Shown: positions 1 to 64,000 of the stretch, piece by piece
How the letters are laid out: each line of letters opens with the position of its first letter
Position numbering within the stretch: the stretch's first letter is position 1
Assembly: GCA_951406725.2 (NCBI GenBank)
Contig: OX597839.1
Location: 1,240,001-1,304,000, forward strand
Source: Octopus vulgaris
Taxonomy: Eukaryota
Direction of reading: 5' to 3'
Length of the DNA stretch: 64,000 nucleotides
Notes under the pieces: generated by a model
Told to the model about the DNA's origin: nothing
Seen by the model: the letters and a program-made list of their open reading frames with translations, nothing else
Database searches by the model: none
Program-made: the position numbers and the translations under genes

Positions 1-168
1 ACGACGGGCTTCTTTCAGTTTCCGTCTACCAAATCCACTCACAAGGCTTTGGTCGGCCCGAGGCTATAGTAGAAGACACTTGCCCAAGGTGCCACGCAGT
101 GGGACTGAACCCAGAACCATGTGGTTCATAAGCAAGCTACTTACCACACAGCCACTCCTACGCCTATA
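1..168 (-). mobile_element. tRNA-derived SINE head (CORE-type, Octopus OR-like)
   Basis: Minus strand has A box TGGCTGTGTGG, B box GGTTCAGTCCC and CORE-like CCTTGGGCAAGT. Further copies at 29983-30150, 30420-30580, 35627-35755 and 38750-38810. Confidence 0.8.
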
Positions 169-292
169 TAACAATAACTGTTTTTTTACATGGCTTATGC
201 ACATTTTGCTCTTCCCTGCCAATAAATTTGATTTGATTTGCTTTGACACACATACACGTGTATACGTACTTATACGCGTATAGATATGCGTG

Positions 293-342
<50 letters not shown>

Positions 343-354
343 GTACGTGGATAT

Positions 355-985
355 ATTGGGTTATCCCATAAATACTGCGGTTTTTTCAATTGCATCTACT
401 AAAATTCTGAGCCGGAAACTACAGCCAACAAGACGAGATTCATCCTGGAAGATCTGTAGAACTCGACGAGAACATCCTGCAAACGCTGTGGAACAAAATC
501 GCACCGTAAATGTTGAGGAACTAGCAGAGAAGCTTGGATTTGTTCATTCAGCCTTTCTTCGATACCTGCGTAACATCGGAAAAGTCATGAAATTGGGTCA
601 ATGAAGTCCTCGCAAATTTCAGAGTCTGATCGCTCGCTCAGAGTGAATGTGTGCTCTTCTGTGCTGTCAAGTCTCACGAATGGAATTTTTTGAACCGAAT
701 AATGACTGGTAATGAGAAATGAGTTCTCTATAAAAATATCAAGCGCCGAAGCTAGTGGGTAGAGAAAGGAGAAACACCTGCACTCAGGCTAAAGAGGGTC
801 TTCACCTACGTTAGGTGTTGTTATCTGTTTGGTGGGATATGAAAGATTTGGCCCACTTTGAACTTTTAAATTAAAATCAGATGGTAAGAGAGATCTACTT
901 CGAGTAGCTTGTGTGGCTCAAGTCAACGCTATAAGAAAAACTACCATGTTTGGTTTCAAGATGAAAGGTGTTCTTCCAGCGAGGA
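355..985 (+). mobile_element. Decayed mariner transposase fragment
   Basis: HTH-like VEELAEKLG..LRNIGKV.KLG followed by frameshifted RIMTGNEK and LLSVWWD motifs typical of mariner transposases. Confidence 0.75.
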
Positions 986-1524
986 TGACATTCCAAGGGG
1001 TTGGAACAGTTATATAGAAATCTAGATACTTTTCTGTCGCAGTTTTGTAATCATATTGTTGAACTGGTGGACTTAACAGGGAAGAAACTTGGTTGGCGTA
1101 AGTCAGGGAAAGCTTGTGAAATTAAGTTTATCCAAGTAAAATGTGTTGACGCTAGATTGTCTAATTGGGAGCAAACAATTAAGTCATATGAAAAAAGAAA
1201 CCTGAAACAGAAACTAGAGTGAGCTGAGTGGAATGAGACTTAATAGCCTCACATACTAACCTTTTTTAGAGCTTTCGGATTTAAGCACAATATTTGGTTA
1301 TTATGATTTGCGTATTTCACAAACACATCGCCTGTAATATCTACACCTTCAACAATACCAACTTTACCTATGAACTGAACATAAATGTATTAAACAAAGA
1401 TTACAAACATATACATAGATTGGCACGCACACATACTACACAAACACACGTTCGCACGCACACACAAATACACACACACATACACACACACATGCACACA
1501 CACACACACACCCAAACACACACG

Positions 1525-1594
<70 letters not shown>

Positions 1595-1596
1595 TT

Positions 1597-1937
1597 ATTT
1601 CTAAATCTCTGAACGAGAGACATTCAGTAACAGTACTCTAGAGTAATGATTATTTACCAGCATAATATGGCAGTCCTGGTTAGAACGAATGTTACTATTA
1701 TTTAGCCCAAAGAGACATTGTCTTCAGCTGGCTTTCGACGCACTAACTGCGTCCTTGTATTTTCGAACAAGGGAGTTTCATGTCCCCGCTCAACTCTAAA
1801 GCTTTACAGTTGGGTGGGGACACTAAACTCCCTTGCTCGAAAATATAAGGACGAGGTTAGTGCGTCGCTTGCTGGGGTTAAATAACAGAAACATTCGTCC
1901 TAATCAGGACTGACACATTAATTTGGCAAATAATCTT
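1597..1937. repeat. Diverged spacerless palindromic element between (TA)n tracts
   Basis: Arms ~1648-1800 and ~1801-1937 are imperfect reverse complements centred on AAAGCTTT. Confidence 0.8.
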
Positions 1938-2399
1938 ATGTATATATATGTATATATACATGATATATATATATATGCTATGATATGATATATATATATA
2001 TATATAATACATACATATATATACATATATACATGCAGTTAAATACATGCTTGTTCATACAGTGACAAATGGTTTCACTTCCATAAAACACTTAGTTTTA
2101 TAGACCTCTTGTTAGACTCCAATGGCCGTGGATATATAACCACTCTTCAAACAGGTGGTAGAAAATTATTACGGCAAGTAGCATTTCAAATGAGAACGGG
2201 GGTGATAGTTTTGTTCCGATAATGTTCTGGCAGCTACATTATCGGTCACAGTATTAGCAACACCAGCACTAGCGCCAGAGATGACTACTGCAATGGCAAC
2301 AACTACAACAATATCGCTGGGTCCACGGAAACGACTATAGCTCTAACAACAATAAGAACGAAAGCAACAATATAGGTCCGGCACCAACAGCAGATCGAC

Positions 2400-3035
2400 T
2401 AGAGGCGTGAACACGAGCCGGCCAGAACTACTTTTAAGCGAGATATGTACAACCGCAAGCCCACTTTTAAAGTTCCAGTGAGAGGTTACATTACATCCCT
2501 AACCAGCCATGTGTGGTGCCTTAAGGATGAAAGAACTCAACATGAAATTGGATGGAGGATCATAGGGCAACTGGAGTCCTATATAAACAGAAGTGGACGA
2601 CGCAAGCTTTGCATAACAGAGCGGGCAAGGATACTGATCGAAATGCATTGGATCCGGGATCTCTTCTTAAACTCAAGACACAAGATCTATAGTACTTGAT
2701 CCCATTTCAAACGCTACCTCCAACATGCATGGGATTCCACGTAGGTCGATTGGGACTGTACAAAGCACTTGCAAGCTAAAACCAGCTTAAGTGTGAAGAT
2801 TTCCAGTTCGACCTTTGGGTCCATAAGATTTGGTAACTGGACCGCTCCATTAGAGATAACTCGTCCCGTTTTAGGACCCAGACAGTGTATATTATTCGTT
2901 TGTTTACAAATCAACTGACCGTAACATTTTTCTTACCTCTGTTTGAAGAAAGCTCATATGCCCACGGCTATTGCAGTCAGACTAGTCTCCTATAAAGCTA
3001 AGCGCTTTATGGATCCGAAACCCTAGGTCACTCTA
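2400..3035 (+). mobile_element. Penelope-like element 3' remnant (GIY-YIG C-terminus) with degenerate HHR
   Basis: ORF 2445-2699 reads TSLTSHVWCLKD..IGWRII..KLCITE..FLNSR, like the PLE endonuclease C-terminus. Downstream TTGAAGA...GAAA-ccctagg-TC at ~2943-3030. Confidence 0.65.
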
Positions 3036-3539
3036 TGACCGGAAATATGTTTAACTTGATATAGACGCATTACATTTTTTTTCTTTTTCGGATATAGGAT
3101 CCTCTGCCAACACACACACACACACAAACACACACACATACACACACACACATACACACACACACACACATATGTGAGCCTGTTTGTTTGTGTGTATGTG
3201 TATGCGTAAAGAATTGAAACGTATATTTTTATCAAATGAACGTGGGAGAGACAATTCAAAATATGTAATATTATACTTTGTGTAAGCTGATTTTTCATAT
3301 GTATTACCGATGGCAATGGAAGGACAGATACACCGAGTTATAAAATTTCTTCCCTGATGGTCAAGATGACATGAAATTCAAATTTTGAAAATGGAATTCA
3401 GTTTATATTGGATTGACCAAAAATTTGTTCAGTTTTTGTTGTCACTAAACTTTCAGCATTCTTAAGTAGTAACTAACTTCGTTCTGTCCCATGCGCATGC
3501 AAACGCGTTAGATACTTGACACTTGAACATAATTCGACT

Positions 3540-3785
3540 TATATTTGTGATGAGACTGATTGTCTTGGACGAATAAGGGAGATTTGAAAAAAGAGACGAA
3601 ATTTCGTGTCTGTGCAAGCATTAAGAACTATTTCGTAAAATTCCATATTGACAAAACAATCGAGTCGCCATTCTGCAGAATGTATGGTAAGTTTGGAGAA
3701 ACCACAAGCCACATTGTATGTGAATATAACTCTTTGGTACAGCAGAAAAACAAGAGACGACATGAGAATGTTGATCGAAAAGCTT
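3540..3785 (+). mobile_element. R4/Dong-like LINE fragment (CCHC region)
   Basis: CRMYGKFGETTSHIVCE..KRRHENV parallels the CCHC/RHD region of ORFs 14906-15760 and 60995-61933. Confidence 0.6.
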
Positions 3786-4524
3786 AGCGGCATTTCGTCT
3801 GTCTTTTCGTTCTTAGTTTGCCTTTTATCGTTCCGGGGTCGATAAAGAGATACTAGCTGAGTTCTGGGGTCGAGGTAATCTACTCTTCTCCTACCCTAAA
3901 TTACAGGCCTTGTACCAATAGTGGAAATGATTATTATTATTATTATTATTGCATGAATTACATCAATTAACAGAGATCAAATAGCATAATGCAAAAAGAG
4001 AGAGAAGCCAACACCTACGAATTCCATATCAAGGCACCATCCTCCATGTCCTTCTTGTAACATCCTTAATGAACTTATGTCACCGGACATTGTTACACGA
4101 TCACCTGATCTGAATCTTGACTGGAGTGCACCCATTACTCCCATTAAATCAAATTCACCTGATCCGACTGTTGACTCGGCTGCACCCATTGTTTCCGTAA
4201 ATTCCAATTCACCTGAAACCATAAGAATATATATATATATATATATATAGAAATTTAGCAATTAAGGACAACTACTTAATAAGGAAAACTTAATAAGAAA
4301 TTGTCAGGTAGATAGCGTGAAAACCTCATAAGAGAAAAAATTTCGAAAATAATTATTTCTTATTGAACATATTAATTTATATATAGAGGGCATTATACAT
4401 ACATGCCAGAAGGCATTATACATACATGCCACACGCTAAGAGGGACAATTAGTCATTTCTACCAAAAATATTACTAATCCCACCGAATGCAATTTTTCAA
4501 AGTAAGACATTTAAAAAATATAGA

Positions 4525-4566
4525 CCTGTATCACAGTGATTTCATACTTACGTATTCATCAGCAGG
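4525..4566 (-). ncRNA. Type I hammerhead ribozyme (family A)
   Basis: Reverse complement of CCTG-CTGATGA-ATAC-GTAA-GTAT-GAAA-TCAC-T-GTGA-TA-CAGG. Confidence 0.85.
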
Positions 4567-4915
4567 CCTGAATGTATTATAAATAAACAACGACCCTGCC
4601 CCGCTTAAGCCGATCAGCTAATTGATCAACATCAACGAAGCACATGGGTGAGTTTACATATATTACATCCGGATAAATGGCAAACTTTTACGAATTGACA
4701 ATTTCTTATTAAGTTTTCCTTATTAAGTAGTTGTCCTTAATTGCTAAATTTTTATTCTGAAAAAACTTTTCCTCTCCCGAAATGCAATTCGTAAAAGTTT
4801 GCCATTTATCCGGATGTAATATATGTAAACTCACCCATGTGCTTCGTTGATGTTGATCAGTTAGCTGATCGGCTTAAGCGGGGCAGGGTCGTTGTTTATT
4901 TATAATACATTCAGG

Positions 4916-4957
4916 CCTGCTGATGAATACGTAAGTATGAAATCACTGTGATACAGG
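4916..4957 (+). ncRNA. Type I hammerhead ribozyme (family A)
   Basis: Helix I CCTG/CAGG, CUGAUGA, helix II ATAC/GTAT with GUAA loop, GAAA, helix III TCAC/GTGA, AUA cleavage triplet. Confidence 0.85.
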
Positions 4958-5207
4958 TCTATATTTTTTAAATGTCTTACTTTGAAAAATTGCATTCGGT
5001 GGGATTAGTAATATTTTTGGTAGAAATGACTAATTGTCCCTCTTAGCGTGTGGCATGTATGTATAATGCCTTCTGGCATGTATGTATAATGCCCTCTATA
5101 TATAAATTTATATATATATATATATATACATACAGATAGAGTTTGATAGCTAGACAGGCAGTCAAATATATAGACAGATAGCTAGCTAGCTACCTAGATA
5201 GATAGAT

Positions 5208-5216
5208 TTATATATG

Positions 5217-5268
<52 letters not shown>

Positions 5269-5303
5269 GAGAGAGAGAGTGAGAGAGATAAATAGATAGA
5301 TAA

Positions 5304-5356
<53 letters not shown>

Positions 5357-5361
5357 CAGAC

Positions 5362-5408
<47 letters not shown>

Positions 5409-5433
5409 CAGATAGATAGACAGACAGATAGAC

Positions 5434-5493
<60 letters not shown>

Positions 5494-5519
5494 TGACAGA
5501 CAGATAGATAGATAGATAT

Positions 5520-5595
<76 letters not shown>

Positions 5596-5600
5596 ATAGA
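5208..5600. repeat. (TA)n-(GA)n-(GATA)n compound microsatellite
   Basis: Read directly. Similar GATA/ATCT tracts at 16860-16935, 17510-17672, 39183-39298 and 59569-59630. Confidence 0.95.
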
Positions 5601-5739
5601 TGTTGATGATGGATATAAGACTCTTTCCTGTCTACAAAGACGCAAGAATACTCGCATACACAATATACTTGCTTTGATTCTCACCTCATGAAAATAATTC
5701 CATCAAGATCAAAAGTGTGACAACAGAAATAACAAATGG

Positions 5740-6240
5740 TTACGTGCAGATCTTTCCGATGGCGTCAGATTGATGCACGCTAAGTTTCCCGCAAATGTGA
5801 TGTATTTAGGGGACGTGATTATGAGAGGTCATGTTAAAACACACATTTCCACAGGGCCTTACAATTTGAGCTTTTGGGGAATATTGTTGAGCCTTGGAGG
5901 GAAGAAGTGCGAAGAGGATAACTATACAAAATCAGAATTTTCTCAAAACATTCAGGTAACTCAATAATGGAGGTCATAAATTATTTCCAATCATATAACA
6001 CCAAACATCTGACCTCTAAGAGCCATCAGATTTCAATCCCAAGGGCTTCTTGTCGAATCTTCACAATACCGCAAATTCCATAAAGATCAACATTGTCCAC
6101 GAGATACCTGAAATCAATAATGGCAATACAGCCCAAACTCTTCAAATAATCCTTTGCATTGCAACAGCCATTGAAGCTGAAGGTGGATTCATTCAATGAT
6201 CTTATCGAAAGGATATGCACAACCTTTTTCTATTATAACA
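5740..6240 (+). mobile_element. Decayed Tc1/mariner (maT-like) transposase fragment
   Basis: AKFPANVMYLGDV..GHV and a later degenerate WP..SPD.NP-like motif; frameshifted. Confidence 0.45.
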
Positions 6241-6516
6241 TTTGATTACTGTAGATTAGAGCTGTTGTATTAAATTACCAAGTATTTCTTGAAATATCTG
6301 TTGCATACCATATACATATATATATATATATATATATATCTTTGCATGTAAGTATGTGTTTATATATGTATATATATGTGTGTATATATATATATTTATG
6401 TATATATACATGTGCATATGTATATATGTGTATATATGTATATATATATATATGTATATATATATGTATATATATATATGTATATATGTGTATATATAAT
6501 ATATATATATATATAT

Positions 6517-8058
6517 TGTTGTTGGCATCCTTTTTGTCTCGGGAGACAATGGAGTTGCGCATAAAGTAGTCTAGTCCGGCTTTTACATTTCATGTCCTGA
6601 TACATTTCCTGCTGTGGCTGTGTAGTCCTATCCTGGACAAACACTCCCTCTGGCAGGTACCGCAAATGTAGCGAATACTGTTCCTGACTGGTTGTAATGC
6701 CATAGTTTCTTGTTGACGTATTTTCTTGTCTTTCCATTTCTCCTCTCTCTCTCTCTCTGTCACTCCTTTGTATTCCCTCTTTTACGGTACGTCGCCAGTC
6801 TCCACGGTTGCCGGCAACTGCCTCTAAACCGCTGATATTGATGTTGCAGGCCTTCATATACCTTTTGCAAACATCCTTGTAACGTAAGAACGGTCTACCC
6901 ACAGACCTAGTACCCCTAGCAAGCTCTCCGTAGAGTATGTCCTTGGGGATTCTGCCATCTTTCATACGGCTAACATGCCCAAGCCATCTCATACGTCTTT
7001 GTGTGAGGAGTGCAAACATGCTTGGTATTCCTGCTTGCCTGAGGACATCTTTGTTAATGGTATGATTCTGCCATTTGATGCGGAGGATTTTCCGGAGGCA
7101 GCGCAGGTGAAAGATGTTTAGGCGACGTTCTTGGCGTGTGTATAGCGTCCAAGTCTCACTTCCATACATGCCTGGTAGATCTTCATTTTCGTGGTCTTGG
7201 TCAGCTTATTGTTGTCCCAAGCTCGTTTGGAGAGTTGGGCCATCGCAGAAGCTACCTTGCCAATGCGTATATTGAGCTCAGCGTCAAAGGATAGGTTGTA
7301 GGTGACGGTAGAGCCAAGATAGGTAAACTTCTCCACCTCTTGTAATCTGTGGTCTCCAATATGTATGTTTGGGATGTCCGTTGTAACCTGACCCATGATG
7401 TTGGTCTTCTTAAGGCTGATAGCTAAGCCAAATTCGTTACATGCTTGCTCAAAACAGTTAATGAGTCTTTGGAGGGCTTCTTCTGTGTGTGATACCAGAG
7501 CGGCATCATCAGAAAATAGCATCTCCTTGATCAGGACGTTTCTGATTTTGGTCTTGGCACGCAGGCGCCAGAGATTGAACAGTTTCCCGTAACTTCTACT
7601 GTGCAGAAACACTCCATCATCTGATGTCTGAAAGGCATGTGAGAGTAAGAGCGAGAAGAAGATGCCAAACAATGTAGGAGCAAGGACACAACCTTGCTTT
7701 ACCCCGTTTTTTTATTTGGAAGGCGGCTGATGTTGAACCGTTGTGCTGTATGGTGCCTTACATGTCATCATGGAAAGACTTGATGATCCTCAGCAGCTTT
7801 GGTGGACATCCGATTTTTGGAGCAGGATGAAGAGGCCTGTTCTGCTTACCGAGTCAAAGGCCTTTGTTAGATCAATGAAGGCCATACATAATGGCATTTT
7901 CTGCTCTCTGGACTCCTCCTGAAGTTGGCGTATGGAGAATATCATATCGATAGTTGATCTGCTTCTTCTAAAGCCACACTGCGATTCCGGATAGATTCGA
8001 GAAGCAAATAGTTGTAGCCAGGCCAGGTTAACGCGGGCAAAGGTCTTTCCAACAGTGC
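6517..8058 (-). mobile_element. 5'-truncated RTE-clade LINE (reverse transcriptase, frameshifted)
   Basis: ORFs 7790-8122 (PESQCGFR..STIDMIFSIRQLQE..FIDLTKAFDSV), 7118-7672 (LFSDD, FTYLGS) and 6396-7169 (YGSETW..RWLGHVSRM). (CAA)n-like tail at ~6517-6525. Confidence 0.9.
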
Positions 8059-8123
8059 TTATATATATATATATGTATGTAGGCATGCATATATATATAT
8101 ATATATATATATATTCATACATA

Positions 8124-9147
8124 TTCAGGGTGGCCTAAAAGTCACTGAGGAATTGCAATATTTTAGAATTCTTTCAATTTTTAAAACTTTTTTCTGTTCT
8201 TTTCAGGGATTCCATGGACTACGTTCTGAAAATTAGTTATAGAAATGTATGGCACCGCACAGCACACCCAAGTGGTGAAACCGTTTTTCTACACAAGGTG
8301 CAGTCGGTTCAACAGCTGAAGCCTGAGAATTATGGATACAGGCGGTGGGAATCCAGAAATTGGCACGAAATGACCCAACTTTTACACAAATATTGATCAT
8401 GTCTGATGAAGTTCACTTTCATTTGATTGGGTTCATAAACAGTCAAAATTGCCTGGTTGGGGGAATATGAGAATCCAAGAGCAGAACATCAAAGAGAGCT
8501 TCATTCCATTAAATGTACAGTTTGGTGTGCAATTACAATGGATGAGATAATCGTGCTTTATTTATTTGAGGACGATGATAGGAATACTATCACTGTGACT
8601 GGTGAGAGGTACAGTTCCATGATGGAGAACTTTTTGTCAACGATCATTCAAAATAGGCCGGATATGTGATTCTATGAAGAAAGGCTAAGTGATCATAAAG
8701 CAAGAGAAACAATAAGATTGCTGAAACAATGTTTTGAGAAAGAATCATCCCTAGCTATTCCGATGACAACTGACCATCGCTTTCCCACGACTTGACCAGC
8801 AGTGAAATTTTCCTTTGAGGATACTGCAAGGAGTTGATTTATGCCAACAGACAAGAAACCCCGAGCAATCGAAGAAGAATATCCCTCGAGAGATCAGGAA
8901 ACTGGACCCTGAACTACAACTGACATGGAACATTTTTTGAAAAAAGTACTGGTGTGCGATGCTGAAAATGGAGGACATTAAAAAAGATGTCATACTTCAT
9001 ACGTAATGCAAAGGTGTGAAGAAAAGTGCTAATGCAAAGTAACCTAAATTGCCTTCTCTATGTTGAACTAAAATTTCATACACATGCTAGTTGAAATAAG
9101 GGAGTTATTAAATATTGAAACACTCGGTAACGTCTGGCCAACATGTA
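8124..9147 (+). mobile_element. Decayed Tc1/mariner-superfamily DNA transposon (rosa/DD41D-like motifs)
   Basis: MSDEVHFHL..NSQNC..ENP..LHSIKCTVWC..TVTGERY. Left end CAGGGTGGCC and a diverged inverted copy near 9120-9147. The left end is also duplicated at 13159-13280. Confidence 0.7.
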
Positions 9148-9764
9148 AATGTATACGTATAAGGTGTGTTCGTCAGGATTATTCAAACTAGCAGGTATGC
9201 GTCGTGAATGTTGAAATAGGTGTGTAACTTTTGCATGCTTTCACTAATAGTTTCATATTTTCACTAGGTTAACCTATAAATGCGTGTGTGTGTGTGTGTG
9301 TTTATAGGCACATATAAAAATGATCTCTAGAATTATAAAAGCTATTATGAAGCTATTATAGGAAATTACCTTAGTTGTAGATATAGAGATGTGTTGTGTT
9401 GCCTGGAAATTTGGTTCTCATCACGACAGAGCTTTAAATCAGTTACAGAAATGAATGCCTCTCAAATTTGCGTCAGAATATATAGCTCTCTCTTTGCATG
9501 CCAACTTACCTGTGTTTCTACGAATGAGGATGCGATTTATAAGTAAGAGAAAGTGAAGGAGGTAGAGGTGGAAAGTTTGTTGTTTGTTTCTTACTATTTC
9601 CGTCTTCATGCATTGATTTTGCTTTTAACTAGTAGTGGTCGTTTAGTTATCGTGGGCGTGTGACTACTATGGCAACACGTATGATATAATTTGATCTAGA
9701 AATAGTGTTTTTGCGCAGTATATTTCTATATTCTGTAGACCATATATATATGTATATACATATA

Positions 9765-11047
9765 TATTATATTAAATTAGAGATAAAACCACTATTAGGC
9801 AAATCAAACAATGAAAAACATAAGCCAATACATAAAATTAATTAAGATAAGTATTTATTTATATTTAACATCTTCAAATTGTAAATTTAATATTGTATAA
9901 GTCTTTGGTGTAATAATATTTTCCTTATGTAAATATCGTTGTTTATGTAATGATTTAATTATCGTAATTTTCTATATTATTAGATATTAAATTTAAGTTT
10001 ATTCGTAAGATACTACTTAGCGATAGATTTGTTATTTAATAGCAAGCATACGAGGTGTATTAAGTTAGGCTTTTCTATATACATGTTTTAATAGTATTAA
10101 TTGTAGTTTTAAATTTATAATTAAATTAGATAAACTTTGATAAACTTATATATGTTTCGACTAAAATTGGTCCAGGCCATGTCTAATTTAATAGCATAAC
10201 TTAGTTATTTCTTTAAATTGATGTTCGCTAGTTATTCCCATTGATAATTATATTTATAGTATTTATTCGATACTATATTACTACGAATTGATTATTTCTA
10301 TAAGTATTTTACATAAGATTTCCGAAAGTTCGTTTAAGTTTGTTTATTTGTATTTTGAAATTAGCTATTTCATCTTTAAATATGAAAAGTTAATTTATTA
10401 GGTTTTTATTTTATGTGCATATATATTTATTTATAGAGATTATTTTAGATCTTAATATTTATATACACTTATATATATTCATTGATAATTTATATATATT
10501 AGTCATTTTTAAATGTTTATGTAATTAGATATAGACTAATACCGATATTAGATTATTGGTGGGTTTCCTACATTATAAAATAAAATTAATTTTTAACATT
10601 ATAGTAGATTTTGATATAATCATAATTGTTAAGTTTTGTTTCTACTTTGATAATAGAGTTTATTATAAGTAAAATTATTATATTATTTATATCTTAAAAA
10701 TAATGTTTAAATATTTCTGATTATATTTTAGATATTTCAATTCACCTGAAGATTGACTGTAACCATAACTCGAATTATTACGAATTGTACAGCCATGAAA
10801 CGATCGTAGTGTTTTACTCTTTATCATTTATCAAACTTATAATACTTTTGATATATTTTAAAAATAATATAAATTAATTAATTTTATGTATTGGCTTATG
10901 TTTTTCATTGTTTGATTTGCCTAATAGTGGTTTTATCTCTAATTTAATATAATATAATATAATATAATATATTTATACTATAAAATTGGATTTAATCCTA
11001 AATCTGATTTTCCCCTGTAAGTTTGGATTGATTTCCTAATACTTTAT

Positions 11048-11050
<3 letters not shown>
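9765..11050 (+). mobile_element. AT-rich PLE-like element with inverted ends and HHR
   Basis: ~9765-9845 is the reverse complement of ~10874-10950. HHR at 10743-10811. Absent from the paralogous site at ~13735-13780. Confidence 0.7.
10743..10811 (+). ncRNA. Type I hammerhead ribozyme motif (family C, slightly degenerate)
   Basis: CAC-CTGAAGA-tTGACTGTA..TACAGCCAt-GAAA-CGATCG-TA-GTG. Palindromic helix III, GUA triplet; first helix II pair mismatched. Confidence 0.7.
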
Positions 11051-11111
<61 letters not shown>

Positions 11112-11212
11112 AGTGTGTATACTCTTTACGCATGCGCACATATATGCACATATATATATACAGGCATACTTAGACACGTAAATATCCATACATGCATACA
11201 TAGATACATACG

Positions 11213-11440
<228 letters not shown>

Positions 11441-11488
11441 TTTTTAGGATAGTATCCCGCGCTCTTAACCACTACGCTATATGCCCAG

Positions 11489-11531
11489 CACAGCTGATGA
11501 AGGCTGGAAGTAAACCAGCCAAAACGTTGTG
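11489..11531 (+). ncRNA. Degenerate minimal HHR motif next to a minus-strand tRNA-like head
   Basis: CTGATGA-a-GGCTGG..CCAGCC-AAAA-CG-TT-GTG; GAAA is mutated to AAAA. Confidence 0.5.
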
Positions 11532-12209
11532 GTAAAAAACAAACAAGATGAGGACACATATCCGTCCAATGTAAATAATATATAAGTAGCGTACAGAATT
11601 ATTCATCTCTTCATAGAAAATTTGAAATGAAATAAATTTTTTTTCCTTAATCTTAATCTCGTATTTCTTCACATAGATTGACAAAAATAATCGAAAAAAA
11701 GTAAAAAAACTAAAAATTTAGGGTGAGGGAGGTAATTAAAAATTTTGAAAACATGGCGTTTTTCATATTCGGAATGTCCGTCATCGAAAACATATGAATC
11801 CACTGAAAAAAAAACTCAGAATGATCGTATAGGAGAAGCTGCAGCCCCCGATATGAGTACAGGCCATAATTTGTGTAAAAGTGAAACAATAATGTATCAC
11901 TGAAAAAACCCGGAAGTCAAAAGTGAAAGAATAAAAGCGAAACAATATTGTTATCAAAAGTGAAAGAATAATACCGCTGAAAAAAATCACAAGGATCATA
12001 TAGGAAGGAGAGTGTGCAGCCAAAAGTGTTGGCAAGGGCCAAAATTTCATTCCCCGAGAATCTTCCCCGAGTAATGAAGAACTTTCGTACACACTAATCC
12101 AGCGATTTCACTGTGCATAAAGAAAGCACGCACCCACCCACACTCAGACAATTTTATCGATATAGATATATACACGTATATATATATACGTATATATGTA
12201 CATTCATAT

Positions 12210-12279
<70 letters not shown>

Positions 12280-12389
12280 ACATATACTCATAAATATATA
12301 TATATATATGCATCTATGCAAATAATGTATCAATATATATGTATGTAAATAATGTATATATATACATACATACATATATCTATCTATCA

Positions 12390-12438
<49 letters not shown>

Positions 12439-12692
12439 CTATTTTTCGAGGTTGCGATGCAGTTGTAGGATATTATGTTGTTATGTAGGCACACAGCTAA
12501 GAAATCCTTGCATTTCATAGCATACACATTTGCAAACTAATGATGTTCGTAGCATAACCCTTGTTTTTACTATGATATCCATTTGACTTATTGCCGCTCT
12601 ATATTCACATGACACTTTATTCTGGAACATACATATATTGAGTTAACACTAGATCACTAGATTATTAATCTCACAATTCCTACGCGAAATAT

Positions 12693-12746
<54 letters not shown>

Positions 12747-13043
12747 AGAATTCGCAAAATAAAACAAAAGATGAAGACAGGTTGTGTAGATGTATTAGTT
12801 TAACAGATGTATTAGTTGAACGCTCGGGAAGTGAAAAAGTGTTTAACGTTTCGGGCCTACGCTCTTCCACAGAAAGGAACACAAAATGAAACAAGGAGTG
12901 AAAATAAAAAATATTTCGTGTCTAGCGATCTACACACACATATAGGTATATATATGTGTGTGAGTGTGTATGTGTATGCATACATATATATATATATATA
13001 TAGGTGCATATGTATATATATATATGTGCGATATATTTATATC

Positions 13044-13078
<35 letters not shown>

Positions 13079-13732
13079 ATATATATATGCATATGTATAT
13101 TTATATGTATATATATATGTATGTATGTAGACATGCATATATATATATTTATACATATTCAGGGTGGCCTGAAAGTCACTGAGTAATTGCAATTTTTTAG
13201 AATTCTTTCATTTTCTAAAAAAATTTTCTGTTCTTCTCGGGGGTTCCATGGACTACGTTCTGAAAATTAGTTATTGAAATGTGTGTGTGTGTGTATAGGC
13301 ACATATTAAAATGATCTCTAAAATTATAAAAGGTGTTATGAAGCTATTATAGGAAATTACCTTAATTGTAGATATAGAGATGTGTTGTGTTGCCTGGAAA
13401 TTTGGTTCTCATCACGACAGAGCTTTAAATCAGTTACAGAAATGAATGCCTCTCAAATTTGCGTCAGAATATATAGCTCTCTCTTTGCATGCCAACTTAC
13501 CTGTGTTTCTACGAATGAGGATGCGATTTATAAGTAAGAGAAAGTGAAAGAGGCGGAGGTGGAAAGTTTCTTGTTTGTTTCTTACTATTTTCTTCTTCAT
13601 GCATTGATTTTGCTTTTAACTAGTAGTGGTCGTTTAGTTATCGTGAGCGTGTGACTACTATGGCAACACGTATGATATAATTTGATCTAGAAATAGTGTT
13701 TTTGCGCAGTATATTTCTATATTCTGTAGACC

Positions 13733-13763
<31 letters not shown>

Positions 13764-13850
13764 TATATACATACATACATGCATACTTAGACACGTAAAT
13801 ATCCATACATGCATACATAGATACATACATATTTATTATTATTATTATTA

Positions 13851-13899
<49 letters not shown>

Positions 13900-13901
<2 letters not shown>

Positions 13902-14400
13902 TATGTTTTAACTTTTGCATTACATTTGCCCAAGTTGGCTCCAAGTCTCCCCCAGAGACCTCAAGAGACAACAAGTTGGAAGTTCGTGTTGGTGTTATGC
14001 CTAGGGTGCCATATATTTGGTTTTGTACTTAGTGTTGTACTAGTGAATGTCTACAAAAACCATACGAAAATTATGTTTGTTTTAAAACTTGAGATTACAT
14101 AGAAAGTATTTTACGTAGGATATGAGCAGTTTCCATGAGCACAATCTTTTGAATTTCTGCCATTTTGGGGTTTCCTGGTATCTGAGTTAGTTAGTAATCA
14201 GCCCCTTTTGCTATCATACCCAGGGTACCCATGACAACAGCAATTGTTTTAGTGTTCACGTTCCACATTTTGCTGATTTCTATTTCCAGATCTTTATATT
14301 TGCTCAGTTTCTGGTAGATCCTGACATATCGATTGGGACAGTCATATTAATGAGTAGGCATGTTTTTTATCTGAAGTCTTTTACTATGATGTCTGGCCTT
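13900..14400 (-). mobile_element. R4/Dong-like LINE 3' end (RLE domain)
   Basis: Minus strand reads RPDII..KLSKYKDLEIEISKMWN..GTLG. Flanked on both sides by (TAA)n. Confidence 0.75.
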
Positions 14401-14417
14401 ATTATTATTATTATTAT

Positions 14418-14481
<64 letters not shown>

Positions 14482-14547
14482 GTTGTTGTTGTTGTTGTTG
14501 TTGTTGTTATTATTAATATTATTATTATTATCATTATTATTTTTCAG

Positions 14548-16455
14548 TAGTTTTACTTTTATAGTGTGCTTTCACTTCACTACCGAGCGCAGCTCTGTGT
14601 GCCTTGGGTATGTGCTGTGATTTGTTGTGATGCTCTGATGGTTATTGTATGGAAAGTGTTCTGCGTAGGATGTGTGCAGTGCCTAGTAGTGCAATTTTCT
14701 GTATGTTATATGTGTTTGTAAGTCCTGGTGTTTTTGTTATGTATTTGTCTGAATATTTTTTATCATGCCTAATACACCTACTATGATAGGAACTGTTTCT
14801 GTTTTTAGATTCCACATTCTGGTTACCTCTATTTCCAGGTCTTTGTATTTTGAAAGTTTCTCCACTTCTTTTAGAGACACGTTGTCATCTGCCGGTATTG
14901 ATACATCAATTAGAAAGCATTTTTTCTTCTTCATGATCCCTGACAACTATATCTGGTCTGTTGGCCTTAATTTCTCTATCTTTGTGTCTCGGCATATCCC
15001 AGAGTATGGTTGCTTTCTCGTTTTCTGTGACCTTTTCTGGTGTGTGCCTATACCATCTTTTTTCTGTTATAATTCCATAATGTTGGCATAGCTTCAAGTG
15101 TATGTAAGTTCCACCTCTGTCATGTCTGTGAATATATTCCTTCTTAGCCAGGACTGGGCAGCCAGAGATAATATGATTTATTGTTTCTTGTCCATCTCCA
15201 CATATTCTGCAGTTACTAGTTATATTTCTTTTCATTACATGTTTTTGGTAATTTCTGGTGGGGAGGCTTTGGTCTTGTGCTGCAATTAAACATCCCTCTG
15301 TCTCTGCTTTGAGTACTGAGCTTCTCAACCATTGCTTGGATTTTTCTTTGTCTATTTCTTTTGCGTTTAGTTTAGTGCAGTATTTACCATGAAGGGGCTT
15401 TTCTTGCCACCGTTTTATCATGGTTCGTTGCTGTTCTATTTTTAGTTTGGATTTCATTTGTTTTATAGCTTTTGTTACTTCTTCATCTTCTTCTTCTTCT
15501 TTTTCATATTTATTAGGTGGTATGATTTCTTGTTTGTATTTGTCAGCTTCCTTAAATACTGAGAACAGTTTTTTGTTTTGATCGTGTTTTGCCGCTATTT
15601 GTATCAGTTTTCCTTCCTTCTGAAGTAGATATTTTTGCAGTCCCATGGTGGTTATATTATAGTAGTTTTCCAGCTGTATAAGGCCTCTACCACCTTCTAT
15701 ACGTTGTATATATAGTCTTTCTATGTCAGATTTTGGGTGATGCATCCTAGATCCTGTCATTATTTTTCTTGTTTTCCTATCTATTTTGGTCAGTTCATTT
15801 AGTGTCCAGTTGAGGATATTGTAGTTGTAACTTATAACTGGGACAGCAAAAGTGTTAATACCTATTATCTTGTTTTTAGCATTGGGCTCTGTTTTTAGTA
15901 TTGATCTAACTCGTCTCTAATATTCATTTTTTATTTTCCCTTTCATTTGTGTGTGTTGTGTCTTATCTAGTTCATGGATTCCTAAATATTTGTAAGTTTG
16001 GCTTTGGTCTAATTCTTTTATTTCATTGGTTTTATCTAGTGTGATGCTGCTACTCTTAACTAGTTTTCCTCTTTTCAGGGTTACTTTGGCGCATTTTTCT
16101 AATCCAAATTTCATATCTATTTCTTTGGTAAATCCATGAACTGTCTTTAATAGTGTTTCCAGCTGTTTGTCATTTGCAGGGTATAGTTTTAGGTCATCCA
16201 TATATAAATGGTGGCTGATCGTTTTGCCGTAACATTTATATCCGCATCCAGTTCTATTTAGCAAATCAGATAGAGGTGACAGTGCCAAGCAGAAAAGGAA
16301 TGGAGAGAGCGTGTCTCCCTGGAATATTCCTCTTCTAATGGGGATGGCTTTGGTTTTCATGAGTCCCTCTTTTGTTTGGAGCTGTAGCACTGTTTGCCAT
16401 TTATTCATAGAGTGCCCTATGAATTTTATAATTGTTGGTGCTACTTTGTTAATGT
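14548..16455 (-). mobile_element. 5'-truncated R4/Dong-like non-LTR retrotransposon (RT + CCHC + restriction-like endonuclease)
   Basis: ORFs 15917-16408 (RGIFQGDTLSP, LYMDDLKL), 14906-15760 (GGRGL, CRICG..ETINHIISGC, RHD, RPDIV) and 14737-14946 (KLSKYKDL). Embedded in (TAA)n. Confidence 0.9.
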
Positions 16456-16480
16456 CTAGTGTTTCGGGCCATTATTATTA

Positions 16481-16539
<59 letters not shown>

Positions 16540-16546
16540 GTTATTA

Positions 16547-16596
<50 letters not shown>

Positions 16597-16600
16597 GTTA

Positions 16601-16662
<62 letters not shown>

Positions 16663-16667
16663 TATTA

Positions 16668-16726
<59 letters not shown>

Positions 16727-16861
16727 GTTATTATTATTATTAGAAGAAGAAGAAGAAGAAGAAGAAGAACTTCATAACATATTTTCTTTTTCCTGTGTCA
16801 TTTCTTTTTCTTGCAAACGTGCATGTATACACAAATGCATTAAAATACACACCTACATACA

Positions 16862-16934
<73 letters not shown>

Positions 16935-17538
16935 GTGTGTGTGTAAACTTCAGAGTATAGAATTATACTGCGCATACGTACGTACGTACTTAAACATGTA
17001 CATATGCATACATGCATGCATGGATACATACACTTAACATATTAAAATGTTCTCCAAAATTATAATAGCTATCATGAGCAGATTTATTGGAAATTACCTA
17101 AATAGTAGAGCGAGATGTAATGCAGTGACTGGAATATTTTGTTCTCGTCAAGACAGAATTTTGAGTTACAGGAATTAATTTCTCTGAACGTTGCGTCAGT
17201 ATATGTAGCTCTCTCTCTCTTTGCATGTCAAATTAAATGTGTTTCTACGAATGAGGATGTAATATAAAAGTAAGAGAATGAGAAAGAGTCGGTGGTGGTA
17301 AGTCTGTTGCTTGTTTCTTGTTGTTGTCATGCATTGGTTTGGCTTTCACTTAGGGCCGCGCCTAACAGTGTTTGTGCTGTTATTGTGTTCGTGTCGGTAT
17401 TAGAGCGGCGTGTATGACATAGTCTGCACAAGGAGCGGTGTTTTTGCGCAGTATATTTCTGTATTCTGCAGTTTACACATACAACACTCACACACACTCA
17501 CTCAGATTGATAGATAGACAGATAGATAGATAGGTTGG

Positions 17539-17581
<43 letters not shown>

Positions 17582-17586
17582 GTAGG

Positions 17587-17672
<86 letters not shown>

Positions 17673-17859
17673 TGTAGGTGTGTGTTCTAGTACATTTGTG
17701 TGTGTGCGTGTGTGTGTGTGCGTATGTGTGTGTGTGTGTGTGTGCGCGCTTGCATGCCTGCAAGAAAAGGAGATGACACAGGAAAAAGAAAGCATTTGGT
17801 ATGAACTTTATAACCTTACAACCATTTCTACTGTACGCTGAAGAGAATGAAAACAGACA

Positions 17860-18210
17860 AACTCTTGAAATTCAAAAGACTATTGAACAGCGTCAACCCA
17901 AACATACAGTTCAAAATGGAATACAACCAAAAGGAGCTACCATTTTGGATATACTAATTTAAAAAATAAACCTAAAAATAGAAACAGGCGTATTTTACAA
18001 AACCACAGACGCCAAACAATATCTACTGTTTAATCCATGCCACCCAAGACACACCAAAACAAACATCCCCTTCAACCTTGCAAAAAGTATATGCACAATA
18101 GTGTCAGAAAAAATACCAGAGACTTTTGACTGTAAGAACTCAAAAACACCCTGATTGACAGACACTACTCAATTCAACACATAGAGGATGGAATCGGACG
18201 TGTAACACAA
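17860..18210 (+). mobile_element. Penelope-like RT thumb fragment
   Basis: LNSVNPNIQFKME..LPF.D..FYKTTD..YL.FNPCHP.HTK.NIPF, frameshifted. Confidence 0.75.
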
Positions 18211-18339
18211 ATCATTTTTGGTCACTGTTTTTGAACACCTGTAAAAAATTGGAAAAGTAAAAAATAAAACGGATAGGTTTGTTCCACATCAACTGAACGA
18301 GATTAAATTGATTGTATGCATGAGAATTTGAAAAAGAAG

Positions 18340-18727
18340 CAACCCAGACTAGTGAATAGAGATGCTCCACGACAATGCCCGTCCCCACCCTTCCTAAGCT
18401 ACGGCCCAAAAGTTGCAAAACCTGAATTATGAGATTTTGCAACATCGTATTTCCCTGATAGCCCTGCTACTGATCATTACTTATTTGAGCATTTTGAGCT
18501 TTTCATATGCAATAAAACATTCTTAAATAGAGAATAGGTAATTGAAGCATTCGGGCAGTTTACCACAGCAAAAGATGAATTTTGTATTAAAGATGGAATA
18601 TATTACATAGAGAAACGTTGGGTAAACGTCATAAATGAACATGGATCATAGTTTGATCAAATAAATCAGTTTTCTAACAGTTCTGAAACATTTTATTGTT
18701 ACCTTTCAAATGTGAATCAACCTAATA
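18340..18727 (+). mobile_element. Mariner transposase 3' fragment with terminal repeat
   Basis: LHDNARPH, a degenerate SPD..P.D.YLF motif, RW..V, and an end at CAACCTAATA. Confidence 0.75.
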
Positions 18728-19299
18728 TATGTATATATGAAACAACCTAATATATATATATATATATTATTTGTTTATTGTTCTTTTACTTAGGGGCACA
18801 CTTAATAGTGGTGGTGCTGTTTCTGCGTAGTATATTTCTATATTATGTAGAGTGTACATATATACATGTGTGTGTATGCGTGTTTGTGTGTTTGTGTGTG
18901 TGTGTGTGTGTGTATGTGTGTGTGTGTGTGTGTGTGTGTAAAAAGAAACAATAACATGAAAAATAATACTTATGCTATGAACTTCATGCAGCTAAGACCT
19001 GTTTCTGCTATAACATGCAGTGGACTCTAGGCATTAAAATAAGAGTCCACTATATCTCATGGCACAAGCATTTATAAGCTAATGATCTTCATAATAACCC
19101 TTGATTTTCCTGTCATCTCTTTTGCTTATTACCGCTCTATACGTAACACTTGTTCTGGAACATATGTATATTGAATTCTATAACAGGTTATTATCTATGC
19201 AATATATATACGTGAAAAGAAGTTTGTTTCAAAATGTTTTTTTCCGAATTCTAGAAATACTGCTTTGCTTTTATGTTTACATGCTATATTCACTTTGGA

Positions 19300-20685
19300 G
19301 TATGTATTAATTACGTTTTCTCTGAATGCGATAATTTCCAGAGTTTCCTCTAGACAAAAATTGCATACCCGTGAAATTCCGTCATATGGTACATAATTTT
19401 TTATAATAGATCAATGGGTGGTATACTCCTCTCCATTCTTTTTGAGCCTCCAGGCGATGTTTGAGAGTGATTTGGAGTGTTTATATTCTTTATGCTTGGA
19501 GGACGATGTAAGATGGCTACGCAGATGATTTCCATGGTATTTCTGGTGCCACCGATGCGCGCATATTTCTGCGTACCTGCGTTCACATTTGTAAACCACA
19601 TTCTTTATCCTGCTGTTGTTGCTAAAACTGCATTCATCTTTAGTTCTGAAGTTACATGTATTATTATTTCTTCCGTTCTCGCAGCGGTGTTACTACTGGT
19701 GGTTACCCTTCCTCTTCGTCTTGCAATCCTGATTTGACTATCAATTGCGTGGTCTTGTTCAAACCCGTTTTTGATATTCGAGATCCTTTATTTCTTTTAT
19801 TTGCAAATATTCAATCTTCGTACATTGTGCTATTAGCTGCAGCTACTCCATATTTTCACTCGAGTTTTATTGTTTAGTTTTGTAATATCTAGTTTGTTTA
19901 TGTGGTATTCTTGATTGGAAAAGGTCTCGTATGCTAATTTTATATTATTGTTATATTTGGAAGAACTTGAGTGCTTTTCTAATGTTGCGAAAAATTCCTA
20001 AACTATTTTGGATTTAATTTGAGAATTGAAAATTGTGTTAAACTAAATAATTTCAACACTTATTTTCCATTTCTTTTAATATACCTATTGGGTTTGTTTG
20101 TGAATTTTGTTTCCCTGCTTCTATTGTTTTGTTATCATTATTTCTCCCGGCGTTTAACGGTGCCCTTCTTTCTAACTTTGGCTGCTCTTTCGTGAGTTTT
20201 GTTTTATATCTATCCTTCTTAGTGTTATGGTCCTTCTTTTGCCTTTTGACCCCTATTATATTTACTGTTTTTCTAGATTCTGGTACACTGTGGTTATTTA
20301 TATTTTTATCTCTATTATTGATAACGTTCTCTGGGTATCGTGCTTCCTTTGTCTTATTCTTGTATGTATACTATTCTATCCTTATATTCCACCCTAGCTA
20401 ATGCTGAGTTGTAATATATCCGGCGTTCATATAGAATATCTGTTCATCCGGGGATATTTTGCTTCTTGAGGTGATTCACAGTATATGTTCCGGATAGTTG
20501 AATCCTCATCTAACATATTTTAAATTCTCAGCTTATGGAGTTGTTTGAAATTTCCATCTTTAAGTCTAAGCTTAATGTTAAGGAATTTTACCACTCTATG
20601 ATTCTTTTCTATTTCAATTTCCAATCCAAGGTTCTTAAAGAATAAAAAAAAGCAACATTTTCTTGCTTCTTTCTATTTCTTCTTT
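19300..20685 (-). mobile_element. Decayed Penelope-like element (RT end + GIY-YIG)
   Basis: Minus-strand pieces VVYKC, IGGTRN and HSKSLSNIAWRLK, plus an FFKNLGLEIEIE..VKFLN RT remnant; many stops. Confidence 0.65.
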
Positions 20686-21329
20686 GCTACATTTTGCATT
20701 GTGAACAATGCGTCGTTTCTATATAATTCCCCCAGCCTATGCTTAGTGACAGGGAAGTTTGATTCTCGACAAAACTGAAAGGAATGAATCTGTTGTTTCT
20801 ACGAATGCGGATATAATAAAGAGTAAGAGGGTGGTGGAAAGTCTGTTGTTTGTTTCTTGTTGTTTGCCTTGACATGAATTGATTTTGCTTTTACTTAGAG
20901 ACACACCTAGTATTGTCGTGTTGTTATTGTTTGCACGGTAGCACCAGGGCGGCGTGTATGTCATAGTTTGCACTAGAAATGGTGTTTTTGCGCAGAGTAT
21001 ATATAGTTTTACTTCGGGGTTGGGAAGGGTAGTTTGAAGGTGCATCCCATGGCCATGCATGGTGGGGTGGGGGTGTATCCTGACGGTGTACAAACATTTT
21101 GAATTAAAACGTTCAGCAGCTGCTATAGATTGTTTGCAGAGCAATTTAATACATTGATTGATGGAACAGAAGAAATTCCAGGAGGATCGACCAAAGAACG
21201 GACAGTGTCGTGCTTGAAGGATGTATCGACAGGAAATTCTGTCGACAATTTCTTCCTTCCTTTATTTCTTGAAGTTGCTGTCAGGCGGGATTGCAGAAGA
21301 AATGTAGAAATTTCTTGATGATAGTGACA

Positions 21330-23035
21330 TTTTACCAATGGTACAAAGAGGTTGTTGGAGGGGATGCAGAGGTACCAAAGACCAATTATTGATAGACAAA
21401 ATGCCAGATTGTAAACGGAGTACAAATTCTGGAATAACCTAAATTGATTACCACACGATTATGACATGATTCCACGTCCGTGATCATTGAGTGCTTATAT
21501 ATGTTTGGAATTGCAAGGAACGTAACGTTTTCCGAAAAGAACTATGGATAGTGGAAATCTGAATTGACATCGTACAGGCAAATCTTGGGCATCTTCAGTA
21601 CCAGGAGAGATTTTTCCAAGTAAATAACGTTTCTCTGTTGCTTTTTGTATGTTGGTGCTGAGGAAAATGAACCTGGAATATCAGTTAAAGTGAAGGTCTC
21701 AAACAGTCAACCACCTCCTCTTCATGGATTATTTGAAACTGAATGGCTTGGATGAGGCACAAGTGAGTTCTTTGGTAAACACAGTTCACTTTTTTAATAC
21801 TGCTATTAAAATGAAATTCGGACACGAGAAGTGTGTAATAATAAAACTGAAAAGTGTCAAGCTACACGCTCTGACAGGGATAGAATTACCTAACAGAGAA
21901 GTGATTAAGCAAATTGTTAAGGAAGACTATAGATACCTTGTCATGCTAGAGTCAAACTAAATCATAGAAAAGAAAATGAAAGAACAGCTAAGGAAAGAAT
22001 ATTTTAGAAGGCTAAGGTTGGAGTTGCGCTCAGAATTGATTGGATGGTATAAAAGCCAAACAGTGAATACATGGGCGATAGCATAGCTTCGGTATGGAAC
22101 TTGAATCATAAACTGGCAAATATAAGAATTGATGTGTATGGATACGAATACACGAAAACTGTTGGCAACGCACGGAGCATTGCATCCAAGAGTGACGCTG
22201 ATAGGTTATACTTGCATACTTGTCCAGAAGAAAGGATTGGAGAAGTTTGATTAGTTATCGTGATTGTGTCGAAGCAACAGAAAACAGATTAGGTTGTATA
22301 TAATAAAATGCCATGAAACCATTGCTAGAACATGTGAAGAAGTCCAGTATCATCAAAATTGATAATTGTGCTTAGAAAGAAAAATTCAAAGAGGAAAAGG
22401 ACACAAAAAACGAAATGGTATGGAAAGAGAAATAATGTACTGCTATTTTGCATGACGAGGCAGATAGAGAAGGCTGGTGGTTATGAATGCGGAGGTGTGA
22501 CCTGAACACAGAAACAAGAACAAGTATTAAGGACAAACTATGTGAAGTGCAAAAATGATAACACAACTGAGAGCGACAAATGCAGACCGTGTGGTGTGAG
22601 AGGTGAAGCAGTATAGCACGTTGTTAGTGGATGCCCGACATTGGCACAACGTAGTTACAAAAGATGACATAACAACGTTGCAGGAATGATCCATTGGGAG
22701 CTCTGTGGAGATTATGGCCAAGAAACATCAGAGAGGTAGTATGATCAAACCTTAGAAGGAGTTTCTGAGAATGATTGCAAACTCCTGTGGGATGCAATAA
22801 TGCGGTGTAATCATCAGGTTAAATGTCGTAAATCTGAGATTGGTTGGACACAGGTTGTGGAAAAATGGAGGAAGTGGACGTAATAACAATAGTGATTGGT
22901 GCGCTTATAATATCAGCACTCAACTACCAACGTGGCTCAAAAAGATTGGTACAAATGTAGAGAGAGAACACTTACAAAACTCATCATTGCTTGTAATAGC
23001 AAGAGCTTTTCAAGAGCTCTTGAAGCATTATCGGT
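21330..23035 (+). mobile_element. Highly decayed R4/Dong-like LINE
   Basis: NHLLFMDYLKL, MKFGHEKC, YRYL and a terminal HLQNSSLL..AR. Confidence 0.7.
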
Positions 23036-23924
23036 AATTGTCATTTTAATCTGATAGCTGTGGGATGTGGGACACTCAGTTAGATACACCAAGTACTTAA
23101 GTGGTACTTATTTAATCAAAAAGACGAAGAAAGTCACACAGAAATTGACCCAACAGAACTACATGATCTAAAATATCAAATCATGATTGAATGGCTGAAA
23201 ATTAAGGAAACCAGTGCGAATGAACTTCGCATTTCTAACCAAAACCTGAAAGTAATTTGTGAAATCCGCCTTGCACTTAAGGATATAATTTCAACTAATG
23301 ATGTTGATATTACACATTTCAACCACCTGTACTTTGCATCCGAGAAAATCTCAGCGATTCTATGTGGTGAAAAGATTAGAAAACGACAACATTCCCACAA
23401 AAGCCTACTTGGCAAGAGCGTATTCAATACCAGAATCAGCTAAATAGGTCTGACATAGAATGTTTAGAAACCCTTACGTTTGACAAAACTATCAAACCAA
23501 CAAAAATCCGAAAATTAAAGAAAACATATAATATTAAAACTATACTTGACATCAATACCGCCATAGAAACTATCAATCAAAAGGGATGTGCTAAGGTATG
23601 AAAAGCGCATTAGATACTTCAAGGACAACAACATACTCAAAACTAGCACCAAACAATGTGCAGAAGCTACCTTTATCAAGGGAAAATTAACAGAAACATC
23701 CGATGTTAATCTTCACTAGCAGAATGTCATAAAGGAGTTAGAACCAGCGGAGAGCTCCAATACCTAAGGGTATTTGAAGGGGACGGAATCAAACATTCAG
23801 TGATGAGGAAAGAATCAGAAGTTGTAGCATCTGTCAGGCGGCTCCGTCCTGGGCAAGTCGTTTTCTCGGCAAGTCGCTTTCTTCAAGGAATGCGATTAAA
23901 TTCTTTCTGACTATTCATTCTGAC

Positions 23925-24810
23925 TTTGCTGGCGTGTGAGGTTAAAGAGATAGGCCTATAATTTTGGTATTTGCTATGCGTCCTCCTCTATGGACTGGGC
24001 ATAATATTCCCTCCTTCAGTTTGCTTGGCATAGTGTCATTTGCAAGGAAAGTCTGGATGAGAATCTCTAGTGGTTTTGCCAGGGCAAGTTTGCACGGTTT
24101 GAGGAGGGTTGCTTGAAAACCATCGGATCCAGCAGCTGAGTTTGCGTCCACCTCACATATGGCTAGTATTACATCTTCCCTAATATCGATGTATCCATGG
24201 TAACTACCTCGCCGGTTATAGGTGAGGCGGCAAAGATATCTGTTGGCTCGTTCACTTATCTACGTTCAAACGGGGTAAAGACACTTTTGAACTGGTCATT
24301 CAATACTTCATTGGTCCTTATTGGATTGCCTGTGAGGAAGCCGTCCTTCTGGAAGAGGGTTCCTATTTTGCAAAGCACTGAGGCTGTTCCTTTGGTATAA
24401 TGAAAGAAAGCCTTTGGTTTTGACTTGATGCTTTTTATAACACAGGCTTCTTTGTCTGAACTCTCTTCTTCACATAAAATTGTTGTAGGCTTTTTTCAAT
24501 ATCCATCAGTGTTGTTTTTAGGCGGGTGCTTTCACTACTTTTGGGATGTTGGTTGAAGTGATTTGCAATCTTCGTCCCTCGTCTCATGACGATCTACTTC
24601 TCCCTTACAATCTCGTTTTCTTTTTTGTTGGCCTTGAGCTCTGGGACATATTCGTAGTATATAGCTTGCATAACAGACACGATATACTCTAGTTTCATGC
24701 TGATATCATGTGTGGAGAGACATTTCGGCCAGTCCTGTCTGAGGATCTAAGTTTGGATCGATATCTAGTCTGCTTTGTGAAAATTCAGACAGAAGAGAAT
24801 TTGGGTGCTT
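23925..24810 (-). mobile_element. CR1/L2/Jockey-group LINE ORF2 fragment
   Basis: SAAGSDGF..LLKPC..LAKPL..PSKLKEGILCPVHRGG leading to an NYRPISL-type RT start. Confidence 0.7.
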
Positions 24811-24941
24811 CCTTTAGGCTGTATATCTGTATATACATTTGACCCATACATACACAGCTCTATTATGTTGTGATCCGAAACTAATGTCAGCGTCACGTTC
24901 ACATGATGAACGATGTCAATATTATATATATATATATGTAT

Positions 24942-24983
<42 letters not shown>

Positions 24984-25212
24984 TTAATCAATATAGGGTG
25001 GCAAAAAAAAAAATTTTGTAGAATTCCTTTTGCCACCAGCGGCCTAGTGGGAAAAAATTAAATAGTCATAGACCATTTTTAAGTTCAACATCAACAATCA
25101 AGGAACGGCCATAATAGGCCATTCACCCACTAGAAATAACAGCCAAAGCTTCAACCGCAAATAAAGATTAATTCCGTAAACAGAAGAAAATTTAAAAAAC
25201 ATTTACCCTGTA

Positions 25213-25319
25213 ATTTCTTGTACGATGCACCGTTTCATCTGCTGTTTAATGGTAAACTAACCTGATTAAATTAAATCAAGCCAATCTTCCATAGGCCCTC
25301 AGATTCTTCAGCAAGAAAT
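25213..25319 (-). ncRNA. Type I hammerhead ribozyme (family B, extended helix II)
   Basis: Reverse complement of the 26247-26353 motif; core intact. Confidence 0.85.
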
Positions 25320-26246
25320 AGCCAAGTCGGAACAGATATTTTCACGAGGCATTTCCGACCCTGCCAAGGCAATATCTGACCTAAAATTTTCAAATCGTCG
25401 CACTCGCGCCAAATTTATCGGCAGCAAATAAATATAAGCCGTCGATTCCATTACGGAATTAACCAGAAAATTCATAATTAATCAATATAGGGTGGCAAAA
25501 AAAATTTTGTAGAATTCCTTTTGCCACCAGCGGCCTAGTGGGAAAAAATTAAATAGTCATAGACCATTTTTAAGTTCAACATCAACAATCAAGGAACGGC
25601 CATAATAGGCCATTCACCCACTAGAAATAACAGCCAAAGCCTCAACCGCAAATAAAGATTAATTCCGTAAACAGGAGAAAATTTAAAAAACATTTACCCT
25701 GTAATTTCTTGTACGATGCACCGTTTAATCTGCTGTTTAATGGTAAACTAACCTGATTAAATTAAATCAAGCCAATCTTCCATAGGCCCTCAGATTCTTC
25801 AGCAATTTAATCAGGTTAGTTTACCATTAAACAGCAGATGAAACGGTGCATCGTACAAGAAATTACAGGGTAAATGTTTTTTAAATTTTCTCCTGTTTAC
25901 GGAATTAATCTTTATTTGCGGTTGAAGCTTTGGCTGTTATTTCTAGTGGGTGAATGGCCTATTATGGCCGTTCCTTGATTGTTGATGTTGAACTTAAAAA
26001 TGGTCTATGACTATTTAATTTTTTCCCACTAGGCCGCTGGTGGCAAAAGGAATTCTACAAAATTTTTTTGCCACCCTATATTGATTAATTATGAATTTTC
26101 TGGTTAATTCCGTAATGGAATCGACGGCTTATATTTATTTGCTGCCGATAAATTTGGCGCGAGTGCGACGATTTGAAAATTTTAGGTCAGATATTGCCTT
26201 GGCAGGGTCGGAAATGCCTCGTGAAAATATCTGTTCCGACTTGGCT

Positions 26247-26353
26247 ATTTCTTGCTGAAGAATCTGAGGGCCTATGGAAGATTGGCTTGATTTAATTTAA
26301 TCAGGTTAGTTTACCATTAAACAGCAGATGAAACGGTGCATCGTACAAGAAAT
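26247..26353 (+). ncRNA. Type I hammerhead ribozyme (family B, extended helix II)
   Basis: ATTTCTTG-CTGAAGA-ATCTG..~58 nt..CAGAT-GAAA-CGGTGCATCG-TA-CAAGAAAT. 8-bp helix I, GUA triplet. Confidence 0.85.
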
Positions 26354-26807
26354 TACAGGGTAAATGTTTTTTAAATTTTCTCCTGTTTACGGAATTAATC
26401 TTTATTTGCGGTTGAAGCTTTGGCTGTTATTTCTAGTGGGTGAATGGCCTATTATGGCCGTTCCTTGATTGTTGATGGTATACATATATATATATATATA
26501 CATATACATACATATATATATACATATATATATATATACATATACATATACATATATATATATTTATATATATACATATATATATATATATGTGTGTGTG
26601 TCTAATGTAGGATAAAAGTTTTTTCGAAAAACATTTTATCAATGGCCAGCATATTAAAAAATACCTTTAAAGGTTAAATTATAAACAACTTATAAATAAG
26701 GGCAAACGAAAACATCTCTAATGCCAAATATTCCGAAAATTGGACATAATGTCCATTTACCATATAATTTTTTTAGGTCGACAGAAATCTCTAAAAAATT
26801 CCATTAT

Positions 26808-26866
26808 TACCATATCGGACCGATTTCAGGGTTAGTTCAAAAAGAACCCTCCCTTCGTCAGTGATA
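26808..26866 (-). ncRNA. Type I hammerhead ribozyme (family D)
   Basis: TATCA-CTGACGA-AGGG..CCCT-GAAA-TCGGTCCGA-TA-TGGTA. Confidence 0.8.
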
Positions 26867-27034
26867 CATGTGGCAAAGAAGTAAATGCGATACTTACTCA
26901 TGGAAGAAGCAAACACTAAGTCATGAGCACAACTAAGTACCCCCAAAAATCTAAAATAGAAATAATCGGTCCGATATGGTAATAATGGAATTTTTTAGAG
27001 ATTTCTGTCGACCTTTTTCGAGTAGTGTGCGTAC

Positions 27035-27654
27035 AGTGATTGCATCATCCACACTCTCAACAGTGCGCCTTTAAATATGGTTTCTGATTATAAATATCTT
27101 GGGTCATACATATCATCATCTGGAAAAGACTTTCTAACTAGAAAGGGTATGGCCTGGTCAGCCTGTAATGACATGCATAAGATCTGGTCATCAAATCTCA
27201 GTAGAGACTTCAAACTTGAAATATTCAAAGCCACAATCCAACCAATTCTACTATATGGCTCAGAAACCTGGACGTTATCAAAGAAGCTTGAGAGGCGGTT
27301 GGATGGAACCTACACTCGCCTCCTTATGAGAGCTCAAAATCTCTCGTGGAAGCGCCATCCAACCAAAATGCAAATATATGGGAAATTACCACCTGTGTCA
27401 TCTCTTGTGAAAGGTATGAGAGTCCAGTTTACTGGACATTGTTGTAGAGCCGAAAAAGAAGTAATTTCTACTCTTCTCCTCTGGAAGCCATCTACTCGCA
27501 ATGCCAGAGGGCGCACACTCTCCTACCCTGATGTAATCTCCAGGGATACAGGCATCTAGCAACAGAACCTCCGTAATGCTATGATGGACCGTGAAGTCTT
27601 GTGTAACATAGTAAATTCCATTGTCTCGACCACGGTCGAACAATGATGATGATG
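27035..27654 (+). mobile_element. 5'-truncated RTE-like LINE with target-site duplication
   Basis: ORF 27077-27559 (YKYLGS..LLYGSETW..FTGH), (GAT)n tail, and TSD AGTGTGCGTAC at 27024-27034 and 27655-27665. Confidence 0.9.
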
Positions 27655-27772
27655 AGTGTGCGTACTGGGAAAAAGATTATATGGTAAATGGACAATATGT
27701 CCAATTTTCGGCATATTTGGCATTAGAAATTTTTTCGTTTGCCCTTATTTATAAGTTGTATATATATATATA

Positions 27773-29443
27773 CTAGCAGAGTTACCCGGCGTTGCCCGTG
27801 TTACATACAATTGAAGAATTAGACTTTTCTATTATATTTTCTGTAATGAACTGGAATACCTATGTTTCGAATTTCATCAAAATTGCAGATGAGGGTTATT
27901 TCCCTCTTTACATACCCTAAAACATTGTAATCATGCCACAAGTATCCCATACTACTGATTTTTATGCGCATATTCCAAAATTCCAGTCTTATTGAACCTA
28001 TTAAAGGATTTTGCTCCTGAAAAGTGGAGGTCATGGAGCTCTAAAATGTGAGAGTTAAGGCCCCTATTGGGGGTGGGTGTCTTAATGTCACCCAGAGAAG
28101 TTGAATTGTTGAGAATCTTTTTAACTTGGGTCTTTTATCTATTGTTTGAATTTCTTTGAAATAGGAAATATATGTTCACTGGGTTTGTAAAGGAGAGCAA
28201 GGCTACAGGAAACGAAAAGACGAATGATCACAATAAGCAGTCAGCTACCCTAGCCTAGTCATTGCTACTCCCAATGTAGTATTCCTCACCATCCAGGTGA
28301 CAGGCATAGCCATAAGATGCATTACGAATTTATAGCAATTGGGAGGGCGCGACCCAACTGAAATAAACATTAACAAATGTGTGACGTGAGGGCTAAGGAG
28401 AAATGAAAGCTGGAGTTTGCAAATTACCACTATACTGATACGTAACTGGACAGAATAAATTTACAATTTATAAATGTCTTTGAATAACCAGTCACTCAAC
28501 TGGGAAGGCCTTGAAATCAATGTTACCATCTGGGGACTATGATTGACCCAGTGAAAATAAAAAGAGTGAAAGGAGGTCTGCAATCAAATAGTGAACACTT
28601 TGCAACTGAATCAATGGAAGCAAAGATGCCTCTCATTTACTTGACAATTTATGCACCACATTGCAGAAATCACAATGTAATTGTATCTCAAAGCAAACTG
28701 TTACACTGTTGTACCATTGAATTACAAATAATGCTCATCTTTTATGCTCGGGTGACCGTACAGCTTCTAAGAGTACAACTGTATTCGTCTTTGCTAAGAT
28801 AAAATGACAAAATTGTGGGTGTTACGTCACTATAAAGAGATCTTTCTAACTTGTAAGAAGATGAAATTTTATAAATATTACTTCATTTGTATTTGATATC
28901 TATGGTTAAAATTTCATCAACAGCAAAAATATATGAATTGTCATGGGGATTATGGCCCTTATGCATAGAATATAATTTCCAAATTTCGCAAAGATTCATT
29001 CAGTACTTTTGACCTAGTTTTGGACCATAAAAGAAATTACTAAAATTTGGGAGTTAAGGTCCCCATGAGGGTATCTTAGAATCCTCATGTTAAGTGGAAA
29101 CTTTGAGAATGCTTCTTGATGTGTGCCAATTACCCATGCCTGAAATTTCATCAACATCGAAAATTTATGAATTTTCATGGTGGGGTTCTGCCCCCTTTAA
29201 GCCATCTGAAATTCAAACCAAACATATTGCATTATACCCGCCCTTATGCATTGAATCTAAGTTTCGAATATCACAAGGATTCATTCAGTAATTTTGGTCC
29301 ATGAAATTGTATGGAACAAACAGCATTACCCTTCTCCCTAGGCTTGGATTTTGCGTTACAAATTTCATTATGATCGGTTCAGCAGTTTTCGAATGAATAA
29401 GTAACACACGAATACATAAAGACATTGACTTTGATATAATAGA
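27773..29443 (-). mobile_element. Non-autonomous Helitron-like element
   Basis: Minus strand begins TCTATTATAT and ends with a GC-rich hairpin (CGGGCAACGCCGGG) then CTAG, like the termini at 63129-63921. Internal duplication near 28900 and 29145. Confidence 0.65.
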
Positions 29444-29742
29444 TACGAATGTGCACATATACATTCATATATATATATACATGTGTGTGTGCGTGTGTGT
29501 GTGTGTATAGGTAAACAAAAATATGAGACAGAGCCTAGTGCTTTTTATGTTGATAAGTCTGGTACTTATTCTATTAGTTTCTTCTTGTGAAACCAGTAAG
29601 TTATGGGGATGTAAATAAACGAACAGCAGTTATGAAGCAGTGATGAGGACGAAACACAGAAACAAAGTCACATACACTTACATATATACATACATATATA
29701 TATGATTGATTTCTTTACGTTTGTGTCAACGAAATCCATATA

Positions 29743-30150
29743 TTCTCTTTTACTCTTTTCTCTTTTACTTGTTTCAGTCATTTGACTGCGGCCATGCTGG
29801 AGCACCGCCTTTAATCGAGCAACTCGAGGGACTTATTCTTTATAAGCCCAGTACTTATTCTATCGGTCTCTTTTTTGCCGAACCGCTAAGTGACGGGGAC
29901 GTAAACACACCAGTATCGGTTGTCAAGCAATGCTAGGGGAACAAACACAGACACAAACAAACACATATATATATATACATATATACGACAGGCTTCTTTC
30001 AGTTTCCGTCTACCAAATCCACTCACAAGGCATTGGTCGGCCCGGGGCTATAGCAGAAGACACTTGCCCAAGATGCCACGCAGTGGGACTGAACCCGGAA
30101 CCATGTGGTTGGTTAGCAAGCTACATACCACACAGCCACTCCTGCGCCTA
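29743..30150 (-). mobile_element. Near full-length tRNA-derived SINE with internal microsatellite
   Basis: Head matches 1-168; body matches 38820-38980 and 58640-58805. Decayed tandem neighbours at 29520-29740 and 30230-30580. Confidence 0.8.
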
Positions 30151-30679
30151 TATATATATATATTATATATATGTATACACAGACACACACATAAATAAAT
30201 TAATAGATACAATTGAGTGGGCAAACAAAAGTATGAGATACTGCCTAGTGGGGTTTTTTTTATTTTGATAAGCCTGGTACTTATTCTATCAGTTTCTTTT
30301 TGTGAAACGAGTAAGTTATGGGGTTATAAATAAACGAACAGCAGTCGTGAAGCAGTGATGAGAGAGAAATACAAAGACACACATACAGACTTACATATAT
30401 GCATACATATATATACGATTGATTTCTTTCAATTTCTGTCTATAAAATCCACTGACAAGGCTTTGGTTGGTTTGAGGCTATAGCAGAAGACACAGGCCAA
30501 GTTACCATACAGTGGGACTGAACCCAGGACCATGTGTTTTGGAACCATGTTTGTTACCACACAGCCACACTTGCACCTATGTATGTGTGTGACTATAGGT
30601 GTATATATATATATGCATGGATATATGTATATATATATGTGTACATATTACATGTACATCTATATATATATATAAGAAA

Positions 30680-31113
30680 TATTGAATTTCTAAATCTCTC
30701 GTAGAGACATGTACGGTTGTGGGGCGATAGAATGGTTGTATAATGTCAATCTAACAAGAACGTGACAGTAGGGGGTACACCACCGCTGTATAGTCCTAGG
30801 AAGCATCGAACGCCTCCTGATGGCTTTGACACATTTTTCCCTGTGTCCTTATATACACTTACGAAGGGGAGACAAACACCCCCGGCTGCCGGAACTGCAT
30901 CCAGGGACACGTGTTTCAGGATCGTTGTCCTTCATCGGCCTAGAGTAGCAGACACCGGTCAGCCGGTGATATTTGCCTCGAATAGACTTCACTGAATATA
31001 GATATATACAAATACGAAGTCGAGACATCAGAAGGCGTTCGATGCTTCCTAGGGCTATACAGCGGTGGTGTACCCCCTACTGTCACGTTCTTGTTAGATT
31101 GACAGTATACAAC

Positions 31114-31120
<7 letters not shown>
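30680..31120. mobile_element. Inverted-repeat element (family E) with HHR in the spacer
   Basis: ~100-bp arms at 30728-30830 and 31019-31120; (TA)n flanks. Confidence 0.85.
30901..30943 (-). ncRNA. Minimal HHR motif with CCGAUGA core variant
   Basis: CTAGG-CCGATGA-AGGA-caacga-TCCT-GAAA-CACGTG-TC-CCTGG. Confidence 0.7.
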
Positions 31121-31174
<54 letters not shown>

Positions 31175-31272
31175 TCTATACATATACATATACATTTATA
31201 TCTATAGAAATAAATCTATACATATATACCTGTACATATAAATGTATACATATATATCTATATATATACATG

Positions 31273-31312
<40 letters not shown>

Positions 31313-31579
31313 CAATTAAGGACAACTACTTAATAAGGAAAACTTAACAAGAAATTGTCAGGTAGATAGCGTGAAAACCTCATAAGAGAAAAAATTTCGA
31401 AAATAATTATTTCTTATTGAACATATTAATTTATATATAGAGGGCATTATACATACATGCAAGAAGGCATTATACATACATGCCACACGCTAAGAGGGAC
31501 AATTAGTCATTTCTACCAAAAATATTACTAATCCCACCGAATGCAATTTTTCAAAGTAAGACATTTAAAAAAATATAGA

Positions 31580-31621
31580 CCTGTATCACAGTGATTTCAT
31601 ACTTACGTATTCATCAGCAGG
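31580..31621 (-). ncRNA. Type I hammerhead ribozyme (family A)
   Basis: Reverse complement of the intact 42-nt motif. Confidence 0.85.
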
Positions 31622-32157
31622 CCTGAATGTATTATAAATAAACAACGACCCTGCCCCGCTTAAGCCGATCAGCTAACTGATCAACATCAACGAAGCACAT
31701 GGGTGAGTTTACATATATTACATCCGGATAAATGGCAAACTTTTACGAATTGCATTTCGGGTGGGATTAGTAATATTTTTGGTAGAAATGACTAATTGTC
31801 CCTCTTAGCGTGTGGCATGTATGTATAATGCCTTCTGGCATGTATGTATAATGCCCTCTATATATAAATTAATATGTTCAATAAGAAATAATTATTTTCG
31901 AAATTTTTTCTCTTATGAGGTTTTCACGCTATCTACCTGACAATTTCTTGTTAAGTTTTCCTTATTAAGTAGTTGTCCTTAATTGCTAAATTTTTATTCC
32001 GAAAAAACTTTTCCTCTCCCGAAATGCAATTCGTAAAAGTTTGCCATTTATCCGGATGTAATATATGTAAACTCACCCATGTGCTTCGTTGATGTTGATC
32101 AGTTAGCTGATCGGCTTTAGCGGGGCAGGGTCGTTGTTTATTTATAATACATTCAGG

Positions 32158-32199
32158 CCTGCTGATGAATACGTAAGTATGAAATCACTGTGATACAGG
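32158..32199 (+). ncRNA. Type I hammerhead ribozyme (family A, copy 1)
   Basis: CCTG-CTGATGA-ATACGTAAGTAT-GAAA-TCACTGTGA-TA-CAGG. Confidence 0.88.
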
Positions 32200-32638
32200 T
32201 CTATATTTTTTTAAATGTCTTACTTTGAAAAATTGCATTCGGTGGGATTAGTAATATTTTTGGTAGAAATGACTAATTGTCCCTCTTAGCGTGTGGCATG
32301 TATGTATAATGCCTTCTGGCATGTATGTATAATGCCCGCTATATATAAATTAATATGTTCATTAAGAAATAATTATTTTCGAAATTTTTTCTCTTATGAG
32401 GTTTTCACGCTATCTACCTGACAATTTCTTGTTAAGTTTTCCTTATTAAGTAGTTGTCCTTAATTGCTAAATTTTTATTCCGAAAAAACTTTTCCTCTCC
32501 CGAAATGCAATTCGTAAAAGTTTGCCATTTATCCGGATGTAATATATGTAAACTCACCCATGTGCTTCGTTGATGTTGATCAGTTAGCTGATCGGCTTAA
32601 GCGGGGCAGGGTCGTTGTTTATTTATAATACATTCAGG

Positions 32639-32680
32639 CCTGCTGATGAATACGTAAGTATGAAATCACTGTGATACAGG
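32639..32680 (+). ncRNA. Type I hammerhead ribozyme (family A, copy 2)
   Basis: Identical motif. Confidence 0.88.
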
Positions 32681-33119
32681 TCTATATTTTTTTAAATGTC
32701 TTACTTTGAAAAATTGCATTCGGTGGGATTAGTAATATTTTTGGTAGAAATGACTAATTGTCCCTCTTAGCGTGTGGCATGTATGTATAATGCCTTCTGG
32801 CATGTATGTATAATGCCCTCTAAATATAAATTAATATGTTCAATAAGAAATAATTATTTTCGAAATTTTTTCTCTTATGAGGTTTTCACGCTATCTACCT
32901 GACAATTTCTTGTTAAGTTTTCCTTATTAAGTAGTTGTCCTTAATTGCTAAATTTTTATTCCGAAAAAACTTTTCCTCTCCCGAAATGCAATTCGTAAAA
33001 GTTTGCCATTTATCCGGATGTAATATATGTAAACTCACCCATGTGCTTCGTTGATGTTGATCAGTTAGCCGATCGGCTTAAGCGGGGCAGGGTCGTTGTT
33101 TATTTATAATACATTCAGG

Positions 33120-33161
33120 CCTGCTGATGAATACGTAAGTATGAAATCACTGTGATACAGG
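33120..33161 (+). ncRNA. Type I hammerhead ribozyme (family A, copy 3)
   Basis: Identical motif. Confidence 0.88.
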
Positions 33162-33600
33162 TCTATATTTTTTTAAATGTCTTACTTTGAAAAATTGCAT
33201 TCGGTGGGATTAGTAATATTTTTGGTAGAAATGACTAATTGTCCCTCTTAGCGTGTGGCATGTATGTATAATGCCTTCTGGCATGTATGTATAATGCCCG
33301 CTATATATAAATTAATATGTTCAATAAGAAATAATTATTTTCGAAATTTTTTCTCTTATGAGGTTTTCACGCTATCTACCTGACAATTTCTTGTTAAGTT
33401 TTCCTTATTAAGTAGTTGTCCTTAATTGCTAAATTTTTATTCCGAAAAAACTTTTCCTCTCCCGAAATGCAATTCGTAAAAGTTTGCCATTTATCCGGAT
33501 GTAATATATGTAAACTCACCCATGTGCTTCGTTGATGTTGATCAGTTAGCTGATCGGCTTAAGCGGGGCAGGGTCGTTGTTTATTTATAATACATTCAGG

Positions 33601-33642
33601 CCTGCTGATGAATACGTAAGTATGAAATCACTGTGATACAGG
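33601..33642 (+). ncRNA. Type I hammerhead ribozyme (family A, copy 4)
   Basis: Identical motif. Confidence 0.88.
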
Positions 33643-33782
33643 TCTATATTTTTTTAAATGTCTTACTTTGAAAAATTGCATTCGGTGGGATTAGTAATAT
33701 TTTTGGTAGAAATGACTAATTGTCCCTCTTAGCGTGTGGCATGTATGTATAATGCCTTCTGGCATGTATGTATAATGCCCTC

Positions 33783-33836
<54 letters not shown>

Positions 33837-34017
33837 CATGTATGTATATATATATACATATATACACATATACATGTAAATTTAAATTTAAAATAATAAG
33901 GGTGAAAAATTGAATATTAATTTGATTAATATCAATTTAAAACCAGTGGTGTAGCCTATTGAAACGTCTGAAGTTTCAGAAAAAAATTATATTACATACA
34001 TATAAGAGGGATTAGGT

Positions 34018-34126
34018 GTAAGTGGACATCCATTATGCTAGAAAAAAATCTCTATGGTCTTACCATTCCTTTGTTAGTGGTAAGACCATAGCGGATCTTC
34101 TTCTAGCGTAATGAATGTCCACTTAC
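34018..34126. repeat. Imperfect hairpin (~48-bp arms)
   Basis: GTAAGTGGACAT..CTATGGTCTTACCA pairs with TGGTAAGACCATAG..ATGTCCACTTAC around a 12-nt loop. Confidence 0.75.
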
Positions 34127-34518
34127 AGTTCATCCCACTTATATAATAGTTTCACCTTAATAGTTTCAGTATTAAAGTGAAACCGTCTGACATTACAATA
34201 CAGAGATGTTTTTGTTTCACTTTTGACACGTAATACTGAAATAGTGGAGAAAATATGATATTGCTCTGGGCTCGCCATAGTCAAGAAGTTAACGTTTTTT
34301 GCCCATGACATTACATGAACCTTAAATAAAGCATGTGTAAAATTTGAATGAAATTGGTTGTGTAGTTCTCAGGTTTCAAGGGTTCACACAGACACACAGA
34401 CACACAGACAGACACATATTCTCAGTTTTATATATCTATATATCTATATCTATATATATATATTACGTTGTAACTGTATATAGATAGATAGACAGAAACA
34501 TGCAAACGCACGCATATG

Positions 34519-34594
<76 letters not shown>

Positions 34595-34724
34595 GGGAAA
34601 ATTTACAAAAAGACAAAAGACGAAGACAGGTGGTGTAGAAAACAAACAGACGTATAAGTATAACTCTCGGGAAGTGAAAATGTCTTTAACGTTTCGAGCC
34701 TAAGCACTTACACACACACACACA

Positions 34725-34768
<44 letters not shown>

Positions 34769-35121
34769 TATATATATATAGGAAAAGGTTGGAAGCTGCA
34801 ACGAAAATTTCAGGAACTGATAAATAAATGAGTGGAAATCGAACCGGTGAGTGTGTTAGATAATAAGGCACTAAATGAGAATGACTATCACCAGACACTT
34901 TAATATACATTTTTTTATTCATTACATTAAACAATCTTTTGTATATCAATAGCTTTAAATAAACAGAAGAGTTCTTATATATCACCAATATAATTGTAAT
35001 TTATAGTTTTATACACGTTCTATTACAGTTTCTCGATTAAGTGAGACCCTGATACTTAATTTAAATATATACGTACATACATACATACATACATACATAC
35101 ATGCATACATACATGCATACA

Positions 35122-35157
<36 letters not shown>

Positions 35158-35172
35158 TTTATATATATATTC

Positions 35173-35690
35173 AAGTGAATTGAATGTTGTGTGGATGTCG
35201 GTGTGAGTGTGTTCGCGTGTGTGTGTGTATTCATGAAAATAAAACCATTAATATGAGGTAACTCCATAATAGGATGTCATTCGTAGAAACATAGATATAT
35301 AGATTTGAGAATCAAAGGAAATCTATTTATTCATGCTCCATAAACTATAAACTTGATGTGACCGATAGCTTATACAATTGCAGTTTTGGGGTGTGTTTTT
35401 TTGCTAACGTCATTGTTATTTATTAATTTGCTTGACCTCAATATCCTATTCTGGTGAATAACTTTAACAATAATGCAATTCTCAGAATTCGAAGTGTAAG
35501 GTATACGACACGTTAAAGTGACCCCTTTTGTGTTTTATTTGTTAGAAAATCTGAGTCATCGGCTTGTTCGTACCATACATATATGTACTTTCATACAGGG
35601 GTTGCTGTGTCGTACGTATCTTCCTTACTAACCACATGGTTTCAGGTTCAGCCATACTGCGTTACACCTTGGGCAAGTGTCTTCTAAAAT
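35173..35690 (+). repeat. Local duplication (copy 1; copy 2 at 38293-38810)
   Basis: Near-identical ~520-bp segments that include a SINE head. Confidence 0.9.
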
Positions 35691-35753
35691 AGCCTCGGGC
35701 CGACCAAAGCCTTTTGAGTGGATTTGGCAGTCGGAAACTGAAGGAAGCCCGTC

Positions 35754-35804
<51 letters not shown>

Positions 35805-35805
<1 letters not shown>

Positions 35806-37280
35806 GGGAAAGTGAAAAAAACGAAACTCGTCAATAAGACATTTTAGCAAAAAATGATGGATTTGTATAGCGATAGACAGAACGCTATTAATATTGTTTA
35901 AAAAAACGTTATATGATATAACGTCATAAGTAGGTAACAGAAAGAGTAGGGATATTAATAGTGAATGTTAAATATAAAGGAAATTAAAGTTTAAATTATA
36001 TATAATGATAGAGACTACTTATAAGCGAATGAAGGCAGATAACCCTTATTTAATCCCCTATTATAGATCTAAAAGTAAATATAACACCTTCAAAAGTAAT
36101 TACGCTATGAATACTAGTAAAAATATTTGGTTAATAATCCCTTACGGGAGACAAATTAAATCTAATCTCCCACTGCTGTTTCGTCAAGCTATTGCTAGGA
36201 ATTTTCCAAACAATTCTAGATATTACTCTATAATTAATTCACATAAGGTTAGGATAGGTTTTTCAAACACAAAATATCTCTTGCAAATTATATCTTCTCA
36301 TAATAACAAACTGTTAAATATTAATACATTTACTAATACTAACATTAATTTAGCTAATACCATCCAACCCTCTAGAAATATTAATAACAAGGTTATTGTA
36401 TCTGAAGTCAATTCCAATAGAATTAAGTTTATGTCAAGTAACTCTAAGGTTAAAAATTCTATATACCAGTGTATAATCAGTACTCGTAATAAAGTACGAT
36501 TTTACATTGGAAGCATATCGTTAGAGTTATCTAAAAGAATTTCTATCCATTACTCAACATTTAGGGATAGAAATAAACGGAATAGTACCGGTCTCAGCAA
36601 ACTGATTTGGGATTTAAAAGATCACAATGAACAATTTCATTTAGAATGGTTGACACTCTCAATTTCGATACCATATGACAAAGGCGAGAAATTCTGTCTT
36701 CTCTGCAATTCTGAGCTTCTAAAAATACTCTAGTAAACACGGTTATAGAGCGAGCATACAGATGTAAGCATTGGCAAAAACATACATTTAGTGCATATAA
36801 GTAGTCTCTATCATTATATATAATTTAAACTTTAATTTCCATTATATTTAACATTCACTATTAATATCCCTACTCTTTCTGTTAGCTACTTATGACGTTA
36901 TATCATAAAACGTTTTTGTAAACAATATTAATAGCGTTCTGTCTATCGCTATACAAATCCATAATTTTTTTGCTAAAATGGCTTATTGACGAGTTTCGTT
37001 TTTTTCACTTTCCCGAAGAGAAGATTGCATTGTTTATACCATTTATTCTTTTGAATAGTATCAGTGGAATTTTCGAAAAATGTGTCGAAAGTAAAAATAT
37101 TTGTTTACACCTGCGTTAACTCCATTTTTTATTCATATTATTCAAATATTCAACGTAAACACGAAGTTTCTACCTTTATAAACAAGGAGTTACAACACCT
37201 TTACTTGTGAGATTTTTGCTGCCCTGGTAACTATTTATTTATTTTTCCGTGTTAATTGTTAACAAGGTAAAAATACACTC

Positions 37281-37290
<10 letters not shown>
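35805..37290 (+). mobile_element. Penelope-like element with inverted terminal copy
   Basis: 35805-36020 is the reverse complement of ~36800-37015. It encloses a GIY-YIG ORF and is flanked by (TA)n. Confidence 0.85.
36005..36733 (+). pseudogene. GIY-YIG endonuclease of a Penelope-like element (no RT)
   Basis: NSIYQC..FYIGS..KRISIH..STGLSKLIWDLKD..LEW..PY..CLLC; RCKH follows after the stop. Confidence 0.85.
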
Positions 37291-37346
<56 letters not shown>

Positions 37347-37470
37347 TTATAACTCGCTCTGAGATTTATCATTGTTTGATTACACTTTTTCAATATCAGT
37401 GTCAATCGATACTGGAAGAAGTATATGTATTTGTGAAGGGAACCTACTTCTCATCGACAACTATGATTGT

Positions 37471-37515
37471 CACACGCCGATGACGGGTCAATACCCTGAA
37501 ACTTGAGTCCCTGTG
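37471..37515 (+). ncRNA. Minimal HHR motif with CCGAUGA core variant
   Basis: CACACG-CCGATGA-cGGGT-caat-ACCCt-GAAA-CTTGAG-TC-CCTGTG, inside a ~352-bp unit bounded by direct repeats at ~37346 and ~37698. Confidence 0.65.
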
Positions 37516-37722
37516 TATCATAAGTTGAAGACGGGAAGGATGGCTTCCCTTTGCAAATACTGATAGGGCACAGAAAGTGTGTCTATAGCCAGCTGGAGGA
37601 GGTGTCCTCCTGGGGCTACAAACTACAGTAGCATCCACCCTTAGGGGTTAGCCATATTAAAATGGCAAATATACGTCACGATGTGTTGCTGCTACTGTTT
37701 ATAACTCGCTCTGAGATTTATC

Positions 37723-37794
<72 letters not shown>

Positions 37795-39182
37795 GTTGTT
37801 GTTAAAACAGCAAAAGATTGTCTTTGACGCAAAGTTGTTTGAACTAATATTATTTGAGATATATAGAAATATGTTTCGACAGTTGTAGATTCTACTTAAT
37901 TAATTTGCTCGTTATAATTTTGTTGCATTTGAATTGTAATTTGCTATGTAGTTGAAACATTAACGCTCACGCTCACAATACATAGGCATTTGAATTTATT
38001 TTTTTCAATCTAGCCGCCCTTTCACATGAAATTTCGTCTATCTTTAAACCTTTAGCTCCGATGAGGCTTATATATGAATTGAATTGTTTGTATATAAAAA
38101 AAATGTATATTGGTCGAAACAAATTATTTTTTGTTTTTTTATGATTTTAATGTCATGTTATTTTATATTCATAGTATATTATTTTATATTATAATGTAAA
38201 TACATGGTTAGATTACCAGTTGTACCTCTCTAGTTAATTTATTGATTGTAAAATACTTAATACACATATCTATGTGGAATTCAACTGACGTACAAGTGAA
38301 TTGAATGTTGTGTGGGTGTCGGTGTGAGTGGGTTCGCCTTGTGTGTGTATTCATGAAAATAGAACCATTAGTATGAGGTAACTCCATAATAGGATGTCAT
38401 TCGTAGAAACATAGATATATAGATTTGAGAATCAAAGAAAATCTATTTATTCATGCTCCATAAATTATAAACATGATATGACCGATAGCTTATACAATTG
38501 CAGTTTTGGGGTGTGTTTTTTTTGCTAACGTCATTGTTAATTATTAATTTGCTTGACCACAATATCCTATTCTAGTGAATAATTTTAACAATAATGCAAT
38601 TCTCAGAATTCGAAGTGTAAGGTATACGACGGGTTAAAGTGACCTCTTTTGTGTTTTATTTGTTAGAAAATCTTGAGTCATCGGCTTATTCGTACCATAC
38701 ATATATGTACTTTCATACAGGGGTTGCTGTGTTGTACGTATCTTCCTTACTAACCACATGGTTTCAGGTTCAGCCCCACTGCGTTACACCTTGGGAAAGT
38801 GTCTTCTAAAAAATGCCTGTGAGCTTACATCGCTGCAACTTAGCAGTTCGGCGAAACAGACCGATAGGATAAGTACTAGGCTTACAAAGAATAAGTTCTG
38901 GGGTAGATTTATCCGACGAAAGGCGGTGCTCCAGCAAGGCCACAGTCAAATGACTGAAACAGGAAAGAGAATAAAAGAATATGTATATGAAATAAAACTT
39001 TTATGGAACAGTGAATCTCGTAGAAAGTTTTTTAATCCAATATTTAAATAGTATTATTTATAGCTCTACGTTATTCGAGATCCACTTCTTCAGAAACATA
39101 ATTCTTCCCCACCCACATAGATTGTATATGTGATTTGGACCACCAAGAGCTGCAGTTAAATTCTGATCTTTATTTATCTAAC

Positions 39183-39299
<117 letters not shown>

Positions 39300-39662
39300 T
39301 CTTTATTAGCCACGCAAGGCCGAACACAGAGGGGATAATACAATGTAGAACTTTTCTTTTCTAAAGAAGGAAAGAAAAGAAGAAAGAAAGAAAGGAAGGA
39401 AGAATAAACGAATGAATGAATGGAAGAAAAGGAGAAAGAAAAAAAGGAAGGAAGGAAGAAGGACAGAAAAGACGGAAAGAAAAATGAAAGAAAGAAAGAA
39501 AAAAGAAAGAAAATCAATCAAAAGGGATCGAAAGCGTTTTGAACGTGTAAAAAGCAAAATAAGGTGGGGTAAAAATGTAAGACAGATTAGGTTTATCCGT
39601 GGAAAGAAAAGCCTTCGGTAACCTCAAACAGGGAAAGTAACACATGAGAACATAGCTCTCTC

Positions 39663-39704
<42 letters not shown>

Positions 39705-39709
39705 TTTAG

Positions 39710-39915
39710 GATTTATAGGATCATGATTAAAGTGGTTTCGTCATTCCCGCGTACCATCTTTGCTACATTCACCCACCTTTTTTGAGACAAAAGTTCCCTC
39801 TCTATTCTCATCTTCCTTTTCAAGTGGTACTTGAAAAAGTTGATGAGCGATAGGCCAGAGAGGAAAGTGTTTGACTCTAAACCTTTTGCACGTGAGCCTG
39901 GCGAGGCTTTAAAAG
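39710..39915 (-). mobile_element. Possible L1/Tx1-type LINE 3' remnant
   Basis: LINFFKYHLKRKMRIERE..KRWVNVA resembles L1/Tx1 ORF2 C-termini; short. Confidence 0.35.
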
Positions 39916-40905
39916 GGCGCATTTATTATTTATTTTCTGGGAGTTCTAGAACGATCGACAGTTAGTTCTCTCTTCTTTCTCCAACCCCTGGTACTTATTC
40001 GCCTTCTTTCATAGTTTTTCATGTCTTTTAGTTCGGAGGAAAAAAAAAACATAGTCTTTTTTAATATTTTTTCAGGCACGTTTAACGTTTCCTCTACAAA
40101 CTACAAACAAGCTCCCCCGCTACCTTCCTTTTTTTTTTCTTTCTCATACAAAAACTAATGTTTAATACACTTGCTTTCTCTGTCTCTCCCTGTCCGATGT
40201 ATGTATGTATGTATGTATGTATGTATATATCTACCCACCTATTTATCTATCTTTACAAACACACGAACACACACGCATGTAAACACACAAATACACACAA
40301 ATACACAAAGATGCGCGCGCGCACACGCACACACATGTTGCAGGAGAATGCTATCGTTTATTTTTCCTTTGCAATGCTTAACTGTATTTATGTATAAATG
40401 TGCTACTGTGCGTTCCTATGTTGTCTGCTTAGCCACATACGAGAAAATATCCGAAATCCCTTTACAGGACCTTCAAGACTTGTGACAAGTATGGAAGACG
40501 ATATCCTCAAATCACGAACTCGTTAAAGCCCGTAGGACCGACCGGCCGTCCAAATCAGGCAATTTAACTGAGTGCTTGCTACAAATTGAACATTTTCGCA
40601 CGATGACAAGATTAATATACAGGTAGAGTGAAAATGGAGAGTGGGAGGAATGGTTAGCACACTGGGAAAATGCTTCGCAGCATTTCGTCTGTTTTTACAT
40701 TCTATGTTCAAATCCATTCGAGGTCGACTACTTTTTGGGGTTGATGAAATAAGAAGCAGTTGAGCACTGGGTTCAAAGTAATCGAAAAGAGTAGAGCAAA
40801 GGGCGATACAATACAATAAAAACGATGTTACATAAAATTGTGTAAACAATAAAATATCAAATACAGAGAAACAAAATATTCACTCTGCTCTATTTTTCTA
40901 TATAT

Positions 40906-41177
40906 TGTTACACGTCACCAATTGTTGTAGTATCGCCGCTATTAATGATGACAGTTTTTTACACTATAACCGTGTAGTAACAACAAAATGTATAACGAAG
41001 CTGGGTAACAACAACGTAACGATCCAGGAAACTCTCCATCAACTATACATGAAACAACAACCGATACCTTACGACTTGATTAACGCCCACTCTCTGTCTC
41101 TCACTCAGACCGCTGCTATTTATAGTCATTCAGTCAAGTCTATTCTCGCAGGGAGTGTCGTGACTCTCGCCACAACA
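40906..41177. mobile_element. Putative LTR (TGTT...AACA)
   Basis: Short inverted termini. Lies downstream of the minus-strand Gypsy pol remnant; a polypurine-tract-like sequence sits at ~41540-41550. Confidence 0.4.
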
Positions 41178-41303
41178 TCTCTCGTTATGAGATTTCGACT
41201 TTCATAGGTAACGAAATTTATTTTACTATTTTTTCTTTCTTTCTTTCTTTTTCTCTCTCTTTCTTTCTTTCTTTATTTCTTTCTTCCTTTCTTTTTTTTT
41301 TAC

Positions 41304-41344
<41 letters not shown>

Positions 41345-41539
41345 AATTATTGTATACAGTGTTCAGGTGCCCCACAACTTGTCAGAAAGTGCATATAAAG
41401 CATATGCAGTAATGTAAAAATGTCTGGAAAGCGAACAATGCATGAGTCAGATACATGCTTGTGTGTGTATGGAGGGGAGAAAATCAGGTGTAGTGTTGGC
41501 GAATCTCAGAAAGCATGGAAGTTTTGAAGGATGCAGTGC

Positions 41540-42875
41540 TCTCCCTTCTTTGAAATTTTGCTTCCCTAAGTTCAGTGCCTTTTCGCTTGGGAATTATTTA
41601 TGAATGTTGAGTCTGTTTACGCTTTCTGTTTCTGCTCCTTTTAGGCCCAATTTATTTTGATGCTGGCACATTGGACATATGATAAAACACTTCCACTGGA
41701 ATTTCCTTCACTTCTTCTGCATGTCTGATTTTTAATTGATTTAGGTGTCGTTTACCTTTTATTAAATACACCATGTTTCCATTCTTTTAGTCTTGCCATC
41801 CTGCCAACTTTCTTTACCATTCTTGTATACTTTGAAAGGGGCTTACACTATGAAATTCCTGTAATATCTGTTTCTGTAGTGCGGGTGGTACTACCACTTT
41901 TCGTGCGTAAATTAATACATTGTCGAAGAATGAAAAATGGTTCGCATTCGTGTTTCCCTTTTGTTTAGTTATCAAGGTTTCTTTCATTTTTAAGACGTAT
42001 TTGCCCTCTGCTGTTTTACTTTTCATATCTTGTACAGTCACTGGCAACTCCTGAATGACATTACGCATAACGTTTTTAACTTCCTATTCTGATTTAATGC
42101 GGCTATCACCATATCTTCTAGCGGTTCCGCATTCTCCGGAATTCGCCCAGATAAACAATCCGCATGGCTAATTTTCTTAGAAGGAATGTATTCCATCTTA
42201 AAGTTGTAATTTAACAATATTGTACCCCTACATATTAATCTGTTAGCTGTATGAGTAGCAATACCTGTCTTCGATCCGAAAATTGATAGTAAAGATCGGT
42301 GGTCTGTCTAGAGCCGAAAACGTCTACCGTGGAGAAGTCTACGAAATTTCTTCACGGCAAAAATGATCGCTAGAGTTTTATTCTCTTTCTGACTGTAGTT
42401 TTTTTTCTGCTGCAATCAGAGCACGTGAGGCAAGAACTACCACCTTCATATTACCGACTTTATACTTGCGTAAAAAAACTGATCCTACACCGTATTCAGA
42501 AGCGGCAGAAGCTACAACAAACGCCGCTGCAGGATCGAAATGAGCCAGCAACAAAATATCCTCAAACGCCTTTTGACACTTATTTGACCAATTCCATTTG
42601 ACGTCTTTCTTTAGAAAATTATAAAGTGGAGCTCTCAATTCATACATGTTTGGTATGTAATTTGGTAGGCCAAGAAAAGCTTGTAATGTCCCGATGTTAG
42701 TTGGAGGAAGCTTATTTTTTAATTGCGTCTGCCTTCGACGGGTCAGGTCGTCCTCCATTTTTATCTATAATTTGTCCTAAATTGCAAATTGACAGTCCAC
42801 CAACATCGCATCCAGAACCTGCTGAAATATTGCAGGTGCAACTTTCAGACCAAATGGCAACCACCGAATAAAATA
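41540..42875 (-). mobile_element. Decayed Ty3/Gypsy pol (RT, RNase H, integrase N-terminus)
   Basis: LPFGLKVAPAIFQ; LQAFLGL; WNWSNKCQKAFE; LAHFDP..ASAASEYGVG; TDHRSL; VVVPPALQKQILQEFH. Confidence 0.85.
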
Positions 42876-45800
42876 ACCACAGCCACCACCGCCACCGCCA
42901 ACAACGCCACCGCCACCACCATATCCCTCAACACCACCATAGCCACCGCCATCACCTCCAACACCACCACTATAGCCACCGACCACACCTCCACAACCAC
43001 CATAGCCACATTAACAACCGCCACCCTCACCACAGCCATTACCGCCACCGCCGACAAAGCCACCGCCCTAACCACATCCACCACATCCACCACCACCACA
43101 ATAGCCACCGTCAACACCGCCACCATCACCACAGCAACCACGCCACCGCCAACAACGCCACCGCCACCACCACATCCACCACCACCACCAGAGCCAACGC
43201 CCCAACCTCCACCACCACCACCATAGCCACCGTCACCACCGCCACCATCACCGCAGCCACCACCGCCACCGCCAACAACGCCACCACATCCACCACCGTC
43301 AACACCGCCACTATCACCACAGCCACCACCGCCACCGCCAACAACGCCACCGCCATCGACACCTCCACCACCACACCATAGCCACCGCCACCGCCCCACC
43401 ACCATAGCCACCACCACATAGCCACCGTCACCACCCCACCATCACCGCAGCCACCACCGCCACCGCCAACAACGCCACCACCACCACCACATCCACCACC
43501 ACAACCATAACCAACGCCCCAACCTCCACCACCATCTTGGCAACCGTCACCACCGCCACTATCACCACAGCCACCACCGCCACCGCCAACAACGCCACCG
43601 CCATCGCCACCCACCCACCACCACAACCATAGCCAACGCCCCCACCTCCACAACCACCATAGCCACCGTCACCACCGCCACCAACAAAAAAGCCACCACC
43701 GCCACAGCCAACAACGCCACCGCCAGCACCACGTCAACTTCACTACCATAACCACCGCCCCCAACTCCACCATAACCACAGCCTCCACCGCCACCGCCAA
43801 CACCCCACCGCCACCACCACCATAGTCACATTCACCACTGCCAACCTCACCACAGCCATTACCGCCACCGCCGACAACGCCACCGCCCCAACCACATCCA
43901 CCACATCCACCACCACCACCACAGCCGTCTCCCCCACCTCCACCACCACCATAGCCACCGTCAACACAGCCACCATCACAACAGCCACCACAGCCACCGC
44001 CAACAACGCCACCGCCAACACAACATCCACCACCACCACCACAGCCAACGCCCCCACCTCCACCACCAACATAGCCAACGTCACCACCGCCACCATCAAC
44101 GCAGCCACCACCGCCATCGCCAACAACGATACCACCACATCCACCACCACAACAATAACCACCGCCCCAACCTCCACCACCATCTTGGCCACCGTCACCA
44201 CCGCCACTACCACCACAGCCACCACCGCCACCGTCAATAACTCCACAACCATCGACACCTCCATCACCACCATATTCACCGTCACCACCGCCACCATCAC
44301 CGCAGCCATCACACACACCGCCAACAACGACACCGCCACCACCATAGCCACCACCACCACCATAGCCACCGTCACCACCACCACCATCACCACACTCACC
44401 ACCGCCACCGCCAACAACGCCACCCTCACCACCACATTCACCACCACCACCACCATAGCCACCGCCGCCACTTCCATTACCGCAATAGCCACCGTCACCG
44501 CCGCCACCGCCAACAACGCCACCGCCACCAACACCACAGGCACCACCGCCACCGCCAACAACGCCACCGCCACCACCACATCCACCACCACCACCACCAT
44601 AGCCACCGCGCCCTACTTCACCACCACCATAGCCACCGCCCCACCTCCACCACCACCATAGCAACCGTCACCACCGTCACCACAGCGACCACTGCCACCG
44701 CCAACAACGCCACAGTCACCACCACATCCACTAACACCACCATAGCCATCGTCCCCACCTCCACCACCACCATTGGCACCGTCATCCCCGACACCGTCAC
44801 GACATCACCACCACCACCGCCAACAACGCCACCGCCACCACCACTTCCACCACAACCATCATAGCCACCACCCCCACCTCCACCACCACCATAGCCACCG
44901 TCACCACCACCACCATCACCACAGCCACCACCGCCACCGCCAACAACGCCTCCGCCACCACGACATCCACCACCACCACCATAGCCACCGCCCACACCTC
45001 CACCACCACCAGAGCCACCGTCACCACCTCCACCATTCATCACAACCACCACCGCCACCACCAACAACGCCACCACCGCCACCACCACATCCACCACCAC
45101 CTCCAACACCACCATAGCCCCCACCTCCAACACCACCATAGCCACCATCACCACCGCCACCATCACCACAGCCACCACCGCCACCGCCAACAACGCCACC
45201 GCCACCACCACATCCACCAGCGACACCATAGCCACCGCCTCCACCTCCACCACCACCATAGCCACCGTCACCACCGCCACTATCACCACAGCCACCACCG
45301 CCACCGCCAACAACGCCACCGCCACCACCACATCCACTATCACCACCATAGCCACCGCCCCCACCGCCCCCACCTCCACCACCACCACCATAGCCACCGT
45401 CAACAACGCCGTCAACACCGCCAACAACGCCACCACCGCCACCACATCCACCACTATCACCATAGCCACCGCCCCCACCTCCACCACCACCATAGCCAAC
45501 GTCACCACCGCCACCATCACCACAGCCACCGTCACCACCGCCAACAACGCCACCACCTCCACCAAACACCACAGCCACCACCGCCACCGCCAACAACGCC
45601 ACCGCAACCACCATATCCACCACCAACACCATAGCCACCGCCCCCACCTCGACCACCACCATAGCCACCATCACCACGGCCACCACCGCCACCACTAACA
45701 ACGCCACCACCAACACCACATCCACCACCACCATTGCCACCGCCCCCCCTCCACTACCACCATAGCCACCGTCACTACCGCCACCATCACCACAGCCACC

Positions 45801-48800
45801 ACCGCCACCGCCAACAACGCCACCGCCGCCACCACATACACCATGGTGGCTATGGTGATGTTGGCTATGGTGATGGTGGCGGTGGTGACGGTGGCTATGT
45901 TTGTGGTGGAGGTGGGGGCGGTGGCTATGGAGGTGGAGGTGGATGTGGTGATGGCGCCCCCACCTCCACCACCACCATAGCCACCGACACCACAGCCAAC
46001 ACAACCACCACCAACACGCCAACAACGCCACCGCCACCACCACATCCACCACCACCACCATAGCCACCGCCCCCACCTCCACCACCACCATATCCAATGT
46101 CACCACCGCCACTATCACCACAGCCACCACCGCCACCGCCAACACGCAACCGCCACCACCACATCCACCGCCCCCACCTCCACCACCACCAAAGCCACCG
46201 TCACCACCGCCACCATCACCACAGCCAACACAGCCACCACCAACACGCCACCGCCACAACCACATCCACCCACCACCATAGCCACCGCCCCCAGCTCCAC
46301 CACAACCATAGCCACCGTCACCACCGCCACCATCACCATAGCCACCGTCACCACCGCCACCATCACCACATCCACCACCGCCACCGCAAACAACGCCACC
46401 GCCGCCACCACATCCACCACCACCACCATAGCTACCGCCCCCACCTCCACCACCACCATAGCCAACGTCACCACCGCCACCATCACCACAGCCACCACCG
46501 CCACCACCAACAACGCCACCGCCGCCACCACATCCACCATCACCACATCCACCATCACCACCATAGGCACCGCCCCCACCTCCACCACCACAGTAGCCAC
46601 CGTCACCACCACCACCATCACCACGGCCACCACCGCCACCGCCAACAACGCAAGCACCACCACCACATCACCACCACCACCATAGCCACCGCCCCCACCT
46701 CCACCACCACCATATCCAATGTCACCACCGCCACTATCACCACAGCCACCACCGCCACCGCCAACACGCAACCGCCACCACCACATCCACCGCCCCCACC
46801 TCCACCACCACCATAGCCACCGTCACCACCGCCACCATCACCACAGCCAACACAGCCACCACCAACACGCCACCGCCACAACCACATCCACCTCCACCTC
46901 CATAGCCACCGCCCCCAGCTCCACCACAACCATAGCTACCGTCACCACCGCCACCACCATAGCCACCATAGCCACCGTCACCACCGCCACCATCACCACA
47001 GCCACCACCGCCACCGCCAACAACGCCATCGCCACCACCACCACCACCACCACCACCATAGCGACCGCCCCCACCTCCACCACCACCATAGCCACCGTCA
47101 CCACCGCCATCATCACCACAGCCAACACAGCCACCACCAACACGCCACCGCCACAACCACATCCACCTCCACCACCATAGCCACCGACCCCACCTCCACC
47201 ACGACCATAGTCACCGTCACCACCGCCACCATCACCATAGACACCGTCACCACCGCCACCATCACCACAGCCACAACCACATCCACCAACACCACCATAG
47301 CCACCGCCTCCATCCCCACCACCACCATAGTCACCGTCACCACCACCATCATCACCACAGCCACCACCGTTACCGCCAACAACGCCACCGCCGCCACCAC
47401 ATCCATCACCACCACCATAGCCATCGCCCCCACCTCCACCAGCACCATAGCCACGGTCACCACCGCCACCTTCACCATAGCCACTGTCACCACCACCACC
47501 ATCACCACGGCCACCACCGCCACCGCCAACAACGCCACCGCCACCACCACATCCACCACCACCACCATAGCCACCGCCCCCACCTCCACCACCACCATAT
47601 CCAATGTCACCACCGCCACCATCACCACAGCCACCACCGCCACCGCCAACACGCCACCGCCACCACCACCATAGTCACCGCCGCCCCCACCTCCACCACC
47701 ACCATAGCCACCGTCACCACCGCCACCATCACCACAGCCAACACAGCCACCACCAACACGCCACCGCCACAACCACATCCACCTCCACCTCCATAGCCAC
47801 CGCCCCCAGCTCCACCACCACCATAGCCACCGTCACCACCGCCACCATCACCATAGCCACCGTCACCACCGCCACCATCACCACAGCCACCACCGCCACC
47901 GCCAACTACGCCATCGCCACCACCACATCCACCACCACCACCATAGCGACCGCCCCCACCTCCACCACCACCATAGCCACCGTCACCACCGCCATCATCA
48001 CCACAGCCAACACAGCCACCACCAACACGCCTCCGCCACAACCACATCCACCTCCACCACCATAGCCACCGACCCCACCTCCACCACAACCATAGTCACC
48101 GTCACCACCGCCACCATCACCATAGCCACCGTCACCACCGCCACCACCGCCACCACAGCCACAGCCACAGCCACCGCCTCCATCCCCACCACCACCATAG
48201 TCACCGTCACCACCACCATCATCACCACAGCCACCACCGTTACCGCCAACAACGCCACCGCCGCCACCACATCCATCACCACCACCATAGCCATCGCCCA
48301 CACCTCCACCAGCACCATAGCCACCGTCACCACCGCCACCTTCACCATAGCCACTGTCACCACCGCCACCATAACCACAGCCACCACCGCCACCGCCAAC
48401 AACGCCACCGCCACCACCACCACCATAGCCACCGCCCCAACCTACCACCACCATAGCCACCGTTACCACCGCCACCTTCACCATAGCCACCGTCACCACC
48501 GCCACCATCACCACAGCCACCACCGCCACCGCCAACAACGCCACCGCCACCACCACATCCACCACCACCATCATAGCCACCGCCCCCACCTCCACCACCA
48601 CCATAGCCACCGTAGCCACCGTCACCACCGCCACCATCACCACAGCCGTCACCGCCACCGCCAACAACGCCACCGCCACCACCACATCCACCACCACCAC
48701 TATAGCCACCGCCCCCACCGCCACCTTCACCATAGCCACCGTCACCACCGCCACCATCACCACAGCCACCACCTCCACCGCCAACAACGCCACCGCCACA

Positions 48801-51800
48801 CCCACATACACAACCACCATAGCCACCGTCACCACCGCCACCATCACCACAGCCACCACCGCCACCGCCAACAACTCCACGGCTACCACCACACCCACCA
48901 CCAACACCATTGCCACCGCCCCCACCTCCACCTCCACCATAGCCACCGTCACCACCGCCACCATCACCACAGCCACCACCGCCACCGCCAAGAACGCCAC
49001 CGCCACCACCACCACCACCACCTCCACCACTGTCACCACCGCCACCACCACCATAGCCACCGTTACCACCGCCACCATCACAACAGCCACCACCAGCACC
49101 GCCAAGAACGCCAACGTCACCACCACATCCACCACCACCACCATAGCCACCGTCACCACCGCCACCTTCACCATAGCCACCGTCACCACCGCCACCATCA
49201 CCACAGCCACCCGCCACCGCCAACAACGCGCCACCGCCACCACCACATCCACCACCACCACCACCGTCACCACCGCCACCATCACCACAGCCACCACCGC
49301 CACCACCAACAACGCCACCGCCACCACCACATCCACCACCACCACCATAGCCACCGCCACCACCACATCCACCACCACCACCATAGCCACCGCCCCCACC
49401 TCCACCACCACCATAGCCACCGTCACCACCGCCACCTTCACCATAGCCACCGTCACCACCGTCACCATCACCACAGCCACCACCGCCACCGCCAAAAACG
49501 CCACCGCCACCACCACATCCACCACCACCACCATAGCCACCGCCGCCACCTAAACCACCACCATAGCCACCGTCACCACCGCCACCATCACCACAGCCAC
49601 CACCGCCACCGCCAACAACACCACCGCCACCACCACATCCACCACCACCACCATAGCCACCGCCCCCACCGCCACCATCACCACAGCCACCACCGCCGCC
49701 GCCAAGAACGCCACCGCCACCACCACCACCACCTCCACCACTGTCACCACCACCACCATCACCACAGCCACCACCGCCACCACCACATCCACCACCACCA
49801 TTATAGCCACCGCCCCCACCTCCACCACCACCATAGCCACCGTCACCACCGCCACCATCACCACAGCCACCACCGCCACCGCCAAGAACGCCACCGCCAC
49901 CACCACCACCACCACCACCACCACCCACCACCTCCACCACTGTCACCACCGCCACCATCACCACAGCCACCACCGCCACCGCCAACAACGCCACCGCCAC
50001 CACCACATCCACCACCACCATCATAGCCACCGCCCCCACCTCCACCACCACCATAGCCACCGTTACCACCGCCACCATCACCACATCCACCACCGCCACC
50101 GCCAAGAACGCCACCGTCACCACCACATCCACCACCACCACCATAGCCACCGTCACCACCGCCACCTTCACAATAGCCACCGTCACCACCGCCACCATCA
50201 CCACAACCACCACCGACACCGCCAACAACGCCTCCGCCACCACCGCCAACAACGCCACCGCCACCACCACATCCACCAACACCACCATAGCCACCGCCCC
50301 CAACTCCACCACCACCATAGCCACCGTCACCACCGGGACCATCACCGCAGCCACCACCCCCACCGCCAACAACGCCTCCACCACCACCACATCCACCACC
50401 TCCACCACCACCTCCACCACCGTCTCCACTTCCACCATCACCACAGCCACCACCGCCACCGCCAAGAACGCCTTCGCTACCACCATATCCACCACCACCA
50501 TAGCCACCGCCCCCACCTCAACAAGCACCATTGCCACCGTCACCACCGCCACCATCACAACAGCCACCACCGCCACCGCCAACAACGCCACCGCCTCCAC
50601 CACATCCACCACCACCACCATAGCCACCGCCCCCACCTCAACCACCACCATAGCCACCGTTACCACCGTCACCATCTCCACAGCCAACAGCGCCACCCCC
50701 ATCATGCCACCGCCACCACCAGAGCCACTACCACATCCACCACCACCACCATTACCACCGCCCCCACCTCCACCACCACCATAGCCACCGTCACCACCGC
50801 CACCTTCACCATGGACACCGTCACCACCGCCACCATCACTACAGCCACCACTGCCACCATCACCACAGCCACCACCGCCACCGCCAACAACGCCACCGCC
50901 ACCACCACATCCACCACCACCACCATAGCCACCGCCCCCACCTCCACCTCCACCATAGCCACCGTCACCACCGCCACCATCACCACAGCCACCACCGCCA
51001 CCGCCAAGAACGCCACCGCCACCACCACCACCACCACCACCACCATAGCCACCGTCACCACCACCACCACCACCACCACCATAGCCACCGTCACCACCGC
51101 CACCTTCACTGTAGCCACCGTCACCACCGCCACCATCACCACAACCACCACCGCCACCGCCAACATAGCCTCCGCCACCACCGCCAACAACGCCACCGCA
51201 ACCACCACATCCACCACCACCACCATAGCCAACGCCCCCACCTCCACCACCAGTATAGCCACCGTCACCAACGCCACCATCACCACAGCCACCACCCCCA
51301 CCGCCAACAACGCCTCCACCACCACCACATCCACCACCTCCACCACCACCTCCACCACCGTCACCACTTTCACCGTCACCACATCCACCACCGCCACCGC
51401 CAACAACGCCTCCGCCACCACCACCTCCACCACCACCATTGCCACCGTCACCACCGCCACCATCACAACATCCACCACCGCCACCGCCAACAACGCCACC
51501 GCCTCCACCACATCCACCACCACCACCATAGCCACCGCCCCCACCTCCACCACCACCATAGCCACCGTTACCACCGTCACCATCTCCACAGCCAACAGCG
51601 CCACCCCCATCATGCCACCGCCACCACCAGAGCCACTACCACATCCACCACCACCACCATTGCCACCACCCCCACCTCCACCACCACCATAGCCACCGTC
51701 ACCACCGCCACCTTCACCATAGCCACCGTCACCACCGCCACCATCACCACAGCCACCACCGCCACCATCACCACAGCCACCACCGCCACCGCCAACAACG

Positions 51801-54800
51801 CCACCGCCACCACCACATCCGCCACCACCACCATAGCCACCGCCCCCACCTCCACCTCCACCATAGCCACCGTCACCACCGCCACTATCACCACAGCCAC
51901 CACCGCCACCGCCAAGAACGCCACCGCCACCACCACCACCACCACCACCACCACCATAGCCACCGTCACCACCACCACCACCACCACCACCATAGCCACC
52001 GTCACCACCGCCACCTTCACTGTAGCCACCGTCACCACCGCCACCATCACCACAACCACCACCGCCACCGCCAACATAGCCTCCGCCACCACCGCCAACA
52101 ACGCCACCGCAACCACCACATCCACCACCACCACCATAGCCAACGCCCCCACCTCCACCACCACCATAGCCACCGTCACCACCGCCACCATCACCACAGC
52201 CACCACCCCCACCGCCAACAACGCCTCCACCACCACCACATCCACCACCTCCACCACCACCTCCACCACCGTCACCACTTTCACCGTCACCACATCCACC
52301 ACCGCCACCGCCAACAACGCCTCCGCCACCACCACCTCCACCACCACAATTGCCACCGTCACCACCGCCACCATCACAACAGCCACCACCGCCAACAACG
52401 CCACCGCCTCCACCACATCCACCACCACCACCATAGCCACCGCCCCCACCTCCACCACCACCATAGCCACCGTTACCACCGTCACCATCTCCGCAGCCAA
52501 CAGCGCCACCCCCATCATGCCACCGCCACCACCAGAGCCACTACCACATCCACCACCACCACCATTGCCACCGCCCCCACCTCCACCACCACCATAGCCA
52601 CCGTCACCACCGCCACCTTCACCATAGCCACCGTCACCACCGCCACCATCACCACATCCACCACCGCCACCATCACCACAGCCACCACCACCACCGCCAC
52701 CGCCAACAACGCCACCGCCACCACCACATCCACCACCACCACCATAGCCACCGCCCCCACCTCCACCTCGACCATAGCCACCGTCACCACCGCCACTATC
52801 ACCACAGCCACCACCGCCACCGCCAAGAACGCCACCGCCACCACCACCACCACCACCATAGCCACCGTCACCACCGCCACCTTCACCATAGCCACCGTCA
52901 CCACAGCCACCACCCCCACCGCCAACAACGCCTCCACCACCACCACATCCACCACCTACACCACCACCTCCACCACCGTCACCACTTCCACCATCACCAC
53001 AGCCACCACCGCCACCGCCAACAACGCCTCCGCCACCACCACCTCCACCACCACCATTGCCACCGTCACCACCGCCACCATCACAACAGCCACCACCGCC
53101 ACTGCCATCAACGCCACCGCCTCCACCACATCCACCACCACCACCATAACCACCGCCCCCCTCCACCACCACCATAGCCACCGTTACCACCGTCACCATC
53201 TCCACAGCCACCAGCGCCACCCCCAACTACGCCACCGCCACCACCACAACCACTACCACAGCCACCACCACACCCACCACCACCACCATTGTCACCGCCC
53301 CCACCTCCAGCACCACCATAGCCACCGTCACCGCCGCCACCATCACCACAGCCACCACCCCCACCGCCAACATCGCCTCCACCACCACCACATCCACCAC
53401 CTCCACCACCACCTCCACCACCGTCACCACTTTCACCACCACCACACCCACCACCACCACCATTGCCACCGCCCCCACCTCCACCACCACCATTGCCACC
53501 GTCACCACCGCCACCATCACAACAGCCACCACCGCCACTGCCAACAACGCCACCGCCTCCACCACATCCACCACCACCACCATTGCCACCGCACCCACCT
53601 CCACCACTACCATAGCCACCGTCACCACCGCCACCTTTACCATAGCCACCGTCACCACCGCCACCATCACTACAGCCACCACCACCACCACATCCACCAC
53701 CACCACTATAGCCACTGTCACCACCGCCACCATCACCACAGCCACCATCACCACAGCCACCACCGCCACCTCCAACAACGCCACCGCCACCACCACATCC
53801 ACCACCACCACCATAGACACCGCCCCCACCTCCACCACCACCATAGCCACCGTCACCACCGCCACCATCACCACAGCCACCACCCCCACCGCCAACATCG
53901 CCTCCACCACCACCACATCCACCACCTCCACCACCACCTCCACCACCGTCACCACTTTCACCACCACCACACCCACCACCACCACCATTGCCACCGCCCC
54001 CACCTCCACCACCACCATTGCCACCGTCACCACCGCCACCATCACAACAGCCACCACCGCCACTGCCAACAACGCCACCGCCTCCACCACATCCACCACC
54101 ACCACCATTGCCACCGCACCCACCTCCACCACTACCATAGCCACCGTCACCACCGCCACCTTTACCATAGCCACCGTCACCACCGCCACCATCACTACAG
54201 CCACCACCACCACCACATCCACCACCACCACTATAGCCACTGTCACCACCGCCACCATCACCACAGCCACCATCACCACAGCCACCACCGCCACCGCCAA
54301 CAACGCCACCGCCACCACCACATCCACCACCACCACCATAGACACCGCCCCACCTCCACTACCACCATAGCTACCGTCACCACCGCCACCATCACCACAG
54401 CCACCACCGCCACCGCCAACAACTCCACCACCACCACACCCACCACCACCACCATAGCCACCGCTTCCACCTCCACCACCTCCATAGCCACCGTCACCAC
54501 CCCCACCTTCACCATAGCCACCGTCACCACCGCCACCATCACCACAGCCACCACCGCCACCGCCAAAAACGCCACCGCCACCGCCAAAAACGCCACCGCC
54601 ATCACCACATCCACCATAGCCACCGCCTGCCACCTAAACCACCACCGTAGCCACCGCCACCATCACCACAGCCACCACCGCCACCGCCAACAACGCCACC
54701 GCCACCACCACATCCACCACCACCACCATAGCCACCGCCCCCCGCCACCACCATCACCACAGCCACCACCGCCACCGCCAACAACGCCTCCACCACCACC

Positions 54801-55575
54801 ACATCCCCCACCTCCACCACCACTTCCACCACCGTCACCACTGCCACCATCACCACACCCACCACCGCCACCGCCAAGAACGCCACCGCCACCACCACAT
54901 CCACCACCACCACCATAGCCACCGTCACCACCGCCACCTTCACCATAGCCACCGTCACCACAGCCACCACCCCCACCGCCACCTCCACCACCGTCACCAC
55001 TTCCACCATCACCACAGCCACCACCGCCACCACCACCACCGTCACCACATCCACCACCACCATAGCCACCGCCCCCACCTCCACCACCACCATTGCCACC
55101 GTCACCACCGCCACCATCACAACAGCCACCACCGCCACCGCCAACAACGCCACCGCCTCCACCACATCCACCACCACCACCATAGCCACCGCCCCCACCT
55201 CCACCACCACCATAGCCACCGTTACCACCGTCACCATCTCCACAGCCTCCAGCGCCACCCCCAACAACGCCACCGCCACCACCACAGCCACTACCACAGC
55301 CACCACCACATCCACCACCACCACCATAGCCACCGCCCCCACCTCCACCACCACCATAGCCACCGTCACCACCGCCACCTTCACCATAGCCACCGTCACC
55401 ACCGCCACCATCACTACAGCCACCACCGTCACCATCACTACAGCCACCACCGCCAACGCCAACAACGCCACCGCCACCACCACATCCACCTACCACTATA
55501 GCCACTGTCACCACCTCCACCATCACCACAGGCACAACCACCACACCCACCACCGCCACCGCTTCAACCGTCACC
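42876..55575. repeat. ~12.7-kb GC-rich complex (ACC/GCC)-based satellite
   Basis: Recurring ~110-120-bp module with higher-order copies ~905-908 bp apart (50700, 51608, 52513). It accounts for the Gly-, Val-, Thr- and Pro/His-rich ORF calls. Confidence 0.95.
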
Positions 55576-56117
55576 TCCCTACCCTTCTCTTTATGAAGGA
55601 GCGAAGAAGGGGAGGAGCCAGACAGGTGCAGGTTTGAGCAATGGTCGCCAACTCCGCCTTCCCCTCCCGATGATTTGGAAGAATCCAGACGACAGCCTCA
55701 TTCTGAAAGACTTGTACGGACAACACTGCCACCACCACCACCGCCGTCTACTTCTTCATTTCTCTCTCTCCTTCTCTCTATCTCTCTCTATCTATCCATC
55801 CATCTCCCTCTCTTTCTCTCTCTCTCCCTAGATTCCATTTTGCCCCAAGATGCCGTCCATATTGGCCAACGACTTGTTTCCATAAACCGAGAGTAATCAA
55901 GAAACATCAAAACATTTACACAGATATCAGCTCCGAGTTCACTTTCTGACGGGGACAGATACAGAACAGATCACATAACAATTCCCAACAACATCACACC
56001 CCAACTTTCTCTCTCTATCACTCTTTCTCTCTCTCTATCACTCTTTTCTCATCTCCCTCTCTTTCTGTCTCTCTCTCCCTTTCCGTCTTTCTCTCTCTTT
56101 CACTCATATATATAATA

Positions 56118-56340
56118 GGCGAGTTGGCAGAACCGTTAGCACGCCGGTATTTCGTCTGCCGTTACGTTATGAGTTCGAATTCCGCCGAGTTCGACTTTGC
56201 CTTTCATCCATTCGGGGGCGATAAATTAAGTACCAGTTACACACTGGGGTCGATGTAATCGACTTAATCCGTTTGTCTGTTCTTGTTTGTCCCCTCTGTG
56301 TGGGTAATAAAGAAATAGGTATTTCGTCTTTCTGTTACGC
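56118..56340 (+). mobile_element. tRNA-derived SINE (second family)
   Basis: TGGCAGAA..G A box, GAGTTCGAATT B box, and central GCCTTTCATCC..GATAAATTAAGTACCAG. Relatives at 3785-3930, 40640-40790 and 62582-62980. Confidence 0.8.
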
Positions 56341-56351
56341 AGGCTATAAAG

Positions 56352-56399
<48 letters not shown>

Positions 56400-56464
56400 A
56401 TAAAACGGAAAGATAACAAAAGAAAGAAAGAGACCTCAATATTATGTAAATAGAGGAAATTTAT

Positions 56465-56765
<301 letters not shown>

Positions 56766-56844
56766 TTATATATATATATATGTATATATACATATATATA
56801 TACATACACACACATGTGTGTGTGTGTGTTTATGTATACGAGAT

Positions 56845-57368
56845 GGTGCTGAAATGTTGCTGGCTATGGTGGCGGTGGCGATGCTGGTGGTTGTGGCGGT
56901 GGCGGTGGCGTTGTTGGCGGTGGCGTTGTTGGAGGTGGTAGTGGTGGTGGTGGCGGTGGTTGTGGCGGCGGCGGCGTTGTTGGCGGTGGCGTTGGTGGCG
57001 TTGGTGGCGGTGGTGGCGGTGGTGGTGGTGGCGGTGGTGGTGGTTGTGGTGGTGGTGGCGGTGGTGGCGGTGGTGGCGATGGCGTTGGTGGTGATGGAGG
57101 TAGTGGTGGTTGTGGTGGTGGTGGCGGTGGTGGTGGCGGCGCCGGTGGCTGTGGTGGCGGTGGCTGTTGTGGTGGTGGTGGTGGTGGTGGTGGCGGTGGT
57201 GGTGGCGGTGGTGGTGATGGCGGTGGTTGTGGTGGTGGCGGTAGCTGTTGTGGTGGTGGTGGTGGTGGTGGTGGTGGTGGCGGCGGCGGTGGCTGTGGTG
57301 GCGGTGGCTGTGGTGGCGGCGGCTGTTGTGGTGGTGGTGGTGGTGGTGGTGGCGGTGGTGGCGGTGGA
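56845..57368. repeat. (GGT/GGC)n low-complexity repeat, opposite orientation to the large satellite
   Basis: Read directly. Confidence 0.9.
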
Positions 57369-57379
57369 TCAGTTATGAG

Positions 57380-58030
57380 TATATTCAACATATTCCCCTC
57401 TCTGTCTGCATTGGTTGTCACATTTTACTGCTTTTCCTGCATGTCTATCCCTTTTTTGCATCAGGTACATCGTTGGTATTTCCTCTTCCTCGATTGCAAG
57501 TGCTTGCCCTTCAAAGTGGGAGGTGGTAATCCAGCTATTGGTCGATGATAAACTGCTTTAATGACCGATGTTCCTATCACCACGGTGTTTCTTACTGATA
57601 TATCCATGCATAGAGTTCTGCTCATATAGGCTCATCCTTTCATCTGATATGTTGCGTTAGAGTCGTGTGACTTCTTTGGGCATGTATTATAGGTTATCAT
57701 ACAAAGTGTGTTGCTCAAGGAGCTGCCTTCCATGACTTATGATATTATCAGCCTCATGTATGCAAACTTGGTCAAGAGATGCACTTCTACACTTTCTGGT
57801 TAAAAGATGTTGCTGAAGGGATATGATGCGGCATTCAAACGAATTTTGGATCGATGTTAAGCCTCTGCCGCCTTGTTTTCGTCTTTGGTAGAGGCGGTCT
57901 ACGTCACTATTTATGTTGAAATTATATGTGATTCTTAGTACCTTTCGGGTTTTCACATCAAGAGTCCAATCAAGCAACCCAAATGTTGGTATGAGTGCTG
58001 GAACAGGAAAAAAATTGTGAGCCACTGTTT
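57380..58030 (-). mobile_element. R4/Dong-like LINE fragment
   Basis: LDVKTRKVL..NSDVDRLY..RKQGGRGLTSI. Confidence 0.7.
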
Positions 58031-58123
58031 CATTGAATGCAGAGAGTACGTACGTACTTACGTGTGTATGTATGTATGTATGTATGTACGGAGGTACGTA
58101 TGTAAGTATGCGTCTGTGTGTGC

Positions 58124-58185
<62 letters not shown>

Positions 58186-58196
58186 ATATTAAATGA

Positions 58197-58426
58197 AGGC
58201 GCGTGGATTAGTGGTTAGGGTAATCGGCTCACGATCTCAAGGCCGTGAGTTCGATTACCAACGGCGCGTTGTGTCCTTGACCAACTCACGTTATTTCACA
58301 TTGTTCCAAAAATGAGTGGACCTGAATTTCAAAGAGCCAGTCTTGTAACACTCTTTGTCATGTTGAATCTTTTCAGTACGGAACTCATAAGCATAAGTTT
58401 GCGAGTATTTCAAAAATATTTCCACG

Positions 58427-58477
<51 letters not shown>

Positions 58478-58805
58478 TGATTGTCCCCCCACCATCGCTT
58501 GACAACCAGTGTTGGTGTGTTTACGTCTCTGTAACTTAGTGATTCGGCAAAAGAGACAGATCGCGAGGATTTCAAAAATATTCCCACGATCATCTATATA
58601 TATCATGTTTGTCCCCCCACCATCGCTTTACAACCGATGTTGGTGTGTTTACGTCTCTGTAACTTAACGATTCGGCAAAAGAGACAGATAGAATAAGTAC
58701 TAGGTTTACAAAGAATAAGTCCTGGGGTCGATTTTCTCGACTAAAGGTGGTCCTCCAGCTTGGCTCAGTCGAATGACTGAAACAAATAAAAGAATAAAAG
58801 AATAC
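58197..58805 (+). mobile_element. tRNA-derived SINE with internal duplication
   Basis: A box TGGATTAGTGG and B box GAGTTCGATT. Body duplicated at 58480-58560 and 58607-58690. Confidence 0.7.
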
Positions 58806-59472
58806 ACAGACACACGAAACACTTGTTTGTAAAGTGAATCCCCTGGTTGAGATGTTTCTCAAACGGTGTGTTATTTTCGAGTGATACTCTATAACAGTGA
58901 GAAACTAAAATAAATTCTAAAAATGATGGATATGCAATTGAAGAGCTGAAAACATTTATTTGTAGAGAAACTAAAAAAGAAAACTGGAAACCGAAAGTAT
59001 TGTAAATACGAACAGAAGAATTCTAGAGGGATATATCTGAAATAAGATATGTAAATATAATAAATTACTTGACACTTAGCAGTGATGTATTATAAATGCA
59101 CAGAAAATCGATGGAATAAACTTAGTGATAGGTTTGCAAATAGGAAAATGTTAAAAATGGAAAATAGTTATTGTGGAAAAGATATATTATATCGAACAAA
59201 CATTCTAAGCGGAAAGTTGAAACAACACAAAGAAAAATGATGGACGGAATAGTCATAAAGTAGTTTATATATTGAGAAAGCTAGGCCAACATAGCTTCGG
59301 TCGTTTCCGGAAAGTACTGATATTGCAGATATTCTGTGTGATAACGTGATGAACATAGACTTGAGAGGCCAATATGTATGGAGTGTTTACGAAATAATAA
59401 AACAAAAGACGAAGACAGGTGGTGTACAAAACAAACTGATGTATTAGTATAACGGTCAGGAATAGAAAAAGT

Positions 59473-59508
59473 CTTTTACGTTTCGAGCCTACGCTCTTCT
59501 ACAGAAAG
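59473..59508 (-). ncRNA. HHR-like minimal motif of a dispersed repeat (also 12842-12876; partial at 34681-34705)
   Basis: CTTT-CTGTAGA-a-GAGC-GTAG-GCTC-GAAA-CG-TA-AAAG; A6 of the core is replaced by U. Confidence 0.5.
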
Positions 59509-59568
59509 GGACACAGAAAAACGAAGGAGAGAAACAAGGAGAGAAAAAATGTGTATAGTGGCTAACGT

Positions 59569-59667
<99 letters not shown>

Positions 59668-59695
59668 TTTATTCAAAGCAGCAGAAAATTCAACG

Positions 59696-59741
59696 AAACC
59701 TGTTACTCTGAGTTTCACGTGAAACTCAGAGTAACAGGTTT
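59696..59741. repeat. Perfect 46-bp palindrome of HHR 3' halves
   Basis: Centre CACGTG. Each arm has GAAA-CTCAGAG-TA-ACAGG, with the same helix III as at ~56612. Confidence 0.8.
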
Positions 59742-59924
59742 TTCTGCAGAATTTTCCCCAGAAATAGCTGTTGGGTCTAAAACATCATGGCCTCTAGCCT
59801 TGGTGTTCTGTACTTTTTGTATTCCATATAGACATGTTTTGTAAAAATATAAATATTTATATGCTTATACACAAACGTTCATCTCAATCTTTTCAGATTT
59901 TGCTTCTCTATATATCCCTATATC

Positions 59925-60194
59925 CAGTGGCAGGCTGGCAGCTTGCCCGATGGCAAGTGGGCCCCTGCGCCATTAGAATCTATATATGGGGAACCATCCA
60001 CTCAAGTGTGAGAATTTTTTATACACTCCTGGAAGAATGCATTAATTATTTCAACCTGGCTGTGTTTGTAGGCAGTTGAAAATAATACTTTTAACAAAAA
60101 GAAATTAAATAGATAGGTAAATGATAGCATTATAGTTGCGGGCGGGCCCCCTTAATCTCCTGGCAACCAATGTTTTAGACCCAGTCCACCACTG
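59925..60194. mobile_element. hAT-type MITE
   Basis: Imperfect 14-bp TIRs CAGTGGCAGGCTGG / CCAGTCCACCACTG. Exact 8-bp TSD CCTATATC at 59917-59924 and 60195-60202. Confidence 0.85.
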
Positions 60195-60239
60195 CCTATA
60201 TCTATTTACATGTCTATATATGTTTGTGTATATATATCA

Positions 60240-60530
60240 CTGTGATCATCGTGACTGACCAGGCTATCAGATGTTGCTACACATCAGTGGTCAGAATGCG
60301 CTTCGCATTGTTTTAGCCTTCAAATGACGCCACCCCGCTGGCTAAGCGAGCAGGCCAACAGAAGAAAGAGAGAGAGAAAGTTGTGGCAAAAGAGTACAGC
60401 AGAGAACGCCACCACCCCCTGCCGGAGCCTCGTGGAGCTTTAGGTGTTTTCACTCAATAAACGCTCATAACGAAACTGTGATCCTCTGACCGCGAGTCCA
60501 CTGCCCTAACCACTGGGCCTTTGCGCCTCC
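60240..60530 (-). mobile_element. tRNA-derived SINE (decayed)
   Basis: Minus-strand head GGCCCAGTGGTTAGGGCAGTGGACTCGCGG. Confidence 0.55.
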
Positions 60531-60619
60531 ACGTATATTTATATATATATATGTATGTATATATGCATGTATGTATGTATGTATGTATGTATGTATGTAT
60601 GTATGTATATAAATATATG

Positions 60620-60664
<45 letters not shown>

Positions 60665-60995
60665 ATATATATATATGTATGTATATATATATATGTATGT
60701 ATGTATATATATGTATGTATGTATGTATATATATATATATATATATGTATATACTTATGCATGTATGTATCTCTCTCCCTCCTTCTCTCTCTCTCTCCCT
60801 ATATATATATGGTATAAATAAAATAATACCATATATAAATATATTATCATATAGATGGACCATTAGCAATTAAAACCTAAAGGCAAATTAATAAACAAGG
60901 GTACAAAATAGTACCAGATTGTGTTTTTGGGGCTTTTTGAGTCAATTTTTAAACTCTTATTTCTAGTAATGTTGGTACTATTTTGTACTTTTGTT

Positions 60996-61054
<59 letters not shown>

Positions 61055-61254
61055 GTTGTGCTTGAGAAGACCTGTTGAGTCAAGTGAAATTGTATTCATG
61101 GCCGATGCCAGTGCCACCTGATTGGTACCCATGCCAGTAGTACATAAAAGGCACCATTCAAGCGTGGCTGATGTCAGTGCTGCCTGACTGGCCCCAAAGC
61201 TGGTGGCATGTAAAAAGCACCATCCGAACGTGGTCGATGCCAGCACTGTCTTGA

Positions 61255-62115
61255 CTGGCACCTTCTGGAATATTCCAGCGGTTCCAAGCTGTGCTGTTTT
61301 CTGCAAGTGCTCCATCCTTATAGCAGCCCCTATTTGTTCCATGTACTTCTCGAGATTTTTACTCACTGTTCCCAGGGCTCTGACAATTATTGGTACTACT
61401 ACCACCTTTTTCATTGACCACAACTGCTTAATTTCCCAAGCTAACCTGTCATATCTTTCGACTTTTCTTTCTTCCTTATTGCATACCTTGTTGTCAGCTG
61501 GGCATGCTATATCTATGATCCAGTGTAGTTTGTTTTCTTTCTCAATTAAGACTATTTCTGACTTCCTATTCTCTATCTCATGGTCGCACTGAATCATAAA
61601 ATCCCATAGGATCTTTGCATTTCTATTTTTGACAATGCTTTCAGGTTTGTGGTTGTACCAATTTTTTGCTCTGCCAAGTCCATACTTGTTGTAAAGTGTC
61701 CAATGGACAAACCTGGCTATATTGTCGTGGCATCTCTTATATTCTTTCTCGGTTAGTAGCATACATTGTCTGGTAATAAGCCATACTGTTTCACCGTTTT
61801 GTCCACAGATTCTGCACTTATCACTTTCTGAAGTGTTGTCTATTCTGTATTTTATGTAGTTTGTTCTTAGTGCTTGCTCTTGGGCAGCACAGATTAGAGC
61901 CTCCATTTCCATTTTTAAATCACTTTTAGTCATCCACAGCCATCTTTTTCTTTATCTGTCTTATCTTCAACATCGCTATGAAATTTTCCGTGCATTCTTT
62001 TCTTTACCCACCTATTTTCAGTTTCATTCGTTTTTAATTTCTTGTATAGTGCTTTATCTTTGCAATCTTCCATCCTACACAAGCCTAACCTTCTTATAAT
62101 AGCAGTTCTATGGCA
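61255..62115 (-). mobile_element. R4/Dong-like LINE 3' region (CCHC + RLE)
   Basis: ORF 60995-61933 reads CAAQEQAL..CRICG..ILWDF..IIDIACP..KVERY..LQKTA. Confidence 0.85.
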
Positions 62116-62581
62116 TTTTTTACATATGTAAAAAAAAAAAAAATTATTATTATTATTATTCAGGCCATTGCTTGGAATCGAACTCGGAATCTTGGGGTTA
62201 GTAGCCTGCACTCTTAACCACTATGCCATATACCCATGGGTACAAGCGTAAATAATGTAAATGTAAATAATATACATAATTCCTCATCTCTTAAATATAG
62301 AACTGTATTGTTCTGATCTGTTGCAGTCTCCCTATTGCAGGTGCTCTTTCATGAATTGAAAATCCTAAAATGGATGCAACTACTTCAGATGGTCCAGTAC
62401 ACCTACCCATTAGATATTGACTAACTTCATTATCATTGTTTATTTGAATGGTAGCTTAGTCATTTCCTTTCAGTGTGTACTTTGTGATGTGCTTAACTGA
62501 CCTCATTGAGGCAACGATTTCAATGTTGCAGTGGCATTTGACTACTTTTAAAAGTGTTTCATTATCACGTACAATCTATTA

Positions 62582-62980
62582 GGCGGCGAGCTGGCAGAAG
62601 CATTAGCATGCCAGGCAAAATGCGTAGCTCTATTTCGTCTGCCGTTACGTTCTGAGTTCAAATTCCGCCGAGGTCGACTTTGCCTTTCATCCTTTCGGGG
62701 TCGATAAATTAAGTACCAGTTACGCACTGGGGTCGATGTAATCGGCTTAATCCGTTTGTCTGTCCTTGTTTAACCCCTTGTGGGTAGTAAAGAAATAGGT
62801 ATTTCGTCTGCCGTTACGTTCTGAGTTCAAATTCTGCCAAGGTCGACTTTGCCTTTCATCCTTTCGGGCTTGATAAATTAAGTACCAGTTACGCACTGGG
62901 GTCGATGTAATCGGCTTCATCCGTTTGTCTGTCCTTGTTTGTCCCCTCTGTGTTTAACCACTTGTGGGTAGTAAAGAAAT
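62582..62980 (+). mobile_element. tRNA-derived SINE with tandemly duplicated 3' part
   Basis: Same family as 56118-56340; a ~170-bp segment is repeated from ~62800. Confidence 0.8.
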
Positions 62981-63128
62981 ACATAACGCACAATCTATTT
63001 GTTGTTGTTTGTTTTCCCCATTCTTATGAGATTCAACTCCTCCAATTGCAACTGAACTTCGTCTATAAAGAGATAGTCCCTCTCTGTCTGTTCTTCTACC
63101 GTTTAATTAAGATGATAATGATATTCCA

Positions 63129-63921
63129 TCTTTATATATAAAAGTGAAGTTGTGTGTCTGTCTCCTACGATTTAGATTCCTAACTTCTCCCACATTTTGC
63201 GGTGCAGTTTAACCAAAAGCGGGTATCTTATAGTCGTGATTCATATCGAGCCCTTCTGGGTATTAGCGCGCGTCTACGATGAGTCTACGATTTAAAAAAA
63301 AATTTACCATCATTTTTTTCCATTTTAATGCGTTTTTTCGCTATTATATAAGGGAAGTAACTCTCTAAAAATGTCTATGATGAGTCAACGATTTAAAAAA
63401 AAAAATTACCATAATTTTTTTTCCGTTTTTAATGCATTTTTTGCTTTTTTTGGCTATAACTCTCTAAAAATGCTTATATAGTTATTTCCCTTACAAACCC
63501 GAGCAATGCCGGGCGATACTGCTAGTCTTTATATATAAAAGTGAACTTGTGCGTCTGTCTCCTACGATTTAGATTCCTAACTACTCCCACATTTTGCGGT
63601 GCAGTGTAACCAAAAGCGGGTATCTTATAGTCGTGATTTATATCGAGCCCTTCTGGGTATTAGCGCGCGTCTACGATGAATTTACGATTTCAAACAAAAT
63701 TTACCATAATTTTTTCCCATTTTTAATGCAATTTTTTTGCTATTATATAAGGGAAGTAACTCTCTAAAAATGTATTATTAAATCTCAGAACGTAAAAAGC
63801 TACAGTAACACGCCCCTTTGTGGTTAGCCATATTGAGATGGCTATTATACTTTACATCTCTAAAAATGCTTATATAGTTATTTCCCTTACAAATCCGAGC
63901 AACGCCGGGCGATACTGCTAG
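63129..63921 (+). mobile_element. Head-to-tail dimer of a non-autonomous Helitron
   Basis: Units 63129-63525 and 63526-63921 each run 5'-TC...CCGAGCAA(T/C)GCCGGG hairpin...CTAG-3'. Inserted between A and T. Confidence 0.85.
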
Positions 63922-64000
63922 TTTTAAATAAAATAGTAATTTTCCCCTTTAAGAAAAAAAAAATCAAGTACCCATAATTCAAAAATATCTCATTAAAATA

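Follow-up and report, generated by a model that had tools for sequence, protein, structure and literature searches.

The window, the whole stretch of 64,000 nucleotides of Octopus vulgaris DNA analysed here, carries at 24984-26477 a member of a non-coding repeat family (family B) with a unit of ~490 nt and a type I hammerhead ribozyme (HHR) in each full unit. The element consists of two divergent arms and is bounded on both sides by (TA)n tracts. It contains about three unit-lengths, two of them full units that are one substitution and one indel apart, and its two outer ends are not equivalent, one lying at monomer position ~131 and the other at ~237. In the numbering used below, position 1 of the monomer is the predicted cleavage site and the reference unit is 25856-26345 on the + strand. 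The parts of the element are as follows.

24919-24983: (TA)n target tract, left
24984-25805, - strand: long-end (L) arm, monomer 397-490, 1-490 and 1-237; its 3' end at ~237 faces the TA tract
25213-25319, - strand: intact type I hammerhead
25221-25711, - strand: second full monomer, 491 nt
25704-25805, - strand: broken hammerhead, with G12-to-T at 25727; the junction removes most of the 5' strand of helix I
25804-25805: head-to-head (5'-to-5') inversion junction, overlap 2 nt
25804-25863, + strand: partial hammerhead, starting in the apical loop of the helix II extension
25804-26477, + strand: short-end (S) arm, monomer 439-490, 1-490 and 1-132; its 3' end at ~131-132 faces the TA tract
25856-26345, + strand: full 490-nt monomer, cleavage site to cleavage site; GC 37%; longest stop-free frame 57 codons (six frames, concatemer)
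25952-25973, + strand: hairpin ~13 nt upstream of the S register, repeated at 26442-26463 in the last partial unit
25987-26092, + strand: 'tail' between the S and L registers, monomer 132-237
26026-26041, + strand: tail block of 16 nt, identical in the sister family
26039-26075, + strand: tail hairpin, 17 nt upstream of L
26247-26353, + strand: intact type I hammerhead, predicted cleavage after 26345
26267-26324, + strand: 58-nt helix II extension, with a 17-bp interrupted hairpin at 26275-26316
26290-26301, + strand: apex (12 nt) of the helix II extension, with the same sequence in the sister family
26334-26343, + strand: palindromic helix III, predicted to be stable only when two hammerheads form an intermolecular duplex
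26479-26591: (TA)n target tract, right

Both intact hammerheads show the anatomy given in an earlier note on this DNA (CUGAAGA, an 8-bp helix I, an insert of ~58 nt with its own hairpin and a near-palindromic helix III). The damage it had described in the copy at 25704-25805, GAAA changed to TAAA and truncation by the junction, is likewise found, as the G12-to-T change and the cut 5' strand of helix I.

Other repeats lie nearby. Family A, a hammerhead family with a 481-nt unit that is considered further below, occupies 4240-5110 and 31310-33790; its unit is no more similar to that of family B than chance allows (84/200 shuffles score as high), in agreement with what the earlier note had judged. 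A terminal motif common to the two families looked plausible by eye and was discarded, as unit similarity is at chance and the motifs stand in opposite order. A third hammerhead element adjoins family B on the right (26593-27764), with an HHR at 26808-26866 (- strand), a 27-nt helix II domain and head-to-head arms (inverted repeat 26680-26774 / 27670-27764). It is split by a LINE-like fragment of ~620 nt, which has a 10-nt target duplication and a (TGA)n tail and which we take to be RTE-like, and HHRs related to its own occur at L081/L101. Fragments of a Neptune-type reverse transcriptase (RT) and of a Hydra-type endonuclease are present at 17856-18213 and 36455-36730. Between 42876 and 55575 there is a 12.7-kb GC-rich (CCACCA)n-type repeat of extreme skew, with an opposite-strand block at 56867-57367; this repeat may encode a Gly- or Pro-rich protein.

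Family B across the genome

The genome searched comprises 2.8 Gb in 227 contigs. Matches to the family B ribozyme number 2,151 with a core pattern and 2,997 with a looser one, and the reversed-pattern control gave 0 for both. Copies are dispersed over many contigs and arms reach 10 tandem units, so the earlier description of a tandem family holds genome-wide; the window itself has only ~3 unit-lengths. Sixty-seven loci were analysed: the window, 39 best-hit loci (40 of 1,382 candidates were scored) and 28 pattern loci drawn from the first 100 core-pattern matches listed, 8 of them automatically and 20 picked for divergence. One locus (L033) was excluded as a duplicate of another (L032), as were clipped or repeated loci (L116-123, L125, L132-138, L140-145). 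The sample is biased to young, long copies and to contig C1.

A sister family of retrozymes (L236-L239) has a 474-nt unit, 72% identical to that of family B, and a GUC cleavage site. Searching with the conserved tail block gave 1,462 matches, and the 100 listed were all family B or sister; one odd match proved to be another truncated copy. Metagenome and viral contigs, searched at exact-match sensitivity, contained no match and gave no sign of an exogenous viroid-like source. The family B unit is present in sequencing runs under 4 organism labels from 6 studies, and it may therefore extend beyond one species; none of the runs with the unit is recorded as RNA. Assembled contigs of four sequencing runs, three of which are only guessed to be RNA, include in one run a single 521-nt contig equal to one unit plus overlap, a form expected from tandem DNA as well as from a circle.

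The hammerhead and its extended helix II

The intact family B HHRs are composed of an 8-bp helix I, CUGAAGA, a 5-bp basal helix II enclosing 58 nt, GAAA, CGGUGCAUCG and a GUA cleavage triplet. This region folds better than 200/200 shuffles (z -4.07), and the monomer folds better than 100/100 (z -4.72), with 61% paired as a circle. For helix III the computed energy is about -0.1 kcal/mol as a monomer hairpin vs -17.5 as a dimer duplex, which bears out the suggestion that the palindrome permits dimeric folding. With the hairpin so weak and the duplex so strong, cleavage would most likely need a dimer, a requirement described for other animal type I HHRs (PMC4209133, PMC6765202).

Selection on this fold can be followed through the 67 loci. 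Core variation is confined to N7 (A41/U10/C9/G7) and N17 (A60/C7), an invariance that is partly built in, since a core pattern served to retrieve the sister family and 28 of the loci. Both N7 and N17 are permissive positions of the hammerhead core. Independent of the search pattern are three sites at which paired bases change together: pair 399:1 in helix I (G-C 5, A-U 62), pair 411:470 in helix II (G-C 42, A-U 22, G-U 1, A·A 2) and the centre of the helix III palindrome (GC 36, AU 27, mismatch AC 4). The covariation analysis of copies that the earlier note had proposed was done on 14 hand-picked diverse copies, in which 98.4% of 502 cells are paired. In the same copies 7/36 pairs change on both sides vs 0/500 shuffles, although a single divergent copy accounts for several of these changes and scores of this kind are inflated by relatedness. 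The sister HHR has a different basal helix II and a perfect helix III palindrome, and its extension hairpin is that of family B with wobbles turned into Watson-Crick pairs, one G-C turned into A-U and an identical 12-nt apex, this apex being one of 9 identical blocks between the two families. In these alignments, sister family included, helices I, II and III appear to be supported by compensatory changes, as does the extension, a conserved hairpin. Within family B, six pairs of the extension hairpin vary on one side and 0 on both, and the stem has no significant excess conservation at site level (2/43 vs 53/383 polymorphic sites, p 0.10).

The family B ribozyme departs from the consensus at one pair of helix II, 10.1-11.1, which is A-U in 66/67 loci vs the canonical G10.1-C11.1. 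The same pair is G-U in one subfamily and an unpaired A/A in the sister family. Against Rfam RF00163 (Hammerhead_1) the HHR scores 15.9 bits vs a gathering threshold of 34, and an Rfam scan of the whole window at E<=0.1 returned no HHR, with only miRNA-like noise on inverted repeats. Taken together, the comparative evidence supports the view that the family B HHR is a genuine type I hammerhead under structural selection.

The long helix II, which the earlier note had singled out in this family, turns out to be widespread. A pattern requiring a type I core, a helix II domain of 45-75 nt and a helix III of 6 nt has 7,513 matches in the genome (control 6), in a search whose helix III part excludes family B and whose length range is partly set by the pattern. 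Thirty of these loci were inspected. They sort into several groups, all unlike family B in sequence, whose inserts of 55-72 nt form hairpins; most of the 30 are single copies or inverted pairs, not tandems. The genome total of hammerhead-like motifs with long helix II domains comes to about 10,000. Ribozymes of this kind are easily missed, given the low Rfam score and the limit on the spacer (<=17 nt) in one published HHR descriptor (PMC8557442). As to what the extension does, there is about an even chance that it is a stabilising or protein-recognised stem inherited from the terminal-repeat ribozymes carried by Penelope-like elements (PLEs). An insertion that is merely tolerated is possible and somewhat less probable than that; a tertiary contact with helix I is quite unlikely.

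Paired insertion ends and the copying of family B

The 67 loci contain 70 insertions, 55 head-to-head and 15 single-armed. Their arms do not end at the cleavage site. Outer ends lie at two registers ~106 nt apart, with 59 of the 125 at S (123-137) and 58 at L (227-246), a total of 117/125 within windows that were set after seeing the data and together make up 7% of the unit. The two registers are used in combination: among the 55 head-to-head insertions 47 are S+L, 1 is L+L, 0 are S+S and 7 have one off-register end, which gives S+L pairing in 47/48 classifiable cases (binomial p 2e-13). Each register lies 13-17 nt downstream of a hairpin. Both are kept in the sister family (S 126-128, L 224-230) and also at a 79%-identical locus without any HHR, and other long-helix groups have end spacings of 100-120 nt (37/137, 37/155, 50/155, 61/164). 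By inspection of flanks, with no formal count, nearly all loci have TA tracts next to their S and L ends. The 5' breakpoints of the arms fit a uniform distribution (KS p 0.68, 0.21), with no enrichment at the cleavage site, and the overlap at the junction is 0-3 nt in 22/43 junctions.

The inversion, the TA flanks and the two end registers correspond to the known insertion signature of PLEs. Published PLE insertions have an inverted 5'-truncated copy and a tail of 30-40 nt, often at one end only (PMC8557442, PMC3846280), and a (TA)n bias is known for them (PMC8557442). The PLE protein of Anolis cuts and extends both strands of AT-rich DNA, is predicted to act as a dimer and initiates reverse transcription from two internal positions, one at either end of the tail (PMC11167929). 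By analogy, the S-to-L interval of family B is a putative PLE 'tail' between two reverse-transcription start sites.

We consider it probable that family B is a non-autonomous retrozyme of the non-LTR type and that a PLE mobilises it in trans. Arrays would be transcribed as multimers, in which neighbouring HHRs would pair through the palindromic helix III and then cleave, and ligation would close the monomer into a circle of ~490 nt, a step demonstrated for other animal retrozymes. The PLE endonuclease would cut a (TA)n tract on both strands, and each DNA 3' end would be extended by the RT on the same RNA from internal starts, site S serving one end and site L the other. Each cDNA would run round the template for 0.05-10 units before the two cDNA ends are joined, presumably by 0-3-nt microhomology. 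Counting against this explanation are the A-U pair at 10.1-11.1, the lack of a coding PLE homologue among 76 loci and work in vitro: the Anolis PLE used uncleaved RNA and its start sites did not differ between strands (PMC11167929), and for 8/9 of the Xenopus retrozymes assayed no cleavage was seen (bioRxiv 2026.07.22.740005).

The nature of the template can be approached through sequence variants. The two arms of an insertion share a haplotype, with agreement in 1,956/1,969 diagnostic cells vs 31% discordance with random loci, and 7 of the 13 discordant cells come from two mis-paired or mis-aligned loci. However, the nearest other locus differs at only 36/2,107 cells (1.7%), and a shared haplotype therefore does not prove one RNA molecule. 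Of 134 single-unit variants, 75 fall in a unit that is also present in the other arm and are not shared by it, and ~2 are shared in register, as expected if units were identical when copied. Together with arms of up to 10 units, this pattern of variants favours a monomer circle as the usual template. Circular retrozyme RNA is reported from coral, mussel and axolotl (PMC7229834). Some loci behave differently. At L038 one rearranged unit is present in both arms, and at L034 and L147 variants recur in several units with period 2 along the arm, one of them alternating over 10 units at L034 (nominal P 0.008), suggesting a dimer template or DNA-level duplication in these two. Multimeric templates or later DNA exchange thus occur.

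The strongest rival retains PLE-driven insertion from two starts and replaces the circle with an uncleaved linear multimer, the HHR being slow or protein-dependent and circles playing no part. We hold this to be unlikely, though it is the one alternative of real weight. Uncleaved RNA was the main substrate of the Anolis PLE in vitro (PMC11167929). A linear template would also accommodate the rearranged unit in both arms of L038, a variant in unit 2 of both arms at L039, the instability of helix III in a monomer and L241, which shows that a copy need not contain an HHR. However, arrays cannot grow by 5'-truncated copying of a linear RNA, and arms of up to 10 units exist; variants specific to one unit seldom recur in register (~2 vs 75); and both monomer-wide pairing and selection on the HHR persist in a sister family that is 72% identical.

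Amplification at the DNA level is far less probable. Here the ribozyme would be a passenger in a satellite, amplified through unequal exchange, fold-back or break-induced replication at TA tracts. Tandem arrays are what a satellite would give, the period-2 alternation of L034 and the variants shared within long arrays fit DNA duplication, and L032 and L033 have a common junction. Left unexplained are the two fixed ends and their 47:1 pairing, the sense-outward polarity, the dispersal over many contigs and the compensatory changes in the HHR.

Self-priming on an antisense template was proposed for head-to-head inserts with junction palindromes in rotifer Penelope elements (PMC3846280), but as the origin of the head-to-head structure here it is barely credible, since the fixed 3' registers match the sense-strand start sites observed in vitro (PMC11167929). 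Nearly equal breakpoints in both arms are seen at a few junctions (L051, L147, L150), but the offset between the 5' breakpoints of the two arms is uniform over the monomer (KS p 0.61), and fold-back junctions are therefore the exception. Twin priming yields 5' inversions with microhomology and LINE fragments lie nearby, but a SINE-like element moved by a LINE (RTE/L1/CR1) has equally little chance of being the answer: in twin priming the internal site varies and the segments do not overlap, whereas here the sites are fixed and the arms overlap by several units, and the unit encodes no poly(A) or simple-repeat tail.

Candidate partners and known systems

If family B is mobilised by a PLE, candidate partners are present in the same genome. 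Two loci, L231 and L235 (G000:C1:40704800-40712500; C2:37616900-37623400), are arranged as HHR, intact 981-aa ORF, HHR and (TA)n. The ORF carries the diagnostics of Hydra-clade PLEs (RWK, DKT, CxCx5C, CxxC, CxH) and by eye resembles Hydra-1_Obim. The element has an HHR with a 60-nt helix II in both terminal repeats, S/L ends at +37/+155, a 118-nt tail and (TA)n targets. An Atlas search with the ORF returned rotifer-rich clusters with HTH_animal/RVT_1 shares; Pfam does not recognise it, and a PDB search was empty. This PLE is young and abundant, with many copies 97-100% identical and 18,356 first-look candidates, and its protein has long inserts rich in asparagine, comparable to the N-rich ones in rotifer Penelopes. 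Its terminal repeat and tail have no similarity to family B (457/500 shuffles as good).

A Neptune-type PLE (L100-L107, L110, L115) has an intact 781-aa ORF, an upstream ORF, a tail of ~38 nt and (TA)n targets. Near its 3' end is a possible variant hammerhead core, and at L102 ~620 nt are inserted within the tail. A second Neptune-like family (L171, L196, L201-L230; 16,534 candidates) has a pyrimidine-rich 3' region and a variant hammerhead core. Among 76 PLE loci (46 GIY-YIG and 30 of the second Neptune-like family), a small sample of thousands of candidates, no coding PLE is homologous to family B. Two of the 76 held family B copies, both of them separate insertions, and the adjacency of PLEs at L150, L171 and L078, considered as evidence of partnership, also proved to reflect separate insertions.

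The family B tail of ~106 nt is unlike the ~38-nt Neptune tail, and tail length and helix II type, the only two features used, lead to a Hydra assignment of the driver. On this sequence evidence the odds are about even between a Hydra-clade PLE and Neptune, Naiad or another clade. A more specific version is doubtful: one Hydra-clade RT dimer would sit on a single circular RNA and prime both ends of a cut (TA)n tract, with one subunit always at S, the other at L and both rolling round the circle, and the long helix II hairpin, common to thousands of ribozymes, would be what the PLE protein uses to recognise or activate the ribozyme.

Family A offers a parallel within the genome. It has tandem units, head-to-head arms, (TA)n and two end registers after hairpins, as family B does; unlike family B, its helix II is short (12 nt). 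Each of its loci in the window ends long (~275) on one side and short (~155) on the other, in (TA)n; each end is downstream of a hairpin, and the registers are about 120 nt apart. Genome-wide there are 1,369 candidates, many of whose loci end at 275-283; diverged relatives (~70%) occur at L077, L109, L114 and L179. The architecture common to A and B is better explained by PLE machinery in common than by convergence on size. The convergence on ~0.5-kb monomers proposed in the earlier note rests on two families and a homologous sister (481, 490 and 474 nt) and is weakened by the range of published animal retrozyme units, 51-972 bp (bioRxiv 2026.07.22.740005). The pairing of the ends is more informative than that note saw, and the extension less special than it held.

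Among known systems, family B fits the non-LTR retrozymes, whose class features were found wherever sequence could be used to look for them. As described in PMC7229834 and bioRxiv 10.64898/2026.07.22.740005, the metazoan members are likewise non-coding, low-GC tandem units with a type I HHR, a self-paired monomer, a dimer-type helix III and co-occurring PLEs. For this class GC is below 45% and the unit non-coding, and family B has 37% GC; autonomous PLEs belong in the same genome, and here there are 781-aa Neptune-type and 981-aa Hydra-type ORFs. The 490-nt unit exceeds the 170-400 nt given in PMC7229834 and falls within the 51-972 bp of bioRxiv 10.64898/2026.07.22.740005. The helix II domain of 68 nt contrasts with about 4 bp and a loop in the metazoan elements, and head-to-head arms, (TA)n targeting and two fixed ends are features of family B that do not figure in the available descriptions of that class. 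The LTR retrozymes of plants, with type III HHRs in their LTRs and a PBS/PPT, were rejected as a home for family B, which has type I topology and no LTR pair around a unique core.

The hammerhead itself resembles RF00163 and the min-HHRs of newt/axolotl satellites and PLEs in its CUGANGA/GAAA/NUH core and its palindromic, dimer-needing helix III (PMC4209133), and differs from them in the A-U pair at 10.1-11.1, the long helix II hairpin and the sub-threshold Rfam score, and perhaps in having no canonical loop 1/loop 2 contact. A partial precedent for the extended helix II is the HHR of the spike moss PLE-X1, described with a 9-bp stem and a 35-nt loop II. Hydra-clade PLEs (Craig et al. 2021) share with family B the (TA)n targets and an HHR, theirs in the terminal repeat; those published Hydra HHRs that were compared have a loop II of 4-9 nt (PMC8557442 supplement), unlike the 60-nt domain of the L231/L235 PLE. 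A literature search that covered few subscription papers returned no octopus retrozymes, no paired short and long retrozyme ends and no type I HHRs of animals whose helix II domain measures 55-70 nt.

PLE insertions as described (PMC8557442, PMC3846280, PMC11167929) are like family B in their inverted partner arm, one-end tail, AT-rich target and ends downstream of the HHR. In family B, by contrast, there is no ORF and the entire element is the repeated ribozyme unit; its tail is ~106 nt vs 30-40 nt in the published PLEs, and its end pairing is near-obligate. A PLE origin of animal retrozymes has already been argued (bioRxiv 10.64898/2026.07.22.740005). As for their copying, mobilisation by PLEs has so far been argued from co-occurrence and from terminal-repeat homology; in family B the insertion ends themselves bear the PLE signature, in a family without an ORF. 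The near-obligate S/L pairing suggests that the two start sites known in vitro act jointly, each at one of the DNA ends, and so constrains the mechanism of PLEs. Since one genome offers both an RNA of 490 nt, its two start sites mapped, and an intact candidate enzyme, this is directly testable.

Follow-up and report, generated by a model that had tools for sequence, protein, structure and literature searches.

In the genome of Octopus vulgaris, a 481-bp tandem repeat at positions 31309-33790 of the window (the whole stretch of 64,000 nucleotides analysed, positions 1,240,001 to 1,304,000 of contig OX597839.1) fits, as far as its sequence can tell, the definition of a non-LTR retrozyme, and is neither a Penelope-like element (PLE) nor the ordinary pseudo-LTR (pLTR) of such an element. 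The array and the inverted copy at its left edge are the two arms of a single insertion. The balance of evidence leans slightly towards reading this locus as one insertion of a retrozyme with self-cutting RNA, copied from a predicted circle by a PLE enzyme acting in trans, and, jointly with such copying, towards regarding the repeat as a young, dispersed, protein-free non-LTR retrozyme family. The retrozyme class and its link to PLEs have already been published, and the 481-nt octopus family is an added member.

Between 31748 and 33790, a period of 481 was detected by Tandem Repeats Finder (4.2 copies, 99% matches), and the three internal full units of the array differ from one another at 1-4 positions. 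The inverted copy at 31309-31761 is 99-100% complementary to the array and about 28 nt short of a full unit. Both the tandem 481-bp units and the inverted copy of the original prediction are therefore borne out, except that the latter, taken there for a unit in its own right, is a second arm of the same insertion, of 453 nt. The features are the following, with the unit counted as 32229-32709.

31119-31308: left flank, rich in (TA)n, left over from the target microsatellite
31309-31761, minus strand: inverted arm, 453 nt, covering unit positions 271-481 followed by 1-242, 5'-truncated, its 3' end being the long one (End B, 31309)
31577-31624, minus strand: inverted-arm hammerhead (type I), with cleavage predicted after 31584
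31748-31761: junction between the arms, exact overlap of 2 nt
31760-33790, plus strand: forward arm, 4.2 head-to-tail 481-bp units, 5'-truncated
32155-32202, plus strand: first forward-arm hammerhead (type I), with cleavage predicted after 32195
32636-32683, plus strand: second forward-arm hammerhead (type I), with cleavage predicted after 32676
33117-33164, plus strand: third forward-arm hammerhead (type I), with cleavage predicted after 33157
33598-33645, plus strand: fourth forward-arm hammerhead (type I), with cleavage predicted after 33638
32677-33157, plus strand: predicted 481-nt monomer, cut to cut (folding)
32196-32676 and 33158-33638, plus strand: two further predicted monomers
33778-33790, plus strand: 3' end of the forward arm, the short end (End A), CCCTCTATATATA
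33791-33836: right (TA)n flank
4247-4697: second insertion, inverted arm to End B
4696-5113: second insertion, forward arm to End A

The element is non-coding, has no LTR pair and is low in GC (33% in the unit, the retrozyme threshold for metazoan non-LTR types being below 45%). As had been anticipated, no open reading frame of at least 100 aa lies inside the array, and one 125-aa frame, consisting mostly of TA flank, overlaps its left edge. The type I hammerhead recurs in at least two consecutive tandem units, with four copies in the forward arm and one in the inverted arm; the CTGATGA cores stand at 32162, 32643, 33124 and 33605 (plus strand) and at 31617 (minus strand), and the sequence is identical in all five, in accordance with the claim of one intact, invariant ribozyme of this anatomy per unit. 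Unit positions 3-14 and 271-284 form a 13-nt inverted repeat that is close to perfect, and it is within this repeat that the arms meet at 31748-31761. At 4247-5113 the same family and sub-haplotype has a second insertion, with one hammerhead per arm and (TA)n on both sides; neither this insertion nor the two fixed ends of the arms figured in the original prediction.

The ribozyme consists of a helix I of 6-7 bp, a helix II of 4 bp with a GUAA cap, the GAAA element, an AUA cleavage site and a palindromic helix III (A15.1-U16.1 plus 3 bp, with a 3-nt loop), the predicted cut after unit position 448 corresponding to window position 32195, exactly where it had been placed beforehand. The suggested Rfam check turned out negative, Rfam giving no match at the gathering score in the window and no hammerhead being present among the 25 matches at E<=10; the full motif was met in 0 of 20,000 shuffled units. 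The helix sizes (helix II of 4 bp, helix I of 6-7 bp, no extra base) place the ribozyme in the canonical class, contrary to the supposed likeness to the minimal hammerheads of PLEs, for which a helix II of 7-8 bp, a helix I of 4-5 bp and an extra base between 9 and 10.1 are described in PMC4209133. In a set of 14 distinct ribozyme versions, hand-picked from the motif scan of the fetched loci and from a sister locus (L208), 96.7% of the 210 cells were paired, as against at most 39% in slid controls, and two-sided changes occurred at 8 of the 15 pairs, a level reached by 0 of 500 shuffles. The fair test is that of helix I, because the scan demanded helix II and the start of helix III and left helix I unselected; here, two-sided changes were found at five of the seven pairs, while helix III did not vary among the versions. 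The compensatory pairs in these diverged relatives argue that the ribozyme is under selection.

Pair 10.1-11.1 is A-U in the array at 31309-33790, G-U in most young copies and G-C in the older subfamilies, the window ribozyme being thus devoid of the usual G10.1-C11.1 pair. For the lone ribozyme, an inactive fold is predicted 2.4 kcal/mol below the active one, and these two features, along with the eight of nine Xenopus retrozyme dimers reported as uncleaved in vitro by Li, Clavereau and Pollet (2026, bioRxiv 10.64898/2026.07.22.740005), count against self-cleavage. The double hammerhead is predicted at -31.1 kcal/mol versus -24.2 kcal/mol for two separate folds, and cleavage, as modelled, would probably proceed best in the double form. 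The cut monomer is predicted to fold at -135.6 kcal/mol (z = -8.0 versus shuffles), with helix I joining both of its ends. In one unit of locus L040 (G000:C14:46973208-46975472), loop 2 of the ribozyme carries a 13-nt insertion similar to the longer helix II found in an older subfamily.

The copy number was assessed genome-wide, as had been proposed, in 2.8 Gb and 227 contigs. The 21-nt half of the window ribozyme gave 482 exact matches and a 20-nt motif common to the sister families gave 1,538, with 0 for both reversed controls; family loci are present on most of the large contigs. The loci read were 109 distinct ones from three sets: 40 loci comprising the 38 best-scoring and the two of the window, a choice that favours long arrays; the full 44 loci to which the first 100 motif matches on contig C1 belong, two of these loci overlapping the first set; and 27 sister loci. 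Arms on both strands were observed at 30 of the 40 top-scoring loci, 27 of the 44 position-sampled ones (one of them complex) and 15 of the 27 sister loci. Two detected ribozymes in one arm were seen at only nine of the 44 position-sampled loci, so that most copies, lacking at least two ribozymes per arm, would be dead ends. Full units diverge by 0.24% within a locus (108 pairs) versus 1.28% between loci (3,633 pairs). The longest locus (L172 with L173, G000:C1:64639632-64655252) is a 15.6-kb insertion of 31 units and an inverted arm, with short and long ends and (TA)n flanks, in which one variant is shared by all 32 segments covering its site. Sister subfamilies with units of about 460-500 bp, identity down to about 69% and extensions of helix II were noticed at L208:3890-4480, L207 and L038:2128-3081, and the first look at sister retrozyme subfamilies returned 2,764 candidates. 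No paper on an octopus retrozyme was found in the literature, and the family may be listed in Repbase, Dfam or supplementary files, including the family and ribozyme files of Craig; the giant squid genome paper gives 235 hammerhead 1 matches, with no analysis of them in the part concerned.

The arms of the family loci face outward; their starting points are scattered, and each ends either at End A (short), near unit position 120, or at End B (long), near 243 and about 122 nt beyond the short site. A short end was paired with a long one in 62 of the 63 classifiable two-armed loci (30 of 30 in the first set, 23 in the C1 set and nine in the sister set), the exception being L185, with two long ends, which abuts a sister fragment; beyond these 63, eight two-armed loci have an unclassified end and one is complex. 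The homologous ends are kept in the sister families at about 69% identity. Such strict pairing of a short with a long end implies two start sites tied to the two strands of the target. Flanks of (TA)n on both sides were found at 35 of 40, 28 of 44 (C1) and 16 of 27 (sister) loci, and L044, the sole non-TA site inspected, has a target duplication of 10-13 nt. The overlap at the arm junction averages 2.0 nt in 25 clean junctions versus 0.76 nt by chance, extra or unassigned bases being present at 15 of the 40 junctions. Taken together, the inverted 5'-truncated copy, the partial tandem, the tail at one end and the (TA)n target amount, at the level of sequence, to an insertion footprint of PLE type; the one-end tail and the inverted truncated copy are given as PLE hallmarks in PMC8557442, and for a lizard PLE reverse transcription was reported in vitro to start at two internal sites, with both strands being extended (PMC11167929).

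The genome contains thousands of PLE fragments and at least two families with intact frames. The first is a 781-aa Neptune-like family, with 16 intact frames among the 20 loci fetched, a tail of about 40 nt and short plus long ends in both of the two-armed copies; the second, a 778-aa family with the DKT motif of the Hydra clade, has a tail of about 150 nt and short plus long ends in all three two-armed copies. The long tail, the TA target and the long helix I suggest, as a first guess, a Hydra-clade-like PLE as the helper. Mobilisation in trans by a PLE, as originally proposed, is supported by the footprint and the intact PLE frames in the genome, but lacks a convincing sequence link to an autonomous PLE: no convincing terminal sequence was shared with the two main PLE families or with 36 downstream regions of other PLE fragments. 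A likeness of the unit to the Neptune-like pLTR (75 AT-rich columns, score 53, 0 of 300 shuffles) was set aside, since it is missing from the sister unit (30 versus 30.8) and out of register with the ends, and a resemblance to the Hydra-like tail lacked significance (60 of 300 shuffles). Loci L179, L189 and L235, lying near PLE fragments, turn their own outer end, 270-580 nt away, towards these fragments and were rejected as joined copies, being separate insertions. As a side observation, the copies of the Neptune-like 781-aa family at L099-L115 are very young, with many intact frames and a U3-A8 minimal hammerhead, and carry upstream a coding-like stretch in another frame that ends near a T-run, which suggests a frameshift.

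That the units might be the ordinary pseudo-LTR of some unsampled autonomous PLE, with the loci as its truncated copies, is improbable. Each feature of the insertions is PLE-like, and about 109 loci were read of perhaps several hundred, in a genome rich in PLE fragments; however, another unit stands upstream of each unit, up to 31 times, and none of the 109 loci is contiguous with a PLE ORF (RT plus GIY-YIG), which speaks against an ordinary pLTR and for the retrozyme initially proposed. Neither was any unit homology found beside 70 PLE loci (50 GIY-YIG, 20 Hydra-like), apart from a separate sister insertion in L076. A plain minisatellite or an assembly artefact with a ribozyme-like motif arising by chance is very improbable: the silence of Rfam would agree with it, while the compensatory pairs, the result of the shuffled units, the substitutions private to single units and the stereotyped ends on many chromosomes oppose it. 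Two other deep runs, moreover, contain the head-to-tail joint, in 6 and 7 contigs respectively; such a joint is identical in a circle and in a tandem.

The harder choice concerns the template, for which a circle is somewhat better than even. Under the favoured reading, transcription would run on the ribozyme strand, the RNA would undergo one self-cut in each 481-nt unit, probably with the double hammerhead as the most effective form, and the monomer would be closed into a circle by a host ligase; a PLE-like enzyme supplied in trans would nick both target strands in a TA microsatellite, one strand would prime internally at End A and the other at End B, the circle would be copied through 0 to 31 turns, and the two cDNA ends would be joined via short microhomology. 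Ten locus-private variants are fixed in at least three copies including both arms, and units of the same arm are no more alike than those of opposite arms (13 versus 14, with 3 ties, p = 0.83, in 30 loci of 0.2-0.6% divergence, at which power is low; 5.2% versus 4.5% in 15 older loci, a noisy comparison). Indels at the cut site are 0 in 130 segments, and arm starts near the cut number 2 of 80 versus 1.8 expected. The shared haplotype across arms and the scarless cut site fit reverse transcription that rolls round a circle, the mechanism put forward in PMC4209133 and PMC7229834, and the cut linear monomer was discarded as a template for want of any truncation pile-up or indels at the cut. On the other hand, variants are distributed in a mosaic fashion at 12 sites, spread over 9 of the 58 loci analysed; among these are the window array, where T110G alternates T,G,T,G along the units, and the 31-unit array with its repeated variant patterns. 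One monomer circle is insufficient to explain this, and circles of multimers, a mixture of linear templates or subsequent exchange in DNA would be needed. A considerable possibility, though one that falls short of even, is therefore that the PLE template is the uncut linear multimer transcript of a source array, that arrays grow later by unequal exchange or conversion, and that the ribozyme has another or later role. It would account for the mosaic and periodic variants (L031, L036, the window locus and the 31-unit array); a uniform source array would also give a seamless cut site and shared haplotypes; for the lizard PLE, uncut RNA is described as the dominant substrate, ribozyme mutants still being inserted (PMC11167929); and local amplification by unequal crossover is favoured by Li et al. 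(2026). It is less easily reconciled with the equal likeness of units within and between arms, with arrays of 5-8 units nearly free of singleton changes, and with at least two ribozymes in both arms at three loci; from a linear template, the unit number of a product cannot exceed that of its source.

A more detailed version of copying from a circle is offered only speculatively, and we regard it as rather unlikely to hold in full: the locus would be the fossil of a twin-primed rolling-circle event, in which a pair of PLE enzymes opened both TA strands and started 122 nt apart on the ribozyme-closed circle, going on for up to 31 turns (15 kb), with host A-to-I editing of the RNA, some of it at bases within the ribozyme, as a possible restraint. 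If true, it would provide genomic evidence for copying of a circle, a step that for animal retrozymes and PLEs has so far been no more than a proposal; the literature consulted leaves open both the way in which animal retrozymes move and the function of the hammerhead in PLEs. The family supplies a young, uniform template with mapped start sites beside two intact candidate enzymes in the same genome, which opens the question of circle versus linear template to the published in vitro assay.

Transcription was approached through sequencing runs, none of which is recorded as RNA and six of which were guessed to be RNA, from other animals, perhaps of other species, with no matched DNA. Three of them showed A>G changes on the ribozyme strand at more places than T>C changes (X1, 15 versus 2; X2, 22 versus 2; X3, 8 versus 2), X1 and X2 coming from one study; no A>G excess was seen in the guessed-RNA runs X4, X8 and X12, and two deep DNA-like runs were balanced (3 versus 4 and 4 versus 3). 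Among the X2 sites listed, 14 of 17 are at or below 0.25% in both deep runs, two of them lying inside the ribozyme, and 10 of a set of 13 A>G sites have no G in about 190-230 genomic segments, one of these being a DNA variant in the deep runs. These counts give hints of sense-strand transcription with A-to-I editing.

The octopus family resembles the metazoan non-LTR retrozymes of PMC7229834 in its low-GC non-coding tandem with one type I hammerhead of canonical size per unit, in the strongly self-paired monomer, in the autonomous PLEs alongside and in the proposed circle with a PLE helper. The unit of 481 nt is longer than the 170-400 nt given there for invertebrate retrozymes, so that its having been called longer than most animal retrozymes stands against that source, but falls within the 51-972 bp reported by Li et al. 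(2026). The two-arm, two-end footprint links the octopus family to the PLE machinery, unlike what is described in PMC7229834, the main text of which contains neither cephalopod or octopus nor the words 'inverted' or 'microsatellite'; conversely, cleavage and circles have been demonstrated for the retrozymes of that paper, whereas the octopus family is known from sequence and prediction. With Li et al. (2026) the definition (two or more units in succession that carry a type I hammerhead) and the dependence on PLEs are shared; however, the link there is pLTR sequence homology in Xenopus, none having been found for the octopus family, and in the account available no mollusc is sampled and DNA-level growth of arrays is favoured. 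Partial tandems, an inverted 5'-truncated copy, a one-end tail, (TA)n targets and a hammerhead upstream of two internal RT start sites are features shared with the Hydra and Neptune PLEs (PMC8557442, PMC11167929), from which the octopus family differs by the lack of an ORF, by up to 31 full units and by a tail of about 122 nt instead of the usual PLE 30-40 nt. As in the newt and axolotl satellite hammerheads (PMC7229834), the short helix III is palindromic and suited to double-hammerhead cleavage, and the weak pair at the foot of helix II is likewise present in HHR_Amex2; the octopus helix III is longer, with 4 bp counting 15.1-16.1, and its motifs number hundreds as compared with about 120,000 in those satellites.

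Other elements were noted in the window, among them the PLE remnants that had been predicted there. The segment 24984-26477 belongs to an unrelated family with a unit of about 491 bp, a hammerhead whose helix II is long and two arms arranged in the same way between (TA)n tracts, with no sequence match to the 481-bp unit. A fragment of the 778-aa Hydra-like PLE family (17,256 first-look candidates) occupies 35803-37287, with a GIY-YIG frame at 35978-36730, an inverted arm and a hammerhead-like motif with a CCGAAGA core at 37013. Directly left of the array, a small inverted-arm element at 30727-31121, with a hammerhead-like motif of CCGAUGA core at 30938 on the minus strand, is probably a PLE terminal remnant. 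Broken LINE-type RT, two PLE and one LTR-type RNase H fragments are scattered over 6396-8134, 14906-16471, 17856-18213, 19255-19626, 42378-42764 and 60995-61951. Finally, a 12.5-kb degenerate CCA-rich minisatellite of 65% GC and strong skew extends over 42876-55575, and a 500-nt copy of it on the opposite strand lies 1.3 kb downstream, at 56867-57367.
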